A stretch of DNA of 64,000 nucleotides from Flavobacteriales bacterium (GCA_025451235.1 JANWKT010000025.1:56201-120200), one strand, 5' to 3'; shown: positions 1 to 64,000, counted from the first letter of the stretch. The notes: a model not told the origin generated them from the sequence alone. Numbers and translations: made by a program.

Positions 1-3
1 TTA

Positions 4-795
4 TTGGCACTATACCTGGTTTATAAAAAAATTGATCGCCAAATTCTTCTTTCTATGGTGAAGGAAATGAATTGGCCCTGGCTGGTTCCGGCATTCATTC
101 TTTTCAACATTTCCAAGGTATTTTCATCCATTCGCTTAGCCGGACTGCTGGAAAATGTGGGAATCAAAATAGAGCATCGTGATAATTTAAAACTTTATTA
201 CAAGGGTATGTTTTATAATTTATTTCTCCCCGGAGGCATTGGAGGAGACGCTTATAAAACCTATATACTTAACAAAAACAGCCAAGTACCTTTAAAAAAA
301 TTAGTGGGTACCATGCTATACGACCGAGTTAGCGGATTGATCGTTTTATGTTTGATCAGCTTATTGTTGGCCTTTGATGTGCTCAATGCCTATAAAATAT
401 ATACCCTTGTTTTGGCTATTGTATGTATACCCGCCGGTTATGTATTTACCTTGTTTATATTTCCATCACATAAAAAGAATTTTATCACCAGTCAGTTTTA
501 TTCTTTGCTGGTACAGGTCTCTCAGATATTTGCAGTGGTATGCATTTTAAAGGCTTTGCAGGTGAAATTCGTGGCCTATTTCAGTTATTTATTATTGTTC
601 ATGGTATCTTCCATAGCAGCAGTAATTCCTATAACCATTGGTGGTGCTGGGGCCAGGGAAGTGGTATTTTTGTATGGCAAAAAAATGATCGACGTTTCTG
701 CGGAAACTGGTATTGCCGTTGGATTGATCTTCTTCCTGATCACCAGCATGTCATCGTTGATAGGGATTTTCCTGAAATATAAGCCTAAGGATTGA
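4..795 (+). CDS. Polytopic membrane protein, lysylphosphatidylglycerol-synthase-TM/flippase-like domain (possibly 5'-truncated at window edge)
   Basis: ORF track 263 aa. Multiple hydrophobic segments and a 'LPGGIGGDAYK' motif typical of the LPG_synthase_TM/UPF0104 family. The frame is open to the window start. Confidence 0.6.
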   Translation: MALYLVYKKIDRQILLSMVKEMNWPWLVPAFILFNISKVFSSIRLAGLLENVGIKIEHRDNLKLYYKGMFYNLFLPGGIGGDAYKTYILNKNSQVPLKKLVGTMLYDRVSGLIVLCLISLLLAFDVLNAYKIYTLVLAIVCIPAGYVFTLFIFPSHKKNFITSQFYSLLVQVSQIFAVVCILKALQVKFVAYFSYLLLFMVSSIAAVIPITIGGAGAREVVFLYGKKMIDVSAETGIAVGLIFFLITSMSSLIGIFLKYKPKD

Positions 796-823
796 TTGGT
801 TAGACCACTTCCCGGCTATCCAA

Positions 824-862
824 TAAAAAAGCTGCCCCGGATCGGAGCAGCTTATCAAAAAA
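824..862 (-). terminator. Intrinsic terminator hairpin between convergent genes
   Basis: agctgccccggatcggagcagct stem-loop flanked by an A-run on + strand, i.e. a T-run on - strand, immediately downstream of the minus gene ending at 877. Confidence 0.55.
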
Positions 863-876
863 TAAATATTCTATTT

Positions 877-1482
877 TTAGAATACTCCTAACTTCATTAA
901 GGTAAGCAGTATAGAAGCAGCTAAAGCAAACGTAATTCCAAGGATCAAAAACACCAGAAATAAGGTAAAATCATAAAAGGTGGTACTTAACAGCATGATG
1001 ATGGCAATTAAAATGAAAATAAACGCCAGAACATAGAAGATGATCAATAGGATCAACGGTACATTGGCGTGGGTTTTCTTGGCTTCCTTTACCTTCAGCC
1101 ATTTGCTATCCTCTTTTACTTTCTGGGTAAATAATTGTCTATCTGTTTTCTTATTTGCATGGGTAGTTTTCACCTCCTTAACCACTGTTTTTACCGGTGT
1201 ATTGGGCACTATCACTTCTTCAGGTGAAGAAGAAGCCACCGTAGTTTCGTCAACAGAGGGGTTTGTTTTTTCCATGTCGGCTGACATATAACCCGTGGTT
1301 ATATTTGCGGGCAACGATGGGTTTTTCTTTTCTTGTTTTTCAATGGCTTGTTCCGTTCGGTTAATATCGACCTTTACACGAGGCACATGTTTATAACGGG
1401 CTTGAGCAGAGGCAACGGTAAACACCAAACATATGGCAAAAATAGTGGTACTGATTTTTTTAAATACATTCATAGGTTTCAT
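877..1482 (-). CDS. Hypothetical protein, signal peptide then Thr/Ser/Lys-rich region then C-terminal double TM; paralog of 1621..2232
   Basis: 201 aa. N-terminal hydrophobic signal ending 'AQARYKHVPRVKVD' and C-terminal hydrophobic helices. Clear paralogy with the next gene. Confidence 0.6.
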   Translation of the reverse strand: MKPMNVFKKISTTIFAICLVFTVASAQARYKHVPRVKVDINRTEQAIEKQEKKNPSLPANITTGYMSADMEKTNPSVDETTVASSSPEEVIVPNTPVKTVVKEVKTTHANKKTDRQLFTQKVKEDSKWLKVKEAKKTHANVPLILLIIFYVLAFIFILIAIIMLLSTTFYDFTLFLVFLILGITFALAASILLTLMKLGVF

Positions 1483-1563
1483 TGGCTAAAAATTGAAGGT
1501 TTATACTTTTTCTCAAATAGTATGATAAAAATAGAACTTTAACATAGAAATCAAAACCCTTTC

Positions 1564-1603
1564 AAAAAAAAACCCCTCTGCTGATAGACAGAAGGGATTT
1601 TTC
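1564..1603 (-). terminator. Intrinsic terminator (A-run / cccctctg..cagaaggg hairpin / T-run), usable in both directions
   Basis: Hairpin 1573-1596 with a poly-A on the 5' side and 'attttt' on the 3' side. It lies directly downstream of the minus gene ending at 1621. Confidence 0.6.
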
Positions 1604-1620
1604 TTTGAATAAAGTATTTC

Positions 1621-2232
1621 TTACATAACTCCTGTTAAGCCCAGGATCAATACTATAAATGCACCTAAGAAACATAATCCGGCAAATATCCAGAAAATAA
1701 GACCTAGTACAGCGGTAGTATAATAAAGAGCAACAGAGAATACAATCGCAAGGATCAGGAATAGAACTGCAGCAGAAATAAGAATGATAAAGATCAACAA
1801 CCATCTTTCCAGGTTGCTTTTCTTCACTTCTTTAACATCCATCAATTTGGTGTTTTCTTTTAGTTTTTGAGTAAAAGAACCCTTATCCGCTTTCTTATTG
1901 TTTTTTACCACTTTATTGGCAGAAGTGGTGGTCTTGTGATCAACCACAACTACATTTTCAGAAGTAGAAGCCACTGAAGTATTATCGGAAGAGGTAGTAG
2001 GTACTGTAGCCACTGCCTTGTTTTCATCAACATTGATATATTCAGCAGTAGTAGTGGTAGCTGCCGGTGTAACGGTTGCCTTTTCTTTGGTAGCCATTTT
2101 TTCGGTCTTTTTACCTTCTACTTTAACACGAGGTACATGTTTGTAGCGGGATTGGGCATTGGCAGCAGTTAACATGAATGTTAATGCCAATAGAGCTAAT
2201 GCATAGTTTTTAATGGAGTTAAGTGATTTCAT
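1621..2232 (-). CDS. Hypothetical protein, signal peptide then low-complexity T/S/V/K-rich region then C-terminal TM helices; paralog of 877..1482
   Basis: 203 aa with a shared motif 'AQSRYKHVPRVKVEGKK'. Same architecture as the neighbouring gene. Confidence 0.6.
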   Translation of the reverse strand: MKSLNSIKNYALALLALTFMLTAANAQSRYKHVPRVKVEGKKTEKMATKEKATVTPAATTTTAEYINVDENKAVATVPTTSSDNTSVASTSENVVVVDHKTTTSANKVVKNNKKADKGSFTQKLKENTKLMDVKEVKKSNLERWLLIFIILISAAVLFLILAIVFSVALYYTTAVLGLIFWIFAGLCFLGAFIVLILGLTGVM

Positions 2233-2624
2233 CTTGTAGTCGTTTTAGGTAAGTTATTATTTATTAAGTCCAACCAAATGTAAAACTTAATTTTATAACA
2301 TCAAACTTACCTGTAAAATCAATAGAAATAAGTTTTAACCCAGGTATGTAAATAACTTAGAGCCTGAAACCCTTGATATTTGCTAAAATATTATATGCCC
2401 GTCATTCAAATAGCAGATAATAATGGCATATTTCTACCCCATTACCGCTATTGAATCTCATGCCCAACCCGTATGGACCATATAGGCCGGAGTTACATGG
2501 CGGAGACTGCTCATCTATTTAGCTATTTTATTAAGTTTGCGTTGAATTTATGGGCTATCTTTATCATGGGATAATAAGATTTCCCTTTAAACAGGTAAAA
2601 ACACCAGATTAAGTTAATAAAAAC

Positions 2625-3371
2625 ATGAAAAAGTTAGTAATTATCCGCCACGGCCAAAGTGATTGGAACCTGGAAAACCGCTTTACCGGATGGGCGGATG
2701 TTCCTTTAACCGAAAGAGGGGTAATAGAAGCTGGAAAAGCCGGAAGAACGCTGAAGGAAAATGGATTTCAATTTGGCCTGGCCTATACATCCTATTTAAA
2801 AAGGGCTATAAAAACGCTGTGGTTATTGTTGGAAGAAATGGACCAGATGTATATTCCTGTATACAATTCATGGAGATTAAATGAAAAGCACTATGGAACG
2901 TTAACCGGATTGAATAAGGCTGAAACTGCCGAAAAATATGGAGAAGAACAAGTAAAGTTATGGAGGAGAGGATTTGCTATTGCACCTCCTGCATTAGCCA
3001 CTACCGATCCTTTGCATCCTTGTAATGATAGTAAGTATGCCGGTATCAATAAAAACCTTCTTCCTGGAACCGAATCCCTCAAAGATACCATCGACCGTAT
3101 TATGCCCTATTGGAATGATACCATTGTTCCATCTTTTCAGCATCATGACCAGATTTTGATAGCGGCACACGGAAACAGCTTAAGAGGGATTGTGATGCAT
3201 TTGAAAGGGCTTTCAGAAGAGGAGATCCTTGAAATTAATATTCCTACTGGTATACCTTACGTGTTTGAATTATCAGATCAGCTGGAGTTGGTGAAGGATT
3301 ACTACCTGGCCGATGAAGAAGAGCTCAAAAAATTAATGAACGAAGTGGCCTCACAAGGAAAAGCAAAATAG
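2625..3371 (+). CDS. gpmA: 2,3-bisphosphoglycerate-dependent phosphoglycerate mutase
   Basis: N-terminus 'VIIRHGQSDWNLENRFTGWADVPLTERG' with the catalytic RHG motif and a typical dPGM length of 248 aa. Confidence 0.9.
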   Translation: MKKLVIIRHGQSDWNLENRFTGWADVPLTERGVIEAGKAGRTLKENGFQFGLAYTSYLKRAIKTLWLLLEEMDQMYIPVYNSWRLNEKHYGTLTGLNKAETAEKYGEEQVKLWRRGFAIAPPALATTDPLHPCNDSKYAGINKNLLPGTESLKDTIDRIMPYWNDTIVPSFQHHDQILIAAHGNSLRGIVMHLKGLSEEEILEINIPTGIPYVFELSDQLELVKDYYLADEEELKKLMNEVASQGKAK

Positions 3372-3390
3372 CCCTTCAATTACTTAAGAT

Positions 3391-4113
3391 ATGCCAAAAA
3401 AATGGGTCATAGCCGATATTCATGGGTGCTTTCAGACGTTGAAAGCATTGATGGAAAATAAGATATGTCCTGATCCAACTGATACCCTCTATTTTTTGGG
3501 GGACTATATCGACAGGGGGCCGAACAGCAAGGAAGTGATCGATTATATGATGGTACTGCAAAGTTCCAACATGCATATTGTACCATTGATGGGCAACCAT
3601 GAGGAAAGTATGATCCAGAGTATACTAGAAGCAAAGAGCCAGCCCAAAAAATGGTTGGGGCTGTTCAAAAAACCTTACCATACCCGAACAGCATGGTATA
3701 ATTTCGGGGGGGAACAGACCATGAAGAGTTTTGGTGTGGATGACCCGGCCCTTATTCCCGGAGAATATTTTGAATGGCTTAACCGCCTGCATAATTATGC
3801 TATCGAGGATAAGTACCTTTTGTCGCATGCCGGTTTTAATTTTGAAATGGATAATATTTTTGAAGATACTGACTCCATGCGATGGATAAGAGATTTTAAT
3901 GTAGATATGACAAAAACCAAAGGCAAAAAAGTGATCCATGGCCATGTCCCGGTTAAACTTGAATTGATCGAAGAATCCGTCTCCAATCCAAAATTCAATT
4001 TTATTGATCTGGACAATGGATGTGTGTTTAAAAACAGACCTGGCATGGGAAATCTAATCGCCTTCGAACTCAATTCATCGGAGCTCATTATTCAACCCAA
4101 TATAGAAGAGTAG
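3391..4113 (+). CDS. Calcineurin-like metallophosphoesterase (PPP-family Ser/Thr phosphatase / ApaH-like)
   Basis: Motifs 'DIHG' (DxH), 'GDYIDRG' (GDxxDRG) and 'GNHE' in canonical order; 240 aa. Confidence 0.8.
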   Translation: MPKKWVIADIHGCFQTLKALMENKICPDPTDTLYFLGDYIDRGPNSKEVIDYMMVLQSSNMHIVPLMGNHEESMIQSILEAKSQPKKWLGLFKKPYHTRTAWYNFGGEQTMKSFGVDDPALIPGEYFEWLNRLHNYAIEDKYLLSHAGFNFEMDNIFEDTDSMRWIRDFNVDMTKTKGKKVIHGHVPVKLELIEESVSNPKFNFIDLDNGCVFKNRPGMGNLIAFELNSSELIIQPNIEE

Positions 4114-4120
4114 GTATTGC

Positions 4121-4675
4121 ATGAACAGGATCGTTATTACCGGTGGACCGGGTTTTGGTAAATCAAGTATTGTTCATGAGTTGGAATCAAGAGGATACCA
4201 TGTATTTCATGAAATATCGAGGGAGATCATTGAAGCGCAAAAATTGACCGGTGGTGAGGTAGTTCCCTGGAAAGACCATCATGCATTCAATGAAGCCGTT
4301 TTTAAAGGCAGGCTTTCTCAATACCATGCGGCCACCGATGGGAGCAAGCTTTATTTTTTTGATCGGGCGGTGCCCGATTCACTGGCTTATTTATTGGCGG
4401 ATGAAAAAATAGTTCCAGCGGATTTTGTGGAAGAAGCCCGGTTATGTAATTATTACCACTATGTGTTTATTACTCCTCCTTGGGAAGATATTTATAGAAA
4501 AGATGATCAACGTTGGGAAGGTTTTGAGTATGCCATGAAAATCCATCATAATATAGAAAAATATTATGCAGAAATGAACTATCAATTGGTTGAAATCCCA
4601 CAACTGGATGTTTCAGAAAGGGTGGATTTTATTTTAAATTATCTCAAAAAAGACTTTGCAGGGTACATCATTTGA
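4121..4675 (+). CDS. Small P-loop NTPase (AAA-like ATPase/kinase)
   Basis: Walker A 'GGPGFGKSS' at residues 8-16; 184 aa. Starts 8 bp after the phosphatase gene. Confidence 0.7.
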   Translation: MNRIVITGGPGFGKSSIVHELESRGYHVFHEISREIIEAQKLTGGEVVPWKDHHAFNEAVFKGRLSQYHAATDGSKLYFFDRAVPDSLAYLLADEKIVPADFVEEARLCNYYHYVFITPPWEDIYRKDDQRWEGFEYAMKIHHNIEKYYAEMNYQLVEIPQLDVSERVDFILNYLKKDFAGYII

Positions 4676-4698
4676 GCCAAAGTCGACTTAATGATCAA

Positions 4699-4724
4699 TT
4701 TTTTTTGCTGGCGCAAAAAAAAAA
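4699..4724 (+). terminator. T8-GC..GC-A10 hairpin downstream of the ATPase gene
   Basis: ttttttttgctggcgcaaaaaaaaaa is self-complementary and sits 24 bp after the stop codon. Confidence 0.35.
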
Positions 4725-4730
4725 TAGTTC

Positions 4731-4929
4731 GCGCAGATTTCGCAGATTTTCACCGATCCGTACGTCACTGATACGTTTACCTCCGGGCGGCTTTCATCTC
4801 TGTTATTTCCCAAAAGCTTATTAAGGATAATTACAATGTCATCCGCCGTAGGCGGATACATTAGCGGGATGAAAGCCGCCGAAGGGAATGGTGGAGCAAA
4901 AGCATCCACGAAAATCTGCGAAATCTGCG
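4731..4929. repeat. ~200-bp nested imperfect palindrome with perfect 20-bp terminal inverted repeats
   Basis: cgcagatttcgcagattttc (4732-4751) is the exact reverse complement of gaaaatctgcgaaatctgcg (4910-4929). Inner stems are cggcggctttcatc / gatgaaagccgcc and atccgcc-gta-ggcggat. Confidence 0.6.
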
Positions 4930-5009
4930 GGAACAAAACAGGTGAGCCGCCAGGCGAACCAACAGGAACAAATAAGTGAGGTGTTCAAAAAAATCATAAT
5001 TTTGATAAG

Positions 5010-6923
5010 TTGGCAACCATTCACGAGATATTAAAAGAACATTGGGGTTATGACCGGTTCAGGTCATTACAGGAGGATATTATCAAATCGGTGATAGCAG
5101 GTAATGATACCTTGGCCCTATTACCTACCGGTGGAGGTAAGTCTCTTTGTTTCCAGGTTCCAGGAATCTTCCTTTCGGGAACTACTTTGGTGGTAAGTCC
5201 ATTGATCGCTTTAATGAAGGACCAGGTAAAGAATCTCAAAGATAAAGGGATCAAGGCAGAAGCCATTTATTCCGGATTGAATTACTTTCAGGTAAACGAG
5301 ATCATCGATACCTGTATCCACGGAGATATTAAGTTTTTATATGTATCCCCCGAAAGGCTGGCCAATGAAGAGTTCAGGGAGCGGTTAAAAAAAATAAAAC
5401 TCAACCTTTTGGCAATTGATGAAGCACATTGTATCTCGCAATGGGGATACGATTTCAGGCCACCATATTTAAAAATTGCTGAAGTCAGAAACGATTTTCC
5501 GGAAATTCCGGTAGTTGCTTTAACAGCCACTGCTACAACTAAGGTGGTAGAGGATATCCAGCAAAAATTAAAGTTCAAGCAAAAAAATGCATACCGGAAA
5601 AGTTTTAAAAGGGATAACCTGGTATATGCAGTACTGGAGGACGAAACCAAGAATGAAAAACTTCTGCGTTTTTTAAATTCTGTTCCTGGCAGTGCAGTTG
5701 TATATGTACGGAATCGGGCAAAAGCACAAATGATCAGTGAACTCCTGGAAGAAAATCATATTTCATCCAGTTTTTATCATGCAGGACTTCAAAATAAGAT
5801 CAGGGATGAACGGCAAGAGGAATGGATCAAGGATAAAATAAGAGTGATCGTGGCTACCAATGCCTTCGGAATGGGGATCGATAAGCCGGATGTAAGGTTG
5901 GTGGTACATATGGACCTGCCTGATAGCCTGGAGGCTTATTTCCAGGAAGCAGGCCGGGGTGGCAGAGACGAAAAGTCGGCTTATGCCATTGCCTTATGGA
6001 ATAAATCTGACCTGATCGACCTGGAAAAATATTTTCAAGATGCTTTTCCTCCGCCAGAGGCCATTAAAAGGTTGTATGAGGCCATTTGTAACCATCTTCA
6101 GGTGGCAGAATTAAGCGGTACCGATACTACCCATACCATATATCCGGATAGGTTTCTGCAAGACTTCAATATCTCATCCACCCTTTTCTTCAACGGTATT
6201 CGTTTTTTAGAACGACAAGGATTGTTGACATTTTCGGATGTAGAACAGTCCTTTTCGAAAGTGCATTTCCATAGAGACGACCTTGTATATGACGATTATA
6301 CATTAGAGCAGGCGGATGTTTTAAAATCGTTGCTGAGGAATTACGAAGGATTATTTGATAATTACGTACGTATCAATGAAAAACTCATCGCCAATAAAAC
6401 CCATATTCCTATTAATAATATTATCAAAGACCTGCATAAGCTCAACGAATTGGATGCCATTAGGTATGCTCCACCCAGAAGGGGGTTCAGCATTACTTTC
6501 ATGCAAAACAGGGTACCCCTTCAGTTCTTCAACTTATCCCAGGAAACCTATGCGGAAAGAAAAGAAATAGCCCGGCAAAAGCTGGACGCAGTAACTCAAT
6601 ATGTAAGCAGGACAGATAAATGTAGAAGCAGGATATTATTAGAATATTTTGGTGAAACCAAGTCGGTGAATTGCGGCAAGTGTGACTTTTGCAAAAATGC
6701 CATGCAGCATAAAGAGGCGGATAGTGATTATGTGGAACTCTTGGCATTTTTGGCTAAATTTCCAGAACCGGAAATTGATATCATCGAATTGTATAAGTTG
6801 CAACCGGCTGTAAAAAAACATTCGGGGACCTTGTTCCGCTGGTGCATTGATAAAGGTTATTTAACTATGCTACCGGGCAATAAGCTCTCCATCAATAAAG
6901 ACGAAATAGTAAAAGTGTTGTAG
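5010..6923 (+). CDS. recQ: ATP-dependent DNA helicase RecQ
   Basis: Motifs 'LPTGGGKSLCFQ', 'IDEAHCISQWGYDFRP', 'VVHMDLPDSLEAYFQEAGRGGRD' and a C-terminal Cys cluster 'CGKCDFC'; 637 aa. Confidence 0.9.
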   Translation: MATIHEILKEHWGYDRFRSLQEDIIKSVIAGNDTLALLPTGGGKSLCFQVPGIFLSGTTLVVSPLIALMKDQVKNLKDKGIKAEAIYSGLNYFQVNEIIDTCIHGDIKFLYVSPERLANEEFRERLKKIKLNLLAIDEAHCISQWGYDFRPPYLKIAEVRNDFPEIPVVALTATATTKVVEDIQQKLKFKQKNAYRKSFKRDNLVYAVLEDETKNEKLLRFLNSVPGSAVVYVRNRAKAQMISELLEENHISSSFYHAGLQNKIRDERQEEWIKDKIRVIVATNAFGMGIDKPDVRLVVHMDLPDSLEAYFQEAGRGGRDEKSAYAIALWNKSDLIDLEKYFQDAFPPPEAIKRLYEAICNHLQVAELSGTDTTHTIYPDRFLQDFNISSTLFFNGIRFLERQGLLTFSDVEQSFSKVHFHRDDLVYDDYTLEQADVLKSLLRNYEGLFDNYVRINEKLIANKTHIPINNIIKDLHKLNELDAIRYAPPRRGFSITFMQNRVPLQFFNLSQETYAERKEIARQKLDAVTQYVSRTDKCRSRILLEYFGETKSVNCGKCDFCKNAMQHKEADSDYVELLAFLAKFPEPEIDIIELYKLQPAVKKHSGTLFRWCIDKGYLTMLPGNKLSINKDEIVKVL

Positions 6924-6932
6924 TTTTGTAAA

Positions 6933-7172
6933 ATGTTTTTCAAGAAACTGTTCATATTACCCATCCGGTTTTACCAATGGTGCATTAGTCCGCTGATGCC
7001 CTCCTCCTGTAGATTCCAGCCCACCTGTTCTGCTTATATGATCGATGCCATTAAGATCCACGGTCCTTTAAAAGGTACCTGGTTAGGTTTAAAGAGAATA
7101 GGTAGATGCCATCCCTGGGGCGGCAGCGGATATGATCCGGTGCCGGAAAAAAAGTGTGATCATAAGCATTAG
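6933..7172 (+). CDS. yidD: Membrane protein insertion efficiency factor YidD
   Basis: 79 aa with '[46 protein letters not shown]', the conserved YidD core. Confidence 0.85.
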
Positions 7173-7231
7173 AGGCTTCCATCCTTAAGCCATTAAATGA
7201 TTATATTGGTGCACTCATATCTAGTAGTTAA

Positions 7232-8407
7232 ATGCTGAAATACATTACCAGAACAGTTTGGGTCTTATCCATCATTAGTTTTTTAAATGACGCTGCCAGC
7301 GATTTACTTTATCCTGTACTTCCTATTTATTTAAAAAGTATTGGATACTCAGTGGTCATCATTGGTATTATGGAAGGAATTGCCGAATTGGTGGCTGGTT
7401 TCAGTAAAGGATATTTTGGAAAATGGTCGGACCATACAGCTAAAAGAAAACCTTTTGTACAACTGGGCTATGCTTTGAGTGCCTTATCAAAACCTATGCT
7501 GATCATTTTTGCATATCCAGCATGGGTATTTTTCTCCAGATCGCTGGATAAGCTGGGAAAAGGGCTCCGAACGGGTGCCCGTGATGCCATCTTATCCGAT
7601 GAGGCAACTCCACAAACCAAAGGAAAAGTATTCGGATTCCATAGATCCATGGATACATTCGGAGCAGTCCTGGGTCCAACCATTGCATTGATCTATCTGC
7701 ACTTTTATCCGAAGGATTACATCAATCTTATCCTCATCACCATTATTCCAGGATTATTAACTGTGCTTTCTACTTTTTTTATCAAAGAAAAAAAACGCGA
7801 ACCAAAACCAAAAGGAGAAATCAAGAAATTATTTATTCCATTTAGCTATTGGAGATCCAGTTCGGCGAACTATAAAAAACTGGTGATAGGTTTACTGGTT
7901 TTTACCTTGTTCAATAGCTCTGATGTGTTTTTATTATTAAAAGCAAAAGAAGCAGGACTGGATGATACCGGGGTGATAGGTGTGTATATCTTCTTTAATT
8001 TAATATATGCACTGTTTGCTTTCCCAATTGGTATTCTGGCTGATAAAATAGGGCTTAAAAAGGTATTCATTATTGGTCTGATCATTTTTGCGACAGTATA
8101 TGGCTGTATTTCCTTATGTACAAATCTTTATTTCTTTGGGGTTCTCTTTTTTCTGTATGGAATATTTGCCGCCTGCAGTGAAGGAATATCAAAGGCATGG
8201 ATCTCAAACATTGTAGACAAAAAAGATACTGCCACTGCTATTGGTGGATTCAGCGGATTTCAAAGCGTTAGCGCTTTTTTTGCCAGTGCCCTTACCGGCT
8301 TTATTTGGTATCAATTTGGCTCGATGGCCGCATTTTTAACAATTTCAGGGGTTACCTTTTGCGTAATTGTGTACTTCATAGTAGCAGTCCCTTATAAGAA
8401 AGCATAG
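7232..8407 (+). CDS. MFS transporter
   Basis: 391 aa with about 12 hydrophobic helices and an MFS-like loop 'DKLGKGLRTGARDAILSD'. Confidence 0.8.
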   Translation: MLKYITRTVWVLSIISFLNDAASDLLYPVLPIYLKSIGYSVVIIGIMEGIAELVAGFSKGYFGKWSDHTAKRKPFVQLGYALSALSKPMLIIFAYPAWVFFSRSLDKLGKGLRTGARDAILSDEATPQTKGKVFGFHRSMDTFGAVLGPTIALIYLHFYPKDYINLILITIIPGLLTVLSTFFIKEKKREPKPKGEIKKLFIPFSYWRSSSANYKKLVIGLLVFTLFNSSDVFLLLKAKEAGLDDTGVIGVYIFFNLIYALFAFPIGILADKIGLKKVFIIGLIIFATVYGCISLCTNLYFFGVLFFLYGIFAACSEGISKAWISNIVDKKDTATAIGGFSGFQSVSAFFASALTGFIWYQFGSMAAFLTISGVTFCVIVYFIVAVPYKKA

Positions 8408-8693
8408 GCCACCGATAAATGGCTGCGATCGGGGTCTTTTGTTGAACTAATTAATTTAATCAAAACATGAAAAAAATCCAATGGTTACCTATCCCGCATT
8501 TGTTGACCCAGGTATCACCGCTCTCCGCCGAAGGGGTGAGTACCCAACTTATTTGCACGTTTACCCCTGAGCCGGAGCTCTTTATCAGCCCACAGATGGG
8601 TAATAATTTAACTATTTGAGTGTTGGTTAATCTAAAAATACTATATTTGTGACTCATAGAATAATAATTTACACAAACCAAAACGGGGCTTAT

Positions 8694-10748
8694 ATGAACC
8701 TAAGAAAGATTCTATTAACCTTATCAATTCCTTTTATTTGCGTTCAGGCTTGGACCCAATGTGATACCAAAATAACCGCCAAAGCAGATTTTGCCTATAG
8801 TACCAATAGTTTTGGAGCTGCTATAGAAGAATACGATAAGGCTCTGAGCAAAGCTGGAAGAGACAAGGCGCTTAAAAGCTGCATACAATATCAGATTGCT
8901 CGTTGTCACCTGCATTTAAATGATTATAAAAATGCAAGTAAGGAGTTTAAAAAACTACTTAAAAACCTACCTGAAAACCCTGTATTCCACTATGAATATG
9001 GGAATCTGTTAAAATCAGAAGGTTTATATGAAGAAGCCAAAGAGCAATTCAAAGAATATGTAGCCAAAGCTCCGGATGATGAAAGAGGCCCCATGGCCAT
9101 CAAATCATGCGAAGACGCCATTGCTTTTATTAAAAGCCCTACCTGTCATAAAGTAGAAAATATGAAGGTTTGGAACTCTAAAGAATCAGATTATAGCCCT
9201 ATTATCGCCGACAAAAAAGGTACAGAAGTATACTTTACCTCTAACAGGGCCAAATCAACCGGCAAAGAGAACCAACTTTGGGATCTTCTCAACGAGGATT
9301 TCTGGTCATCCAAAAAAGATAAAAAAGGCACCAAATGGTCAACTCCTGAGCTTCTATTGGGAGGTGAAACCGTGAACTCCACCTTTAGTGAAGGTTCCGG
9401 TGATATGGATAAAAAATTCTCTACCCTTTATTTCTCCCGTTGCTTTGGAGGTAAAGAGGCTAAAAAAGAAGGTGGCAGCGGCTGCCGTATCTACCAGGTA
9501 AAACAAATTGGAAATAAATGGGACGTTCCCGTTCAGATCGCTTTGTTCCCCGATTCTTTTGTATGTGTGCATCCAACCGTAAGTGGTGATGGAAAGTATA
9601 TGATCTTCGCTTCTAATTATCCTGACGGAAGTCAGGGTGGTATGGACCTTTGGATGGCTGCGTATAATAAAAAGGAAAAATCTTTTGCCAATCCTGTAAA
9701 CATGGGTCCTGGCATTAATTCACCAGCCCATGAAATGTTCCCTTATTTAAAAGCAGATGGATCGTTGTATATGTCATCCGATAGGGTATCTGGTTTAGGA
9801 GGGCTTGACCTATATGTGTGTCCTAAAAAAGTAGGTGATAAACCGGCTTTTGAAGCTCCTGAAAATCTTAAATACCCATTGAATTCAGAAGGAGATGATT
9901 TTGGGATCGTATTCGAAATAGGGAAAGAGTCCGGATATCTATCATCGAATAGAAAAGGTGGTCGTGGACATGATGATATTTACCATTTCGAAGCTCCATT
10001 AGCGAAGATCTTACTTACCGGAACTGTTAGAGACATAGATACCAAGGAGGTAATTGCTGGGGCAACAGTTAAATTTGATGATGGGGTGAATAAATTTGAA
10101 GCTACTACAGATGCTACTGGTTTCTATAAAAAAGAAATTCCATTTGGAGTAGGTTATAAAATAGTTGCCAGTAAAAAAGACTATTATGATGGAGAAAACA
10201 AAGCCAGTACGCATGAACTGGATCCATTAAAGGTTTGTAAGGATACCAACTTAGTAGCCGACATTTTCTTAAAAACACAAAAAGTGGATTTGGAGTTTGA
10301 GATCCAATTCGTATTCGACAAATGTTTCCCATTCCAGGAATTTAATGATACCATTGATGTAATGGTTCAGATCCTGAATGAAAATCCTACCATGGTTGCG
10401 GAAATCGGAGGTCATACAGATAGTCGCGGTACACATGAATATAACATGACCCTTTCTCAGTGTCGTGCTCAGGCCATTGTGGATTCCTTAATTGCCCGTG
10501 GTATTCCAAAAGAAAGATTGGTAGCCAAAGGTTATGGAGAAACCGAACCTCGTGTATTGCACAAAGACTTTGTTGGACCGGATTCAAAATTCACATTCCC
10601 AAAAGATACCAAACTAACGGATGATTACATCAATGGGTTTAAGGGTGATGAAAAGAAATTTGAGGATGCGCACCGATTCAATCGCCGGATCCATATGCAT
10701 AAAATAAGCGATGCATATGTTCCGAAGAAGGAAGACGATAACAATTAG
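8694..10748 (+). CDS. OmpA-family outer-membrane protein with N-terminal TPR and PD40/TolB-like beta-propeller repeats
   Basis: ATG at 8694 gives a signal peptide 'MNLRKILLTLSIPFICVQA'; the ORF-track start at 8649 is a GTG. TPR-like N-terminus. The C-terminus has the OmpA signature 'GHTDSRGTHEYNMTLSQCRAQAIVDSLIARGIP..AKGYGETEP'. Confidence 0.8.
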   Translation: MNLRKILLTLSIPFICVQAWTQCDTKITAKADFAYSTNSFGAAIEEYDKALSKAGRDKALKSCIQYQIARCHLHLNDYKNASKEFKKLLKNLPENPVFHYEYGNLLKSEGLYEEAKEQFKEYVAKAPDDERGPMAIKSCEDAIAFIKSPTCHKVENMKVWNSKESDYSPIIADKKGTEVYFTSNRAKSTGKENQLWDLLNEDFWSSKKDKKGTKWSTPELLLGGETVNSTFSEGSGDMDKKFSTLYFSRCFGGKEAKKEGGSGCRIYQVKQIGNKWDVPVQIALFPDSFVCVHPTVSGDGKYMIFASNYPDGSQGGMDLWMAAYNKKEKSFANPVNMGPGINSPAHEMFPYLKADGSLYMSSDRVSGLGGLDLYVCPKKVGDKPAFEAPENLKYPLNSEGDDFGIVFEIGKESGYLSSNRKGGRGHDDIYHFEAPLAKILLTGTVRDIDTKEVIAGATVKFDDGVNKFEATTDATGFYKKEIPFGVGYKIVASKKDYYDGENKASTHELDPLKVCKDTNLVADIFLKTQKVDLEFEIQFVFDKCFPFQEFNDTIDVMVQILNENPTMVAEIGGHTDSRGTHEYNMTLSQCRAQAIVDSLIARGIPKERLVAKGYGETEPRVLHKDFVGPDSKFTFPKDTKLTDDYINGFKGDEKKFEDAHRFNRRIHMHKISDAYVPKKEDDNN

Positions 10749-10766
10749 CGTACATAAATATTTATT

Positions 10767-10810
10767 AAGAGCATGGTGACGATGTAGTCACCATGCTCTT
10801 TTTTATTTTT
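10767..10810 (+). terminator. Rho-independent terminator
   Basis: aagagcatggtgac-gatg-tagtcaccatgctctt forms a 14-bp stem and is followed by ttttttattttt. Confidence 0.8.
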
Positions 10811-10815
10811 GCAGG

Positions 10816-11982
10816 ATGAATGATATTTCAAAATACGAAAAACGGGGGGTGTCGGCAGATAAGGAAGATGTGCACAATGCCATCCAAAACCTTGACAAAG
10901 GATTATTTCCCAATGCCTTTTGCAAAATACTTCCTGATATTGCAGGGAATGACCCAGCATACTGCAACATCATGCATGCCGATACAGCCGGTACCAAAAC
11001 CTCATTGGCCTATATGTACTGGAAAGAGACAGGTGATCTATCCGTATGGCCAGGAATCGTGCAGGATGCTATTGTCATGAACCTGGATGATATGGCATGT
11101 GCAGGGATCGTTGACAATATTATTTTATCATCTACCATTGGCAGAAACAAAAACCTGGTAACGGGCGAAGTGGTAAAAGCCATTATTGAAGGAACTTCGG
11201 CTTTTATACAGAACATGAAAAAGTTTGGAGTTAGCCTAACCCTCGCCGGAGGAGAAACCGCTGATGTTGGAGACATTGTAAAAACAGCGGATGTAGGATT
11301 CACCGCTTTTGCCAGATTTAAGAAGTCGGAGGTGATCGACATCAACATAAAACCGGGGAATGTAATTGTGGGTTTTGCTTCTTATGGAAAATCCACTTAT
11401 GAAAATGAGTACAATGGAGGAATGGGGTCCAACGGCCTTACGTCGGCGCGGCATGATGTGTTCACGCATGAGTATGCCAAGAAATATCCTGAAACCTACG
11501 ACCATCTTGTTCCTGCTGAGCTTGTATATACGGGCAAATTAAAATTGACCGACATTGAAAAGGAAACAGGAATGACTGCCGGGAAACTGGTACTCTCCCC
11601 TACCCGTACTTTTCTCCCGGTTTTAAAACCGGTGATTGAACAATACAAAGCTCAGATCGATGGAATGATTCATTGTACCGGAGGTGCGCAAACCAAAGTA
11701 ATGAAGTTTGTAAAAAACGTGCATATCATAAAAGACAATTTATTTCCGGTTCCACCTTTGTTCAGAATGATACGGGAACAATCGGGGACCGAACCTAAGG
11801 AAATGTATAAGGTATTCAATATGGGTACCAGACTGGAGATATATACAGATGCAATAACGGCAGAAGGAATCATATCAATTGCAAAAACATTCAATATAGA
11901 GGCACAGATCATTGGAAGAGTGGAGGCTGCTGAAAAGAACAAGCTAACGGTAGACTCTGAATTAGGTAAGTTCGAGTACTAA
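10816..11982 (+). CDS. purM: Phosphoribosylformylglycinamidine cyclo-ligase (AIR synthase, PurM-like)
   Basis: 388 aa. '[17 protein letters not shown]', '[13 protein letters not shown]' and '[11 protein letters not shown]' align with the PurM 'YKDAGVDIDAGN', 'GTDGVGTKL' and 'GGETAEMPG' blocks. Confidence 0.7.
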
Positions 11983-11994
11983 AATAAATAACGT

Positions 11995-12028
11995 AATGTT
12001 CGGACGCAATATATTGCGTCCGAACATT
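11995..12028. other. Perfect 34-bp palindrome between purM and prfA
   Basis: aatgttcggacgcaatat|attgcgtccgaacatt, with no T-run after it. Confidence 0.5.
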
Positions 12029-12043
12029 GCCGGGAACAAGATT

Positions 12044-13117
12044 ATGATTGATAAATTAGAACTAATAAAAAAACGCTGGGAGGATGTAGCAGAGTTGATC
12101 ACCGATCCATCAGTGATTTCAGACCAGAAGCGTTATATAAAACTGAATAGAGAATACAAGGAACTCACTCCAATTGTAGATGCCTATCTCGAGTACAGAC
12201 TTACCTTATCCAACCTTGATTCTGCGAAAAAAGTGCTGGAAACCGAGAAGGACAAAGAATTTTTGGACATGGCCAAGTCAGAGATCAGCGAATTACAAGG
12301 TAAAAAAGAAATACTGGAGGACCAGATCAAATATCTTCTCATTCCTAAAGATCCTGAAGATAATAAGAATGCCATTATGGAGATCCGAGCAGGCACAGGT
12401 GGGGACGAAGCAAGTATTTTTGCCGGAGACCTTTACCGAATGTATACACGCTTTTGTGAGAATAAAGGATGGAAAGTAATCACGACCGATTATACGGATG
12501 GAACCGCAGGCGGGTACAAAGAGGTAGTATTGGAAGTGGAAGGAGAAAATGTATATGGAATTTTAAAATACGAATCAGGAGTACATAGGGTGCAACGTGT
12601 CCCTGAAACTGAAACCCAGGGCAGGGTGCATACTTCAGCGGCAACGGTAGCTGTATTGCCCGAAGCGGAGGAATTTGATGTAGAGATCAATCCGGGTGAT
12701 ATCGAGTTCCATGCATCCCGTTCGGGAGGGGCCGGTGGACAAAACGTAAATAAAGTAGAAACCAAGGTGCAGCTTACCCATAAACCTACCGGGATCGTGG
12801 TGGTCTGCCAGGTGGAAAGATCACAGCTAGCCAACAGGGAAAGAGCTATGCAAATGCTCAGAAGCAAATTATATGACCTGGAATTGGCTAAGAGGGTGGG
12901 TGATCTTTCGGCCAAAAGAAAAACGTTGGTATCAACAGGCGATCGAAGTGCCAAGATCCGCACCTATAATTATCCTCAGAGCAGAGTAACCGATCATAGG
13001 ATTGGATTATCTTTATATAACCTACCCAATTTTATGAATGGAGATATTGGAGAAATGATTGAAGCATTGCAGGTAGCCGAAAATGCAGAAAAATTAAAAG
13101 AAGGAGCAGAAGCATAA
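12044..13117 (+). CDS. prfA: Peptide chain release factor 1
   Basis: GGQ motif '[14 protein letters not shown]' and the RF1-type tripeptide region '[23 protein letters not shown]'. An ATG at 12044 ([15 protein letters not shown]) is the preferred start over the ORF-track start inside the palindrome. Confidence 0.9.
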
Positions 13118-13135
13118 TAGAAGTAAGACCAGATC

Positions 13136-13942
13136 ATGACAAGAAAAGAACTGATAGAAATCATCCGTCAACGTGAATCCTTTTTATGTGTTGGATTGGA
13201 TACGGATATTGAAAAAATCCCTGCCCATTTGCATACCTATGATGATCCTGTCTTCGAATTCAATCGAAGAATCATTGATGTTACCAAAGAATTTTGTGCA
13301 GCCTATAAATTAAATACAGCTTTTTTCGAATCCATGGGTGCAAAAGGCTGGGAAACCATGAAAAAAACTTTTGCTTATATCGGTGCTTCGCATTTTACCA
13401 TTGCCGATGCTAAACGTGGGGATATAGGTAATACATGTGATATGTATGCCAAGGCTTTTTTTAAAGAAATGAACGTAGATTCCATTACCCTGGCTCCCTA
13501 TATGGGCCGGGATTCCGTAGATCCATTCTTAAAGAATAAAAATAAATGGTCAATTATTTTAGGACTGACCTCCAATCCAAGTGCTGCTGATTTTCAATTT
13601 CAACAAAATGCAAATGGTGCAGAACTATATAAAACCGTTATTCAAACCGCTGCATCATGGGGAAATGAAGAAAACACCATGTTTGTAGTAGGCGCTACCC
13701 AGGCAGAAATGCTAAAGGAGATCAGAAGCATTGTTCCCAACCATTTTTTATTGGTCCCAGGAGTAGGTGCCCAAGGAGGTTCGTTAGAAGAGGTAGTTAA
13801 GTACGGAAAGAATAAGGATATCGGTTTGTTGGTGAATTCATCACGCGGTATCATTTACGCATCCAATGGTGAGGATTTTGAAGAAAAAGCTCGTTCAGAA
13901 GCAAAAAAAATGGCCATCGAAATGGCCAGGTTCATAGATTGA
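13136..13942 (+). CDS. pyrF: Orotidine-5'-phosphate decarboxylase (long, type 2)
   Basis: 268 aa with 'FLCVGLDTD', 'ADAKRGDIGNT' and 'LVPGVGAQGG' OMPdecase motifs. Confidence 0.85.
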   Translation: MTRKELIEIIRQRESFLCVGLDTDIEKIPAHLHTYDDPVFEFNRRIIDVTKEFCAAYKLNTAFFESMGAKGWETMKKTFAYIGASHFTIADAKRGDIGNTCDMYAKAFFKEMNVDSITLAPYMGRDSVDPFLKNKNKWSIILGLTSNPSAADFQFQQNANGAELYKTVIQTAASWGNEENTMFVVGATQAEMLKEIRSIVPNHFLLVPGVGAQGGSLEEVVKYGKNKDIGLLVNSSRGIIYASNGEDFEEKARSEAKKMAIEMARFID

Positions 13943-13969
13943 TTTTTGATTGGTAGAGCTCTGGGTTAC

Positions 13970-14200
13970 CTAAAAGCTTGTAAATACTTTATACAAAGCG
14001 AAGGCACCAATGGCAATCACACATAAAATAACCATAGCTTCAACCATTCTTCCTACTTGCTTGGTTTTTTTATCTGCAATATGCATAGATAGTTCTTCCT
14101 GCTCCAGGTCCTGGTAAGCAGGGTTGGAATACATATTGTCTTCTCCGGCTTTCCCTGAAGACAATATTTCAGGTTTCCAATTGTTAGACATAGCATTCAT
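13970..14200 (-). CDS. Small hypothetical protein with C-terminal TM anchor
   Basis: 76 aa ORF with a C-terminal hydrophobic helix 'MVEAMVILCVIAIGAFALYKVF'. No homology recognised. Confidence 0.35.
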   Translation of the reverse strand: MNAMSNNWKPEILSSGKAGEDNMYSNPAYQDLEQEELSMHIADKKTKQVGRMVEAMVILCVIAIGAFALYKVFTSF

Positions 14201-14731
14201 ATACTAGTTAATTTGGGGGATTGTTGCAGCTAATATAGAGATTAAACCACCTGCGGTCAATGGTTATTTGTCATTAAATTGTTATAATGAGCATACCTAA
14301 CTTCTAAATGATTATTCCCCAGATTTCCTTTAGTATCCGACCTAAAAAATCTAATTAGTTATTTCTAAAAAAATACACATAAAACTATATTTATCAATGA
14401 CTTAAGTATCTAATTCAGTTTAGATTATTAATAATTCCTTAATGCCTCCTCCATCTAAACCTCACCTAAAATTTCACAAAAATGGGGAAAATGTCAAAAA
14501 CTTTTAGGCCCTCGGGTAACGCATTTAAAAAAAGAAAATAATCAATAATGGTTCCGTCACCCTGAACTTGTTTCAGGATGACGGTCACTCGTATTTTCTT
14601 TTTTAAAATGCTTTACCACCCCGGTGTTAAGGACTTTCCTCCTCAGGTGGATCGGCCCTCCTTATAGTCGGGCTTACCCTTCGTAGAGGTGGCGCGGTTC
14701 CATTTTTTCATTTATCTTTATTGCAAATAAC

Positions 14732-15196
14732 ATGTCCACCTGGGTTACCATACAAACTTTCACTTTTCCTTCGGAAGCATATACAGCCAAAGCAAAGCTG
14801 GAATCATGCGGGATTGATGCCTTTTTAAAAGATGAGATGACGACCCAGGTAATTAATATTTATTCCAATGCTATTGGAGGTGTTAAACTGCAGGTTGAAC
14901 AAGTGTTTGTAGAAGAGGCACGAAAAATTCTGATAGAAGGAGGATTTATGGAAGGAAAGGAAACCCCAACCACAAAACGTACTATTGAAGTGTTGGATAT
15001 AGAAGCATATCCTGATAAGACCAAATGTCCTTTCTGTCAGTCAGATAATATTGATACCATTGTTCATCCCAATATTTTGGTCATTCTTTTTTATTTTATC
15101 CTGGGAGTAATTTTCCCTATATTTAAATCATGGAACCGATGTTATGATTGTTATAGAGAATGGAAGTATAAAAAACTAAAAAAGAAAATCTCATGA
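14732..15196 (+). CDS. Hypothetical protein (DUF2007-like N-domain, Cys pairs flanking a TM helix)
   Basis: 154 aa with 'CPFCQS' and 'CYDCY' Cys pairs flanking a hydrophobic helix. Confidence 0.55.
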   Translation: MSTWVTIQTFTFPSEAYTAKAKLESCGIDAFLKDEMTTQVINIYSNAIGGVKLQVEQVFVEEARKILIEGGFMEGKETPTTKRTIEVLDIEAYPDKTKCPFCQSDNIDTIVHPNILVILFYFILGVIFPIFKSWNRCYDCYREWKYKKLKKKIS

Positions 15197-15399
15197 AAGA
15201 ATATAAGCAAGGGAAACTGGTGATCACCTGGGAAAATCAAAAATGCACCCATTCCGGCAATTGTGTAAGAGGACTTGCATCTGTTTTTAAGCCAAAAGAA
15301 CAGCCATGGATAAAAACGGGGGTCGCCTCTGAAGAAGAGATCATTCGGCAAATAGAACAATGTCCATCGAAAGCATTGGGGTATAGAATGGAAGAATGA
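15193..15399 (+). CDS. Small divergent 4Fe-4S mono-cluster protein
   Basis: 68 aa with 'CTHSGNCVRG ... CPSKAL'. The start overlaps the upstream stop (ATGA). Confidence 0.65.
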   Translation: MKEYKQGKLVITWENQKCTHSGNCVRGLASVFKPKEQPWIKTGVASEEEIIRQIEQCPSKALGYRMEE

Positions 15400-15409
15400 T
15401 ACGATGAAC

Positions 15410-16018
15410 TTATTTATAGCCTAGCTCTACCAACGCCTTTTCAGTAAAATAAGGATACATCAGGCTAAATATAGTATCCGTATAATGATCAACAATCTCT
15501 TTTTTAGGTCCTTTATAAAACAGCTGTGAACCATTGATCCAAAAATGGCTTAAGAGAACAATATTTTCAATCAACTTCCCATAATGTCCAGGATATGGTT
15601 CAGGTTTCAAATAATGAAGTTGAACGTAGCCATTGATCATCTCATGCACCAGCATTAACCGTTCGGTAGTTATCCTATTAAATTTCCTATTTGTATTAGG
15701 GTATGCATTTAAAATGGCATTTAGATCCTGCAACAAAAACCTATATGCATAAAAGTTCTTCATTAAATGCGCCAGTAATGTTCGCATGAATTCGATGGTA
15801 AGTCCGTTGTTCACACCAGCAGCCAGTTCATTTCCTATCTCATCAGATAACTGGTCGAAAAGTGCCTCTACCAGTTCATCCTTGGTTCTAAAATGATAGC
15901 GAAGGTTGCCATCACTCATATGCAGCTCTGTAGCAATATCCCGGATCGTAACATCAGTAAGTCCCTTTTTATTAAATAGTTGCAATGAGGTTTGCAGTAT
16001 TTTCTCCTTTGTGTTCAT
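15410..16018 (-). CDS. TetR/AcrR-family transcriptional regulator
   Basis: N-terminal HTH 'KEKILQTSLQLFNKKGLTDVTIRDIATELHMSDGNLRYHFRTKDEL'; about 202 aa. Confidence 0.85.
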   Translation of the reverse strand: MNTKEKILQTSLQLFNKKGLTDVTIRDIATELHMSDGNLRYHFRTKDELVEALFDQLSDEIGNELAAGVNNGLTIEFMRTLLAHLMKNFYAYRFLLQDLNAILNAYPNTNRKFNRITTERLMLVHEMINGYVQLHYLKPEPYPGHYGKLIENIVLLSHFWINGSQLFYKGPKKEIVDHYTDTIFSLMYPYFTEKALVELGYK

Positions 16019-16026
16019 CAAAATAT

Positions 16027-16044
16027 TTAGCTCATTTGAGCTAA
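16027..16044. promoter_or_regulatory. Candidate TetR operator (perfect inverted repeat ttagctca-tt-tgagctaa)
   Basis: 18-bp palindrome 9 bp upstream of the tetR start codon. It overlaps the -33 TTTG of the divergent promoter. Confidence 0.55.
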
Positions 16045-16067
16045 TTTATAAAAAATATTTATATTTG
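16035..16067 (+). promoter_or_regulatory. Bacteroidota-type promoter (-33 TTTG, -7 TATATTTG) for the 16086 operon
   Basis: TTTG at 16035-16038 and TAnnTTTG at 16060-16067, about 19 bp before the ATG. Confidence 0.45.
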
Positions 16068-16085
16068 CAATCAAATACGTTCATT

Positions 16086-16298
16086 ATGGAAGAGCAAAAT
16101 AGTGAAAATGGCAAGGTTTGGGCCTCTATCAAAGAGGAGTTCATGAAAAAAAAAGTGGCCGATATAGGTATATTTACCGTTAAGCCAAAGGATTTCTGGT
16201 TGGTAAAAGGGTTTAAATACGCAGTTAACTACACCATGTTTGGGTTCGTGATGTTCATGACCTTTGTTGTTTTATTTATTTCATTGGTTGCATTCTAA
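16086..16298 (+). CDS. Small membrane protein (70 aa)
   Basis: ATG at 16086 gives MEEQNSENGKVW... with a C-terminal TM 'MFGFVMFMTFVVLFISLVAF'. Divergent from tetR. Confidence 0.5.
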   Translation: MEEQNSENGKVWASIKEEFMKKKVADIGIFTVKPKDFWLVKGFKYAVNYTMFGFVMFMTFVVLFISLVAF

Positions 16299-16300
16299 AT

Positions 16301-16687
16301 ATGCCGAAAAGAAGAAACATAATTATTCTGATCCTGCTTATGCTGGTATTTATCGTCAATCAAATCATAGAGCGAATGGGTGTTTCCATCCTCTTTTTGT
16401 ATTCCTATCTGGATGATTTATTGGCAGTACCCATAACATTAGGCATCTATCACATATTCATCAGTCATATTCGTAATAACAGCAACTATTTCTTGTCACC
16501 TTCCATCATTATAATATGTGTAATAGGTTTTATTTTTCATTTCGAAATATTGATGCCTTCTCTTTCCAATAAGTACATCGCTGATATATGGGATCCGGTG
16601 ATGTATATATTGGGAGGTGTTTTTTATGCGCTTATACTCAATCAAAACCTTCTGTTCAAACTTCGCTTCAGGTTAGAAAAAGGCTGA
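16301..16687 (+). CDS. Hypothetical 4-TM membrane protein
   Basis: 128 aa, hydrophobic throughout. Starts 3 bp after the preceding gene. Confidence 0.55.
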   Translation: MPKRRNIIILILLMLVFIVNQIIERMGVSILFLYSYLDDLLAVPITLGIYHIFISHIRNNSNYFLSPSIIIICVIGFIFHFEILMPSLSNKYIADIWDPVMYILGGVFYALILNQNLLFKLRFRLEKG

Positions 16688-16796
16688 TCCCACAATGGCT
16701 TGTTCGAACCTGCATATTCCATTTTCTTAAGATGTGAAGCAGGATTTACTGGATGAATCCTAAAATAAACTAGATTTGGGGTGACAAACCAATTGG

Positions 16797-18785
16797 ATGA
16801 AGGTATTATTTTCATGTATTATATCCATTGTTATCTGCAACCATTGTTTTGCGGATATTCCGGATTGGCAAAAAGTTTTACATAAAAAAAAGGCTGATTC
16901 ATTACAAATAGTACTTGAACATACCAACGAGAGTATTGCCCGTATTGATCTTCTAACTGAAATTTCCAAATGGCTCATCATTATATCCACAACAGAGTCG
17001 TACAAGTATGCTGCCCAGGCCAACTCCCTTGCAAACAAGATCAACTATGATAAAGGATTATGTGAATCATTCACCTGGATTGCAATCATTGCTGAAAAAG
17101 AAAACCGGCATAAGATCTCCGTTTATTATTGGGAGCAGGCCATGCTCGTGGCTGAAAGGATGGGTGATCGAAAAACCCTTGTTAGACTGCATGTTTCTGT
17201 CTTGAACAGTTGCTTTTTCCTTGGTGACTATATTAAGATCATGGACATTTGCATGAAAGGTATCCCACTTGCAAAAGAAACAAATGACTTGGATGCCGAG
17301 GTACATTTTCTGAATTCATTGGGTGCTGTTTTTATCAAGCAGCGTGAATTTGAAAAAGCAAGGAAATGTTATTTTAAATCGTTAGAACTGGCAAAAGAGA
17401 TCGGAGATACATCCTTGATGGGCAAATCATATAATAATTTGGGGAAAGCTTATAGTCTTCAAGGTAAACAGTTGGCTGCCATTGAAAATTACACTAAATC
17501 CATTAACCTCCTGGAAAATACAAGTTGCATAGGTGATTACGCCAGTGCATTGAACGGCCTGGCCAAAGCATATCTATTGGATAACAATTATTCCATGGCA
17601 TTGAAGTATGCATTGGCTTGTGAAGATTTTGTAAAAGTCAGGGGAGGGCAAAATCCATTTGATCTGGCCGATTATCATTTAACATTAGGAGAAATTTATA
17701 CCGAATTACGAATGTATGCTTTAGCTACCGATTATCTTGAAAAAGGATTAAACATAGCTATCTCTATCAACCATAAGGAACATTCGAAAAGAGGATTTGA
17801 AATACTCTCAAGGGTATATGCTGCAAGAGGAAAATATAAAAAGGCATTTGAATACCATCAAATGTTCTCCATACTTAAAGATTCATTGGTAAACCTGGAA
17901 GCCACAGAAAGGCTCGCCACCCTGGAAGCAAAGTCGGAAATAGACAAGAAAGATTACGAAATTGGGATTTTAAATAAAGAAAATGAGGTCAATAATTCCA
18001 AACATAGCCGAATGAATTTTATCAGGAATATGGGTGTGGGTATTTTTATATTGACCGTTTCTGTTCTTTTTCTGTTATATAACCGGTCACAGTTAAAACA
18101 GAAGAATAAACTGCTGGGAGAGATTAGCAAGCAACAAAATGATATGTTCAACAAAGTGATCAGCTTACAGGATAAAGAAAGGAAAAGGATCGCCGAAGAT
18201 CTTCATGATGGGCTCGGATCAACCCTGTCTACTATTAAGTTAAACCTGGAACGTTTAAGTGATGAAGAGCTTAACTTCAACGAAGCACAAATCGAACAAT
18301 ATGCTACTGCTCTGTCTCTTTCCAACGAAGCCTTATCGGACCTACGGAACATTGCTCATAACCTAATGCCTCCTACTCTTTCAAAACTTGGATTAGTAGC
18401 TGCTCTACAAAATCTTTTCGACCGTATTTCCCAATATTCCGGGATCAACATCCACTTTTCTACCCATGATTTTGAAACAAGACTGGAAAGTAATATGGAG
18501 ATGAGTATATTTAGGATCATGCTCGAAATTATGAACAATATTGTAACACATGCGAAGGCCACAGAAATAGTAGTTCAGTTTGTGAAATTTGAGCATAACA
18601 TGAACATTACGGTCGAAGATAACGGGATAGGATTTAATCCTGAGAAAGTACGTTCTACAAAAGGGATCGGACTGAAGAACATCGCTTCACGAATAGAATT
18701 TATGAAGGGGACTTATACAATAGATACTTCAGAAGGTCATGGGACTACCTATGTGATCGATATTCCAATAATCCAGAAATCATGA
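16797..18785 (+). CDS. Sensor histidine kinase (TPR-repeat sensor domain, single TM, HisKA_3 + HATPase_c; NarL/LuxR-partner type)
   Basis: 662 aa with an N-terminal signal, TPR-like repeats, a TM segment 'GVGIFILTVSVLFLLY', the H-box 'EDLHDGLGSTLSTIK' and a C-terminal ATPase block. Confidence 0.85.
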   Translation: MKVLFSCIISIVICNHCFADIPDWQKVLHKKKADSLQIVLEHTNESIARIDLLTEISKWLIIISTTESYKYAAQANSLANKINYDKGLCESFTWIAIIAEKENRHKISVYYWEQAMLVAERMGDRKTLVRLHVSVLNSCFFLGDYIKIMDICMKGIPLAKETNDLDAEVHFLNSLGAVFIKQREFEKARKCYFKSLELAKEIGDTSLMGKSYNNLGKAYSLQGKQLAAIENYTKSINLLENTSCIGDYASALNGLAKAYLLDNNYSMALKYALACEDFVKVRGGQNPFDLADYHLTLGEIYTELRMYALATDYLEKGLNIAISINHKEHSKRGFEILSRVYAARGKYKKAFEYHQMFSILKDSLVNLEATERLATLEAKSEIDKKDYEIGILNKENEVNNSKHSRMNFIRNMGVGIFILTVSVLFLLYNRSQLKQKNKLLGEISKQQNDMFNKVISLQDKERKRIAEDLHDGLGSTLSTIKLNLERLSDEELNFNEAQIEQYATALSLSNEALSDLRNIAHNLMPPTLSKLGLVAALQNLFDRISQYSGINIHFSTHDFETRLESNMEMSIFRIMLEIMNNIVTHAKATEIVVQFVKFEHNMNITVEDNGIGFNPEKVRSTKGIGLKNIASRIEFMKGTYTIDTSEGHGTTYVIDIPIIQKS

Positions 18786-19432
18786 GCACATCGAAAATAA
18801 AATTACTCATTGCTGATGACCATCATTTATTTTTAGAAGGGATCAGGTCATTGCTTGAAAAGGAAGAAGGGATGGAGATCATGGCCGCCGCCAGCAATGG
18901 AGAGGAAGTGTTGGATCTTATCCAGGAAATACCAGTAGATATATGCATTATTGATATCAATATGCCTGGATTAAATGGAATTGATACGGCCAAATATATC
19001 AAACAGCATCATTCCCAGATCAAAATCATTATTCTTACCACCTATAATGATAAAGAATTTGTGATGACCATGCTCAAAATAGGTGTTGAAGGATATGTGC
19101 TGAAAAATGCTACAAAAAAAGACCTGGTAAAAGCGATCAACGAAGTGATGCAAGGCAACAACTATTTTGCCAGTGATGTACATAATTATATTGTGAATGA
19201 TTTTATGAATAAAGTAAAACATTCCTCCAGGGAAGCGGTAGTGCTTACAAAGCGTGAAAAGGAAATTGTTCAATTGTTAGCCCAGGAACTCACCAATGAT
19301 CAGATCGCAGAAAGACTTCATATTAGTTTCCGTACGGTAGAAACTCACCGTAAAAATATTATGCAGAAAACAAAAGCGAATAACCTGGCAGGTTTGATCA
19401 AATTTGCTTATGCCCAAGGTCTTATTTCCTAG
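18782..19432 (+). CDS. Response regulator, REC + LuxR-type HTH (NarL/FixJ family)
   Basis: 'LLIADDHHLFLEGI', 'IIDINMPGLNG', and a C-terminal 'LTKREKEIVQLLAQELTNDQIAERLHISFRTVETHRKNI'. The start overlaps the HK stop. Confidence 0.9.
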   Translation: MSTSKIKLLIADDHHLFLEGIRSLLEKEEGMEIMAAASNGEEVLDLIQEIPVDICIIDINMPGLNGIDTAKYIKQHHSQIKIIILTTYNDKEFVMTMLKIGVEGYVLKNATKKDLVKAINEVMQGNNYFASDVHNYIVNDFMNKVKHSSREAVVLTKREKEIVQLLAQELTNDQIAERLHISFRTVETHRKNIMQKTKANNLAGLIKFAYAQGLIS

Positions 19433-19546
19433 TTTTTCTGTTTTCATACCAACTTATTGGTAGACAAAATGCCAATCAATGGGTATGGCCTACCTGGTGA
19501 TTAGGTAATATTTTTGAACCATATTCCCATATCAAAACCCCAAAAC

Positions 19547-20437
19547 ATGAATTCAAAACTACCTGCATTTTTCCTCCTCCTTTTTGTTCTGTTTAATTCG
19601 AACAACTTTGGTCAGATCCCGAGCAATGGATTTGAAGACTGGACATCTTTTGGAGCTTATATGCAGCCCACTGGATGGGTAAGTACCAATGAATATGCCA
19701 CAGGTCCTTTTTATGCCATAACGAGGGATACCTCCCACTTTCCTCCCTCGGTAGGCTCTTATTCTATAAGGCTGGAAAATAATTTATCCCTTAGTTTTCC
19801 CTCTGCCGGAGGTGCTTCCAAAACGGGAGATACGTTATTGGGGCAACAGGGTTTTTTTCCTATTACAGGACATCCAACCAGCTTAACAGGCTACTATAAA
19901 TTCAATCCAATGGCGGGTGATACGATGACTATTAGGGTGATCCTTTCTCAAACAGGTTTAGGGGAAGTTGCTACGGCAATATTTCATGCCACAACTGCTG
20001 CGCCTAACTGGACCTCTTTTAGCCTTCCAATTCCCGTCTATGCTAATGCGGACAGTGCAGAAGTTATGTTAGCTGCTTTTAATATAGATACGAATACAAC
20101 ATCGCCTTATCCTCAGGGTAGCTCCGTATTATATGTGGATAATTTAAATTTCGACAATCTTATCACCGGAGTGGAAGAAACCATTAAAAATGCCGAAATA
20201 CTGGTATACCCAAATCCTGCCACGGATCATATTACCATCGATATTCCTGAAAATGATCATCAAATGAAGATAATGGTTTACAATCATTTGGGAGAAGTCC
20301 TTATTGATCATCAAACTTTATCTGGAGAATTTTCCATTCACCTGGATATTTCGTCATTGGCTGAAGGCATTTATTCCGTCTGTTGCATGCACCCTAACCA
20401 TAACATTACAACTAAGCGGATAATTGTGATACGTTAA
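19547..20437 (+). CDS. Secreted protein with T9SS C-terminal sorting domain
   Basis: ATG at 19547 gives 'MNSKLPAFFLLLFVLFNSNNFGQ'. The C-terminus 'LVYPNPATDHITIDIP...LGEVL...LAEGIYSV' is a typical Por_Secre_tail. Confidence 0.75.
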   Translation: MNSKLPAFFLLLFVLFNSNNFGQIPSNGFEDWTSFGAYMQPTGWVSTNEYATGPFYAITRDTSHFPPSVGSYSIRLENNLSLSFPSAGGASKTGDTLLGQQGFFPITGHPTSLTGYYKFNPMAGDTMTIRVILSQTGLGEVATAIFHATTAAPNWTSFSLPIPVYANADSAEVMLAAFNIDTNTTSPYPQGSSVLYVDNLNFDNLITGVEETIKNAEILVYPNPATDHITIDIPENDHQMKIMVYNHLGEVLIDHQTLSGEFSIHLDISSLAEGIYSVCCMHPNHNITTKRIIVIR

Positions 20438-20447
20438 TACCTATTTC

Positions 20448-21605
20448 TTATTTAAGCGCATTCTTAAGATCAGTCAGCAGATCATCAATATGTTCGATAC
20501 CTACGCTCAAGCGTAAAAGATTATCCACCACTCCTACCCTTTCCCTTTCCTCTTTAGGAATGGATGCATGGGTCATGGTGGCCGGATGGTTCACCAAGGA
20601 CTCTACCCCACCTAATGATTCTGCCAAAGAAAATACTTTGAAGGAAGAGGCGATCTTAAATGTTTTATTGAGATCTGCATCTTTTAAGACCACAGAGATC
20701 ATTCCTCCGAAATCACGCATTTGTTTTTTGGCAATATCATGATTCGGATGGTCAGTAAAACCTGGCCAGTATATCTTTTCAATAGCAGGATGGGTTTTTA
20801 AATATTCAGCTATTTTTCTTCCATTAAAACAATGACGGTCCATACGTACATGCAAAGTTTTCAATCCACGCAATACCAAAAAGCTGTCCATGGGTCCCGG
20901 TACAGCTCCACATGAATTATGAATAAATGCCAGTTGTTCATACAACTTATCATCATTTAAACAAAGAGCACCCATCACCACATCACTATGTCCTCCTAAA
21001 TACTTGGTTACCGAATGCATCACTATATCTGCACCCCATTGAATAGGGTTTTGCAAATAAGGGGAGGCAAACGTGTTATCCACTGCAAACAATATTTTAT
21101 TTTCTTTCGCGATTTTTGAGCAGGCTTCCATGTCGATGATTTGCATGGTCGGATTGGTAGGAGTTTCAATCCATATCAATTTGGTGTTGGCATTTACATG
21201 CTTCCTGATACTGCTGATATCCTTTAGATCAATAAAGTGAAACTTGATCCCGAAGTTGGCAAACACCTTGGTGAACATTCGATAGGTCCCTCCATACAGA
21301 TCATCACCGGTGATCACCTCATCGCCTGGTTTCAGCAATTTGATAATAGCGTCTACCGATCCCATGCCGGATGAAAAGCACAGTCCATATTTAGCTCCTT
21401 CAAGGGAGGCAATACACTTTTCCAGCGCAGATCGGGTTGGGTTTTTCCCACGAGCATAAGCAAAACCTTTATGCTTTCCGGGTGATTCCTGCACATAGGT
21501 GGATGTTTGAAATATAGGGGTCATGATGGCACCGGTACCCCCATCAGGTTCTTGGCCTGCATGTATCAATCGGGTATCTAAATGCAGGTGATTGAAATCT
21601 TCCAT
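20448..21605 (-). CDS. PLP-dependent cystathionine gamma-synthase/beta-lyase family (trans-sulfuration) enzyme
   Basis: 385 aa with 'SVTKYLGGHSDVVMGAL' PLP-lysine region. Confidence 0.85.
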   Translation of the reverse strand: MEDFNHLHLDTRLIHAGQEPDGGTGAIMTPIFQTSTYVQESPGKHKGFAYARGKNPTRSALEKCIASLEGAKYGLCFSSGMGSVDAIIKLLKPGDEVITGDDLYGGTYRMFTKVFANFGIKFHFIDLKDISSIRKHVNANTKLIWIETPTNPTMQIIDMEACSKIAKENKILFAVDNTFASPYLQNPIQWGADIVMHSVTKYLGGHSDVVMGALCLNDDKLYEQLAFIHNSCGAVPGPMDSFLVLRGLKTLHVRMDRHCFNGRKIAEYLKTHPAIEKIYWPGFTDHPNHDIAKKQMRDFGGMISVVLKDADLNKTFKIASSFKVFSLAESLGGVESLVNHPATMTHASIPKEERERVGVVDNLLRLSVGIEHIDDLLTDLKNALK

Positions 21606-21614
21606 AGAAAATAA

Positions 21615-23459
21615 TTATTGGTTGATCCAGGCCTTCCTGAACCTTACTTGATCAGGGGTTGGATTTTCCACCAAATATAATTTCTTTTCAATCTGTAAGC
21701 TAGCTTTTCCTAAAACTCCTTTCAGTTTTACCTTTTTATACTTTTTTCCTTTGGGTCTCAAGATTTCATATTGGACCGGATCTCCGGTTTTAGATGTTTG
21801 ATAAAAGGTTTGTAATACTTCCATTACATTCGCCATTCTCAATTCCTTTCCATTGATCTTATCGATCATATCACCCGCTTGCAATTTCATTGTTTTCCCT
21901 ACTTCAGTGATGTACTCATCCGACATGATGTAAAACTTGTCCTGGGCTTCATCATAATTGATGTACTGAATATCAAATCCCGGGTCAATCACCTCGGTAA
22001 CTCCCCCTTCCGACAGTTCCAGACCAACAATACTGAGCATTTCTTTATAAGGGATCCTGTTAGGTCCAGCTACGTAGGTATCGAGGAATTTTCTCACTTC
22101 GGGATAGGTGAGTTTTTCAATCTCACCAAATAGCTCCTCATCCTTGAATGGTTTCCGCACCCCGTACTGATCTGATAGCTGGGCAATCACTTCCCTTAGG
22201 TTTTTAGATCCGTTTGAGTTTTGAATGATTAATATATCCAGGCACATATTGATCAAAGCACCTTTCTGATAAACATTGATATACTGGTCTTCATATACCC
22301 CTAAACAGCCTTTGCTCATGGTTGTAAAAGGGAGGGTATCATTAAAATTTTCAGCATAGTTCATCTTTTCAATGATGTTCTCCATATAAGCTTCCACATT
22401 GATCAATCCGCTTCTTACCTGCACCAAATGAGCATTGTATTCAGTCATCCCTTCATAGAGCCAAAGGTGTTCCGACATTTCAGGATTTGTGAAGTCAAAA
22501 TGATGGATCTCCTCGCTATGCAGGGTTAATGGAGTTACAATATGAAAGAATTCATGTGCAGCCACATCTTTCATGATCTGCTGGAAATATTCTTCTCCAT
22601 AAAATGGCATGAAATACATGGATGAATTATTATGTTCCAAGGCACCACCCCCAAATGAAACTTCTTTAGGAACATAAATGAGGAAAGCATACTTATCCAC
22701 CGGTAATTTTCCACCCAGAAAATTTTGCTGTGCATCCAGGATAGCCCCGATCCATTCGGCCACTTTTGATGAAAGTACTTCTTTGGGTTCATTGTAAACC
22801 GACACCAATACCCTGCAATTACCCACCTGTATAAAGGTGGTATCAGGTATGGTGTACATAATAGGCGAATCCACCAATTGGTCATAAGAAATGGTGGTGA
22901 AGTGATCTGTGTTTTGTTTGGAAGAAAAGTTTAATCCGGTAGAAGCATAAAAATTAAAGGGTCTGGTCACATCCACCTCATATCCTTTTTGGGTCATTCC
23001 TTCAAAATATCCAAAAAAACCATGATTGTTCAGCACGAAGCATCTATTTTCGTCGATCTCCGTACCGGCTGGCTCAAATATCTTGTTCTCACTGATCTCA
23101 GTGTCCCAGGTGTCCTCTACCCAATATTCTATCCCTGTCATTTGAGTTGCATTGCTGATCTTCCAGCTATTGTCATCGAGCCTGGTAACCGGACAATTCA
23201 CATTGGTGGGAGCACCCACCCTAAATTCCGAAACAAATCTCCCAAAATCATAGATCTTATAAGTACCCGGCACCATTTTAGGCATCCTGAAGATCACCTC
23301 ATCTGTGGTAATTTTAGGAGGGGTAAGTGTTACTTTGATTTTATCGTTGGCGATGGAAGTAAGGTCGATCTTATAGCTATACTTATCATTATTGCCATCA
23401 GCAAATACTGAGGCTGAAAATATAAATGCCAATGAAAAAGAAAGGAGTTTGAGGTTCAT
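21615..23459 (-). CDS. M61-family metallopeptidase with C-terminal PDZ domain
   Basis: Signal peptide, 'AAHEFFHIV' (HExxH) with downstream 'LYEGMTEY', and a PDZ-like C-terminus; 614 aa. Confidence 0.8.
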   Translation of the reverse strand: MNLKLLSFSLAFIFSASVFADGNNDKYSYKIDLTSIANDKIKVTLTPPKITTDEVIFRMPKMVPGTYKIYDFGRFVSEFRVGAPTNVNCPVTRLDDNSWKISNATQMTGIEYWVEDTWDTEISENKIFEPAGTEIDENRCFVLNNHGFFGYFEGMTQKGYEVDVTRPFNFYASTGLNFSSKQNTDHFTTISYDQLVDSPIMYTIPDTTFIQVGNCRVLVSVYNEPKEVLSSKVAEWIGAILDAQQNFLGGKLPVDKYAFLIYVPKEVSFGGGALEHNNSSMYFMPFYGEEYFQQIMKDVAAHEFFHIVTPLTLHSEEIHHFDFTNPEMSEHLWLYEGMTEYNAHLVQVRSGLINVEAYMENIIEKMNYAENFNDTLPFTTMSKGCLGVYEDQYINVYQKGALINMCLDILIIQNSNGSKNLREVIAQLSDQYGVRKPFKDEELFGEIEKLTYPEVRKFLDTYVAGPNRIPYKEMLSIVGLELSEGGVTEVIDPGFDIQYINYDEAQDKFYIMSDEYITEVGKTMKLQAGDMIDKINGKELRMANVMEVLQTFYQTSKTGDPVQYEILRPKGKKYKKVKLKGVLGKASLQIEKKLYLVENPTPDQVRFRKAWINQ

Positions 23460-23468
23460 ATATGTCGT

Positions 23469-24122
23469 TTAAAATTCTGGTGGTTTAATTTCTTTAAAAT
23501 GTCCGTTCAAGGCAATCTTGGTTTTCATCAATTCCCTTTTTTTAATATCGGGTAAAGCGTTTTCTATATATTTTATCAACTTCTGCTGGCGTTCATTCTC
23601 ATGTTTGGTCAGCAATAATTCATATTCTTTATCCAAAGGCATTCCTAAATAATGGGCAATGGAGAACGACATATTTTGCGGTCTCGAAGGTATTAAGTTT
23701 TTAGATACATCCAGCACCCTGGATAATTCAGTTAAGATTTCTTTTAATTTTTTAGAAATTCCTTCTTCCGCAACTTCGTGAAGGGGATATTGTATAAACT
23801 CATGTTCAAAAGACACGATGCCTGCCGGATACTGGGCATTTTCTGCTTTCTCAAAAAAATCAATGATCCTGAAAACTCTTAAACCTTTGAGTTTAACATC
23901 CATTCGGCCATCCGGATAGATTTTTTCAATAGAGGTCACTTCCGCTTCAGTACCATATTCCTGCATGTTTTCATTAAAATAAGCGGGTATACCAAATGCT
24001 TTGGTACCATTATAGCATTCTGAAATAAGCTGCTTATACCTTTCCTCAAATATATGAAGGTGAAGCCTTTCTCCAGGGAAAACCACTAATTGAAGGGGGA
24101 ATAAAGGTATATAGGTCGTCAT
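23469..24122 (-). CDS. Lon N-terminal (substrate-binding) domain-only protein
   Basis: 'IPLFPLQLVVFPGERLHLHIFEERYKQLI' is a classic LON-N start; 217 aa. Confidence 0.8.
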   Translation of the reverse strand: MTTYIPLFPLQLVVFPGERLHLHIFEERYKQLISECYNGTKAFGIPAYFNENMQEYGTEAEVTSIEKIYPDGRMDVKLKGLRVFRIIDFFEKAENAQYPAGIVSFEHEFIQYPLHEVAEEGISKKLKEILTELSRVLDVSKNLIPSRPQNMSFSIAHYLGMPLDKEYELLLTKHENERQQKLIKYIENALPDIKKRELMKTKIALNGHFKEIKPPEF

Positions 24123-24265
24123 TGCTTAATAATTACAAATAACGGCCAAATTCTTCAAAAAATGTTTACAGGGCTCGTTAAATATTGTTTACAATAGGTT
24201 GGCCCATCTCTTCTACATCCTCCCACCAGCCATCGATTACCCTAATTGCCTGAATTACCTTATTT

Positions 24266-25459
24266 TTGCGCATGGCCACACAAAGGCAGTTATTTTTACA
24301 ACACCTGGCTCAGGTAAGTCCAGAACCATTGTCAATAGAAATTGACCGGGCCAGAGGTTGCCTGCTGATCGATAAAAAAGGAAAACGATATCTCGACCTG
24401 ATCTCAGGAATAGCCGTCAGCAACCTGGGACATAATTATCCCTCCGTAAACAGGGCCATCCAAAAACAACTGAAAAAATATACCCACGTAATGGTCTATG
24501 GGGAATTGGTCGAATCACCGCAGGTATTATTGGCTAGCCGCTTAGCCGGCCTTCTTCCAAAATCGTTAGGGTCGGTATATTTTGTGAATAGTGGAAATGA
24601 AGCCATTGATGGAGCCATTAAACTGGCCAAAAGATATACCGGTAGATCGGAGATCATCTCCTTCCGGCATGGCTACCATGGCAGTGGTCAGGGAGCCCTC
24701 AGCGTTATGGGAGACGAATATTTTAAAAATTCTTTCCGCCCTTTGGTTCCTGGCAATAAGATCATTCGATTCAACGAAATGGAGGACCTGGAAAAGATCG
24801 GAAAGAAAACTGCTGCCGTGATCGTTGAGCCGGTTCAGGGAGAAGGAGGTTATATTCCAGCGGATCAAAAATGGCTAACACTTTTACGTGACCGTTGTAC
24901 GGTGATGGAAGCATTGCTCATCTTCGATGAAGTGCAAACCGGTTATGGAAGAACAGGGTCTTTATTTGCATTCGAGGCTTATCAGGTGGTACCTGATATT
25001 TTATGCCTCGCCAAAGGTTTTGGTGGTGGATTACCTCTGGGAGCATTTATTAGTTCAACTCAGATCATGAACAGTTTAACCCACGACCCGGTGCTAGGTC
25101 ATATCACTACATTCGGTGGGCACCCCTTAAGCTGCGCAGCAAGCCTGGCTACCTTAAAAGTTTTGCTGGAGAAGGAATATATTGCTGAAGTTCCACAAAA
25201 AGAAGCGTTATTCCGAAAACTATTGAAGCATGACCGCATTAAAAAAATAAATGGAAAAGGATTGATGTTGGCCCTGGAATTCGAAAGTGAGGAATTCAAT
25301 CGGAAGTTAATTACCAAGTGTATAGAAAATGGAGTTTTTACTGATTGGTTCCTGTTCAATGCCAACAGCATGCGGTTATCCCCTCCCCTGATCATTTCGA
25401 AAGACGAGATCAAGCGGGCATGCAAGCTTATCCTGCGATCCATTCATGAGATCAGTTAA
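24266..25459 (+). CDS. Class-III (acetylornithine/ornithine-type) aminotransferase
   Basis: 'NSGNEAIDGAIKLA' and 'DEVQTGYGRTG' motifs; 397 aa. Confidence 0.85.
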   Translation: MRMATQRQLFLQHLAQVSPEPLSIEIDRARGCLLIDKKGKRYLDLISGIAVSNLGHNYPSVNRAIQKQLKKYTHVMVYGELVESPQVLLASRLAGLLPKSLGSVYFVNSGNEAIDGAIKLAKRYTGRSEIISFRHGYHGSGQGALSVMGDEYFKNSFRPLVPGNKIIRFNEMEDLEKIGKKTAAVIVEPVQGEGGYIPADQKWLTLLRDRCTVMEALLIFDEVQTGYGRTGSLFAFEAYQVVPDILCLAKGFGGGLPLGAFISSTQIMNSLTHDPVLGHITTFGGHPLSCAASLATLKVLLEKEYIAEVPQKEALFRKLLKHDRIKKINGKGLMLALEFESEEFNRKLITKCIENGVFTDWFLFNANSMRLSPPLIISKDEIKRACKLILRSIHEIS

Positions 25460-25526
25460 TGGGATGCTCCCCTTGCTCAAAAAAATAAATGATTATATTT
25501 GAACTACGGGTATTTCCCCAAAGCGC

Positions 25527-26006
25527 ATGAAAAAAATTGCATTGATTATTTTTCTTATTGCATCTATTTTTACAGCCTGCCAAAAGCCCGTGGCCTCTTT
25601 TACAGAAAATGACAAAAAAAAAATGGTCGACAGCATTCGCTTGACTCTTAACAATTATTACGCGGATATTAAAAAAGATGGATTAACGGCCGAATTTCAA
25701 TACCTCGACAATTCCAAGGATTTTTTTTGGGTGCCTCCAGGTTATAAAGATCCAATCAATTATGATTCAGTGGTAGCAGTACTTACGAAGAATGCCCCCT
25801 CCTTTAGTTCCATTCACAATACATGGGATTCACTGACGATCATCCCCCTATCACCTGAATTGGCCTCCTATACAGGCAAAATACATTCGGTGATGGTAGA
25901 TACTGCAGGTAAAACCATGGATATACATTTGATTGAAACCGGCACCCTCATTAAAAGAAAGGATGGATGGAAATTATTAAATGGTCAAACTTCAATGATC
26001 AACTAA
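25527..26006 (+). CDS. Hypothetical lipoprotein
   Basis: 'MKKIALIIFLIASIFTACQ' lipobox; 159 aa. Confidence 0.55.
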   Translation: MKKIALIIFLIASIFTACQKPVASFTENDKKKMVDSIRLTLNNYYADIKKDGLTAEFQYLDNSKDFFWVPPGYKDPINYDSVVAVLTKNAPSFSSIHNTWDSLTIIPLSPELASYTGKIHSVMVDTAGKTMDIHLIETGTLIKRKDGWKLLNGQTSMIN

Positions 26007-26007
26007 T

Positions 26008-26847
26008 ATGATAACCGAAGAAGGAATTGTAGGAATAGGATTGATCGTGGTGAATTCTGTAGTTTCTTATTTCGGTTTAAGGAACCAGTCGTTTTTAGAA
26101 GGCTATTGTTTTGAGGTAGATAAGATCTTAGTGAAGAAAGACTTTAAGAGATTGATTACTTCGGGCTTTTTACACGTAAGCTGGATGCACCTGATCTTTA
26201 ATATGTTTTCCTTGTACGTGTTTAGCCGCCTGCTGGAACTAAGCGTAGGGCATGGGTTGTTTTTCCTGATCTATATGGTGAGTCTGGTGAGTGGAAACCT
26301 ACTGGCCTTGTTCATCCACCGGCATCATGGAGACTATAAAGCCATTGGAGCATCCGGAGCGGTAAGTGGGATCATATTCTCCTCTATTGCCCTGTTCCCA
26401 GGGATGGAGATCGGTTTATTTTTCATTCCCTTGTCAATTCCCAGCTGGGTATTTGGATTGGGTTATATTATGCTCACCATTTATGGTATCCGTTCTAAAA
26501 AAACCAATATTGGACATGAGGCACATTTAGGAGGGGCGTTGGGAGGAATGCTACTGGCCATTGGTTTTTATCCAGAATCACTTACCAATAATTACTTACC
26601 CATTTTAGTGATTACCGTTCCATCGATCCTATTCATCATTTTAATTGCATGGAAACCACAAATATTGATCATCGGCGCCACCAATAAAAAACCAGCTGCC
26701 TATACCATTGATGATAGGTATAATGAAGAAAAAATAGAAAGAGAAAAGGAACTGGATAGGATATTAGAAAAGATCCATCAGAAAGGAATGGACAGCTTAA
26801 CCACTAGGGAGAAAAAAATACTCGAAGAATTTTCAGCTAAAAAATAA
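26008..26847 (+). CDS. Rhomboid-family intramembrane serine protease
   Basis: 'GASGAVSGIIFS' (GxSG) and 'HLGGALGG' (His helix) over six TM helices; 279 aa. Confidence 0.8.
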   Translation: MITEEGIVGIGLIVVNSVVSYFGLRNQSFLEGYCFEVDKILVKKDFKRLITSGFLHVSWMHLIFNMFSLYVFSRLLELSVGHGLFFLIYMVSLVSGNLLALFIHRHHGDYKAIGASGAVSGIIFSSIALFPGMEIGLFFIPLSIPSWVFGLGYIMLTIYGIRSKKTNIGHEAHLGGALGGMLLAIGFYPESLTNNYLPILVITVPSILFIILIAWKPQILIIGATNKKPAAYTIDDRYNEEKIEREKELDRILEKIHQKGMDSLTTREKKILEEFSAKK

Positions 26848-26858
26848 ATCATGCATCT

Positions 26859-27776
26859 ATGAGAAACGACTGGAAAGATAGTTCTGTGCCTGATTGGGCA
26901 AGCTTCTTTAACAAGGAGGAATACGAGGAATTCATCATACTTGTATCCAAATACATGCAATCTAAAAACGTAAAATTCACCATCGATGACGGCGTGGTGA
27001 ATGCCGAAGAAAATGGAGCCGGGTTTGGTAAAATGGGACTGGACAATATTGCACGGACCTGCAGGCAAATCGAGATGAATGAATGGGAGTACAGGATCAA
27101 TTATCATTTTGATGCTTTAGAAAAATCTCGTTTGTTCCAACAGGAAATAGAATCGAAAAAAGACTCCTTCGAATATATGCGGCAATTTCTGGCAGTAAGA
27201 ATTTATCATGCCGATTATGCCCAGCAACTGGAGCAGGTTCACTTCATTAAAAAATCCATTGCAGAAGATCTAATAGCGGTGATGGTATTTGATTTTCCTG
27301 ACAGCATTCAGAATATCCAACCCTCCGATATCGAAAAATGGGGTCAGCAGGAAGCTGACTTATTTGAATTGGGTATTGAAAATGTTAGGAAAAACAACAA
27401 CCTTTCTCTTAATGCCATTGTTGTGAATGACTTTACGTTGTATACCATTGATTCGGAACATTTTTTTGCCGGCAACATGTATTTTGAATTGGATATGTTA
27501 AAAATGATCGATCCTGCTAAGGGGGCTTTGGTAGCATTTCCCAATCGGCATTGCAGTCTCATGTATCCCATCAAAGACATGAGTATGGTACAAGTATTGA
27601 ACGAGCTCTTTAACATCGTTTACAATATGCACAATGATGGAGCGGGGCCTATCAGCAGCTCTGTCTATTGGTATAACCAGGGAAAATTAACCAGGATTCC
27701 CTACCAGATAGAAGAAGAAGAACTAAAAGTGGTCCCTCCTGAAGAATTCATTCGATTCATGAACTCATTGTCTTGA
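26859..27776 (+). CDS. Hypothetical cytoplasmic protein
   Basis: 305 aa ORF with ordinary codon usage and no recognisable motifs. Confidence 0.5.
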   Translation: MRNDWKDSSVPDWASFFNKEEYEEFIILVSKYMQSKNVKFTIDDGVVNAEENGAGFGKMGLDNIARTCRQIEMNEWEYRINYHFDALEKSRLFQQEIESKKDSFEYMRQFLAVRIYHADYAQQLEQVHFIKKSIAEDLIAVMVFDFPDSIQNIQPSDIEKWGQQEADLFELGIENVRKNNNLSLNAIVVNDFTLYTIDSEHFFAGNMYFELDMLKMIDPAKGALVAFPNRHCSLMYPIKDMSMVQVLNELFNIVYNMHNDGAGPISSSVYWYNQGKLTRIPYQIEEEELKVVPPEEFIRFMNSLS

Positions 27777-28414
27777 AAATGAAAAGCTTTCCCATACTAG
27801 CGGTTGCCTCCCTATGGATGTGTTCATGCGGACAAGCAAAGGTGAACACCTCCCAACCAACCATAGTACAAGACGGAAAAGATACATGCGACGATCCAGA
27901 TGCAAATATCAATTGCTGTTTTCTAAATATGCCCCAGAAACTCACTTCTGAAATGAATATAGCAGATGCCAATGAACCTGGGCTGAGGCTTGAACTCACC
28001 GGTACCATTTTTCAGTCAGATGGGAAAACACCCTATCCAGGGGTGATCATCTATGCCTATCATACGGATAACAACGGTCTATACAGCAAAAAGGAAAATG
28101 AAACAGGTGTCCAAAAATGGCATGGACATTTACATGGCTGGTGTAAAACAGATGAGAAAGGAAACTATGCCATCCATACTATTCGCCCGGCAAGATATCC
28201 CGACAATACCATACCGGCACATATCCATGCAGCCGTGAAAGAACCGTCAGGAAAAGTATCTTATATCAACGATTTTGTATTTAAAGACGATAGCCTGGTG
28301 AATGAGAAATATATTTCATCACTCACATTAATGGGAGGGAATGGAATAATTGACCTGGTAAAAAAAGGTACCTTTATTTATGCTGGCAAAAGAGATATCA
28401 CTTTACCTGATTAA
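27773..28414 (+). CDS. Intradiol ring-cleavage dioxygenase-like lipoprotein
   Basis: Lipobox 'LAVASLWMCSCGQ'. 'PGVIIYAYHTDNNGLYS..WHGHLHGWCKTDEKGNYAIHTIRPARYP..AHIHAAV' resembles protocatechuate dioxygenase beta-type cores. Confidence 0.65.
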   Translation: MKMKSFPILAVASLWMCSCGQAKVNTSQPTIVQDGKDTCDDPDANINCCFLNMPQKLTSEMNIADANEPGLRLELTGTIFQSDGKTPYPGVIIYAYHTDNNGLYSKKENETGVQKWHGHLHGWCKTDEKGNYAIHTIRPARYPDNTIPAHIHAAVKEPSGKVSYINDFVFKDDSLVNEKYISSLTLMGGNGIIDLVKKGTFIYAGKRDITLPD

Positions 28415-28825
28415 GTCTTTTTTCTTTCTTCTTGAAAACATCAGGTAAAAGCTATGCAGGCCTAGGCAACCGACGATCATTAATCCAATTTTTGCTGGTA
28501 CAGACATATATTGGTTGTTTTTCATATATCGAGCCATATACCATGATAGAGTACCTTCGCAGCAGAAGGTTACAACTTCGCATAGGTGTTATTTTCTCTT
28601 AAAGACCAATATAATCCATCATAAATTAGGTTATTAACAACATATCAACTACATTTGTACAAGTTTTAGCAGAAATAGTTCTGTGATAGTAAGTATCCTT
28701 TTAATAGAAGTCCTTTCTAACAATCGCTAATTTTCGCTGAATAGTTATTAATCCTGGGGAACATTTTCCATTTGACACAGATGTATGGAGCATGTTTGAA
28801 CCTGGGGAAACTATTTATTCATATA

Positions 28826-30043
28826 ATGGAAAAAAGAAATTCAAACAACAAAACCCGTCCTGGAAATAAGGACTGGAGAAAAAATTCTTCTAAAAACAGA
28901 AGTAACCAAAAACAAAACAACAACCACAAAAAAGAAAGTACATTAGACAACCGGGTTTTCGTAAAAAAGGCCATGACCTTAGAAGAAACGAAATATGAAA
29001 CTTCTTCGATGGTAAAAGACCTTCCGGTAAATCTTCGGATCAAAGAGAATCTATTGGCCAAAGGTTATGTACAACCTACAGAGATCCAGGAAAAAACCTT
29101 GAATGCGATCTTGCAGGGAAGGAACCTGATGGGCCTGGCCCAAACAGGCACTGGTAAAACAGCTGCATTCCTGGTTCCTATTCTACATCAATTGGTAAAT
29201 ACCGCCCCTGCCTTCCAGGTGTTGGTGGTAGTGCCTACAAGGGAATTAGCCGTGCAAATTGAATCAGAATTAAAAAGTATTGCCAAAGGATTGAATATAT
29301 CGAGCCAGGTATTTATTGGAGGCACCAGTGTTAATCGTGACCTTGATAAACTAAGAAGGCCTTCACATTTTATTATAGGTACTCCTGGTAGGTTATTGGA
29401 TATGGAAAACCAAAGGGCGCTTCATTTCAATAAATTCACCACCCTGGTGTTGGATGAGTTCGACCGTTTATTGGATATGGGATTTTCGCATGATATTCAG
29501 AAAATGATTTCGAAAATGACCAACCGTAAACAAACAGCTCTTTTCTCAGCAACCGAGGAGCCCAGCCAGAAAAAACTCATTGGTGAATTGCTCACCAATC
29601 CGGTTGAAGTAAGGGTAAGTATCAAAAACACCACAGGTGATCATATTGAACAAGAGATCATCCATGTAAAAGAGGGTGAAAACAAAATAGATGTATTGGT
29701 GAACATGATGAAGGATGAAGCATTTCAAAAAGTAATTGTATTTGCCGAAACCAAAAGATGGGTAAGCAAAGTTTGCAAGGAGCTGAATAGAAAAGGCATC
29801 AAAGCCGACGAAATACATGGGAACAAATCTCAGAACTATCGCCAGAATGCATTGAATGCTTTTAAATCCGAAAAAATAAAAGTCCTGGTGGCAACAGATG
29901 TGGCTGCAAGAGGATTGGATATAGAAGAAGTTTCACATGTGATCAATTACCAGAAACCAAAGAACTTCGATAGTTATATCCACAGAATAGGAAGAACAGG
30001 CAGAGCCGGCAAAAGCGGTAAAGCTTATACATTCGTTAATTAA
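28826..30043 (+). CDS. DEAD-box ATP-dependent RNA helicase (DEFD variant) with basic N-terminal extension
   Basis: Q-motif region, 'AQTGTGKTAAF', 'VLDEFDRLLDMGF', 'SATEE' and 'HRIGRTGRAGKSG'. The preferred ATG is 28826; the ORF-track start is 28772. The 5' leader is about 400 nt. Confidence 0.85.
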   Translation: MEKRNSNNKTRPGNKDWRKNSSKNRSNQKQNNNHKKESTLDNRVFVKKAMTLEETKYETSSMVKDLPVNLRIKENLLAKGYVQPTEIQEKTLNAILQGRNLMGLAQTGTGKTAAFLVPILHQLVNTAPAFQVLVVVPTRELAVQIESELKSIAKGLNISSQVFIGGTSVNRDLDKLRRPSHFIIGTPGRLLDMENQRALHFNKFTTLVLDEFDRLLDMGFSHDIQKMISKMTNRKQTALFSATEEPSQKKLIGELLTNPVEVRVSIKNTTGDHIEQEIIHVKEGENKIDVLVNMMKDEAFQKVIVFAETKRWVSKVCKELNRKGIKADEIHGNKSQNYRQNALNAFKSEKIKVLVATDVAARGLDIEEVSHVINYQKPKNFDSYIHRIGRTGRAGKSGKAYTFVN

Positions 30044-30081
30044 AAATAGTACATATAAATAACAAATAAATAAATTAAATT

Positions 30082-30276
30082 ATGAAAGAAGGAGTAGTAA
30101 AATTCTTCAACAAAGCCAAAGGTTTTGGTTTTATTCAAGTAGCAGATTCAAACGAAGATATCTTTGTTCACGAATCTGGATTGGTAGATGATATCTACGA
30201 AAACAACAAAGTTCAGTTCGATGTTGAAAAAGGTAAAAAAGGAATGAATGCAGTTAATGTAAAAGTGATTGAATAA
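30082..30276 (+). CDS. Cold-shock protein (CspA family)
   Basis: 64 aa with 'GVVKFFNKAKGFGFIQ' RNP1-like motif. Confidence 0.9.
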   Translation: MKEGVVKFFNKAKGFGFIQVADSNEDIFVHESGLVDDIYENNKVQFDVEKGKKGMNAVNVKVIE

Positions 30277-30302
30277 TCATCCGAAAATATCTTAAATCAA
30301 AA

Positions 30303-30331
30303 AAGCCACCCTAACAGGTGGCTTTTTTTTT
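30303..30331 (+). terminator. Rho-independent terminator
   Basis: gccaccctaacaggtggc hairpin followed by 9 T. Confidence 0.8.
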
Positions 30332-30350
30332 GATGGTCTATCCCAGGAAG

Positions 30351-30755
30351 CTAACATGACAATCCTGTCCCCAACCTATACTCAAAGGTCATATTCCAAA
30401 GCGACGGAGGGAAAATAAGGTCCCCGAAATATGCAAGGAATTCACTTTTGAGATTTTCGGAAAACTCGCTGGTACAGCATTTGGTTTTCACTACATTGAT
30501 CCCTAATAACCTTCCGTTGTTATCGATGCCCATCACCACATCCATATAAATATTGTCGCAACCGGAACATTTCATTTTTAGCTTGTTTTTTTTAAGAATG
30601 TTCCAATATTGGGTATCCATCCATATATCGTGGATACTATCAGCCTGGGTATAGGCCTGGCCTTTTAGTTCATAGTGTTTGGGTACAGTAACCTGACTAT
30701 AAGCGGGCAAGCCCAATAATATAAAGAATAGGGATAGGAGCAGTAGTTTTTCCAT
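30351..30755 (-). CDS. Hypothetical secreted protein
   Basis: The internal ATG gives a signal peptide 'MEKLLLLSLFFILLGLPAYSQ'. The longer ORF-track start at 30848 is less likely. Confidence 0.5.
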   Translation of the reverse strand: MEKLLLLSLFFILLGLPAYSQVTVPKHYELKGQAYTQADSIHDIWMDTQYWNILKKNKLKMKCSGCDNIYMDVVMGIDNNGRLLGINVVKTKCCTSEFSENLKSEFLAYFGDLIFPPSLWNMTFEYRLGTGLSC

Positions 30756-31034
30756 GGGATGATAAAAATAAAAAAAACGGAAGAGTCCTCCTAAAGTTTC
30801 GTTTGTGGTCCGGATAGAAGTATCAGGAAGCAGCTGAAGCCGACCCAAAAACGAATTTCAAAAAATTAACAATAACTTTAAACAACTTGCTACGCCTCAC
30901 AATCCGCCGTTTTGCGGAATCATCCTACCAACAATTATCACCTTTGCCACAACCAATTTATCAACATTCCGTTAATATGCCTTCTTATTTATGCAGCATT
31001 TTTTACATTCACATCATTAAACTAAATCACAACT

Positions 31035-32966
31035 ATGGACAAAATTTTAGCTATTGCTATTAGCTTTTGGTGGATAGGACTCATACTCCTGGCACTCATT
31101 TTTTACAAATTCGTGTTAAGGGTTTTCTTCGGTATGGTGATCGTACCTGAAAACCGGATTGGATTGGTCACAAAAAAATTCGTTCTCTTTGGTAAACATA
31201 AAGAGTTACCTGATGGACGCATTATCGCTGTTTTAGGTGAAGCAGGTTACCAGGCCCGTACGCTTGCCCCTGGTTTATACTGGTTCATGTGGCCCTGGCA
31301 ATACAGTGTACAATTTCACCCTTTTACGGTTGTTCCGGAAGGAAAAATAGGACTCGTACTTTCGAATGATGGTGTGGAACTTCCAACTGGAAATATCCTG
31401 GGTAGAAAAGTAGAGTCTGATAATTTTCAGGATGCAAAAAAATTCCTGGAAACCGGTGGGCAAAAGGGTCGACAAACTTCCATTCTTACCCCGGGTACTT
31501 ATCGTATCAACAACTACGCTTTTACCATTACCATTGCGGATATGACATTGATCCGCGAAAATATGCTGGGCATTGTTACTTCCATGGACGGTGCTCCCAT
31601 CGCTACCGGACAAATTGCAGGTAAAGATGTAGTGGGACATAACAACTTCCAGGACATTGATATGTTCCTTGTAAATGGAGGTAACAGAGGTTTACAGCCG
31701 CAGGTGATCCTGGCAGGTAGCTATTATATCAACCCTTGGGCCGTTCAGATTGAAGAAATTCCCATGACAGATGTCCCTATTGGACATGTAGGGGTAGTGA
31801 TCTCCTATATTGGGGAAGACGGGGTGGATGTAACCGGTGAATCCTTCAAACATGGTAATATAGTTACCAAAGGTTTCCGGGGTGTATGGATGGAACCATT
31901 AGGTCCCGGTAAATACCCGATCAATAAATATACAATGAAAATCGAAATGGTGCCTACCACCAACTTGGTATTGAACTGGGCAAATGCAAGGAGCGAATCG
32001 CATGCCTTGGATAAAAACCTGAGTACAATCACTGTTCGATCGAAGGATGGTTTCCCTTTCAACCTGGATGTAGCGCAGATCATTCACATTCCTGCCAACG
32101 AAGCTCCGAAGGTAATAGCCCGTTTTGGAAGTATGAACAACCTGGTATCGCAGGTGCTGGAGCCAACCATAGGTAACTATTTCCGTAACTCAGCTCAGGA
32201 TAGCGATGTGATTTCCTTCTTAAGCACACGTAAAGAAAGGCAGGAATCCGCAAAGGGTCATATCGAAAAAGTATTGGTGGAGTATAACGTAAATGCAGTA
32301 GATACATTGATCGGTGATATCGTTCCACCTGAAGCGTTGATGAAAACATTAACAGATCGTAAGATCGCTCAGGAGGAAGAAAAAACATACGAAACCCAAA
32401 AAACTGCACAGGAAAAGAGACAGGGTATGGAAAAAGAAACCGCCATTGCCGATATGCAGAAAGAAATTGTAAAAGCACAACAATCGGTAGAGATTGCACA
32501 ACGGACTGCAGATGCTACGGTGAAAAAAGCCGAAGGAGATGCGACCAGCCTGAAACTGCAGGTAAACGCCGAAGCGGAGGCCACAAAAATGAGGGCAACT
32601 GCACAGGCGGAAGCCACTAAATTAAATGCTTCAGCGGATGCCGAAAGAATTTCTAAGACCGGTTTGGCCGAAGCTGAAAAGATCATGGCGATTGGTAAAT
32701 CAACTGCCGAAGCTTATGAATTGCAGGTAAAAGCCATGGGTGGAGATAACTTTACCAAATTCAAGATCACCGAAGAGATTGGTAAAAACAAGATCAAGGT
32801 AATCCCTGATGTATTGATCTCCGGTGGTAATTCGAATGGTACAGATTCAACCATTAGTGGTTTGTTGGGATTGAAGTTGATGGAAATGATCAACGAAAAA
32901 AATGATCCACAAGCCAAGGACATAAAAAAAAACGATAAGACAGACAAGGGTCCTAATAAGATCTGA
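31035..32966 (+). CDS. Flotillin-like SPFH/band-7 family membrane protein
   Basis: N-terminal TM, three to four internal ~60-aa repeats, and a C-terminal Ala/Glu/Lys-rich coiled coil typical of flotillin; 643 aa. Confidence 0.8.
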   Translation: MDKILAIAISFWWIGLILLALIFYKFVLRVFFGMVIVPENRIGLVTKKFVLFGKHKELPDGRIIAVLGEAGYQARTLAPGLYWFMWPWQYSVQFHPFTVVPEGKIGLVLSNDGVELPTGNILGRKVESDNFQDAKKFLETGGQKGRQTSILTPGTYRINNYAFTITIADMTLIRENMLGIVTSMDGAPIATGQIAGKDVVGHNNFQDIDMFLVNGGNRGLQPQVILAGSYYINPWAVQIEEIPMTDVPIGHVGVVISYIGEDGVDVTGESFKHGNIVTKGFRGVWMEPLGPGKYPINKYTMKIEMVPTTNLVLNWANARSESHALDKNLSTITVRSKDGFPFNLDVAQIIHIPANEAPKVIARFGSMNNLVSQVLEPTIGNYFRNSAQDSDVISFLSTRKERQESAKGHIEKVLVEYNVNAVDTLIGDIVPPEALMKTLTDRKIAQEEEKTYETQKTAQEKRQGMEKETAIADMQKEIVKAQQSVEIAQRTADATVKKAEGDATSLKLQVNAEAEATKMRATAQAEATKLNASADAERISKTGLAEAEKIMAIGKSTAEAYELQVKAMGGDNFTKFKITEEIGKNKIKVIPDVLISGGNSNGTDSTISGLLGLKLMEMINEKNDPQAKDIKKNDKTDKGPNKI

Positions 32967-32986
32967 TGAAGAAAATGTTATTAAAA

Positions 32987-33019
32987 AGGAGGAGTCTCTG
33001 CAAAGGGACTCCTTTTTTA
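32987..33019 (+). terminator. Rho-independent terminator
   Basis: aggagtctctgcaaagggactcct followed by tttttt. Confidence 0.7.
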
Positions 33020-33175
33020 ACGCCATGAAATGAAGGCTAATGGAACCTTGAAGCCACAGATCATGGTCAAGGCTGAGATTCAGCATAACCTGACGGACCC
33101 CAACATATTCCACTTTTTTTCGTATATTTACCCTCAACAAAGCGGTTGAACCCGCTAAAAACTAAATAAAAAAAC

Positions 33176-33628
33176 ATGGGTAGATCCTCAGAAACATTCA
33201 ACAAAAAAGAAAACGAAAAGAAAAAGCAAAAAAAGCAGAAAGACAAAGAGCTTAAAAAGGAAGAAAGAAAAGCTGCAGGTGGCAAGAAAAAATTCGAAGA
33301 CATGATTGCTTATGTAGATGAGTTTGGAAATATTACCGACACTCCACCAGATCCAACTCAGAAAAAAACCAAAATTAATGCCGAAGATATTGAGATAGGC
33401 GTTCCTAAACAGGAACCGAAAGAGCCTGAAGAAAAAGAAAGAGAAGGAGTGATCAGTTTCTTTAATGATTCAAAGGGATATGGATTTATCAAAGACAAGA
33501 ACGGAAACAGTGTTTTTGTTCACGTAAATGGTTTGGTAGATAAAGTATCCGAAAACGACAAGGTTATTTTCGAAGTAGAAATGGGGCATAAAGGATTAAA
33601 TGCCGTTAACGTAAGATTGATCAAATAA
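33176..33628 (+). CDS. Cold-shock-domain protein with ~85-aa Lys/Glu-rich N-terminal extension
   Basis: The C-terminal 65 aa 'GVISFFNDSKGYGFIKD...VNV' is a CSD. The N-terminus is K/E-rich low complexity. Confidence 0.8.
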   Translation: MGRSSETFNKKENEKKKQKKQKDKELKKEERKAAGGKKKFEDMIAYVDEFGNITDTPPDPTQKKTKINAEDIEIGVPKQEPKEPEEKEREGVISFFNDSKGYGFIKDKNGNSVFVHVNGLVDKVSENDKVIFEVEMGHKGLNAVNVRLIK

Positions 33629-33650
33629 AATATTATATATATTCAGAGAA

Positions 33651-33684
33651 AAGGAGCTTCAGCAATGAGGCTCCTTTTTTTTTC
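33651..33684 (+). terminator. Rho-independent terminator
   Basis: aggagcttcagcaatgaggctcct followed by ttttttttt. Confidence 0.75.
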
Positions 33685-33815
33685 AGGTCCCCTGGTGCGA
33701 AGCAGGATCCTGTTAAAAAACAATAACAAAATTTAAGAACACCCCCATCCCTATTTTCAGCCATCATGTAGATTCAATTATTGGCTAATATTGTAAGTAA
33801 CATAAAAAATCCCCA

Positions 33816-34940
33816 ATGAAGAAACAACTACTATTTTTATGCATATTAGCAGCTGGCATCCTCTCTGCTCATGCCCAAATCTCTTTACCCCCTGATGCAG
33901 ATAACCAAAAATGTCGCGTAAGCCAATGGATAGGTCCCGTAGAGATCACCATTACCTATAACAGTCCGGATGTGCATGCACCCGACGGAACTGACCGTAC
34001 AGGTCATATATGGGGCGAATTGGTCCCTTATGGATTTACTGACCCTGGTTTCGGAACTTCCAGATCAGCACCTTGGAGGGCGGGAGCCAACGAAAATACC
34101 ACCATCTTTTTTTCACACGATGTAAAAGTTCAGGGCAAGGATATGAAAGCAGGGACCTATGGGTTATATATAGCTGTAGAAAAACAAGGACCGTGGATGT
34201 TGGTTTTCTCCAAAAATTCGTCGGCCTGGGGAAATTATTTTTACAATGCTTCGGATGATGCATTGCGTGTTCAGGCCGATCCTTCAGATGCTCATTATTC
34301 AGAATGGCTTACCTATGGTTTTGAAGATCGTTTAGCTACCTCGGCTACTGCTTATTTGCAATGGGAAAATAAAAAGCTCCCTTTTAAAATTGAGGTCCCG
34401 AATGTAAATGAGATCCAGTTGTCCATTATAGAAGATGAACTCACCAATGCTCCGGGTTTTGATTATAAAAACTGGAAAGAAGCAGCACTTTTCTGTCTGA
34501 ATAATAAATTGAGTCTAGAAAAGGCTTTGTATTTTGCTGATGCCGCTATGAATATGCCAAACATCGGTGTAGCAAATTTTGCGACCATGTCTACCAAAGC
34601 AAAGGTGTTGGAAGCAATGGGAAAAACGGATGAATCAGAAAAATTAATGCAACAAGCCATCAACCACTCTACGGCAACCATTCAGGATATACATCAATAT
34701 GGACGCCAATTATTAAATGAGGGGAAAAAAGAAAAGGCTTTGGAAATATTTAAGCTCAATAATAAAATGCATCCTGAGGATAAATTTACCACTTATATAG
34801 GTTTAGCACGTGGATATACAGCGGTGGGTGATAAAAAGAACGCCATTAAAAACTGGGAGATAGCCATTAAAAATATTCCTGAGAATCAAAAAAGCTATCT
34901 ATCTTATTACCAGGGAGAACTGCATAAACTAAAAGGATAA
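33816..34940 (+). CDS. Secreted hypothetical protein (DUF2911-like N-domain, TPR-like C-terminus)
   Basis: Signal peptide 'MKKQLLFLCILAAGILSAHAQ'; 374 aa. Confidence 0.6.
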   Translation: MKKQLLFLCILAAGILSAHAQISLPPDADNQKCRVSQWIGPVEITITYNSPDVHAPDGTDRTGHIWGELVPYGFTDPGFGTSRSAPWRAGANENTTIFFSHDVKVQGKDMKAGTYGLYIAVEKQGPWMLVFSKNSSAWGNYFYNASDDALRVQADPSDAHYSEWLTYGFEDRLATSATAYLQWENKKLPFKIEVPNVNEIQLSIIEDELTNAPGFDYKNWKEAALFCLNNKLSLEKALYFADAAMNMPNIGVANFATMSTKAKVLEAMGKTDESEKLMQQAINHSTATIQDIHQYGRQLLNEGKKEKALEIFKLNNKMHPEDKFTTYIGLARGYTAVGDKKNAIKNWEIAIKNIPENQKSYLSYYQGELHKLKG

Positions 34941-35126
34941 AGGTAAATAAAGAGGTTTCCAGGTTCTTTTAACCTATCCAAAACAGACAAGTCCTTAGGC
35001 CTTTTTTATTATACTGGCTTACTGATATTTAATAATCATCAAGGGGATAACACCAGGACTTTCCCCCTTAATTTTTTTTAAATCTCCGCGGATAGTATTA
35101 CTTTTGCACCGACTCAAATCAACTTT

Positions 35127-35441
35127 ATGAATCCCAAATTTTTTCTAACCATTTGTGGTTTTTTATTAAGTGCAGCTCTCTCCTATTCACAAATGAATTC
35201 GAGAGAAGCCACCACAACCCCAAGTTCAAATTTTACCTGGCATAAGATCAGTTTTGAAGTAAAAGATGTTTCCAATCCTGATCCCGCATTGGTCAACCAG
35301 ATCCCGCTCCAGTATTATGAAGAACAAAGACTTCCTTCAATAGATGTTGAAATTGAGGACCCTATTTCTAATTATACCATCATTCTTTATTCTGATGAGA
35401 AATGCAGGTTGAACAAAGCACCCAATAATAATCCTAAATAA
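35127..35441 (+). CDS. Small secreted hypothetical protein
   Basis: 104 aa with an N-terminal signal. Confidence 0.45.
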   Translation: MNPKFFLTICGFLLSAALSYSQMNSREATTTPSSNFTWHKISFEVKDVSNPDPALVNQIPLQYYEEQRLPSIDVEIEDPISNYTIILYSDEKCRLNKAPNNNPK

Positions 35442-35448
35442 ACAAGCC

Positions 35449-36897
35449 ATGTCAATTAAATCCATATTGCCGGTCTTCTTTATTTGCGGAAATTTGCTGG
35501 CACAAACCTATACGCATCCTACCATAGGGCTCAATTCAACCTGGGCTGGCGCCTGTTTGGTGAATACCTGCAGCGGCACCTATTACGACAATGGTGGGGC
35601 CGGTGGAAATTATGCCGCCAATATCAATTCTATTTACCGGACCTTCTGCCCCAATACTGCCGGAACCTGTGTAAGAGCTACTTTCACATCCTGGAGCATG
35701 AATGATACTTATTTCTTATGTTTCGGACCCAATAGCTGTTGTGATTATCTAACTATACATAATGGTGCGGTATTTGGTACCCCAGTATTATATAATAATT
35801 GCACCACCTCTCCAGGAACCGTTACGGCAACCGGACCTAATGGATGTTTAACCTTTAGACATACAACCGACGGCTCTGTTCAACTCGCTGGCTGGGCAGC
35901 CACCCTTTCCTGTGTTGCATGCGCAGGAGGACCTGCAGCCAATACCCGTCATGATTGTCCGGGTGCTATACAAGTATGTACTGATTCTCCCATCTCTTAT
36001 AATTCTACAGGTCCTGGATTAATCTCCGAATCATGCAGTGGATGTTCCAGTGCTGAGGGGGAAATTCATAGCAGTTGGTATGTATTTCAAATGACTACCG
36101 GAGGAACCCTGGGATTAACCATTATTCCAACAGTAGGAACCGACGATTTTGATTTTGTACTATATGGACCCAATACCACCTGCGGTGCTTTAGGCAGTCC
36201 TATACGTTGCAGCTACGCCGGTACTTCTGGCAATACAGGAATGGGTAACGGTGCTGTTGACAACAGTGAGATCGTAACCGGTGATGGTTGGGTAAGTACC
36301 TTAAATGTTACGGCAGGTCAGATCTATCGTTTACAAGTAAATCACTGGAACCCTCCAACATCAGGATATACGTTAGACTGGAACCTTACCGGTGGAGCAT
36401 CCTTGAATTGTACTCCGCTGGCAGTTCAATTAACTGACTTCCGTTGCGAAGAAATTGACAATAGCATATCCGTTTATTGGTCAACCAGTGCAGAGGTAAA
36501 CAGTGATTATTTTATTGTTGAAAAAAGCACCGATGGCGAAAATTTTACCGAATTCACACGGGTACAAGGACAAGGAAACTCAACCGAACAAACTGAATAT
36601 ATAATAACGGATCTGAATGCGGCGTTTGGTGTAAACTATTATAGACTCAAACAGGTGGATCTGGATGGGCATGAAACCGTTTATGACATGACCTCCTGTA
36701 ATTTTGGGAATGTAGAAACCATGATAAAAAAGGTGACCATTTATAATTTAAGTGGTATGGTTGTATATTCATCCAATGAAAATACCACGAGCCTACAGAA
36801 AATTGTATCCCAGGTTCATTTACAGCCGGGTATGTATATTTTAGAAACGATTGACGAAAACGATCAGGTAAAGATCATCAAGTTTGTACAGATCTAA
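35449..36897 (+). CDS. Cys-rich secreted protein with T9SS C-terminal sorting domain
   Basis: Signal peptide, many Cys, and a C-terminal 'YYRLKQVDLDGHETVYD...KVTIYNLSGMVVY...LQPGMYILE' Por_Secre_tail-like region. Confidence 0.75.
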   Translation: MSIKSILPVFFICGNLLAQTYTHPTIGLNSTWAGACLVNTCSGTYYDNGGAGGNYAANINSIYRTFCPNTAGTCVRATFTSWSMNDTYFLCFGPNSCCDYLTIHNGAVFGTPVLYNNCTTSPGTVTATGPNGCLTFRHTTDGSVQLAGWAATLSCVACAGGPAANTRHDCPGAIQVCTDSPISYNSTGPGLISESCSGCSSAEGEIHSSWYVFQMTTGGTLGLTIIPTVGTDDFDFVLYGPNTTCGALGSPIRCSYAGTSGNTGMGNGAVDNSEIVTGDGWVSTLNVTAGQIYRLQVNHWNPPTSGYTLDWNLTGGASLNCTPLAVQLTDFRCEEIDNSISVYWSTSAEVNSDYFIVEKSTDGENFTEFTRVQGQGNSTEQTEYIITDLNAAFGVNYYRLKQVDLDGHETVYDMTSCNFGNVETMIKKVTIYNLSGMVVYSSNENTTSLQKIVSQVHLQPGMYILETIDENDQVKIIKFVQI

Positions 36898-36989
36898 AGA
36901 GGAAAATTGGATCAGCTGAAAAATATATAGGCTTAAATCTAAAAATCCTTCATCCTAAATCCTTCATTAATTTCCCCTTTTCCTGTGTT

Positions 36990-37105
36990 TGGCAGTAGTC
37001 CTCTGTCTTCACAAACCCATGCTAACCATTGCAGGCTATTCCTGCCGTCATAGCTGCAATACCAAGCATGGCTAATGCTCAGCCTTCCGGGCTACTGCTG
37101 CCATC
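36990..37105. other. ~115-nt nested hairpin element in intergenic region
   Basis: ggcagtagtcc..ggctactgctgcc outer stem and catgctaaccattgcag..ctgcaataccaagcatg inner stem. Confidence 0.3.
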
Positions 37106-37144
37106 CAGGGGGATTTAAGAAGTTTTTTATCTTTAACCTGGAAA

Positions 37145-37852
37145 ATGAAAAAACCTATCTATATACCATTATTTTTTGTCGCAATATATGCTTGCGGATC
37201 AAAAAATGTACCTCAAGAACAATCCGGACAAGTAGACAAAATTCCAGGGCATAAAACTCAACTGTCGGAGGAAGAGATGAAGAGCTTGGATAGTTTGAAC
37301 ATCCATTTTCAACTTCGGGGCGATTGCTATGCATACAGTAGTGATAAGAATGCACAACCTTCAAATGGAGAAGCCCATTCCCCTAATCTTCCCAAGAAAG
37401 TTGACGATAGTTTTCCTAAAAAGAAGGGCCTCTATTTGGTGATCAATCAGGATGAATTAGTGCAGTATGACGAAGCCATATTAGGGTGTAAGCTTTATCT
37501 GGTGAATACTACAGATACTATTGCAAAACTCCACGCTAGCGATAGCCGGCTATATATAGTTGCCGAAGCGCTGAATGAAAAAAATGAATGGGCACCAATC
37601 ACCTATCTTCCATCAAGCGGGTGTGGCAATAGCAGTCATACGGTCATTTTAGACAAACAGGAGTATTGGGAATTCTTAATACCTGTTTTCAAAGGGAATT
37701 TCAAAACAAAACTCCGCTACACCCTTACCTTGAATAAAGAAAAACGGTTAAGCTCAAATGAAATTCCTGTTTTTATTAATAAAGAGCAATTGGATCCAGA
37801 AAACAAACAAGGACATACTCCAACAAATATAATGGATCCTTACAATGACTAA
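37145..37852 (+). CDS. Hypothetical lipoprotein
   Basis: 'LFFVAIYACGS' lipobox; 235 aa. Confidence 0.55.
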   Translation: MKKPIYIPLFFVAIYACGSKNVPQEQSGQVDKIPGHKTQLSEEEMKSLDSLNIHFQLRGDCYAYSSDKNAQPSNGEAHSPNLPKKVDDSFPKKKGLYLVINQDELVQYDEAILGCKLYLVNTTDTIAKLHASDSRLYIVAEALNEKNEWAPITYLPSSGCGNSSHTVILDKQEYWEFLIPVFKGNFKTKLRYTLTLNKEKRLSSNEIPVFINKEQLDPENKQGHTPTNIMDPYND

Positions 37853-37870
37853 ATAAAAACCCAAAATGAC

Positions 37871-38293
37871 ATGATCAACTTAAACGGAAAATGGAAGGGC
37901 ACCCTGGTATTTGGAAGAGAATATGGAAGGGATGCAGGCAAAGAATTGTATTTTCAAATGGATCTCCAACATGAAGGAGATACGATCACAGCAGTTGCAA
38001 AAGATACAGGAGGCTTTGGCATGAGTCCAGATCCCGCGAAAATCTCAGGTACTTTTACCAATGGAGTAATCAGCTTTAAAAAATACTACGAAAGTTTTCA
38101 CACAGTAGACGAGAAAGGCACCCTTGTTGTGGATCCATCAAAAAAAGGTCCTGATATTCTATACAACGGAGTTTATGATCCTGCAACAGAATCTTTCAAA
38201 GGAGGCTGGAGCATTGCAATGCTGGTGAATCAGGGAAACAGAACTGAAACTTTCACGTGTACGGGAACCTGGACGATGTCTCAAGAAAAATAG
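37871..38293 (+). CDS. Hypothetical protein
   Basis: 140 aa ORF, 19 bp after the previous gene. No motifs recognised. Confidence 0.5.
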   Translation: MINLNGKWKGTLVFGREYGRDAGKELYFQMDLQHEGDTITAVAKDTGGFGMSPDPAKISGTFTNGVISFKKYYESFHTVDEKGTLVVDPSKKGPDILYNGVYDPATESFKGGWSIAMLVNQGNRTETFTCTGTWTMSQEK

Positions 38294-38410
38294 GTGTTTT
38301 TACCTATATTTTGCTCAACAATTGCAACAATCATTCAGGGCAATAAGAAGAATGGCATTTCTTCTATTGCTTAATGATCGCAAAGATCATATATTTGAAT
38401 ATATGATCTT

Positions 38411-39703
38411 ATGATGAAAAAGTTATTCTTTGCATTATCTCTTTCCCTTATTTTAGTTTCGATTCGTAACAGCTGGTCTCAATCCGGTTGTAACTGCCTA
38501 TTGCCAGTTGATACCTCCTTTACATTGGCCATTCCTCCATCCGATGATATGAGCAGTGCAAGGATAGACCTGCCTTTTTCTTTTAATTTCTATGGTCAAA
38601 CCGCCGATAGTGCCTATATAAATAACAATGGAAACATTAGTTTTGGGATCTCCTATGCCGTTTTTAGTTCCAATTTATTTCCAACCAGTCCGGAGAGAAT
38701 AATTGCTCCATTTCACGCCGATGTAGATACCCGGGATACAGCTGGAGGATTAGCTGACCATGGAAAGGTCTATTATAAATTAACACCATCCGCCTTGATT
38801 GTTAAATGGGAAAACGTGGGTTATTACGATCGACAATTTGATAAACTCAATACTTTTCAACTGATCATTACCAATGGATCGGATAGCCTCATACCTAATG
38901 GAAACAATGTAGCTTTTTGCTATGGTGATATGCAATGGACCACCGGAGAAGCATCAGCAGGCACCAATGGATTTGGAGGAATACCGGCAACCGCAGGTAT
39001 TTGCAGGGGAAACGGAGTTGACTACTTTCAACTGGGTACATTTGATCATCCGGATACTGTTTATGATGGCGGATATGTAACCGCTGATGGTATTAACTTT
39101 TTAGACAACCGGAATATTCTAATAAACACTTCTTTGAGCACAGAGATCCCTCCTGTTGCCTTGGATGATTATTGTGATACAACCTTTATTGTCGTCAATC
39201 AAATGGAAGAATTTATAGATTATTTTATGACCCCTGAAATATCCGAAACGAATAGTACAGTTACCATCACTCCTCCCTCTTCAGGATTCAATTTGATCAA
39301 TTCAACCGGTGGCCATTCACCTATGGTGAATTATTCATTTATTGGAACTAGTTTCAATATCGGGCTTAATCATATTGAATTTGATGTGGGTGATGGTGGA
39401 GCCATTGTATCACACTTCGAACGGGTAATCATAGTCATTGATAATACCGGAACAGAAGGGGTTGATCAAGCTCAACATACTTTATATCCAAACCCCAGTA
39501 ACGGATTGGTAACCCTGCAAGTGCCGGCTTCTTTAGTAGGGGAAAAAATGGTGCTCACAGATGCCTTAGGGAAACAAATTCAAACTTCCATTATTCAATC
39601 TCAAACTGAGCAATTTAATTTAACCACATTGGATCGGGGTATTTATTTCATCACCATTCTCAATGGTCAAGGAAACATCACAAAGAAATTACTCAAGCAA
39701 TAA
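38411..39703 (+). CDS. Secreted protein with T9SS C-terminal sorting domain
   Basis: Signal peptide and a C-terminal 'LYPNPSNGLVTLQVP...GEKMVLTDALGKQI...LDRGIYFITI' region. Confidence 0.75.
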   Translation: MMKKLFFALSLSLILVSIRNSWSQSGCNCLLPVDTSFTLAIPPSDDMSSARIDLPFSFNFYGQTADSAYINNNGNISFGISYAVFSSNLFPTSPERIIAPFHADVDTRDTAGGLADHGKVYYKLTPSALIVKWENVGYYDRQFDKLNTFQLIITNGSDSLIPNGNNVAFCYGDMQWTTGEASAGTNGFGGIPATAGICRGNGVDYFQLGTFDHPDTVYDGGYVTADGINFLDNRNILINTSLSTEIPPVALDDYCDTTFIVVNQMEEFIDYFMTPEISETNSTVTITPPSSGFNLINSTGGHSPMVNYSFIGTSFNIGLNHIEFDVGDGGAIVSHFERVIIVIDNTGTEGVDQAQHTLYPNPSNGLVTLQVPASLVGEKMVLTDALGKQIQTSIIQSQTEQFNLTTLDRGIYFITILNGQGNITKKLLKQ

Positions 39704-39720
39704 GACTGGAATAGTCTTGC

Positions 39721-40431
39721 CTACACTTTACTTAACAACCGGCCTACGATCATTACCTCGAATAAATGGGTAAAGATCGATTCGATGTTCATCGAATTTT
39801 TAATGAAGGGAGCAAAATTACTATCAGGTGGATCCATGGAAGCCACAATATAACCGCTGTGAATATAACAGGTATTGTATAATTTCGAAATATCCGCATC
39901 TGCTACCACCGAGTTGGGAACGATAATACCCATCATAGCATAGATAAAAGTGAATAAGATAATGATCAATAAAAATATATTGGAGGCTCCCAACAACGAA
40001 TCTCTTATTTTCAGGTTTTCTCCAAATACATCCGTTACTGCTTCATAAAAGCTGGTAAATACCATCCATAAAGTAACGGTAGTAGTACAGCCCAGGATGA
40101 TCCGGTATAAATGGAAATTAGATTGCTCCAGTTTACTGATGGTGGCAATAAAAATAACAATGGTGGAAGCGGTGAGTGCAATGGCCAGGGTATAAAAATA
40201 CCACCGCTTATTGATAAAATGGTAAAGAAAAAACAAGGAGGAAGTGGTTAAAGCAAGAGAGGTAAAGAGGTCGAAAAAATCAGCACCTGTAGGGCTCACA
40301 AAATAATCGGCTTCTCTGGAAGCGGGTCTTATCACCAGGTTGGAAAATAAACTCAATGCCTGAAAGATCAATAGCCATACATAGAGCGGAAACCTTCGCT
40401 GGTTGATCTTAGGATGTATGCTAGAAGCCAT
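39721..40431 (-). CDS. Hypothetical polytopic membrane protein
   Basis: 236 aa with 5–6 hydrophobic helices. Confidence 0.55.
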   Translation of the reverse strand: MASSIHPKINQRRFPLYVWLLIFQALSLFSNLVIRPASREADYFVSPTGADFFDLFTSLALTTSSLFFLYHFINKRWYFYTLAIALTASTIVIFIATISKLEQSNFHLYRIILGCTTTVTLWMVFTSFYEAVTDVFGENLKIRDSLLGASNIFLLIIILFTFIYAMMGIIVPNSVVADADISKLYNTCYIHSGYIVASMDPPDSNFAPFIKNSMNIESIFTHLFEVMIVGRLLSKV

Positions 40432-40501
40432 GTAGTTTTCAATAATAGTGGTTAAATATAAAAAAAACTATTTTAAAAAATTTAGCCTACATTCGTAATG
40501 C

Positions 40502-41680
40502 ATGAAAGTGGTTGGTTTAATTCTGTTGATGTGTCTGGGAAACTCCTTGTTTTCCCAATCATGGTCGCAGGTGGTGGATTTTCCTGGCTCCGCCAGGGAT
40601 GATGCTGCTAGTTTTTCTATTGGTGACTATGGTTATGTGGTTACTGGTATGGACCAGGGCTTTAATACCACCGCCAATGGCTATAGATACCATCCATATA
40701 GCTATATCTGGTTCCCGATCGACACCTTACCTGCAGTTCCCCGACAATATAGCTGTGCTTTTACCATCAACAACAAAGCCTACTTGGTAGGTGGGGTAAA
40801 CGGGAGTCAATATTTAAACGATTGCTGGGAATATGATCCTTTGTTAGATAGCTGGACGGAAAAAGACACCCTTCCCTCTTTTGGCAGATCCGCCTGTATA
40901 TGTTTTAGCCTGAATGGAAAGGGATACATAGGAACTGGTGCTACTAATGGGAATACATTAACCGATGAATGGTGGGAATACGACCCTTTAGCTAATTCAT
41001 GGGCGCAAAAGCTTGATTTTCCTGGAGGAGCTAGAAAAGTAGCTACCGGTTTTGCGGTAAATGGTAAAGGATATCTGATCGCGGGAATTGATTCGGCCCT
41101 GCAAATGAAAAAAGATGTTTGGGAATACGATCCTCTCTTGGATACCTGGACCCAGCAAACCGATTTCCCTGGTACGGCTCGTTTTTATGGTGAAGGGATC
41201 TCCATGGCCAATACCGGATATCTGCTCACCGGATGGGATACCACCCAACAATATACCAACGACCTATGGGAATATAATGATGCACTTGATTCATGGACCG
41301 AATTGGATACCATCCCCTCTTTCGGAAGAAAAGGGATCAGTTCATTCACTGTAAACGGCCATTTATTTTTTACTACCGGGATCGACCAGAATGGGGACAG
41401 GCTTATTGAAACATGGGCTTATGGCAGCACAATAGGGATCGATGAGGAAAACGAAGGGTCTATGCATATTTATCCCAATCCATCAGAAGGGGAAATGAAT
41501 TTAACAGCAACAAACGGGCAGTCCATTGATTTAACGATTACCACCTTGTTGGGTAATGTTATATACAAAAACGTGGTGAATGAATATCCGTTCAGGATCA
41601 GTATAGAAACTCCAGGTATCTATTTTCTCGTTTTTATGCTCGATGGTCATGCCCATTCTCAAAAGGTAATTATCTACTAA
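40502..41680 (+). CDS. Kelch-repeat beta-propeller protein with T9SS C-terminal sorting domain
   Basis: Five 'W(E/W)YDPL..SW' Kelch-like repeats and a C-terminal 'IYPNPSEGEMNL...GIYFLVF' region. Confidence 0.75.
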   Translation: MKVVGLILLMCLGNSLFSQSWSQVVDFPGSARDDAASFSIGDYGYVVTGMDQGFNTTANGYRYHPYSYIWFPIDTLPAVPRQYSCAFTINNKAYLVGGVNGSQYLNDCWEYDPLLDSWTEKDTLPSFGRSACICFSLNGKGYIGTGATNGNTLTDEWWEYDPLANSWAQKLDFPGGARKVATGFAVNGKGYLIAGIDSALQMKKDVWEYDPLLDTWTQQTDFPGTARFYGEGISMANTGYLLTGWDTTQQYTNDLWEYNDALDSWTELDTIPSFGRKGISSFTVNGHLFFTTGIDQNGDRLIETWAYGSTIGIDEENEGSMHIYPNPSEGEMNLTATNGQSIDLTITTLLGNVIYKNVVNEYPFRISIETPGIYFLVFMLDGHAHSQKVIIY

Positions 41681-41688
41681 AGAGCATC

Positions 41689-41722
41689 CGCAATGCCTAT
41701 GGACAGGGCATTGTCAATTTTT
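41689..41722 (+). terminator. Hairpin terminator
   Basis: caatgcc-tatggacag-ggcattg followed by tcaattttt. Confidence 0.5.
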
Positions 41723-41820
41723 AAGAAAATGTCGAAAACATTTTTTGTTTTTAGGCTTCCTATTATATATATTTATACTAATGAAGGATCGAGAGATAAC
41801 TGATTTAAACCAATTCAATC

Positions 41821-43062
41821 ATGAAAAACATCTACTTCTCTGCTCTCCTATGCCTTAGTATCCCTTTAACCCTCCAAGGTCAGAACCTGGCCCCCAATCC
41901 TAATTTTGAGATCTATTCAACCTGTCCTAATTCCGTTGCTCAATTGCAGTATGCAACTGGATGGATGCATGTATCCGGGCATGGCGGATCTGCGGATTAT
42001 ATGAATGTATGTTCTGCAAGTGGATTAGTGGATGTACCCGGCAATGCATTTGGGACCCAAACTCCTGGATCAGGAAATGGTTATGTGGGATTTGCCATGT
42101 ATTATCAAAGCACCCCTGACTTCAGAGAATATATTCAGACCCAATTTACCTCTCCTTTAGTGGCTGGTCAAACGTATACTATCCAATTCAGCGCATCATT
42201 ATCCGATAACTCTACCTTTTCTGCTCCTTGTTTCCAGTTTTATTTTTCAAATGCTGCTCTTACTTGGGGACTGGGTGGATGGGGACCTATTACAACCGTT
42301 ACCCCACAGGTATCTTCAACGGTTCATATTACCAGCAAAACTACCTGGCAAACATTAACTGCAACTTATACCGCCGTAGGTGGAGAACAATTTATGACCA
42401 TGGGTAATTTTAGAAATGATGCTACCACTCCCGGTATTACTCCAGCAGGTGCTGGAGCCTATACTACCGTTTATTACTATATAGATAATTATTCTGTTAC
42501 ACCTGGAGCACCCTTGCCGGTGGATCTCTTGTATTTCAATGGGGAATGCTCTGATCACGGTACTACATTGAGGTGGACCACCGCATCTGAGATCAACAAT
42601 GACTATTTCACCATAGAGTCAAGTACGGATGGAGTAAATTATACCACAGAATTTACGGTTGATGGAGGTGGAAATTCGAACGAAGAAAAAACCTATAGCT
42701 ATACAACTCAGCTCAGGGGAATTCCTGGTATGTATTTCCGTTTAAGCCAAACAGACTACGATGGGAATGTGCATGAGTTTTCGCCCAAATATATTTCATG
42801 TGAAGAATCTTTGTTGGATGATTGCCCGGTTGTATTTGCTAACGAAGACCAGGTAGATATAGAAATATATTCTTCCTCTGGTGAAGAGTTAAATATGACG
42901 CTATTAGATAGCAAAGGGTCCACCCTGCAAACGTTACATACAAATACTGCGGAAGGCCTGAATACCGTTAACATGAATACCGAAGGATTATCTGCGGGCA
43001 TTTATATTGTTGTAATATCAGGAGCCAATCGCCAATGCAGTGCTAAATTCCTGAAGAATTAA
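41821..43062 (+). CDS. Secreted protein with T9SS C-terminal sorting domain
   Basis: Signal peptide and a C-terminal 'VDLLYFNGECSDHGTTLRWTTASEINNDYFTIESSTDG...' target-domain pattern. Confidence 0.75.
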   Translation: MKNIYFSALLCLSIPLTLQGQNLAPNPNFEIYSTCPNSVAQLQYATGWMHVSGHGGSADYMNVCSASGLVDVPGNAFGTQTPGSGNGYVGFAMYYQSTPDFREYIQTQFTSPLVAGQTYTIQFSASLSDNSTFSAPCFQFYFSNAALTWGLGGWGPITTVTPQVSSTVHITSKTTWQTLTATYTAVGGEQFMTMGNFRNDATTPGITPAGAGAYTTVYYYIDNYSVTPGAPLPVDLLYFNGECSDHGTTLRWTTASEINNDYFTIESSTDGVNYTTEFTVDGGGNSNEEKTYSYTTQLRGIPGMYFRLSQTDYDGNVHEFSPKYISCEESLLDDCPVVFANEDQVDIEIYSSSGEELNMTLLDSKGSTLQTLHTNTAEGLNTVNMNTEGLSAGIYIVVISGANRQCSAKFLKN

Positions 43063-43180
43063 TACAAGCGTTTCTTTTATCCAAACAACATTATTTACCA
43101 CCACTGTACGGTCATAAAAAAGCAATTTTCCTTGCTTTTTATTCTATGATATTTTAAATTTGAATATACAGCGAAAGCTT

Positions 43181-44365
43181 ATGTCCGATACGATAGCAAA
43201 TGACTTAATACCCTCCTTGATCCCTCATCCTAAAAAAGAAGACAGGGATAACATGGTTCTCTACTATACATATTACGAAAAATACAAGGACCGGCTTCAA
43301 AAAGAACTGGTGGATGAACTGGCCCTTCACCCATTCTGGAGTCAGATCATGAAAACCATTTCTCCGGAGCAGCAGGAAGAACGAAATAAACTTTCCCAGG
43401 AACTTCAGAAAAAGGCCATTTACCAGAACGATTGGGAGCCTTATGTAACCGACCTGGTCCATCAGGGAATCATGTATGCAACGATGGGGGTAAGCTTCGG
43501 TTTATGGTTCGAGTTAGTGAACATGTACAGAAAGTATGTAACCGTTTTGCTAGTCAGCGATAACGAGCCTAAAAGCATACAGATCATTGAGGGGATGAAT
43601 AATTTCATGGATATAGCGCTTTCGATTATTGGTGAAGCGTATGTGGCAGAGAAAAAAAGTATTGTTGAGCACCAGAAAAAAGAGCAGGAAAACTTAAACA
43701 AAGAATTAGAGCAATTCCTCTACATAGCCACCCATGATCTACAGGAACCTTTAAGAAATATAACCAGTTATGTTCAGCTAATGCAAAAAAAATATGCAGG
43801 CAAGCTGGATGAAAATGGAAATGGTTATTTGGCCTATATCGATACATCTACTAATTTAATGAGAGAACTGGTAAAAGGGCTGATGGATTATTCAATTATT
43901 GGAAATGAGAAGATCGCTGAAAAAACAGATTGCAACGAATTGATCCAAAAAGTAGTGGATAATATGCAGGCTGCTATTGAAGAAAAGGAGGCCAGTATTA
44001 TCATCAACCAATTGCCCACCATTAATATATACCCCAGGGAAATGAGCCTGCTGTTTCAGAACCTGATCAGCAATGCGCTTAAATTCAGCAGGGACCAGGT
44101 GCCTCCGGAAATTACCATCTCTTCAAAAAAAGGCAAACATGCCTGGGAGTTTTCCGTAAGTGATAATGGGCTTGGGATTGATCCCAAATACTTTGAAAAG
44201 ATCTTTGTTATTTTCCAACGTCTGCATCCGAGAACCAAATTTGAAGGAACTGGAATTGGCCTTGCCCACTGCAAAAAAATTGTGGAGTTGCATCATGGAA
44301 AGATCTGGGTTGAATCCAAAATAAATGAAGGCACTACTTTTTACTTTACTATTCATGAAAAATAA
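43181..44365 (+). CDS. Soluble sensor histidine kinase (HisKA + HATPase_c, no TM)
   Basis: H-box 'IATHDLQEPLRNI' and N/G boxes 'LISNALKFS' and 'GTGIGLAHCKKIVELHHGKIWVES'. ATG at 43181; the ORF-track TTG is at 43160. Confidence 0.85.
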   Translation: MSDTIANDLIPSLIPHPKKEDRDNMVLYYTYYEKYKDRLQKELVDELALHPFWSQIMKTISPEQQEERNKLSQELQKKAIYQNDWEPYVTDLVHQGIMYATMGVSFGLWFELVNMYRKYVTVLLVSDNEPKSIQIIEGMNNFMDIALSIIGEAYVAEKKSIVEHQKKEQENLNKELEQFLYIATHDLQEPLRNITSYVQLMQKKYAGKLDENGNGYLAYIDTSTNLMRELVKGLMDYSIIGNEKIAEKTDCNELIQKVVDNMQAAIEEKEASIIINQLPTINIYPREMSLLFQNLISNALKFSRDQVPPEITISSKKGKHAWEFSVSDNGLGIDPKYFEKIFVIFQRLHPRTKFEGTGIGLAHCKKIVELHHGKIWVESKINEGTTFYFTIHEK

Positions 44366-44370
44366 ATATT

Positions 44371-44793
44371 ATGCCGCAACCATCTGAAAAAAAGTTAAAA
44401 TGCATCTTGTTAATAGATGACGATCAAATTACCAACTCGATACATAAAATGGTGATCGAAGATGTTGGTGTCAGCAGGAATATAGAAATCGCAGAATCTG
44501 CTGACATTGCACTTCAGTTATTGGATTGCCCGAAGGTAAATGATTGCAAAACTCCCGATGTTATCTTCCTGGATCTCAATATGCCTGGGATGAATGGATG
44601 GGATTTCCTGGAATCATATCGCGAGAAGAAAAAGGATTGTGAAAATAAATCGATCATCATTATTCTTACCAACTCTACCAATCCTTATGATAAGTTAAAA
44701 GCTGAAAAATATGAGGAGGTAGCAGGTTTTAGGAGTAAACCATTAACTGACTTGATGATACACGAGATTATGGATCGTTATTTTCGTGTTTGA
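44371..44793 (+). CDS. Single-domain response regulator (CheY-like receiver)
   Basis: 'ILLIDDDQITN' and 'FLDLNMPGMNGWDFL'; 140 aa. Confidence 0.85.
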   Translation: MPQPSEKKLKCILLIDDDQITNSIHKMVIEDVGVSRNIEIAESADIALQLLDCPKVNDCKTPDVIFLDLNMPGMNGWDFLESYREKKKDCENKSIIIILTNSTNPYDKLKAEKYEEVAGFRSKPLTDLMIHEIMDRYFRV

Positions 44794-44929
44794 AGAGAAG
44801 AAATAAAATTTAATTAAATTTTATTCTTTTTTAATTGGATCATGAATAATTAAATTCCTAAATTAGTTATTGTAACGCTGCCCGGTGTTTCCCTATGTTA
44901 TTTATTAACCAAGTTCTTAAACAAAAAAA

Positions 44930-45340
44930 ATGGGGAAGACTATGAGCCTGAAACTACATAAAGCGCTATTGATTGATGATGACTGTCTGACGAACTATCT
45001 ACACCAAATCATAATAGAAGAATCCGGGATCTTTGAAGAAGTAGAGATTGCCGAAACTGCCATGGAAGCTATGGATAAACTTGAACGTGAAAACGTCAAG
45101 GATTATCCTGAAATTATTTTTCTGGATTTGAATATGCCTGGCCTTGATGGCTGGGATTTTATCAAAGATTATAGTATCCATAAGAAATCCGATAAGAAAA
45201 CTGTCATTGTTATTCTTACTTCATCCGATAATCCGGACGATAAGATAAAAGCCATCTTTGCCAAAGGTGTATATGCTTATGTGAATAAGCCGCTTACCTA
45301 CGATAAGCTGGTGGATATTGTATGTAAGTATTTGCACTAA
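44930..45340 (+). CDS. Single-domain response regulator (CheY-like receiver), paralog of 44371
   Basis: 'ALLIDDDCLTN' and 'FLDLNMPGLDGWDFI'; 136 aa. Confidence 0.85.
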   Translation: MGKTMSLKLHKALLIDDDCLTNYLHQIIIEESGIFEEVEIAETAMEAMDKLERENVKDYPEIIFLDLNMPGLDGWDFIKDYSIHKKSDKKTVIVILTSSDNPDDKIKAIFAKGVYAYVNKPLTYDKLVDIVCKYLH

Positions 45341-45473
45341 AATACTTGGAAAAAGAGGCCTGAGATAAGGGTCTGTCTGTCGAAGCGACCGCCCTGCTTT
45401 TCGGCTGGCGGACCCAGCCGGGCCATTCGGATGTTGCATCTTTACTGCTTATCACGGACCCAGATCAATCAAT

Positions 45474-45507
45474 AAAAAAGCCCGATCAAATGATTCGGGC
45501 CTTTTTA
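45474..45507 (-). terminator. Rho-independent terminator of gyrA (bidirectional hairpin)
   Basis: aaaaaa-gcccgatcaaatgattcgggc-cttttt, located 17 bp past the gyrA stop. Confidence 0.7.
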
Positions 45508-45523
45508 CGATTTCGTTTATTAA

Positions 45524-48109
45524 TTAGTTATCTGAAGGAGGAACTTCATCTACCCCATTGCTGATATCATCAGCAAGAGTTTCAATATCCGTTATTTCTA
45601 AATCCTCCTCATCTACCGCCTCTTTACGTACACGGGCAATAGCTGCTATCTCATCATTGTCTTTCAGGTTGATCAACCGTACTCCTTGAGTTGCACGACC
45701 CATCACCCTCAAGTCAGAAACCAGCATGCGGATCAAGACACCTTTTTTAGTGATGATCATTAGGTGGTCACCGTCTGCAACCGGTTTGATGGCTACCAGA
45801 AACCCTGTTTTATCGGTTACATTAATGGTTTTTACTCCTTTACCTCCCCGGCCAGTTACTCTATATTCTTCCTCACCGGTCTCTGGATCCGTAATAAAGG
45901 AACGTTTTCCATATCCTTTCTCCGATACCACGAGCAAATTGGTTTCTTTCAACACATTTTGCGGTGCAATGATCATTCCTACCACTTCATCCTGGGCACT
46001 TTCCAAGGTAACCCCTTTCACCCCGGTAGAGGTACGTCCCATCGGCCTTACTTTTGCCTCATTGAACCTGATCGCTTTACCGGATTTTTTCGCAATAATG
46101 ATGTCACAGGTGCCATCAGTAAGTTTGGCTTCTAATAATTCATCATCTTCCCTCACATTAATGGCATTGATACCATTTGCCCTGGGTCGGGAATAAGCTT
46201 CGAGCTTGGTCTTTTTGATCACCCCTTTTTTGGTACACATCACAATATAATTATTGTTGATATACTCCTCATCCGTTAGGTTCTTCACCGGCATAAATGC
46301 TTTTACCTTATCACCGGGTTCAATGCTCAAAAGGTTTTGTAGCGGACGACCTTTGGTTGCTTTTGCTCCTTCAGGCACCTCATATACTTTTAACCAGAAA
46401 CATTTCCCTTTTTCGGTAAATAACATCAGGTAATTATGAGTAGTTGCAATGAAAAGGTGTTCCAGAAAATCCTCATCACGGGTTGTACTACCTTTAGAAC
46501 CTGTGCCTCCACGACTCTGAGCTTTATACTCAGTAAGCATGGTCCGCTTGATATATCCTAAATGAGAAATGGTAACTACCACCGGTTCATCCGCAATCAA
46601 GTCCTCGATGGAAAGATCATCTCCACTATATTCTATCTGGGTACGACGTTCGTCACCATATTTTTCTTTCACGTGCTCCAGCTCTTCCTTGATGATATCC
46701 ATCCGAAGGTTTTCGTTCGACAGTACTTCTTTATACCAGGCGATTTTCTTCATCAGTTCATCATATTCTTCACGAATCTTCTCCCGTTCCATGCCGGTAA
46801 GTCTTTGCAGACGTAATTCCAGGATGGCTTTGGCTTGCTCTTCACTTAAGTTGAAAGATTCAATTAACCCTGTTTTAGCTACCTCAGGTGTAGAAGAAGC
46901 TCGGATCAATTTGATCACTTCATCCAAATGATCCAGGGCAATGAGATATCCCTCCAATATATGGGCCCGTTTTTCGGCCTGGTCCAGTTCATATTGGGTC
47001 CTGCGGGTAACTACCTCATGTCGATGGTTCACAAATTCCCGCATCATGTCTTTTAAGTTCAATACAGTTGGCCTTCCTTTTACCAAGGCTATATTGTTAA
47101 CTGAGAATGAGGACTGTAAAGATGTGTATTTAAATAGCTGATTTAAAACGATATTGGCAATCGCATCCTTTTTCAACTCAAATACGATCCGCATTCCTTT
47201 CCGATCTGATTCGATGCGTACATCGCTGATCCCATCAATCTTTTTGTCATTCACCAGCTCAGCGGTCTTTACCTGGATCTCAGCAGGGTTCACCTGATAA
47301 GGTACCTCGGTCACAATGATCTGTTCACGGCCGCTTTTCAGCACCTCAACCGTCGTTTTGGCACGCATGACAATTCGTCCCCTGCCTGTTTCAAAGGCTT
47401 GTTTTACGCCTTCATAACCATGTATGATCCCTCCGGTAGGAAAATCCGGTGCCTTCACAAACTTCATGAGTTCGCTGATCGTGATATCCCGGTTATTGAT
47501 ATAGGCAGTAATACCATCTACCACTTCTGTAAGGTTATGAGGGGGCATATTGGTCGCCATTCCCACCGCAATACCCGAAGATCCGTTGACCAAAAGGTTA
47601 GGTATTTTGGAGGGTAAAACGGTTGGTTCTTCCAGGGAATCGTCAAAATTCAACCTCCAGTCGATCGTGTTTTTATCAATATCCTCTAATAATTCTTCGG
47701 CTGTCTTTTTCAACCGTGCTTCTGTATAACGCATGGCTGCAGGGCTATCACCCTCGATGGAGCCAAAGTTACCTTGTCCATCTACCAAAGGATAACGCAG
47801 CGACCATTCCTGGGCCATACGCACCATGGCATCATAAACTGAGCTATCACCATGTGGGTGGTATTTACCTAAAACCTCCCCTACGATCCTTGCTGATTTT
47901 TTATGTGGCCTGTTGGAAGATACCCCCAGGTCAAGCATTCCATACAATACCCTTCGATGTACCGGCTTTAGGCCGTCTCGTGCATCAGGCAAGGCACGGG
48001 ATACTATTACCGACATCGAATAATCGATGTAGGCGGTTTTCATTTCTTGTTCAATGTTAATGGGAATGATGCGTTCTCCGCCCCCCTCATTCACTGGATC
48101 ATCTGCCAT
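45524..48109 (-). CDS. gyrA: DNA gyrase subunit A
   Basis: '[14 protein letters not shown]', '[10 protein letters not shown]' and the C-terminal beta-pinwheel repeats; 861 aa. Confidence 0.95.
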
Positions 48110-48348
48110 TTCGTCGCTGTTTTTAGATTAGCACAATATTTGTTTTAATTCTCGTCAAAATAACAAAATTCGCGGTAATTAAACGGGTTATTTTTAAGTT
48201 ATTTATGTAACAATTACCAACAAATTTATGTTAAAAATCATAGGTGGAAATCCCTTGGAAATCCTAATAATGAATTACATTTGATAACCATAAAACCAAT
48301 TTGAACGAAAACACATCTTTAATTGTATTAATAATAGATAACTGAATT

Positions 48349-50895
48349 ATGGAAGCAAGATTTTCGCCCCGGGTAAAAGATGTACTTACTTATAGCAGGG
48401 AAGAGGCCATACGACTGGGACACGACTATATAGGCACCGAGCATTTGATCCTTGGGATGATTCGTGATGGGGAAGGTGTAGGCATTAAAATCCTAAACAC
48501 CCTAGGGGTAGATGTGAACGATTTGCGCAAAGAATTGGAAGCTACCATCAGGCCACATTCTAAAAATAATGTAAATATGGCCAATATCCCCATCGTAAAA
48601 CAGGCCGAAAAAGCATTAAAAGTGACCTATTTGGAGGCCAAATTATTTAATAGTGCCATTATAGGTACCGAGCACCTTTTATTGGCTATTTTAAAGGATG
48701 ATGAATCCGTGGTTACCCGAATCCTGAAAAGATATAAAGTGGATTATAATATTGTAAAAGATGAAATAAGCTATATGATGGGCGAAGGACCAAAATCTGA
48801 GTTTCCTGGAAATCCAAATGAAGATGATCCGGAAGAAGGTAATATGGGATTTAGTGCAGGTAAAAAACAAGGAGATAGTAAATCTAAGACCCCTGTTCTG
48901 GATAATTTCGGTCGTGACCTGAGCAAAATGGCCGAAGAAGGGAAACTGGATCCGATCATTGGCAGGGATAAAGAAATTGAAAGGGTGAGCCAGATATTGA
49001 GCCGTCGTAAAAAGAATAACCCCATCCTGATTGGAGAACCTGGAGTAGGTAAATCCGCTATCGCTGAAGGTCTGGCATTGCGAATTGCCCAGAAAAAAGT
49101 ATCCAGGGTGTTGTTCGGTAAAAGAATTGTTTCGCTTGACCTTGCCTCATTAGTTGCTGGCACAAAATACCGTGGTCAGTTTGAGGAAAGAATGAAAGCA
49201 TTGATGAATGAATTGGAAAAATCTCCGGATGTGATCCTTTTCATCGATGAGATACATACCATTATTGGCGCAGGCGGAGCTTCCGGCTCATTAGATGCTT
49301 CCAACATGTTCAAACCTGCATTAGCAAGGGGAGAAATTCAATGTATTGGTGCTACTACCCTGGATGAATATCGTCAGTTCATTGAAAAAGATGGTGCATT
49401 GGACCGTCGATTTCAAAAAGTAATGGTAGAGCCTACCACTGAAGAAGAAACTTTACAGATCCTGAATAATATCAAAGAAAAATACCAGGATCACCACAAT
49501 GTTACCTATACAGAAGAAGCACTGAAAGCCTGTGTAACTCTTACCAGTCGATACGTTACAGATCGTTTCCTTCCCGACAAGGCCATTGATGCCCTGGATG
49601 AAGCGGGTGCAAGGGTGCATATAACTAATATAAAAGTGCCGAAAGAAATAGAGAACATTGAAAAGGAAATTGAAGAGGTAAAAGTAGAAAAAACGAATGC
49701 GGTCCGCAGTCAGAAGTATGAAGAGGCGGCCCGCTTAAGAGATAAAGAACATCAATTGTATACCAAACTGGAAAAAGTAAAACAGGATTGGGAAGAACAG
49801 ACCCGCAATAACCGTGAAACGGTTACAGAAGATAATGTAGCCGAAGTGGTATCGATGATGACCGGTATCCCTGTTCAGAAAGTTTCGCAAAGCGAGGTAA
49901 ACAAATTAAGCAAATTGGGTGATCTCATCAAGGGCAAAGTAATAGGCCAGGATGAAGCGGTAAAAAAAGTGGTGAAAGCCATTCAAAGAAACCGTGCAGG
50001 ATTAAAAGATCCCAACAAACCCATAGGCACCTTTGTTTTCTTAGGCCCAACAGGTGTGGGTAAAACCCAATTGGCAAAAGTATTGGCAAGGACCATGTTC
50101 GAAAGTGAGGATGCCTTGATCCGTATCGACATGAGTGAATATATGGAGAAATTTGCTGTTAGCCGCTTGATTGGAGCACCTCCCGGATATGTAGGTTATG
50201 AAGAAGGTGGGCAGCTGACCGAAAAAGTACGTCGTAAACCGTATAGCGTGGTTCTATTGGATGAAATAGAAAAAGCCCACCCGGATGTATTCAACTTATT
50301 ATTGCAAACATTGGATGACGGTATGCTAACCGATAGCTTAGGTCGTAAAATTGACTTTAAGAATACTATCATTATTATGACATCCAATATTGGTAGCCGT
50401 GAATTGAAAGATTTTGGCGGAGGTGTTGGTTTTAATACATCTACTAAAAAAGGAAATGATGATTACCAGAAAAGTGTGATCCAAAACGCATTGAAACGTG
50501 CATTTGCTCCTGAGTTCTTAAACAGGATCGATGATATCATTATGTTCAACGGCTTAAGTCAGGACGATATTCATAAGATCATTGATGTGGAATTAATAGG
50601 ATTGGTGAAACGGATTGAATTGAATGGATATACCCTGGATATTACAGAAGAGGCCAAAAATTTTATTGCTGATAAAGGCTTTGATGCAAATTTCGGGGCC
50701 CGTCCACTCAAACGAGCTATCCAGAAATATATTGAAGATCCGTTAGCCGAAGAGATCATTAATGAAAAACTGGCCGAAGGAGATACCATCAAACTCGACT
50801 TGATAGAAGGTGAGATCAAAATTAAGATCAATAAGCCAAAAAAGAAAAAACCTAAAACAGAAGGTGAAGAAAGTCCTCCTGAAGAAAATAAATAG
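48349..50895 (+). CDS. clpC: ATP-dependent Clp protease ATP-binding subunit (ClpC/ClpA-B family, two AAA+ modules with Clp_N repeats)
   Basis: Clp_N 'EHLILGMI' repeated, Walker A 'GEPGVGKSAIAEGLA' and 'GPTGVGKTQLAK', and a UVR-like 'YEEAARLRDKE'; 848 aa. Confidence 0.9.
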   Translation: MEARFSPRVKDVLTYSREEAIRLGHDYIGTEHLILGMIRDGEGVGIKILNTLGVDVNDLRKELEATIRPHSKNNVNMANIPIVKQAEKALKVTYLEAKLFNSAIIGTEHLLLAILKDDESVVTRILKRYKVDYNIVKDEISYMMGEGPKSEFPGNPNEDDPEEGNMGFSAGKKQGDSKSKTPVLDNFGRDLSKMAEEGKLDPIIGRDKEIERVSQILSRRKKNNPILIGEPGVGKSAIAEGLALRIAQKKVSRVLFGKRIVSLDLASLVAGTKYRGQFEERMKALMNELEKSPDVILFIDEIHTIIGAGGASGSLDASNMFKPALARGEIQCIGATTLDEYRQFIEKDGALDRRFQKVMVEPTTEEETLQILNNIKEKYQDHHNVTYTEEALKACVTLTSRYVTDRFLPDKAIDALDEAGARVHITNIKVPKEIENIEKEIEEVKVEKTNAVRSQKYEEAARLRDKEHQLYTKLEKVKQDWEEQTRNNRETVTEDNVAEVVSMMTGIPVQKVSQSEVNKLSKLGDLIKGKVIGQDEAVKKVVKAIQRNRAGLKDPNKPIGTFVFLGPTGVGKTQLAKVLARTMFESEDALIRIDMSEYMEKFAVSRLIGAPPGYVGYEEGGQLTEKVRRKPYSVVLLDEIEKAHPDVFNLLLQTLDDGMLTDSLGRKIDFKNTIIIMTSNIGSRELKDFGGGVGFNTSTKKGNDDYQKSVIQNALKRAFAPEFLNRIDDIIMFNGLSQDDIHKIIDVELIGLVKRIELNGYTLDITEEAKNFIADKGFDANFGARPLKRAIQKYIEDPLAEEIINEKLAEGDTIKLDLIEGEIKIKINKPKKKKPKTEGEESPPEENK

Positions 50896-50898
50896 GAT

Positions 50899-50929
50899 GA
50901 AGCCCTGCAGAAATGCGGGGCTTTTTTTT
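50899..50929 (+). terminator. Rho-independent terminator
   Basis: gaagccctgcagaaatgcggggctt followed by tttttttt. Confidence 0.7.
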
Positions 50930-51042
50930 GGGGAGTATCTCTCCACCTAAGGTAAAGTCAACGCTTCAGCCGGCGGGGCGCCAGCTTTGCTCCCTGGCAG
51001 GTAGGTTTCCTGCTTTACGTTTTGTCTTTTAAAAAGCAAAAG

Positions 51043-51993
51043 ATGGAACTGCATGAGAATGTTCTTATCTTTACAAGAATGGGCATCCTTTATATTATAC
51101 TACTATGCATTGGAGGATTCGTCCTTCTTTTTATTGCCTTTAGGTATTTATCGAAGTTCCAGGACAAATACATGGGCAGTTCCCTTGAAAACGCCGAAGT
51201 ATATAAGAACGAGCTGGTAGTAATGAGCCATATTTACCATAGCGGAGGAGATACCGGTGATGCGTTTGAACATACACGGATCGTGCATATAGACATTCTC
51301 ACTGGAAAATACCTGCAAAGGACCGTGATGAACACTGAACTGAAGCTGGAAGAGAAAGTGGACCCGCTGCTGGTTTTAAGGGCTGCCAATATGTACTATG
51401 TATACGACATGTCCATTAGGAAAAAGGTATTTGATTATGGTATTTTATATGCGTATGATGCCAGGGCAAATGCAGAAAAACTATCGAAGATCACCTATAA
51501 CAACCGCAATTTTTCCATAGTTACATTGAAAGGAACTCAATTATCCATTCCTCTCGAAAAATTGGCCTCCATCAACGGTCATGCAAAGGAAGATGATCAA
51601 AGCACCGGGAATTTGTTTTCATTTAAAAAAGATGAAAACAATGAAGTCTATTACCTGGAATATGAAAACTCCAGAACCCCTGCCCTATCCACTTATATCC
51701 ATCCGGAAAAAATTTCGGAGCTGAATAACCAGGTGGTCTTTTTATTCCACGATACCCTCGATGAATACTCAACCATATTCCTGGCCAAGGCAGATACCTC
51801 AGGTAATTTATTGTGGAAGCTGAGCAATCCTGATTTGGGTTTGAAACATAGAATGGAATATGATCAAAAGATCGAATTGAAGTATCATTATATCTATCAG
51901 TATGTATTGGTAATGGTTTTTGATGCTAAAAGAGATATTACCGCTGGCATTGATTTGAATACCGGAAAAATTATTTGGAAACATAAAGTATAG
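51043..51993 (+). CDS. Hypothetical membrane-anchored protein
   Basis: ATG at 51043 (MELHEN...) then a TM 'MGILYIILLCIGGFVLLFIAF'. The ORF-track start at 51022 is a TTG. Confidence 0.5.
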   Translation: MELHENVLIFTRMGILYIILLCIGGFVLLFIAFRYLSKFQDKYMGSSLENAEVYKNELVVMSHIYHSGGDTGDAFEHTRIVHIDILTGKYLQRTVMNTELKLEEKVDPLLVLRAANMYYVYDMSIRKKVFDYGILYAYDARANAEKLSKITYNNRNFSIVTLKGTQLSIPLEKLASINGHAKEDDQSTGNLFSFKKDENNEVYYLEYENSRTPALSTYIHPEKISELNNQVVFLFHDTLDEYSTIFLAKADTSGNLLWKLSNPDLGLKHRMEYDQKIELKYHYIYQYVLVMVFDAKRDITAGIDLNTGKIIWKHKV

Positions 51994-52001
51994 TGGGTAC
52001 A

Positions 52002-52050
52002 GTATAAGTAGCCAAAACTATGCTTAAAAAGGCTGTTTTGGCTACTTATA
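52002..52050. repeat. Hairpin made of two inverted copies of a 17-bp repeat (gtataagtagccaaaac / gttttggctacttatac)
   Basis: Perfect 17-bp arms separated by a 16-nt loop. Lies between convergent genes. The distal arm overlaps the ATPase stop codon. Confidence 0.6.
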
Positions 52051-53467
52051 CATCTACAAACAAGTGATCCATATTAAGTTCATTCTGCACTTGCTGAGTA
52101 CTGTATGGATTCGTCACTAAACCATAAGTAGTTATAAATGTGACAAATACATTCTTTTTTGTTTGGGTGCTGGAACGAAAAGCATTCAATTTCTGAGTTA
52201 TTTCGCTGGCATATTTTTTATTGATTGTATAAGGGGCATTGTAAAATTTCATTTCACATAAATTAATCACGTTATCATCCCGGTCGATCAATAAATCTAT
52301 CTGAGCACTGTTCTGTGTATTTTTTTCAATCCAGCTTCCACTTGTTGAGTTGATCCCACTGATCTTTAGCCCTTCTTTTATTTGTTCCACATGCTTGATA
52401 CAAATGGTTTCAAAACTAAAACCAGACCATATCTTGTACGATTGGAGTCCTTGCATTTTCATCCAAATACCCTTACCACCGGCTTTTGTATTTTCAATAT
52501 ACTTGATATAAAAGAGCGAATACTCATCTGTGAGCCTGAAAATGGAATCTTTACTTCCTTGATAAGGTGTATATTTTTCTATAAACCCCGATTCTTCGAG
52601 TTCAGTTAATGTTTTTGTAACGGTACCACCCGAATTTATATTGCTTTTTTTCAGCACCTCATTTCTGGTTAATCCTTTGCGAACAGATGCCAATGTTCTT
52701 ATAATGGCTTCGTGGTTATCATACTGCTCAAAAAGGGAAGCAAATACATGGCTGAACTCCGACCTTAGGAACCCATTTTTATGAAAGCATAGCCGGTCAA
52801 TTATTTGTGCTACACTTTCGCCTGGTAATATTTTTTCCAGATAATGAGGTACTCCTCCCATTGTCATATAAACCTGAAGAATATCGTAGCGCGAAAGCTT
52901 TACTTGATGATGCCTTAAAAGTTGCTCCGTTTCAAATAGATTAAATGGGGATAATTGTATTTGTTGGGTTAACCTGTTATGAAGCCCTCCCTTGTTCTTA
53001 ATAATTTTATTGATCATGTAGGAAGCCGCAGATCCACATATCACCACAATTAAATCATCCCGTTTTGAGGCATAGCTATTCCAAAAGTGATCGAATGCCG
53101 AAAGGAAATTTGATTTCCTGGTATCCAGCCATGGAAATTCATCAATAAAAATTACTTTTTTCTTTTTGGAATTCAGCTTATCAAAATACAGCCTTAATTG
53201 ATGAAAAGCTTCAATCCAATCCGATGGTTCCTTCTGGGACATGAAGGAGGGAAGTGCCAGATGAAAATTCTTAAGTTGTTTTTTTAATGGAGCGTTATAC
53301 ATTCCGGAAAACTCAAACTGGATATAATTCTTATATACCTCCCTGATCAGATATGTTTTCCCAATTCTTCTTCTTCCATACACTACAATAAGCTCCGGTC
53401 TATTACTTTTTAAAGCATTTGTGAGTATCTCTTTTTCCGATTTTCGTCCTATTAATTTCCTGGCCAT
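52046..53467 (-). CDS. AAA+ ATP-binding protein (archaeal-type ATPase/DUF234-like family)
   Basis: 'LIGRKSEKEIL...IVVYGRRRIGKTYLI' Walker A and 'IFIDEFPWL' Walker B; 473 aa. Confidence 0.8.
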   Translation of the reverse strand: MARKLIGRKSEKEILTNALKSNRPELIVVYGRRRIGKTYLIREVYKNYIQFEFSGMYNAPLKKQLKNFHLALPSFMSQKEPSDWIEAFHQLRLYFDKLNSKKKKVIFIDEFPWLDTRKSNFLSAFDHFWNSYASKRDDLIVVICGSAASYMINKIIKNKGGLHNRLTQQIQLSPFNLFETEQLLRHHQVKLSRYDILQVYMTMGGVPHYLEKILPGESVAQIIDRLCFHKNGFLRSEFSHVFASLFEQYDNHEAIIRTLASVRKGLTRNEVLKKSNINSGGTVTKTLTELEESGFIEKYTPYQGSKDSIFRLTDEYSLFYIKYIENTKAGGKGIWMKMQGLQSYKIWSGFSFETICIKHVEQIKEGLKISGINSTSGSWIEKNTQNSAQIDLLIDRDDNVINLCEMKFYNAPYTINKKYASEITQKLNAFRSSTQTKKNVFVTFITTYGLVTNPYSTQQVQNELNMDHLFVDV

Positions 53468-53506
53468 ACCTTGTTATAATCAGCCAAATGTATTAAAAAA
53501 ATGGTA

Positions 53507-53522
53507 GTTTTGGCTACTTATA
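53507..53522. repeat. Third copy (direct) of gttttggctacttata, 40 bp upstream of the ATPase start
   Basis: Exact 16-bp identity to 52035-52050. The shared ttaaaaa prefix extends the similarity. Confidence 0.5.
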
Positions 53523-53798
53523 AGCTAGTTAATAAATTTCAAAATACTGTTAATCAATAATTTAATATTAATAGGTGCTAATTTTTGAAAGAGATAAGGT
53601 ATAAGCCTGGAAGAGTACTATGTTTTTAGCGGTTAGGTTTCCCAACGCCTTATATGTATTGAAAATTGGCATAAAGCAAATGCATAAGTCTTTATTCATT
53701 GATAGGGTCGTTTTCTTACCAACCCAAAAATATAAATGAGCAAATATGGAATCCATCCTATGATCATGGTCCTTTCTTTCTGGGTTTACTGCTAACAC

Positions 53799-56114
53799 TT
53801 ACCAAACCACCAGTTTTAGATAATTAGTTTTAGCACCCATTGAACTCGTTTCTACTATATAAGTTCCTGGTGCAAAATGGTTTACTGGTACGTTGAAATC
53901 ACCTGAATGTGTATTTATATCTGTGTATAGTTTCATTCCCAGACAATCGTAAATATTAAGTAGGGTAATTGATATACCATCAGGAATGTGCACATTGAAA
54001 AAGGAACTGCACGGATTGGGCCATACCTCAATGTTGTATTGTTGAAATTCATTGATCCCGGTGAAAGAAAAGGGATAACAGATAGAAGTATCAACACACA
54101 TACCATGATCAACGATAACCGCAAAGTTTCCGTTCGATGAAGGATAATATATATAGTTGGTTTCTCCCGGTATTGCCACCCATCCAGAGTCACATGAATA
54201 CCATTGGTAGTTATATTGCGAATGATCTGTAGCATGTATTCCACTCACCACATTTGTTATCGTTGCAGCAAAAGGTTGAACATATAAGTGGGTTACAATA
54301 TCACTATCACAACCAAAAACATTCGTGAAATTACTGGTATGATTTACTGTTGAACTTCCAACAGAACCATCCGGGAAAATAAAACTCATTCCTGAACAAA
54401 TGGTATCATAAGAGTGAATCGTTGCTCCCGGTAGAACAATAACTGTAACTTCGGTACATGGACCACCACTCATACATCCTCCCTGACCTCTAACAGAGAC
54501 GGTTTGGGTGAATGTTAATGGAGGTGTTGTATAGCTAGAACCTGTATGAAAATTGTTATTTCCACACCATGAAGCCCAACCCCAAAACGTGGCACTATTT
54601 AGTGAACCGGAAACTATATTATAAGTTACAGAAGTTCCATAGCAAACAGTATCATCCGTAACAGTAATAATTGGAGCTGTAGATGCATTGCACGGCCCGT
54701 ATTTTAACGTATATCCGCCATTACTTGTTGGAGGATTGGGCAGGGTATGGACACTGGTTGTTGGGTCAACGTCAGGAGTACCGCCATAGAAACCTACTGC
54801 AAAAACCTGATCATCATCATTCGTAAATAACTTGTCCGTATAGAATCCTGAAAAACTTCCATCAGCAAAAACCGAGCTAAGAAAGGTTCCGGCAGTATCA
54901 AATTTGGCAAATATGGTTTTATTGGTCGGATCAAGATCTGCCCCTGATGCAAATACATGTCCGGAAGAATTCACTACAACATCAATTTGAGTAAATCCAT
55001 CCCACAGATCATCATCCACATTGGCCCATTCAAATTCAAGATCAGTATTCAGCTTTGATATAAACCATCCAACAATATCCGGACTTGTAAGAAAATAAGT
55101 AGAATCTCCAGGATCAAAATCAACTGTCCCTTGAAAGTTGCCTGCTACGTAAATATTTCCATCCAGATCAACATCCACTCCATGACCTGAATCATGTGTG
55201 GATCCTCCCACTCTAACTGCGTTGTTATATGAACCTGTTAAAGCATTGTATATAGCAATATAGCACTCATGTCCGCCCAAAGAACTAAGCATATTGCTAA
55301 CCAACTGAGAAGGATTAAAATCCACCGATCCACAAAATCTACCGGTAACAATTACAGAAGTATCATTTAGGATCGCCAAGGAACTGGTATTTTCCTGACA
55401 TGCTGCTGACCCACCTATTTCATTCGCCCATCGGAAATTGCCGGAGCTATCGTAGCTAGCTAAAAACCCATCATCGTATAAATTGGTATGCATAAAAAAG
55501 GTATCCTGAGGAAGAGGTGATGGATCGAAATCCGGAATTCCCTGAAATGATCCGGTGATATAAATATTAAAATTAGTGTCTGATTTAATATCCGTTGCCT
55601 TTTTATTCACTCCACCCTTGATCTCTTTTACCCATTCAAAATTGCCTCCGTTATCATATTTTGAAATGTAGATAGCACTGTAAGGCGAATTATTCAAGAT
55701 GTAGGTTCCGGCTGATGGATCAAAATCGGAAGGCCCAACATGGTCACCCAGAACATAGAGATTGCCTTCATTATCTAAATGTATATGAGTATCTCCATCA
55801 ATATTTGTGATGATAAGTTGTTTGGCCCAGGTGAAATTAAACAAACTATCGTATTTGGCAAAATAGATATCTTCGCCTGATACAGAAGTTAAATTGAAAA
55901 TAGAAGGTCCTGGATCAAAATCAAATGTACCATTCAATATACCCACTACATATACATTTCCCGTATCATCCACCTGCACACCGGTGGCTGTCATCCCCAC
56001 ATTCATTGAATTATCATAGGTTTGACCAAAAAGAAAAACCTCTGAATTGTAAATAAATAACCAAACGATACAGATTAACTTGAATATGTGATTAAATCTA
56101 AAAAATCGCTTCAT
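53799..56114 (-). CDS. Large secreted beta-propeller (SBBP-like repeat) protein with T9SS C-terminal sorting domain
   Basis: Signal peptide, repeated 'G..DFDPG/S' beta-propeller blocks, and a C-terminal 'VWPNPCSSFFNVHIP...LGMKLY...GTYIVE' region; 771 aa. Confidence 0.75.
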   Translation of the reverse strand: MKRFFRFNHIFKLICIVWLFIYNSEVFLFGQTYDNSMNVGMTATGVQVDDTGNVYVVGILNGTFDFDPGPSIFNLTSVSGEDIYFAKYDSLFNFTWAKQLIITNIDGDTHIHLDNEGNLYVLGDHVGPSDFDPSAGTYILNNSPYSAIYISKYDNGGNFEWVKEIKGGVNKKATDIKSDTNFNIYITGSFQGIPDFDPSPLPQDTFFMHTNLYDDGFLASYDSSGNFRWANEIGGSAACQENTSSLAILNDTSVIVTGRFCGSVDFNPSQLVSNMLSSLGGHECYIAIYNALTGSYNNAVRVGGSTHDSGHGVDVDLDGNIYVAGNFQGTVDFDPGDSTYFLTSPDIVGWFISKLNTDLEFEWANVDDDLWDGFTQIDVVVNSSGHVFASGADLDPTNKTIFAKFDTAGTFLSSVFADGSFSGFYTDKLFTNDDDQVFAVGFYGGTPDVDPTTSVHTLPNPPTSNGGYTLKYGPCNASTAPIITVTDDTVCYGTSVTYNIVSGSLNSATFWGWASWCGNNNFHTGSSYTTPPLTFTQTVSVRGQGGCMSGGPCTEVTVIVLPGATIHSYDTICSGMSFIFPDGSVGSSTVNHTSNFTNVFGCDSDIVTHLYVQPFAATITNVVSGIHATDHSQYNYQWYSCDSGWVAIPGETNYIYYPSSNGNFAVIVDHGMCVDTSICYPFSFTGINEFQQYNIEVWPNPCSSFFNVHIPDGISITLLNIYDCLGMKLYTDINTHSGDFNVPVNHFAPGTYIVETSSMGAKTNYLKLVVW

Positions 56115-56195
56115 CTAAATAAAATTGAATAGGTGATTAATATGAGCTAATATAGGTAAAAAATAGATAACGCAGGTAATGTGGAAAATATACAG

Positions 56196-56912
56196 TTAGT
56201 TGCTGTTATTAATTTCACTAATGATTAATTTTTTACTCAATATCCATTGATCTTTAGGAATACAAGGATGTTCCTTGTACCAAGAGAACCATTCCTCCTG
56301 AAGGGGCAATAGCGAATTCTTGTCTAAATATATTACATGTCTATGCTTTGAAGGACCAGGCTTAGAATGAGGATAGTAATCGGACATTTCGAATTTATAG
56401 CACTTGTAGTTATGTCCAAGTACAACAAGAGTTGTATCACCAGTATTAGTAATCGGCGCTTTAATATCAGAAGACAATTCGGCCTTATTGAATAATGTTT
56501 CCCCGTTTACTGTATTGAGGTTAAATATTGAATCTAAGCTATTCAGGTAACTCTCCGCACCATAAATTGTGTCACCTTTGTTAAGAGGAAATTGAGCCAT
56601 ATTAACCCAACCAATAAATCTTGGATCAATGTACATCATGTTTATCCTACGATTTTTACTGTTTATATCAAATCTTGTGGGCAAAAAACGGTACATTCTA
56701 AGATAGTTATCTAGAGAATCAATAATTTCAAAATAGCTTTTGAATTTGACTAAAATTCTTTGAGACTTAAATTCAACACAACTGTCCAGATTAACAGATT
56801 TATAGTAATCGTATTTGTTATATATGATTTGTCCAGTAAACCCTATACTCAATTTCTGGCAAAATAAATTGCCTGCCTGAAGAATAAGAATTATGATTAT
56901 AAGCTTTCTCAA
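56196..56912 (-). CDS. Hypothetical secreted protein
   Basis: Signal 'MRKLIIIILILQAGNLFCQ'; 238 aa. Confidence 0.5.
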   Translation of the reverse strand: MRKLIIIILILQAGNLFCQKLSIGFTGQIIYNKYDYYKSVNLDSCVEFKSQRILVKFKSYFEIIDSLDNYLRMYRFLPTRFDINSKNRRINMMYIDPRFIGWVNMAQFPLNKGDTIYGAESYLNSLDSIFNLNTVNGETLFNKAELSSDIKAPITNTGDTTLVVLGHNYKCYKFEMSDYYPHSKPGPSKHRHVIYLDKNSLLPLQEEWFSWYKEHPCIPKDQWILSKKLIISEINNSN

Positions 56913-57395
56913 TAGAATAATTGCAACTAACTACCGGATTGTCCAACCTTTTCCATTTTCAAATGACAACAAATGAAATTACCTTTTGTAAATAAATAAG
57001 ATCTATAGCCCGTATAGTAAATATAAAGATAAATGCTTGTTTGGTTAACCCTACCTAGTATTATATAGGTATCGCCACCTGTCACCCCAAGGGGTGACAA
57101 TACCCCAACTTGGGCCGGCCAAGCCTACCCGACCACAAGGAGGTGCTGGGAACCATAAAAAATAATATATAATAAGGTAGCTTGTAACAATATAGAAGGA
57201 TCATTCGTCTTAGTTTTACCTCTCCTCTCAATCATTAAAAAAGGGTTAAATATTTGCTTTTTGAGAAAAAGGATGTATTTTTGAAACTCAATCGTTAAAC
57301 AACCGTAAAAGGATACTAAAATTTAACTCGCCTATCGAAAGACGCATACTCTAAATCTCTTATTCAAATTGTAAATCTTACAAATCTTAGAGTGT

Positions 57396-57983
57396 ATGCG
57401 GTACGAACAAATGGATGACCAAAAACTGGTAACTGCCTATATCGGCGGCAAAGAATACTGTTTTGAAGTATTACTTACCAGACACAAAGCCAAAGTCTAC
57501 AGCTATATATACCAAATGGTGAAAGACCAGGTAATTAGCGAAGACATTTTCCAGGATACCTTTATTAAGGTTATTCGCACCTTAAAATCAGGCAAATACA
57601 CCGAAGAGGGTAAGTTTTTGCCTTGGGTAATGCGTATTGCCCATAACCTGATCATCGATCATTTCCGTAAGGCTAAGAAAATGCCTATGTACGACAGTCC
57701 TAATGAAGACTTCGACATTTTCAAGCTGATCCGCATACCCGACACCAATGCGGAGGACAGGATGATGAAAGAACAGGCCTACCGCAACATTAACCGCCTG
57801 ATTGAAAAGCTCCCTAAAGAACAGAAAGAGGTTCTATATATGAGGCATTTTGCCGATATGAGCTTTAATGAAATTGCTGAGCAGACCAATGTAAGCATTA
57901 ATACAGCCCTTGGCCGTATGCGCTATGCCTTGATAAACCTCAGAAAACTGATTGAAAAGCACCAGTTGGAACTAGTGGACTAG
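57396..57983 (+). CDS. ECF-type RNA polymerase sigma-70 factor
   Basis: Region 2 'SEDIFQDTFIKV' and 'WVMRIAHNLIIDHFRK', and region 4 'EQKEVLYMRHFADMSFNEIAEQTNVSINTALGRMRYAL'; 195 aa. Confidence 0.85.
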   Translation: MRYEQMDDQKLVTAYIGGKEYCFEVLLTRHKAKVYSYIYQMVKDQVISEDIFQDTFIKVIRTLKSGKYTEEGKFLPWVMRIAHNLIIDHFRKAKKMPMYDSPNEDFDIFKLIRIPDTNAEDRMMKEQAYRNINRLIEKLPKEQKEVLYMRHFADMSFNEIAEQTNVSINTALGRMRYALINLRKLIEKHQLELVD

Positions 57984-58005
57984 TTCCCCCGATTGATATA
58001 TTCAT

Positions 58006-58046
58006 AAGACAGAAAGGCCGGGTTATTCCGGCCTTTCGTGTCTTAT
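58006..58046 (+). other. Long hairpin downstream of the sigma-factor gene (no T-run)
   Basis: agacagaaaggccgg-gttatt-ccggcctttcgtgtct, about 15-bp stem. Confidence 0.45.
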
Positions 58047-58191
58047 GGTCCTTACAGCCCGGCTGCTAGCTTCAGCTAGTTTATAGCCTCTAAAATGGTG
58101 TTCAATAAAAATATTTGCGCTTTTGTATAATAATGTACTTTAGTATGCGTTTTTGATTAAAATTAAAACCACGAAAAACTAAAGTTTGCCT

Positions 58192-58356
58192 ATGATGCAT
58201 ACATTTACTCCAACTACAACCCGAGATAACGAAAGAACAGACCTTAAAATTAAACTGCCAAGCCAGTTCTCATTAAAAGTAATTATGGGATACTCTGCAG
58301 CTTTAAAGGTGATCCGTTTAAAAAATCTTGGAGAAACCGAACTATTCATGAATTGA
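58192..58356 (+). CDS. Candidate small ORF (54 aa), not in the supplied ORF track (below its length cut-off)
   Basis: ATG-ATG start and uninterrupted frame to the TGA at 58354 (MMHTFTPTTTRDNERTDLKIKLPSQFSLKVIMGYSAALKVIRLKNLGETELFMN). The intrinsic terminator below follows 22 bp later. Confidence 0.3.
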   Translation: MMHTFTPTTTRDNERTDLKIKLPSQFSLKVIMGYSAALKVIRLKNLGETELFMN

Positions 58357-58378
58357 TACGTAAGGTTTTTAAAATTAT

Positions 58379-58414
58379 GGCCCCCTGGTTTCAACATCAG
58401 GGGGCTTTTTTTTT
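58379..58414 (+). terminator. Strong rho-independent terminator on + strand
   Basis: ggccccctg-gtttcaacat-cagggggc (8-bp GC stem) followed by 9 T. Confidence 0.8.
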
Positions 58415-58460
58415 GTAGGTTTGTCCTTCAACAAGCTCCAGATAACAAACTTATCTTGGG

Positions 58461-59933
58461 ATGTTGCCACCAATGCTTAAAAGCAAAGAAATAAAAGGGC
58501 TGATTATTTGCGTGCTGGCATTAGTGCTGGTGAGCTGGTCGAAATTGGTCTTTACCGGCAGCATGAAAGTAGACAACAACCCGGTAAGCACCTGGCAGGG
58601 CTTGTCCATATTTCTTATTTTCGGTGTATCCCTTTTTATCTATGGCCGGATCTATTATAAACTCTATAAAAACGCCGGACAACTTACCATTAGCCATTTT
58701 CAAATAAAAAAGTGGGGGTATATCCATATTGTGCTGGCCAGCCTCATGCTTCCTATTTTATCGAACGATATTTTTCTATACATGGCTTATGGCGATTTGA
58801 GCAATATGGGACATGATGTTTTTAGAGAACAGGATATCATGGTCCATAGCAAATGGGCCTATCTGGTAGGTAACTGGAAAGATTCGCCCTATCTATATGG
58901 CCCCCTTACGCTTTGGATCGGGAAGATCGCCAATTGGATAGGGGGCAACAATGTATACATCGTACTTTTCGTATTTAAACTCATTTGGGCTTTGATCGCC
59001 ATCTGCTTTTTAGAGATCATGAGTCTTACCGTAAAACATTTGGGGGATTTTATATTGGTCCTATTTACTCCTGTGTTCTGGCTCCAAAATATTGGCGGAC
59101 TCCATTACGACCTGGTGGCCGGCTTCTTTTTGCTGATCGCCGTTTATTTTATTTCACAACAAAAAATAGTCTTCTCGCTAGTAGCCATTGCCATTGCTTG
59201 CATGTGCAAAATCGTATTCCTGATCTTTGTTCCATTTATTTTACTCCATTATTTCTTTATCAATCCGAACAGGATCACCTGGAAACCCATGGTCTATTTT
59301 ATCATGGGCATTGCCATATCAGCGATCCTGGTTGGCTTAAGTTATTTGCCCTTTTGGAAAGGAATGGAAACCATTAGCGTTCCACTCAAATATTTAAATA
59401 CCCAGGAACCTTCCAAATCGTTCTCAGAAGTATTGGGTGAACTACTGAACCTGGTATTTGCAGATGCGGCTCCAAAAGATGAATTGGCAAATACAATAGA
59501 TAGCACCAGCAAGATCTGGTGGTGGAAACAATGCAGGATCGCATTCAATATTTTAGGGATCATTTTAGCAGTGATCGTCTCCATCGTTTTCATGGTAAAA
59601 ACAAAATTTGTTTTTTATAAGACAGTTCTGGCCGAATACTGGATCAAAATATGCCTGGTATTTTTCTTCTTCTACAGCCATATCTTTAATGCCTGGTACC
59701 TCATCGCCCTGCTTCCATTTATTCCCTTCCTGGGGCATAATGAAAGACTCAAAAAATATATCATTGTGGTTTCTGTTTTCTCCAACTTACATATGATCCT
59801 GTTAAACATTGGACGTGATTCATTTGTTTATTATTTATTACCTCCCATCGTGTTCATCAATATTTGCCTGTTCCTTTGGCAATTCAGGAAGAATTTTTTA
59901 ACCGTTGAATCTAATACAGGTCAAGACCTATAA
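58461..59933 (+). CDS. Polytopic membrane protein, putative GT-C-fold glycosyltransferase-like (paralog A)
   Basis: 490 aa with 12 or more hydrophobic helices. Conserved first-loop Asp motifs 'LPILSNDIFLYMAYGDLSNMGHDVF'. C-terminus 'WQFRKNFLTVE'. Confidence 0.7.
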   Translation: MLPPMLKSKEIKGLIICVLALVLVSWSKLVFTGSMKVDNNPVSTWQGLSIFLIFGVSLFIYGRIYYKLYKNAGQLTISHFQIKKWGYIHIVLASLMLPILSNDIFLYMAYGDLSNMGHDVFREQDIMVHSKWAYLVGNWKDSPYLYGPLTLWIGKIANWIGGNNVYIVLFVFKLIWALIAICFLEIMSLTVKHLGDFILVLFTPVFWLQNIGGLHYDLVAGFFLLIAVYFISQQKIVFSLVAIAIACMCKIVFLIFVPFILLHYFFINPNRITWKPMVYFIMGIAISAILVGLSYLPFWKGMETISVPLKYLNTQEPSKSFSEVLGELLNLVFADAAPKDELANTIDSTSKIWWWKQCRIAFNILGIILAVIVSIVFMVKTKFVFYKTVLAEYWIKICLVFFFFYSHIFNAWYLIALLPFIPFLGHNERLKKYIIVVSVFSNLHMILLNIGRDSFVYYLLPPIVFINICLFLWQFRKNFLTVESNTGQDL

Positions 59934-59934
59934 G

Positions 59935-61410
59935 ATGAACAACCTGGATCAACCTACCAAAACCCCCTGGATCTTCTTGCTGGCAAGTATTGCATCGCTA
60001 TGTGGCATAAGCTGGCTGAAATATGGTCTCACAGGAAATATCCGGGTAGACCATAATCCTTTTCCTGCTGCATGGAGCTATCCGATTTTTGTTTTGTTTG
60101 TTGGATCATTGGCATTGTTCGCTTACAATTATTGGAAGATCATATGGAAAACAGAAAGTAAGAAAACCAATTATAAAAAAGAAGCCTATGGGATCATTAT
60201 CCTGGCCTCCTGTATGCTCCCTTTCTTATCGAATGACGTGATCATCTATTTAGGTCATGGTTACCTAAGTAACCATGGAGTGGATGTATTTGCCAATACC
60301 GATATATTAAAAAACTCTGCCTGGGCACCCTATATTGAAGATTGGAAGGATGGTCCTTTTGTTTACGGTCCGATCAACTTGATCCCCGCCAAATTAGCCA
60401 ACCTAGTAGGTGGTGAAAGCATATGGTTTACCTTGATCACCTATAAGATATTGATGCTATTGGTGGGGTTTGGGATCGTTGAATTATTGCATAAGATCGT
60501 AAGAGACCCTAAAGATCTGCTGATAGCTGTTCTGGCACCTGCCTTCTGGCTCCACAATGTGGGACATTTACACAATGACCTCATCGCTTGTTTGCTGGCC
60601 TTAACTTCAGTTTTCTTTATCCTGAAAAACCAGCTATTGCCTTCGGCGGTGTTTATAGGGATCGCCTTATCGTGTAAGGTATCGGTGATCATTTATGTAC
60701 CATTTATATTTAGCCTCTACTTTTTTACCTCCGAAGAAAAAATGGTCCAGAGATTTGGTAAAATGTTCCTATCTCTACTTCTATTGGCCATCACCGTTAT
60801 CGGCTGTTATGCTATTTTTTACGACGGGGGAGCCAGCATCACCGTTCCATTCAATTACCTGTCGAACCAACAACCATCGAAATCATTTGCAGAAATATTG
60901 GGTGAAATGCTGAATGTTATTTTTAGTGGTATCAATCAAGCCAATATTGAATCCGAACTTTCCATGGAAACCATTCCCACCACAGATCCCAAAATATATT
61001 GGTGGGGAATTTCAAAAACCATTTTCAATATGATTGGCATCCTGTTATTTATCGTTACCGGACTTATATTCGCCATTAAAACAAAGATGAAATTTAACAA
61101 AGAACTTACGATTGAATTTTTTATCAAAATCTCTTTTATTTTCTTTTTCATCTACTTACATATTTTCCAGGCATGGTACCTGGTTTTATTAATTCCGCTG
61201 ATCATGATCAGCCAGAACAACCGGCTTAAAAAATATTTCATGGTCCTTTGCTGTTATTCAGGCATTCATACCATTATTATCACCATTGCACGACCTTCTG
61301 CCTTGTACTATATATTGCCATTGCTGGTAATGATCAATGCCGGATTGTTTGTTTGGCAGTTCAGGAAAAATTATTTGACCGTTGAATATAAACCAGAAAA
61401 TAACGGATGA
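59935..61410 (+). CDS. Polytopic membrane protein, paralog B of 58461..59933
   Basis: ATG 1 bp after the paralog A stop. Collinear similarity throughout ('LPFLSNDVIIYLGHGYLSNHGVDVF' ... 'WQFRKNYLTVE'). Confidence 0.7.
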   Translation: MNNLDQPTKTPWIFLLASIASLCGISWLKYGLTGNIRVDHNPFPAAWSYPIFVLFVGSLALFAYNYWKIIWKTESKKTNYKKEAYGIIILASCMLPFLSNDVIIYLGHGYLSNHGVDVFANTDILKNSAWAPYIEDWKDGPFVYGPINLIPAKLANLVGGESIWFTLITYKILMLLVGFGIVELLHKIVRDPKDLLIAVLAPAFWLHNVGHLHNDLIACLLALTSVFFILKNQLLPSAVFIGIALSCKVSVIIYVPFIFSLYFFTSEEKMVQRFGKMFLSLLLLAITVIGCYAIFYDGGASITVPFNYLSNQQPSKSFAEILGEMLNVIFSGINQANIESELSMETIPTTDPKIYWWGISKTIFNMIGILLFIVTGLIFAIKTKMKFNKELTIEFFIKISFIFFFIYLHIFQAWYLVLLIPLIMISQNNRLKKYFMVLCCYSGIHTIIITIARPSALYYILPLLVMINAGLFVWQFRKNYLTVEYKPENNG

Positions 61411-62912
61411 GCTTCAACTCCAAACCATATACATATACAGGTTTGTTATTATTTCTGGTAGCAGCAATCATGTCGGCAGGTTTTCTGCATCCGGACGAAC
61501 ATTTTCAGATACTTGAATTTGCCAATTATAAATTGGGGGGAACAGGTTCCCAGAACCTCACCTGGGAATACCAGGAGCAAATGCGTCCCACTTTTCAGGT
61601 ATGGATTGCTTATTCTCTCTGTAAATACATGAAGTTCTTCCATTGTTTCAATCCTTTTATTGCCGCCATGGTCCTGCGATTAATTACTGGTTTGCTCATG
61701 TGGCTGGTATTGGAACAATTTGCCCAACGATTTAAATCGGAATTGAAAACAAACAGTGGAAGTAAATGGTTCATAGTTCTCTTATTTCTTACCTGGTTCA
61801 TTCCCTTTATCGCTGTGAGGTTTTCATCAGAAGTATTTTCGACCATCGGGTTTACCGCTGCTTTGCTGATCTATTTCAGGAAAAAATCGAGCCGGAAAAC
61901 AACCTTAGGTTATGCACTCGTAGGATTTATGATGGCCCTTGCATTTATCGTCCGTTACCAAGCTGGATTCATGATCTTCGGTCTGGTTGCATGGATGCTT
62001 TTTATCAAAAAAGAAAAGCTGGCAACCTTGCTTAAAATATTTTCCGGGTTTATGATAGGCGTGGGCATTGGCATACTAAGCGACCATTGGTTCTATGGTG
62101 AATGGACTTCTACAGCCTACAATTATTTTTTCCAGAACCTCATCGCTAACAAAGCCTCGGAATTTGGAACTTCGCCCGTTTGGTATTATGCATTACAAAC
62201 GCCCCTGCTCGTATTCCCGCTATTCGGACTGGTGATCATTCCCTGTATCATTATTTTTTGTATTCAGAACCCACGTCATTCGTTTGTTTGGATCATGGTT
62301 CCATTCTTGCTGGTACACCATATCATTGGACATAAGGAATTACGTTTTATGATCCCGATGATCCCCTTTGTGATATTTGCTATCGTGGCAACGATGGAGA
62401 AAATTACATGGATCAGGAAAATGAAATGGGCCCTATACCCATTCTTAGTGATCAACTGTTTAGCACTCATCATTCGTACGATATTACCGGCGGATGACCA
62501 GAATGGATTGTACAGGGCAATTTATAAAAACTATAGAAACCATTGGATCGTGTACGCCGACAAGGATAAATATAACCTGTTGATCAATGATGAACCGAAT
62601 AAAACACATAGAGATCTTAATCAAGAGTTTTACATGCCTCCTACTTTCCTGAAACAGAAATACACCACTGAGGAGGACCTTGATATTATTCTTTTTCACC
62701 GGAACCAAGCAACTATCATTATTTCACGCAAACAACACTATGAAACTCATTTAAAGGCTCATCTTGAAAAATTGGATCTTCAGCCAAAAGTGGTTTTTGA
62801 AACATATCATCATCACCTGGAATTCATGAACTTCAATGAATGGATGTATAATGAAAATATGGGCTGGTGGGTTTTAATTGCGGTAGATTATCAACATAAA
62901 TCTCAATTGTAA
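61407..62912 (+). CDS. GT-C membrane glycosyltransferase with GT22 (ALG9/PIG-B-like mannosyltransferase) signature
   Basis: N-terminal 'FLHPDEHFQILEFANY' matches the HPDEHFQ..E motif of the Glyco_transf_22 family. 501 aa and polytopic. ATGA overlap with the upstream gene. Confidence 0.7.
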   Translation: MSFNSKPYTYTGLLLFLVAAIMSAGFLHPDEHFQILEFANYKLGGTGSQNLTWEYQEQMRPTFQVWIAYSLCKYMKFFHCFNPFIAAMVLRLITGLLMWLVLEQFAQRFKSELKTNSGSKWFIVLLFLTWFIPFIAVRFSSEVFSTIGFTAALLIYFRKKSSRKTTLGYALVGFMMALAFIVRYQAGFMIFGLVAWMLFIKKEKLATLLKIFSGFMIGVGIGILSDHWFYGEWTSTAYNYFFQNLIANKASEFGTSPVWYYALQTPLLVFPLFGLVIIPCIIIFCIQNPRHSFVWIMVPFLLVHHIIGHKELRFMIPMIPFVIFAIVATMEKITWIRKMKWALYPFLVINCLALIIRTILPADDQNGLYRAIYKNYRNHWIVYADKDKYNLLINDEPNKTHRDLNQEFYMPPTFLKQKYTTEEDLDIILFHRNQATIIISRKQHYETHLKAHLEKLDLQPKVVFETYHHHLEFMNFNEWMYNENMGWWVLIAVDYQHKSQL

Positions 62913-62944
62913 AAACTCAATTATATTTGCACCTGATAAAATAA

Positions 62945-64000
62945 ATGAACAGCAGAATATTATTAGGCATATTGATCATCATTCATATTTTCCTGGCTTT
63001 TTTTAAGCTGGGGCATACGCCTATGTGGGATGATGAAGCCTCGGTAGTATGGTTTGCCAAGAATTACAATAAATATGACAAAGTAGTAGGGTATGATGGT
63101 ACCAACCTTTTCTCCTACAGAAATGGGAGTTTGATCAACAATGAATTGGAATACAACAACCCTCCCCTGGATATCATCTATACTTCCTATGTGATTAAAT
63201 ATTTTGGAGACGATGATGTTACGGTAAGGGCATCCTACGTGATCCTGGGTATCATTGCTTTATTTATTTATCTGCTTTGTTTAAAGCTGATCACAAAAGG
63301 GGATACCAAATGGTTTACCTATACGGCCATCATATTGATCCTGTCCATCAGCTATATTATGGCGGAACGAAATGCCAGGTACTATTCGCTTAATTTTTTA
63401 TTTGGAGCCCTCAGCCTCTTTGCTACCCTCAAGATCACTACGGCCACCAGCAGACTAAAGGAAGTCTTGTGGCTCTTTGCCCAGGTGATTTTTATTTATA
63501 TTTTATTTATCAGTCATTACCTGGACGGTATTTGCTGGTGGGCCATGTGTGGATTTATTCTTTTACTGTACGGAAAACTCAAATTCAGCTTTAAACATTC
63601 ACTCAATTATGTAACCATTATTTTATACAGTATTTTATTGGTTGTTATCTATTCATATATAATGGACCACCGGGTATTCAATCGACCCGACCTGGTGAAT
63701 TCCGACAGTACCTTCCAGAAATACTTCAAATTGACCGGCTGGTTCTTTAATGACCTTAACAGGGCCAATATAGTTCCTTTATGGTCCGTTTTGTTTCTTA
63801 TATTTTTATTCTTCCGAAGAAAAAAAATACTTTCTCCGGATTTTAAAAAGATGGCTTACGCAACCATACTTTTCCTCTCATTGATCTATATGCTAAATCC
63901 CCAAAATACTTCTCAATCCTCCTGCTATGAGATCCGTTATCTATATATCATTTTTCCCATTTTATACCTTTACGCTGGTTATTTATTAAAACTTGTGCAT
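62945..64000 (+). CDS. PMT_2/ArnT-like (GT39/GT83-type) polytopic glycosyltransferase, 3'-truncated by window end
   Basis: ATG at 62945. The frame is open for 352 codons to the window end. The first loop 'LGHTPMWDDEASVVWFA' resembles the DE-motif loop of polyprenyl-phosphate-sugar-dependent GT-C enzymes. Confidence 0.65.
   Translation, partial: MNSRILLGILIIIHIFLAFFKLGHTPMWDDEASVVWFAKNYNKYDKVVGYDGTNLFSYRNGSLINNELEYNNPPLDIIYTSYVIKYFGDDDVTVRASYVILGIIALFIYLLCLKLITKGDTKWFTYTAIILILSISYIMAERNARYYSLNFLFGALSLFATLKITTATSRLKEVLWLFAQVIFIYILFISHYLDGICWWAMCGFILLLYGKLKFSFKHSLNYVTIILYSILLVVIYSYIMDHRVFNRPDLVNSDSTFQKYFKLTGWFFNDLNRANIVPLWSVLFLIFLFFRRKKILSPDFKKMAYATILFLSLIYMLNPQNTSQSSCYEIRYLYIIFPILYLYAGYLLKLVH

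Follow-up and report, generated by a model that had tools for sequence, protein, structure and literature searches.

Four adjacent genes for membrane sugar transferases lie in a soil-type Bacteroidota chromosome, at the end of the 64,000-nucleotide stretch of DNA analysed here (the window), and they raise the question of which glycan their products build and what controls their expression. ORF calling finds a sigma factor gene followed by four genes for large polytopic membrane proteins (A, B, C and D), as a preliminary description of this DNA had reported. Our analysis supports the assignment of all four proteins as GT-C-type membrane glycosyltransferases, and the cluster points to an undescribed envelope glycan. 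With moderate confidence, we propose that A to D assemble a mannan-type glycan in the periplasm, decorated differently from lineage to lineage, and are under housekeeping-type transcription.

Table 1. Features of the sigma factor and glycosyltransferase locus, in window positions.
Feature	Position	Strand	Remarks
TATTTTTG box	57276..57283	+	Bacteroidota housekeeping sigma-A -7 type; TTTG precedes at N19
ECF-type sigma-70 family factor, 195 aa	57396..57983	+	Pfam, TIGR02937 and PDB sequence matches
G+C-rich hairpin	58012..58037	+	Directly 3' of sigma stop codon; terminator-like, weak T tail
Conserved 54-aa ORF	58192..58356	+	Same length and coding substitution pattern in relatives
Intrinsic terminator	58379..58414	+	11-bp stem, 7 G-C pairs, T9 tail; closes small-ORF unit
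TAGGTTTG box (TAnnTTTG)	58416..58423	+	38 nt upstream of gene A; putative housekeeping-type promoter of GT-C genes
Gene A, 490 aa	58461..59933	+	MptA/MptB-family GT-C glycosyltransferase
Gene B, 491 aa	59935..61410	+	ATG at 59935; paralogue of A
Gene C, 501 aa	61407..62912	+	GT22 (ALG9/ALG12/PIG-B-like) GT-C glycosyltransferase
TATATTTG box	62922..62929	+	16 nt upstream of gene D; possible separate promoter
Gene D	62945..64000	+	Cut by window end, predicted gene end near 64567; PMT_2/ArnT-like GT-C

Sequence comparison supports A and B as tandem paralogues belonging to the mannosyltransferase family of MptA and MptB. PF26314 (MptA_B_family) is among the database's precomputed Pfam matches for A (P0121) and for homologues of both A and B; our local Pfam search of A and B returned no PF26314 match. 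The check proposed in the preliminary description, whether the paralogues fall outside the GT-C fold, places them inside it, A by PF26314 and B by its 39% identity to A. In NCBIfam, B matches the MptB model NF038066 at 1.3e-8 (33.8 bits against a cut-off of 40) and TIGR03459 at 1.3e-11, and the A/B score against TIGR03459 is 44.1 bits for a cut-off of 439.4; A and B thus appear to be members at the level of the family, not equivalogs. B also has weak Pfam matches to ALG3 (2.4e-4) and GT87 (2.2e-3). A sequence-only PDB search with A and B gave no match, profiles or folds being needed instead, and hhalign detected no relationship between the A/B and GT22 families (probability 0.7%). MptA/MptB-like specificity for A and B would be an extrapolation across about 12-25% identity.

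Both paralogues share an invariant motif, LSND..Y..G..SN.G.DVF, in three genomes and 24 homologues. It reads L100-S-N-D103...G111..S114-N..G117.DVF in A, the conserved start of which is probably M5 at 58473, and the same invariant SND...DVF is present in B; the invariant acidic residues are D103 (A) and D101 (B). The pairing of paralogues and the Asp motif described earlier therefore stand, but the motif does not lie in the first loop of the protein: in both A and B it follows the third hydrophobic helix and is preceded by a K/R-rich loop, so that the SND loop comes first only when the canonical GT-C module is counted by itself.

The third protein, which had been assigned to GT22 from its HPDEHFQ motif, is a bona fide member of that family. 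The suggested search of C against PF03901 gave an E-value of 2.4e-38 (132.9 bits, gathering cut-off 23.8) over 360 residues (14-373), and the motif lies at residues 28-34, after the first transmembrane helix, with D30, E31, H32 and Q34 invariant in 26 homologues. While a sequence-only PDB search with C alone found no match, the family profile finds ALG12 (5.5e-11) and ALG9 (2.5e-9), and the Glu of the HPDE motif would correspond to the catalytic one in ALG12. C differs from the eukaryotic GT22 enzymes (ALG9, ALG12, PIG-B and PIG-Z; structures 9s6s/9s6u and 9s6t) in being bacterial, with a bacterial polyprenol expected in place of dolichol, and neither the N-glycan precursor nor GPI in its known eukaryotic form can be its acceptor. 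To our knowledge all characterised GT22 enzymes use a Dol-P-Man donor, and we know of no characterised bacterial member. Dyadobacter, Saprospiraceae and other Bacteroidota also have solitary GT22 homologues; the neighbours of those in Dyadobacter and Saprospiraceae were uninformative.

The full D protein, available in the protein collection as P0138 (540 aa), reaches the threshold of no Pfam or NCBIfam family. Its earlier description as a PMT_2/ArnT-like protein with a WDDEA loop is nevertheless supported by transitive HMM evidence and by its predicted fold. PMT_2 is matched by 31 of 50 D relatives (best 1.6e-13). W28, D30 and E31 of the WDDEA motif (residues 28-32) are invariant in 50 relatives, and the D family profile matches ArnT (5ezm) at 9.9e-7. 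The AF2 model (pLDDT 94) would combine an N-terminal GT-C membrane module, with its acidic DDE first-loop motif, and a soluble alpha/beta C-terminal domain of ~160 aa (residues about 380-540), predicted to be periplasmic, as in the ArnT (GT83)/PMT_2 superfamily. The best 32 Foldseek matches of this model are all GT-C proteins; ArnT is at the top (E 7e-7), with ALG12 and ALG9 at similar scores and STT3 and Pmt4 also present. ArnT is thus the leading match of D in both fold and profile searches, but at ~11% identity and a TM-score of only about 0.5, and D is equally near to GT22 in profile comparison (hhalign probability 95.6%).

In all four proteins, invariant acidic residues (D103 in A, D101 in B, D30/E31 in C, and D30/E31 of the D29/D30/E31 triplet in D) open a loop that is long, acidic and poor in K/R and that follows a transmembrane helix. 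Catalytic residues have been described for MptB (D136), PimE (D58) and ALG12 (E35) (PMC13223929), and we infer from position, rather than from superposition, that the acidic residues of A to D correspond to these. The charge distribution of the motif loops fits a location on the outer side of the membrane; the crude hydropathy method used here missed helices and did not fix global orientation, and only local loop charge was taken from it.

The layout of the cluster bears on its control. The 1-bp spacing and ATGA overlap described earlier apply to A-B (1 nt) and B-C (4 nt, ATGA), but not to C-D, which are 32 nt apart with the promoter-type TATATTTG box in the gap; we found no convincing internal terminator. 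TAnnTTTG boxes stand upstream of 16 of the 48 ORFs in this window, an enrichment over the ~3 expected. Upstream of A, the box is present in all five loci examined (exact in L014, L017, L019 and L020), and a terminator of differing sequence occupies the place equivalent to that in Table 1 in L014, L017 and L019. These signals suggest that A, B and C are translationally coupled and transcribed from the housekeeping-type TAnnTTTG promoter just 3' of the terminator, that D probably has an additional promoter of its own, and that the sigma factor gene and the 54-aa gene form separate conserved transcription units whose tie to the cluster would be one of synteny only.

The preliminary description had placed the four GT-C genes under ECF control, a model in which the ECF sigma factor would be dedicated to them and the module would be an envelope-stress-induced glycosylation system. 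Of the sigma factor regions the protein has only 2 and 4 (Sigma70_r2 1.5e-16, r4_2 4.5e-11; TIGR02937 1.3e-28), and its PDB sequence matches, AlgU/SigH, SigW and RpoE, liken it to envelope-stress sigmas. The window shares the order sigma gene, 54-aa gene, A, B with L014-16/L021, L017, L019, L022, L023, L025 and L026, even where A is at 53% identity. This adjacency falls inside a broader gyrA-ClpC synteny, however, and so carries little functional weight; the sigma factor is 90-96% identical among related loci where A is only 53-75% identical, which suggests a broader core role for it. The sigma gene itself has a canonical housekeeping promoter, TTTG-N19-TATTTTTG, and not an obviously autoregulated ECF one; the box opens a nearly invariant 5' region and lies 113 nt before the gene. 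The TAnnTTTG box is likewise conserved for gene A, where no ECF-type promoter of the form AAC...CGT could be recognised, and inspection by eye (not exhaustive) showed no ECF-like motif shared by the regions upstream of the two genes, both of which have TAnnTTTG.

Between the sigma gene and A lie the hairpin, the 54-aa gene and the strong terminator. The terminator-closed leader previously described before A does have its terminator, but the leader itself is the conserved 54-aa ORF. This ORF is identical in length in eight loci, at 74-91% amino acid identity, with variable columns by codon position of 24/10/40, and it sits 3' of the hairpin with its own promoter-like box and terminator. An Rfam search of the sigma-to-A intergenic region gave no family at threshold. 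Together with the coding pattern in relatives, this identifies the stretch as a small protein gene and not a leader. A riboswitch or leader reading was rejected, the Rfam matches of this region and of the sigma 5' region being sub-threshold and terminator-driven (PyrG leader, 32 bits against 65; others similar). A co-transcribed membrane anti-sigma factor was not found, the next gene after the sigma gene being that of the 54-aa protein, which has no transmembrane segment and no match in Pfam or NCBIfam; under ECF control it could be an unconventional anti-sigma factor. In one lineage (L020/L024) the A-B pair follows priA without any sigma gene. With that lineage, the housekeeping box and the two separating hairpins, ECF control is unsupported and we consider it unlikely.

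Comparison among about ten related metagenomic loci shows which parts of the cluster are constant. A precedes B in every locus, with identities of 50-75% for A and 51-68% for B, and this pair is the constant core; the accompanying genes (GT22, D-type, GT87 and a methyltransferase) differ from locus to locus. A GT22 gene lies 3' of A-B in L014/L021, L017, L019, L022, L025 and L026, and in seven of the eight lineages examined. L017, L019 and L022 carry their D homologues inverted, on the other strand, D is missing from several loci with A-B and GT22 (L014, L026), and in L020/L024 the A-B pair stands alone. A scan of metagenome contigs with the A/B alignment found only three loci. The preliminary view of four GT-C genes in a row as a module therefore holds in so far as the cluster recurs in relatives, but only A-B is constant, and the rest varies in number, family and orientation.

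Because D changes strand and A-B can stand alone, the four genes need not share one pathway. They could encode functionally independent envelope-modifying enzymes, with D acting for example on lipid A or core, gathered in a variable island; the differing gene content after A-B, the promoter-like box of D and the solitary GT22 homologues noted above fit this reading. We judge it quite unlikely, since A, B and C appear translationally coupled, a GT22 gene follows A-B in nearly all lineages examined, and only GT-C genes and the methyltransferase recur between the same flanks (B and PLDc_2). Such repeated co-location typifies one glycan locus whose decoration varies.

In the mannan-type reading that we prefer, A to D would be integral membrane enzymes that move sugar from a polyprenyl-phosphate carrier, most probably polyprenyl-phosphate-mannose, onto a growing glycan at the periplasmic face of the inner membrane. 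A and B, an ancient and always-paired core, would be analogous to MptB and MptA, which are polyprenyl-phosphate-mannose-dependent alpha-1,6-mannosyltransferases (PMC2440535, PMC13223929), and would initiate and lengthen a mannan-type backbone. C and D, the latter with its periplasmic C-terminal domain, would be accessory enzymes adding branch, cap or priming sugars, and in relatives their place is taken by other GT22, GT87-like and D-type genes and the methyltransferase; this swapping suggests a product with a conserved backbone and lineage-variable decoration. PMT_2/ArnT-type enzymes use various sugars. In line with the earlier observation that no cytoplasmic nucleotide-sugar glycosyltransferase or flippase lies in the window, we found no GT2-type polyprenyl-phosphate-mannose synthase or flippase among window ORFs of at least 150 aa, nor in the flanks of related loci, and neither donor nor sugar is thus tied to the locus. 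The analysis shows folds, family relationships, motifs and the conservation of gene order; the donor, sugar, order of action and acceptor we infer, and we favour a glycolipid over a protein as acceptor.

A rival reading is protein O-mannosylation, in which a PMT-like D places the first mannose on periplasmic or secreted proteins and A, B and C extend the O-glycan. D relatives match PMT_2, Pmt4 and Pmt1/2 are among the structural matches of D, its first loop contains DE as in PMTs, and several T9SS-secreted proteins encoded in the window could be substrates. The best matches of D are nonetheless ArnT, ALG12 and ALG9, not PMT, and D has a different, alpha/beta C-terminal domain in place of the MIR domains of eukaryotic PMTs. 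As D is absent from L014 and L026 despite A-B and GT22, it cannot be the obligatory initiating enzyme. Since the characterised MptA and MptB also use lipid-anchored acceptors (PMC2440535, PMC13223929), we regard O-mannosylation as very unlikely.

A close known counterpart is the mannan core of lipomannan and lipoarabinomannan in Corynebacteriales, made by MptB and MptA and branched by MptC and MptD (PMC2440535, PMC3123699, PMC13223929). Both systems comprise two paralogous MptA/MptB-family enzymes and further GT-C enzymes, all predicted to use polyprenyl-phosphate sugars at the outer face of the cytoplasmic membrane, with a conserved Asp opening the first canonical external loop and the donor synthase encoded elsewhere. 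In contrast to that pathway, the host here is a Gram-negative, Chitinophagaceae-like Bacteroidota and not an actinomycete; A and B are far under the equivalog cut-offs and about 490 aa long against the 553 positions of the MptB model; the two paralogues lie side by side and are coupled; GT22 and ArnT/PMT_2-like proteins take the accessory place of GT87 (MptC/MptD); and no PimA/PimB-type priming genes lie near A to D. We know of no PI-mannoside acceptor in Chitinophagaceae-like Bacteroidota. Our literature search found no mannan or lipomannan-like polymer reported from Chitinophagaceae, and nothing relevant on MptA/MptB or GT22 in Bacteroidetes.

A more specific and rather doubtful extension is that Chitinophagaceae-type Bacteroidota make a lipid-anchored mannan, lipomannan- or GPI-like, built in the periplasm by the MptB/MptA-like pair and decorated by the GT22 and ArnT-like enzymes; its anchor could be phosphatidylinositol, for instance, or a sphingophospholipid with inositol or mannose. 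A Gram-negative phylum would then have lipoglycan machinery of the actinobacterial type for the first time, and a bacterial GT22 its first functional context, with a bearing on the bacterial ancestry of the eukaryotic ALG/PIG mannosyltransferases. The broader mannan-type reading would mean that common soil and freshwater Bacteroidota make an undescribed, mannose-rich, periplasmically assembled envelope glycan with enzyme types otherwise studied almost only in mycobacteria (MptA/B) and the eukaryotic ER (ALG9, ALG12, PIG-B). It would make GT22 enzymes tractable in a bacterial model, provide loci with one backbone and swapped decorating enzymes for natural comparison, and allow a test for lipomannan-like polymers outside Actinomycetota. 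With families that Pfam already contains and a purely predicted function, the locus at present has the value of a well-defined, testable lead, not a discovery. For GT22 itself, genome contigs scanned with C gave only distant homologues (27-39% identity), without A, B, D or sigma neighbours. The earlier characterisation of the family as mainly eukaryotic is right for characterised enzymes only: a single search returned 142 bacterial homologues at E<=1e-10.

Combined HMM, profile and fold evidence identifies all four adjacent membrane proteins encoded downstream of the ECF sigma gene (A, B, C and D) as GT-C glycosyltransferases, as the preliminary description had proposed. Neither of the two outcomes that it named as counting against this was seen: the searches did not place A and B outside the GT-C fold, and C matches Pfam PF03901 (Glyco_transf_22) over residues 14–373 with 132.9 bits (E 2.4e-38; gathering score 23.8). 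Searched against PDB sequences, a profile built from 26 homologues of C also matches ALG12 from chicken (5.5e-11) and ALG9 from human (2.5e-9). A and B share 39% identity; in the local Pfam copy A has no match and B has only weak matches to ALG3 and GT87. Among NCBIfam models, TIGR03459 (alpha-1,6-mannopyranosyltransferase A) matches both at 1.3e-11 and the MptB model NF038066 matches B at 1.3e-8, in each case under the curated cut-off, while PF26314 (MptA_B_family) is recorded for A and all of its homologues in the database's precomputed Pfam column. The D protein, which has neither a Pfam nor an NCBIfam match of its own, belongs to a family of 706 cluster representatives recovered by exhaustive HMMER search, the named homologues being Chitinophagaceae, including Rurimicrobium arvi, an affiliation that makes a Chitinophagales bacterium the most likely source of the window. 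PMT_2 is matched by 31 of 50 sampled relatives and ArnT by the family profile (9.9e-7); the D and GT22 families are related by profile-profile comparison (probability 95.6%, E 1.1e-8), and the top Foldseek matches of the D model (pLDDT 94, pTM 0.93) are ArnT, ALG12, ALG9, STT3 and Pmt4.

The 1-nt spacing or ATGA overlap once ascribed to the whole run of genes applies to A–B (1-nt gap) and B–C (ATGA overlap), but the gap between C and D is 32 nt. The full-length D protein, P0138 in the protein collection, comes from the same 172-kb NCBI contig; from its length, gene D would end near 64567 if the window numbering is continued. Past that point, synteny predicts PLDc_2 and 4TM-phosphoesterase genes.

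Table. Features of the cluster and window, and gene order in related metagenomic loci (percentages are identities to the window proteins).
Feature or locus	Positions	Strand	Details
Sigma gene	57396–57983	+	195 aa
Spacer between sigma gene and A		+	477 nt
Hairpin	58012–58037	+	directly 3' of sigma stop
Promoter-like stretch	58110–58150	+	highly conserved
54-aa ORF	58192–58356	+	MMHTFTP...ERTDLKIKLPSQFSLKVIMGYSAALKV...N
Intrinsic terminator	58379–58414	+	strong
TAGGTTTG box	58416–58423	+	exact TAnnTTTG; directly after terminator, upstream of A
Gene A	58461–59933	+	490 aa
Gene B	ATG at 59935, to 61410	+	491 aa
Gene C	61407–62912	+	501 aa
TAnnTTTG box of D	62922–62929	+	16 nt upstream of D
Gene D	start 62945, past window end	+	full protein P0138, 540 aa
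LPG_synthase_TM protein	4–795	+	PF03706, 4.6e-37; cut by window start
Por_Secre_tail proteins	19514–20437, 38411–39703, 40502–41680, 53799–56114		
ORFs lacking a Pfam match (E<=1e-5)	35449–36897, 41821–43062, 51022–51993, 56196–56912		482, 413, 323 and 238 aa
L014–16, L021			A 75%; sigma, 54-aa ORF, A, B, GT22, GT22, then convergent PLDc_2
L026			A 64%; order as L014–16 and L021; gyrA and ClpC upstream, as in window
L017			A 57%; sigma, small ORF, A, B, methyltransferase, D (opposite strand), GT22, PLDc_2
L022			A 69%; A, B, C-like, D (inverted)
L019			A 58%; A, B, methyltransferase, 262-aa protein, D (inverted), GT22, 532-aa unknown, GT87-like, PLDc_2
L025			A 53%; sigma, small ORF, A, B, GT22
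L020, L024			A 50%, B 51%; priA, A, B, then convergent cold-shock gene
Variable-island ORF, L019	13793–14581	+	
Variable-island ORF, L019	17866–19464	-	
Variable-island ORF, L017	8646–9407	-	
GT87-like protein, L019	19532–20953		

Each family carries invariant residues: D30, E31, H32 and Q34 of the HPDEHFQ motif of C (residues 28–34) in 26 homologues, W28, D30 and E31 of the D protein in 50 relatives, and LSND..Y..G..SN.G.DVF in A and B paralogues (24 sequences). The catalytic residue of ALG12 is reported to be E35, and D136 has been proposed for MptB (PMC13223929); judged by position, D103 of A and D101 of B would correspond to the latter. The SND motif had been assigned to the first loop of A and B. 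It lies after the third hydrophobic helix and a K/R-rich loop, and opens an acidic loop of about 60 residues, which comes first in the canonical GT-C module but not in the protein as a whole; A and B carry a two-helix N-terminal extension ahead of that module.

Comparison with about ten related metagenomic loci, gathered by homologue look-ups, shows that the constant unit is the ordered pair A then B, and that the remaining GT-C genes form a set of varying content, inserted after B and ahead of PLDc_2. Near the A–B pair of L020 and L024 there is no sigma, GT22 or D gene, and solitary genes for GT22 homologues occur in more distant Bacteroidota (Dyadobacter, Saprospiraceae, Taibaiella and Flavobacteriales MAGs). 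An alternative to a shared pathway is that independent enzymes have been gathered in one island. The GT-C island of the relatives also encodes a SAM-dependent methyltransferase (Methyltransf_23), a GT87-like protein, and proteins of 262 and 532 residues lacking a family match; the 532-residue protein of L019 may be a further unrecognised GT-C enzyme.

Characterised GT22 enzymes and PMT enzymes use Dol-P-Man as donor and ArnT uses undecaprenyl-phosphate-Ara4N; the families of A–D all take polyprenyl-phosphate-sugars at the extracytoplasmic face. One rival reading is protein O-mannosylation, in which D would be the initiating enzyme. The model we propose is instead a lipid-linked glycan, in which A and B would assemble a mannan-type backbone in the periplasm, on a lipid-linked acceptor, and C and D, or the corresponding enzymes of relatives, would then add branches or caps, yielding a lineage-specific decoration. 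MptA and MptB form an alpha-1,6 mannan product from a polyprenyl-phosphate-mannose donor (PMC2440535, PMC13223929). Because neither the window nor the flanks of the related loci encode a donor synthase or flippase, we can only infer the sugar and acceptor named in this model. Some Bacteroidetes make inositol lipids (PMC9246714), and a PI- or sphingolipid-anchored glycan is thus possible.

In its logic, the system comes closest to the pathway for the lipomannan core in the Corynebacteriales. The present cluster differs from it in phylum (Bacteroidota), in the very low similarity of A and B to the Corynebacteriales enzymes (below equivalog cut-offs), in the adjacency and coupling of the A/B paralogues, and in its accessory enzymes, which are GT22 and ArnT-like rather than GT87. 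The literature searched contained no description of enzymes of the MptA/B-like or GT22 kind in Bacteroidetes. The component families have been catalogued before; the novelty lies in their combination, in the host phylum and in the architecture of a backbone plus variable decoration. The cluster offers a solid and testable lead, though one that has become less striking than originally proposed, since the regulatory link is not supported and the function is wholly inferential.

That link had placed the cluster under ECF control, and a stress module governed by the sigma factor is a possible, though less likely, rival to the glycan-assembly model. Domain and PDB sequence matches show the sigma protein to be a genuine ECF type, but its control of the cluster has no positive support, given the housekeeping-type promoter boxes, the sigma-less A–B pairs of L020 and L024, and the fact that sigma adjacency falls within a wider gyrA–ClpC synteny. 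The boxes conform to TAnnTTTG, the known -7 element for the housekeeping sigma factor of Bacteroidota. Gene A is also preceded by an exact copy in L014, L017, L019 and L020, where the flanking sequence is not conserved, and 16 of the 48 window ORFs have a copy in the 120 nt ahead of them, against about 3 expected from motif density; by this distribution, the motif appears to act as a real promoter signal in the window. Throughout the window it often stands only 5–25 nt ahead of the start codon, and it overlaps mechanically called starts at 8642, 19509, 24261 and 43155, a placement that suggests that 5'UTRs are very short or lacking and that some starts are mis-called.

Upstream of the sigma gene stands TTTG-N19-TATTTTTG, and after it comes a 5' region of about 110 nt that is nearly invariant. 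Within 57250–57983 (+ strand), a region that takes in the gene itself, the roughly 150 nt upstream of the gene are nearly invariant in L014 and L019, and the 5'UTR, which holds a small hairpin and matches no Rfam family, may be a conserved regulatory element. The sigma protein is 90–96% identical in loci whose neighbouring A is only 53–75% identical. None of the related loci has a counterpart of the 238-aa ORF just upstream.

The spacer between the sigma gene and A, formerly read as a leader, turns out to contain a predicted protein gene between its hairpin and terminator. This 54-aa ORF is classed as a protein gene because it keeps the same length in 8 loci (amino-acid identity 74–91%), its variable columns fall 24/10/40 at codon positions 1/2/3, and the other frames contain multiple stops. 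The product has no transmembrane segment, cysteine or family match, and an Rfam search of the spacer gave only sub-threshold matches driven by the terminator. In all 8 loci the ORF follows the sigma gene, and its product could act on the ECF sigma factor as an unconventional anti-sigma factor or be some other unconventional partner of it. In L014–16 the spacer from the small-ORF terminator to A exceeds that of the window by about 300 nt (L014 5230–5510); it is made up of several short G+C-rich hairpins that resemble inserted repeat elements, such as GACTCCTTCGGAGTC and GACCTCGGAGAGGTC.

Elsewhere in the window, an LPG_synthase_TM protein is encoded 57 kb from the cluster; this family often adjoins polyprenyl-phosphate glycosyltransferases. 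Four proteins carry a T9SS C-terminal sorting domain (Por_Secre_tail), one with SBBP and Ig_7, one with a NIDO domain and one with Kelch repeats, which confirms that the host is a T9SS-bearing member of the Bacteroidota.
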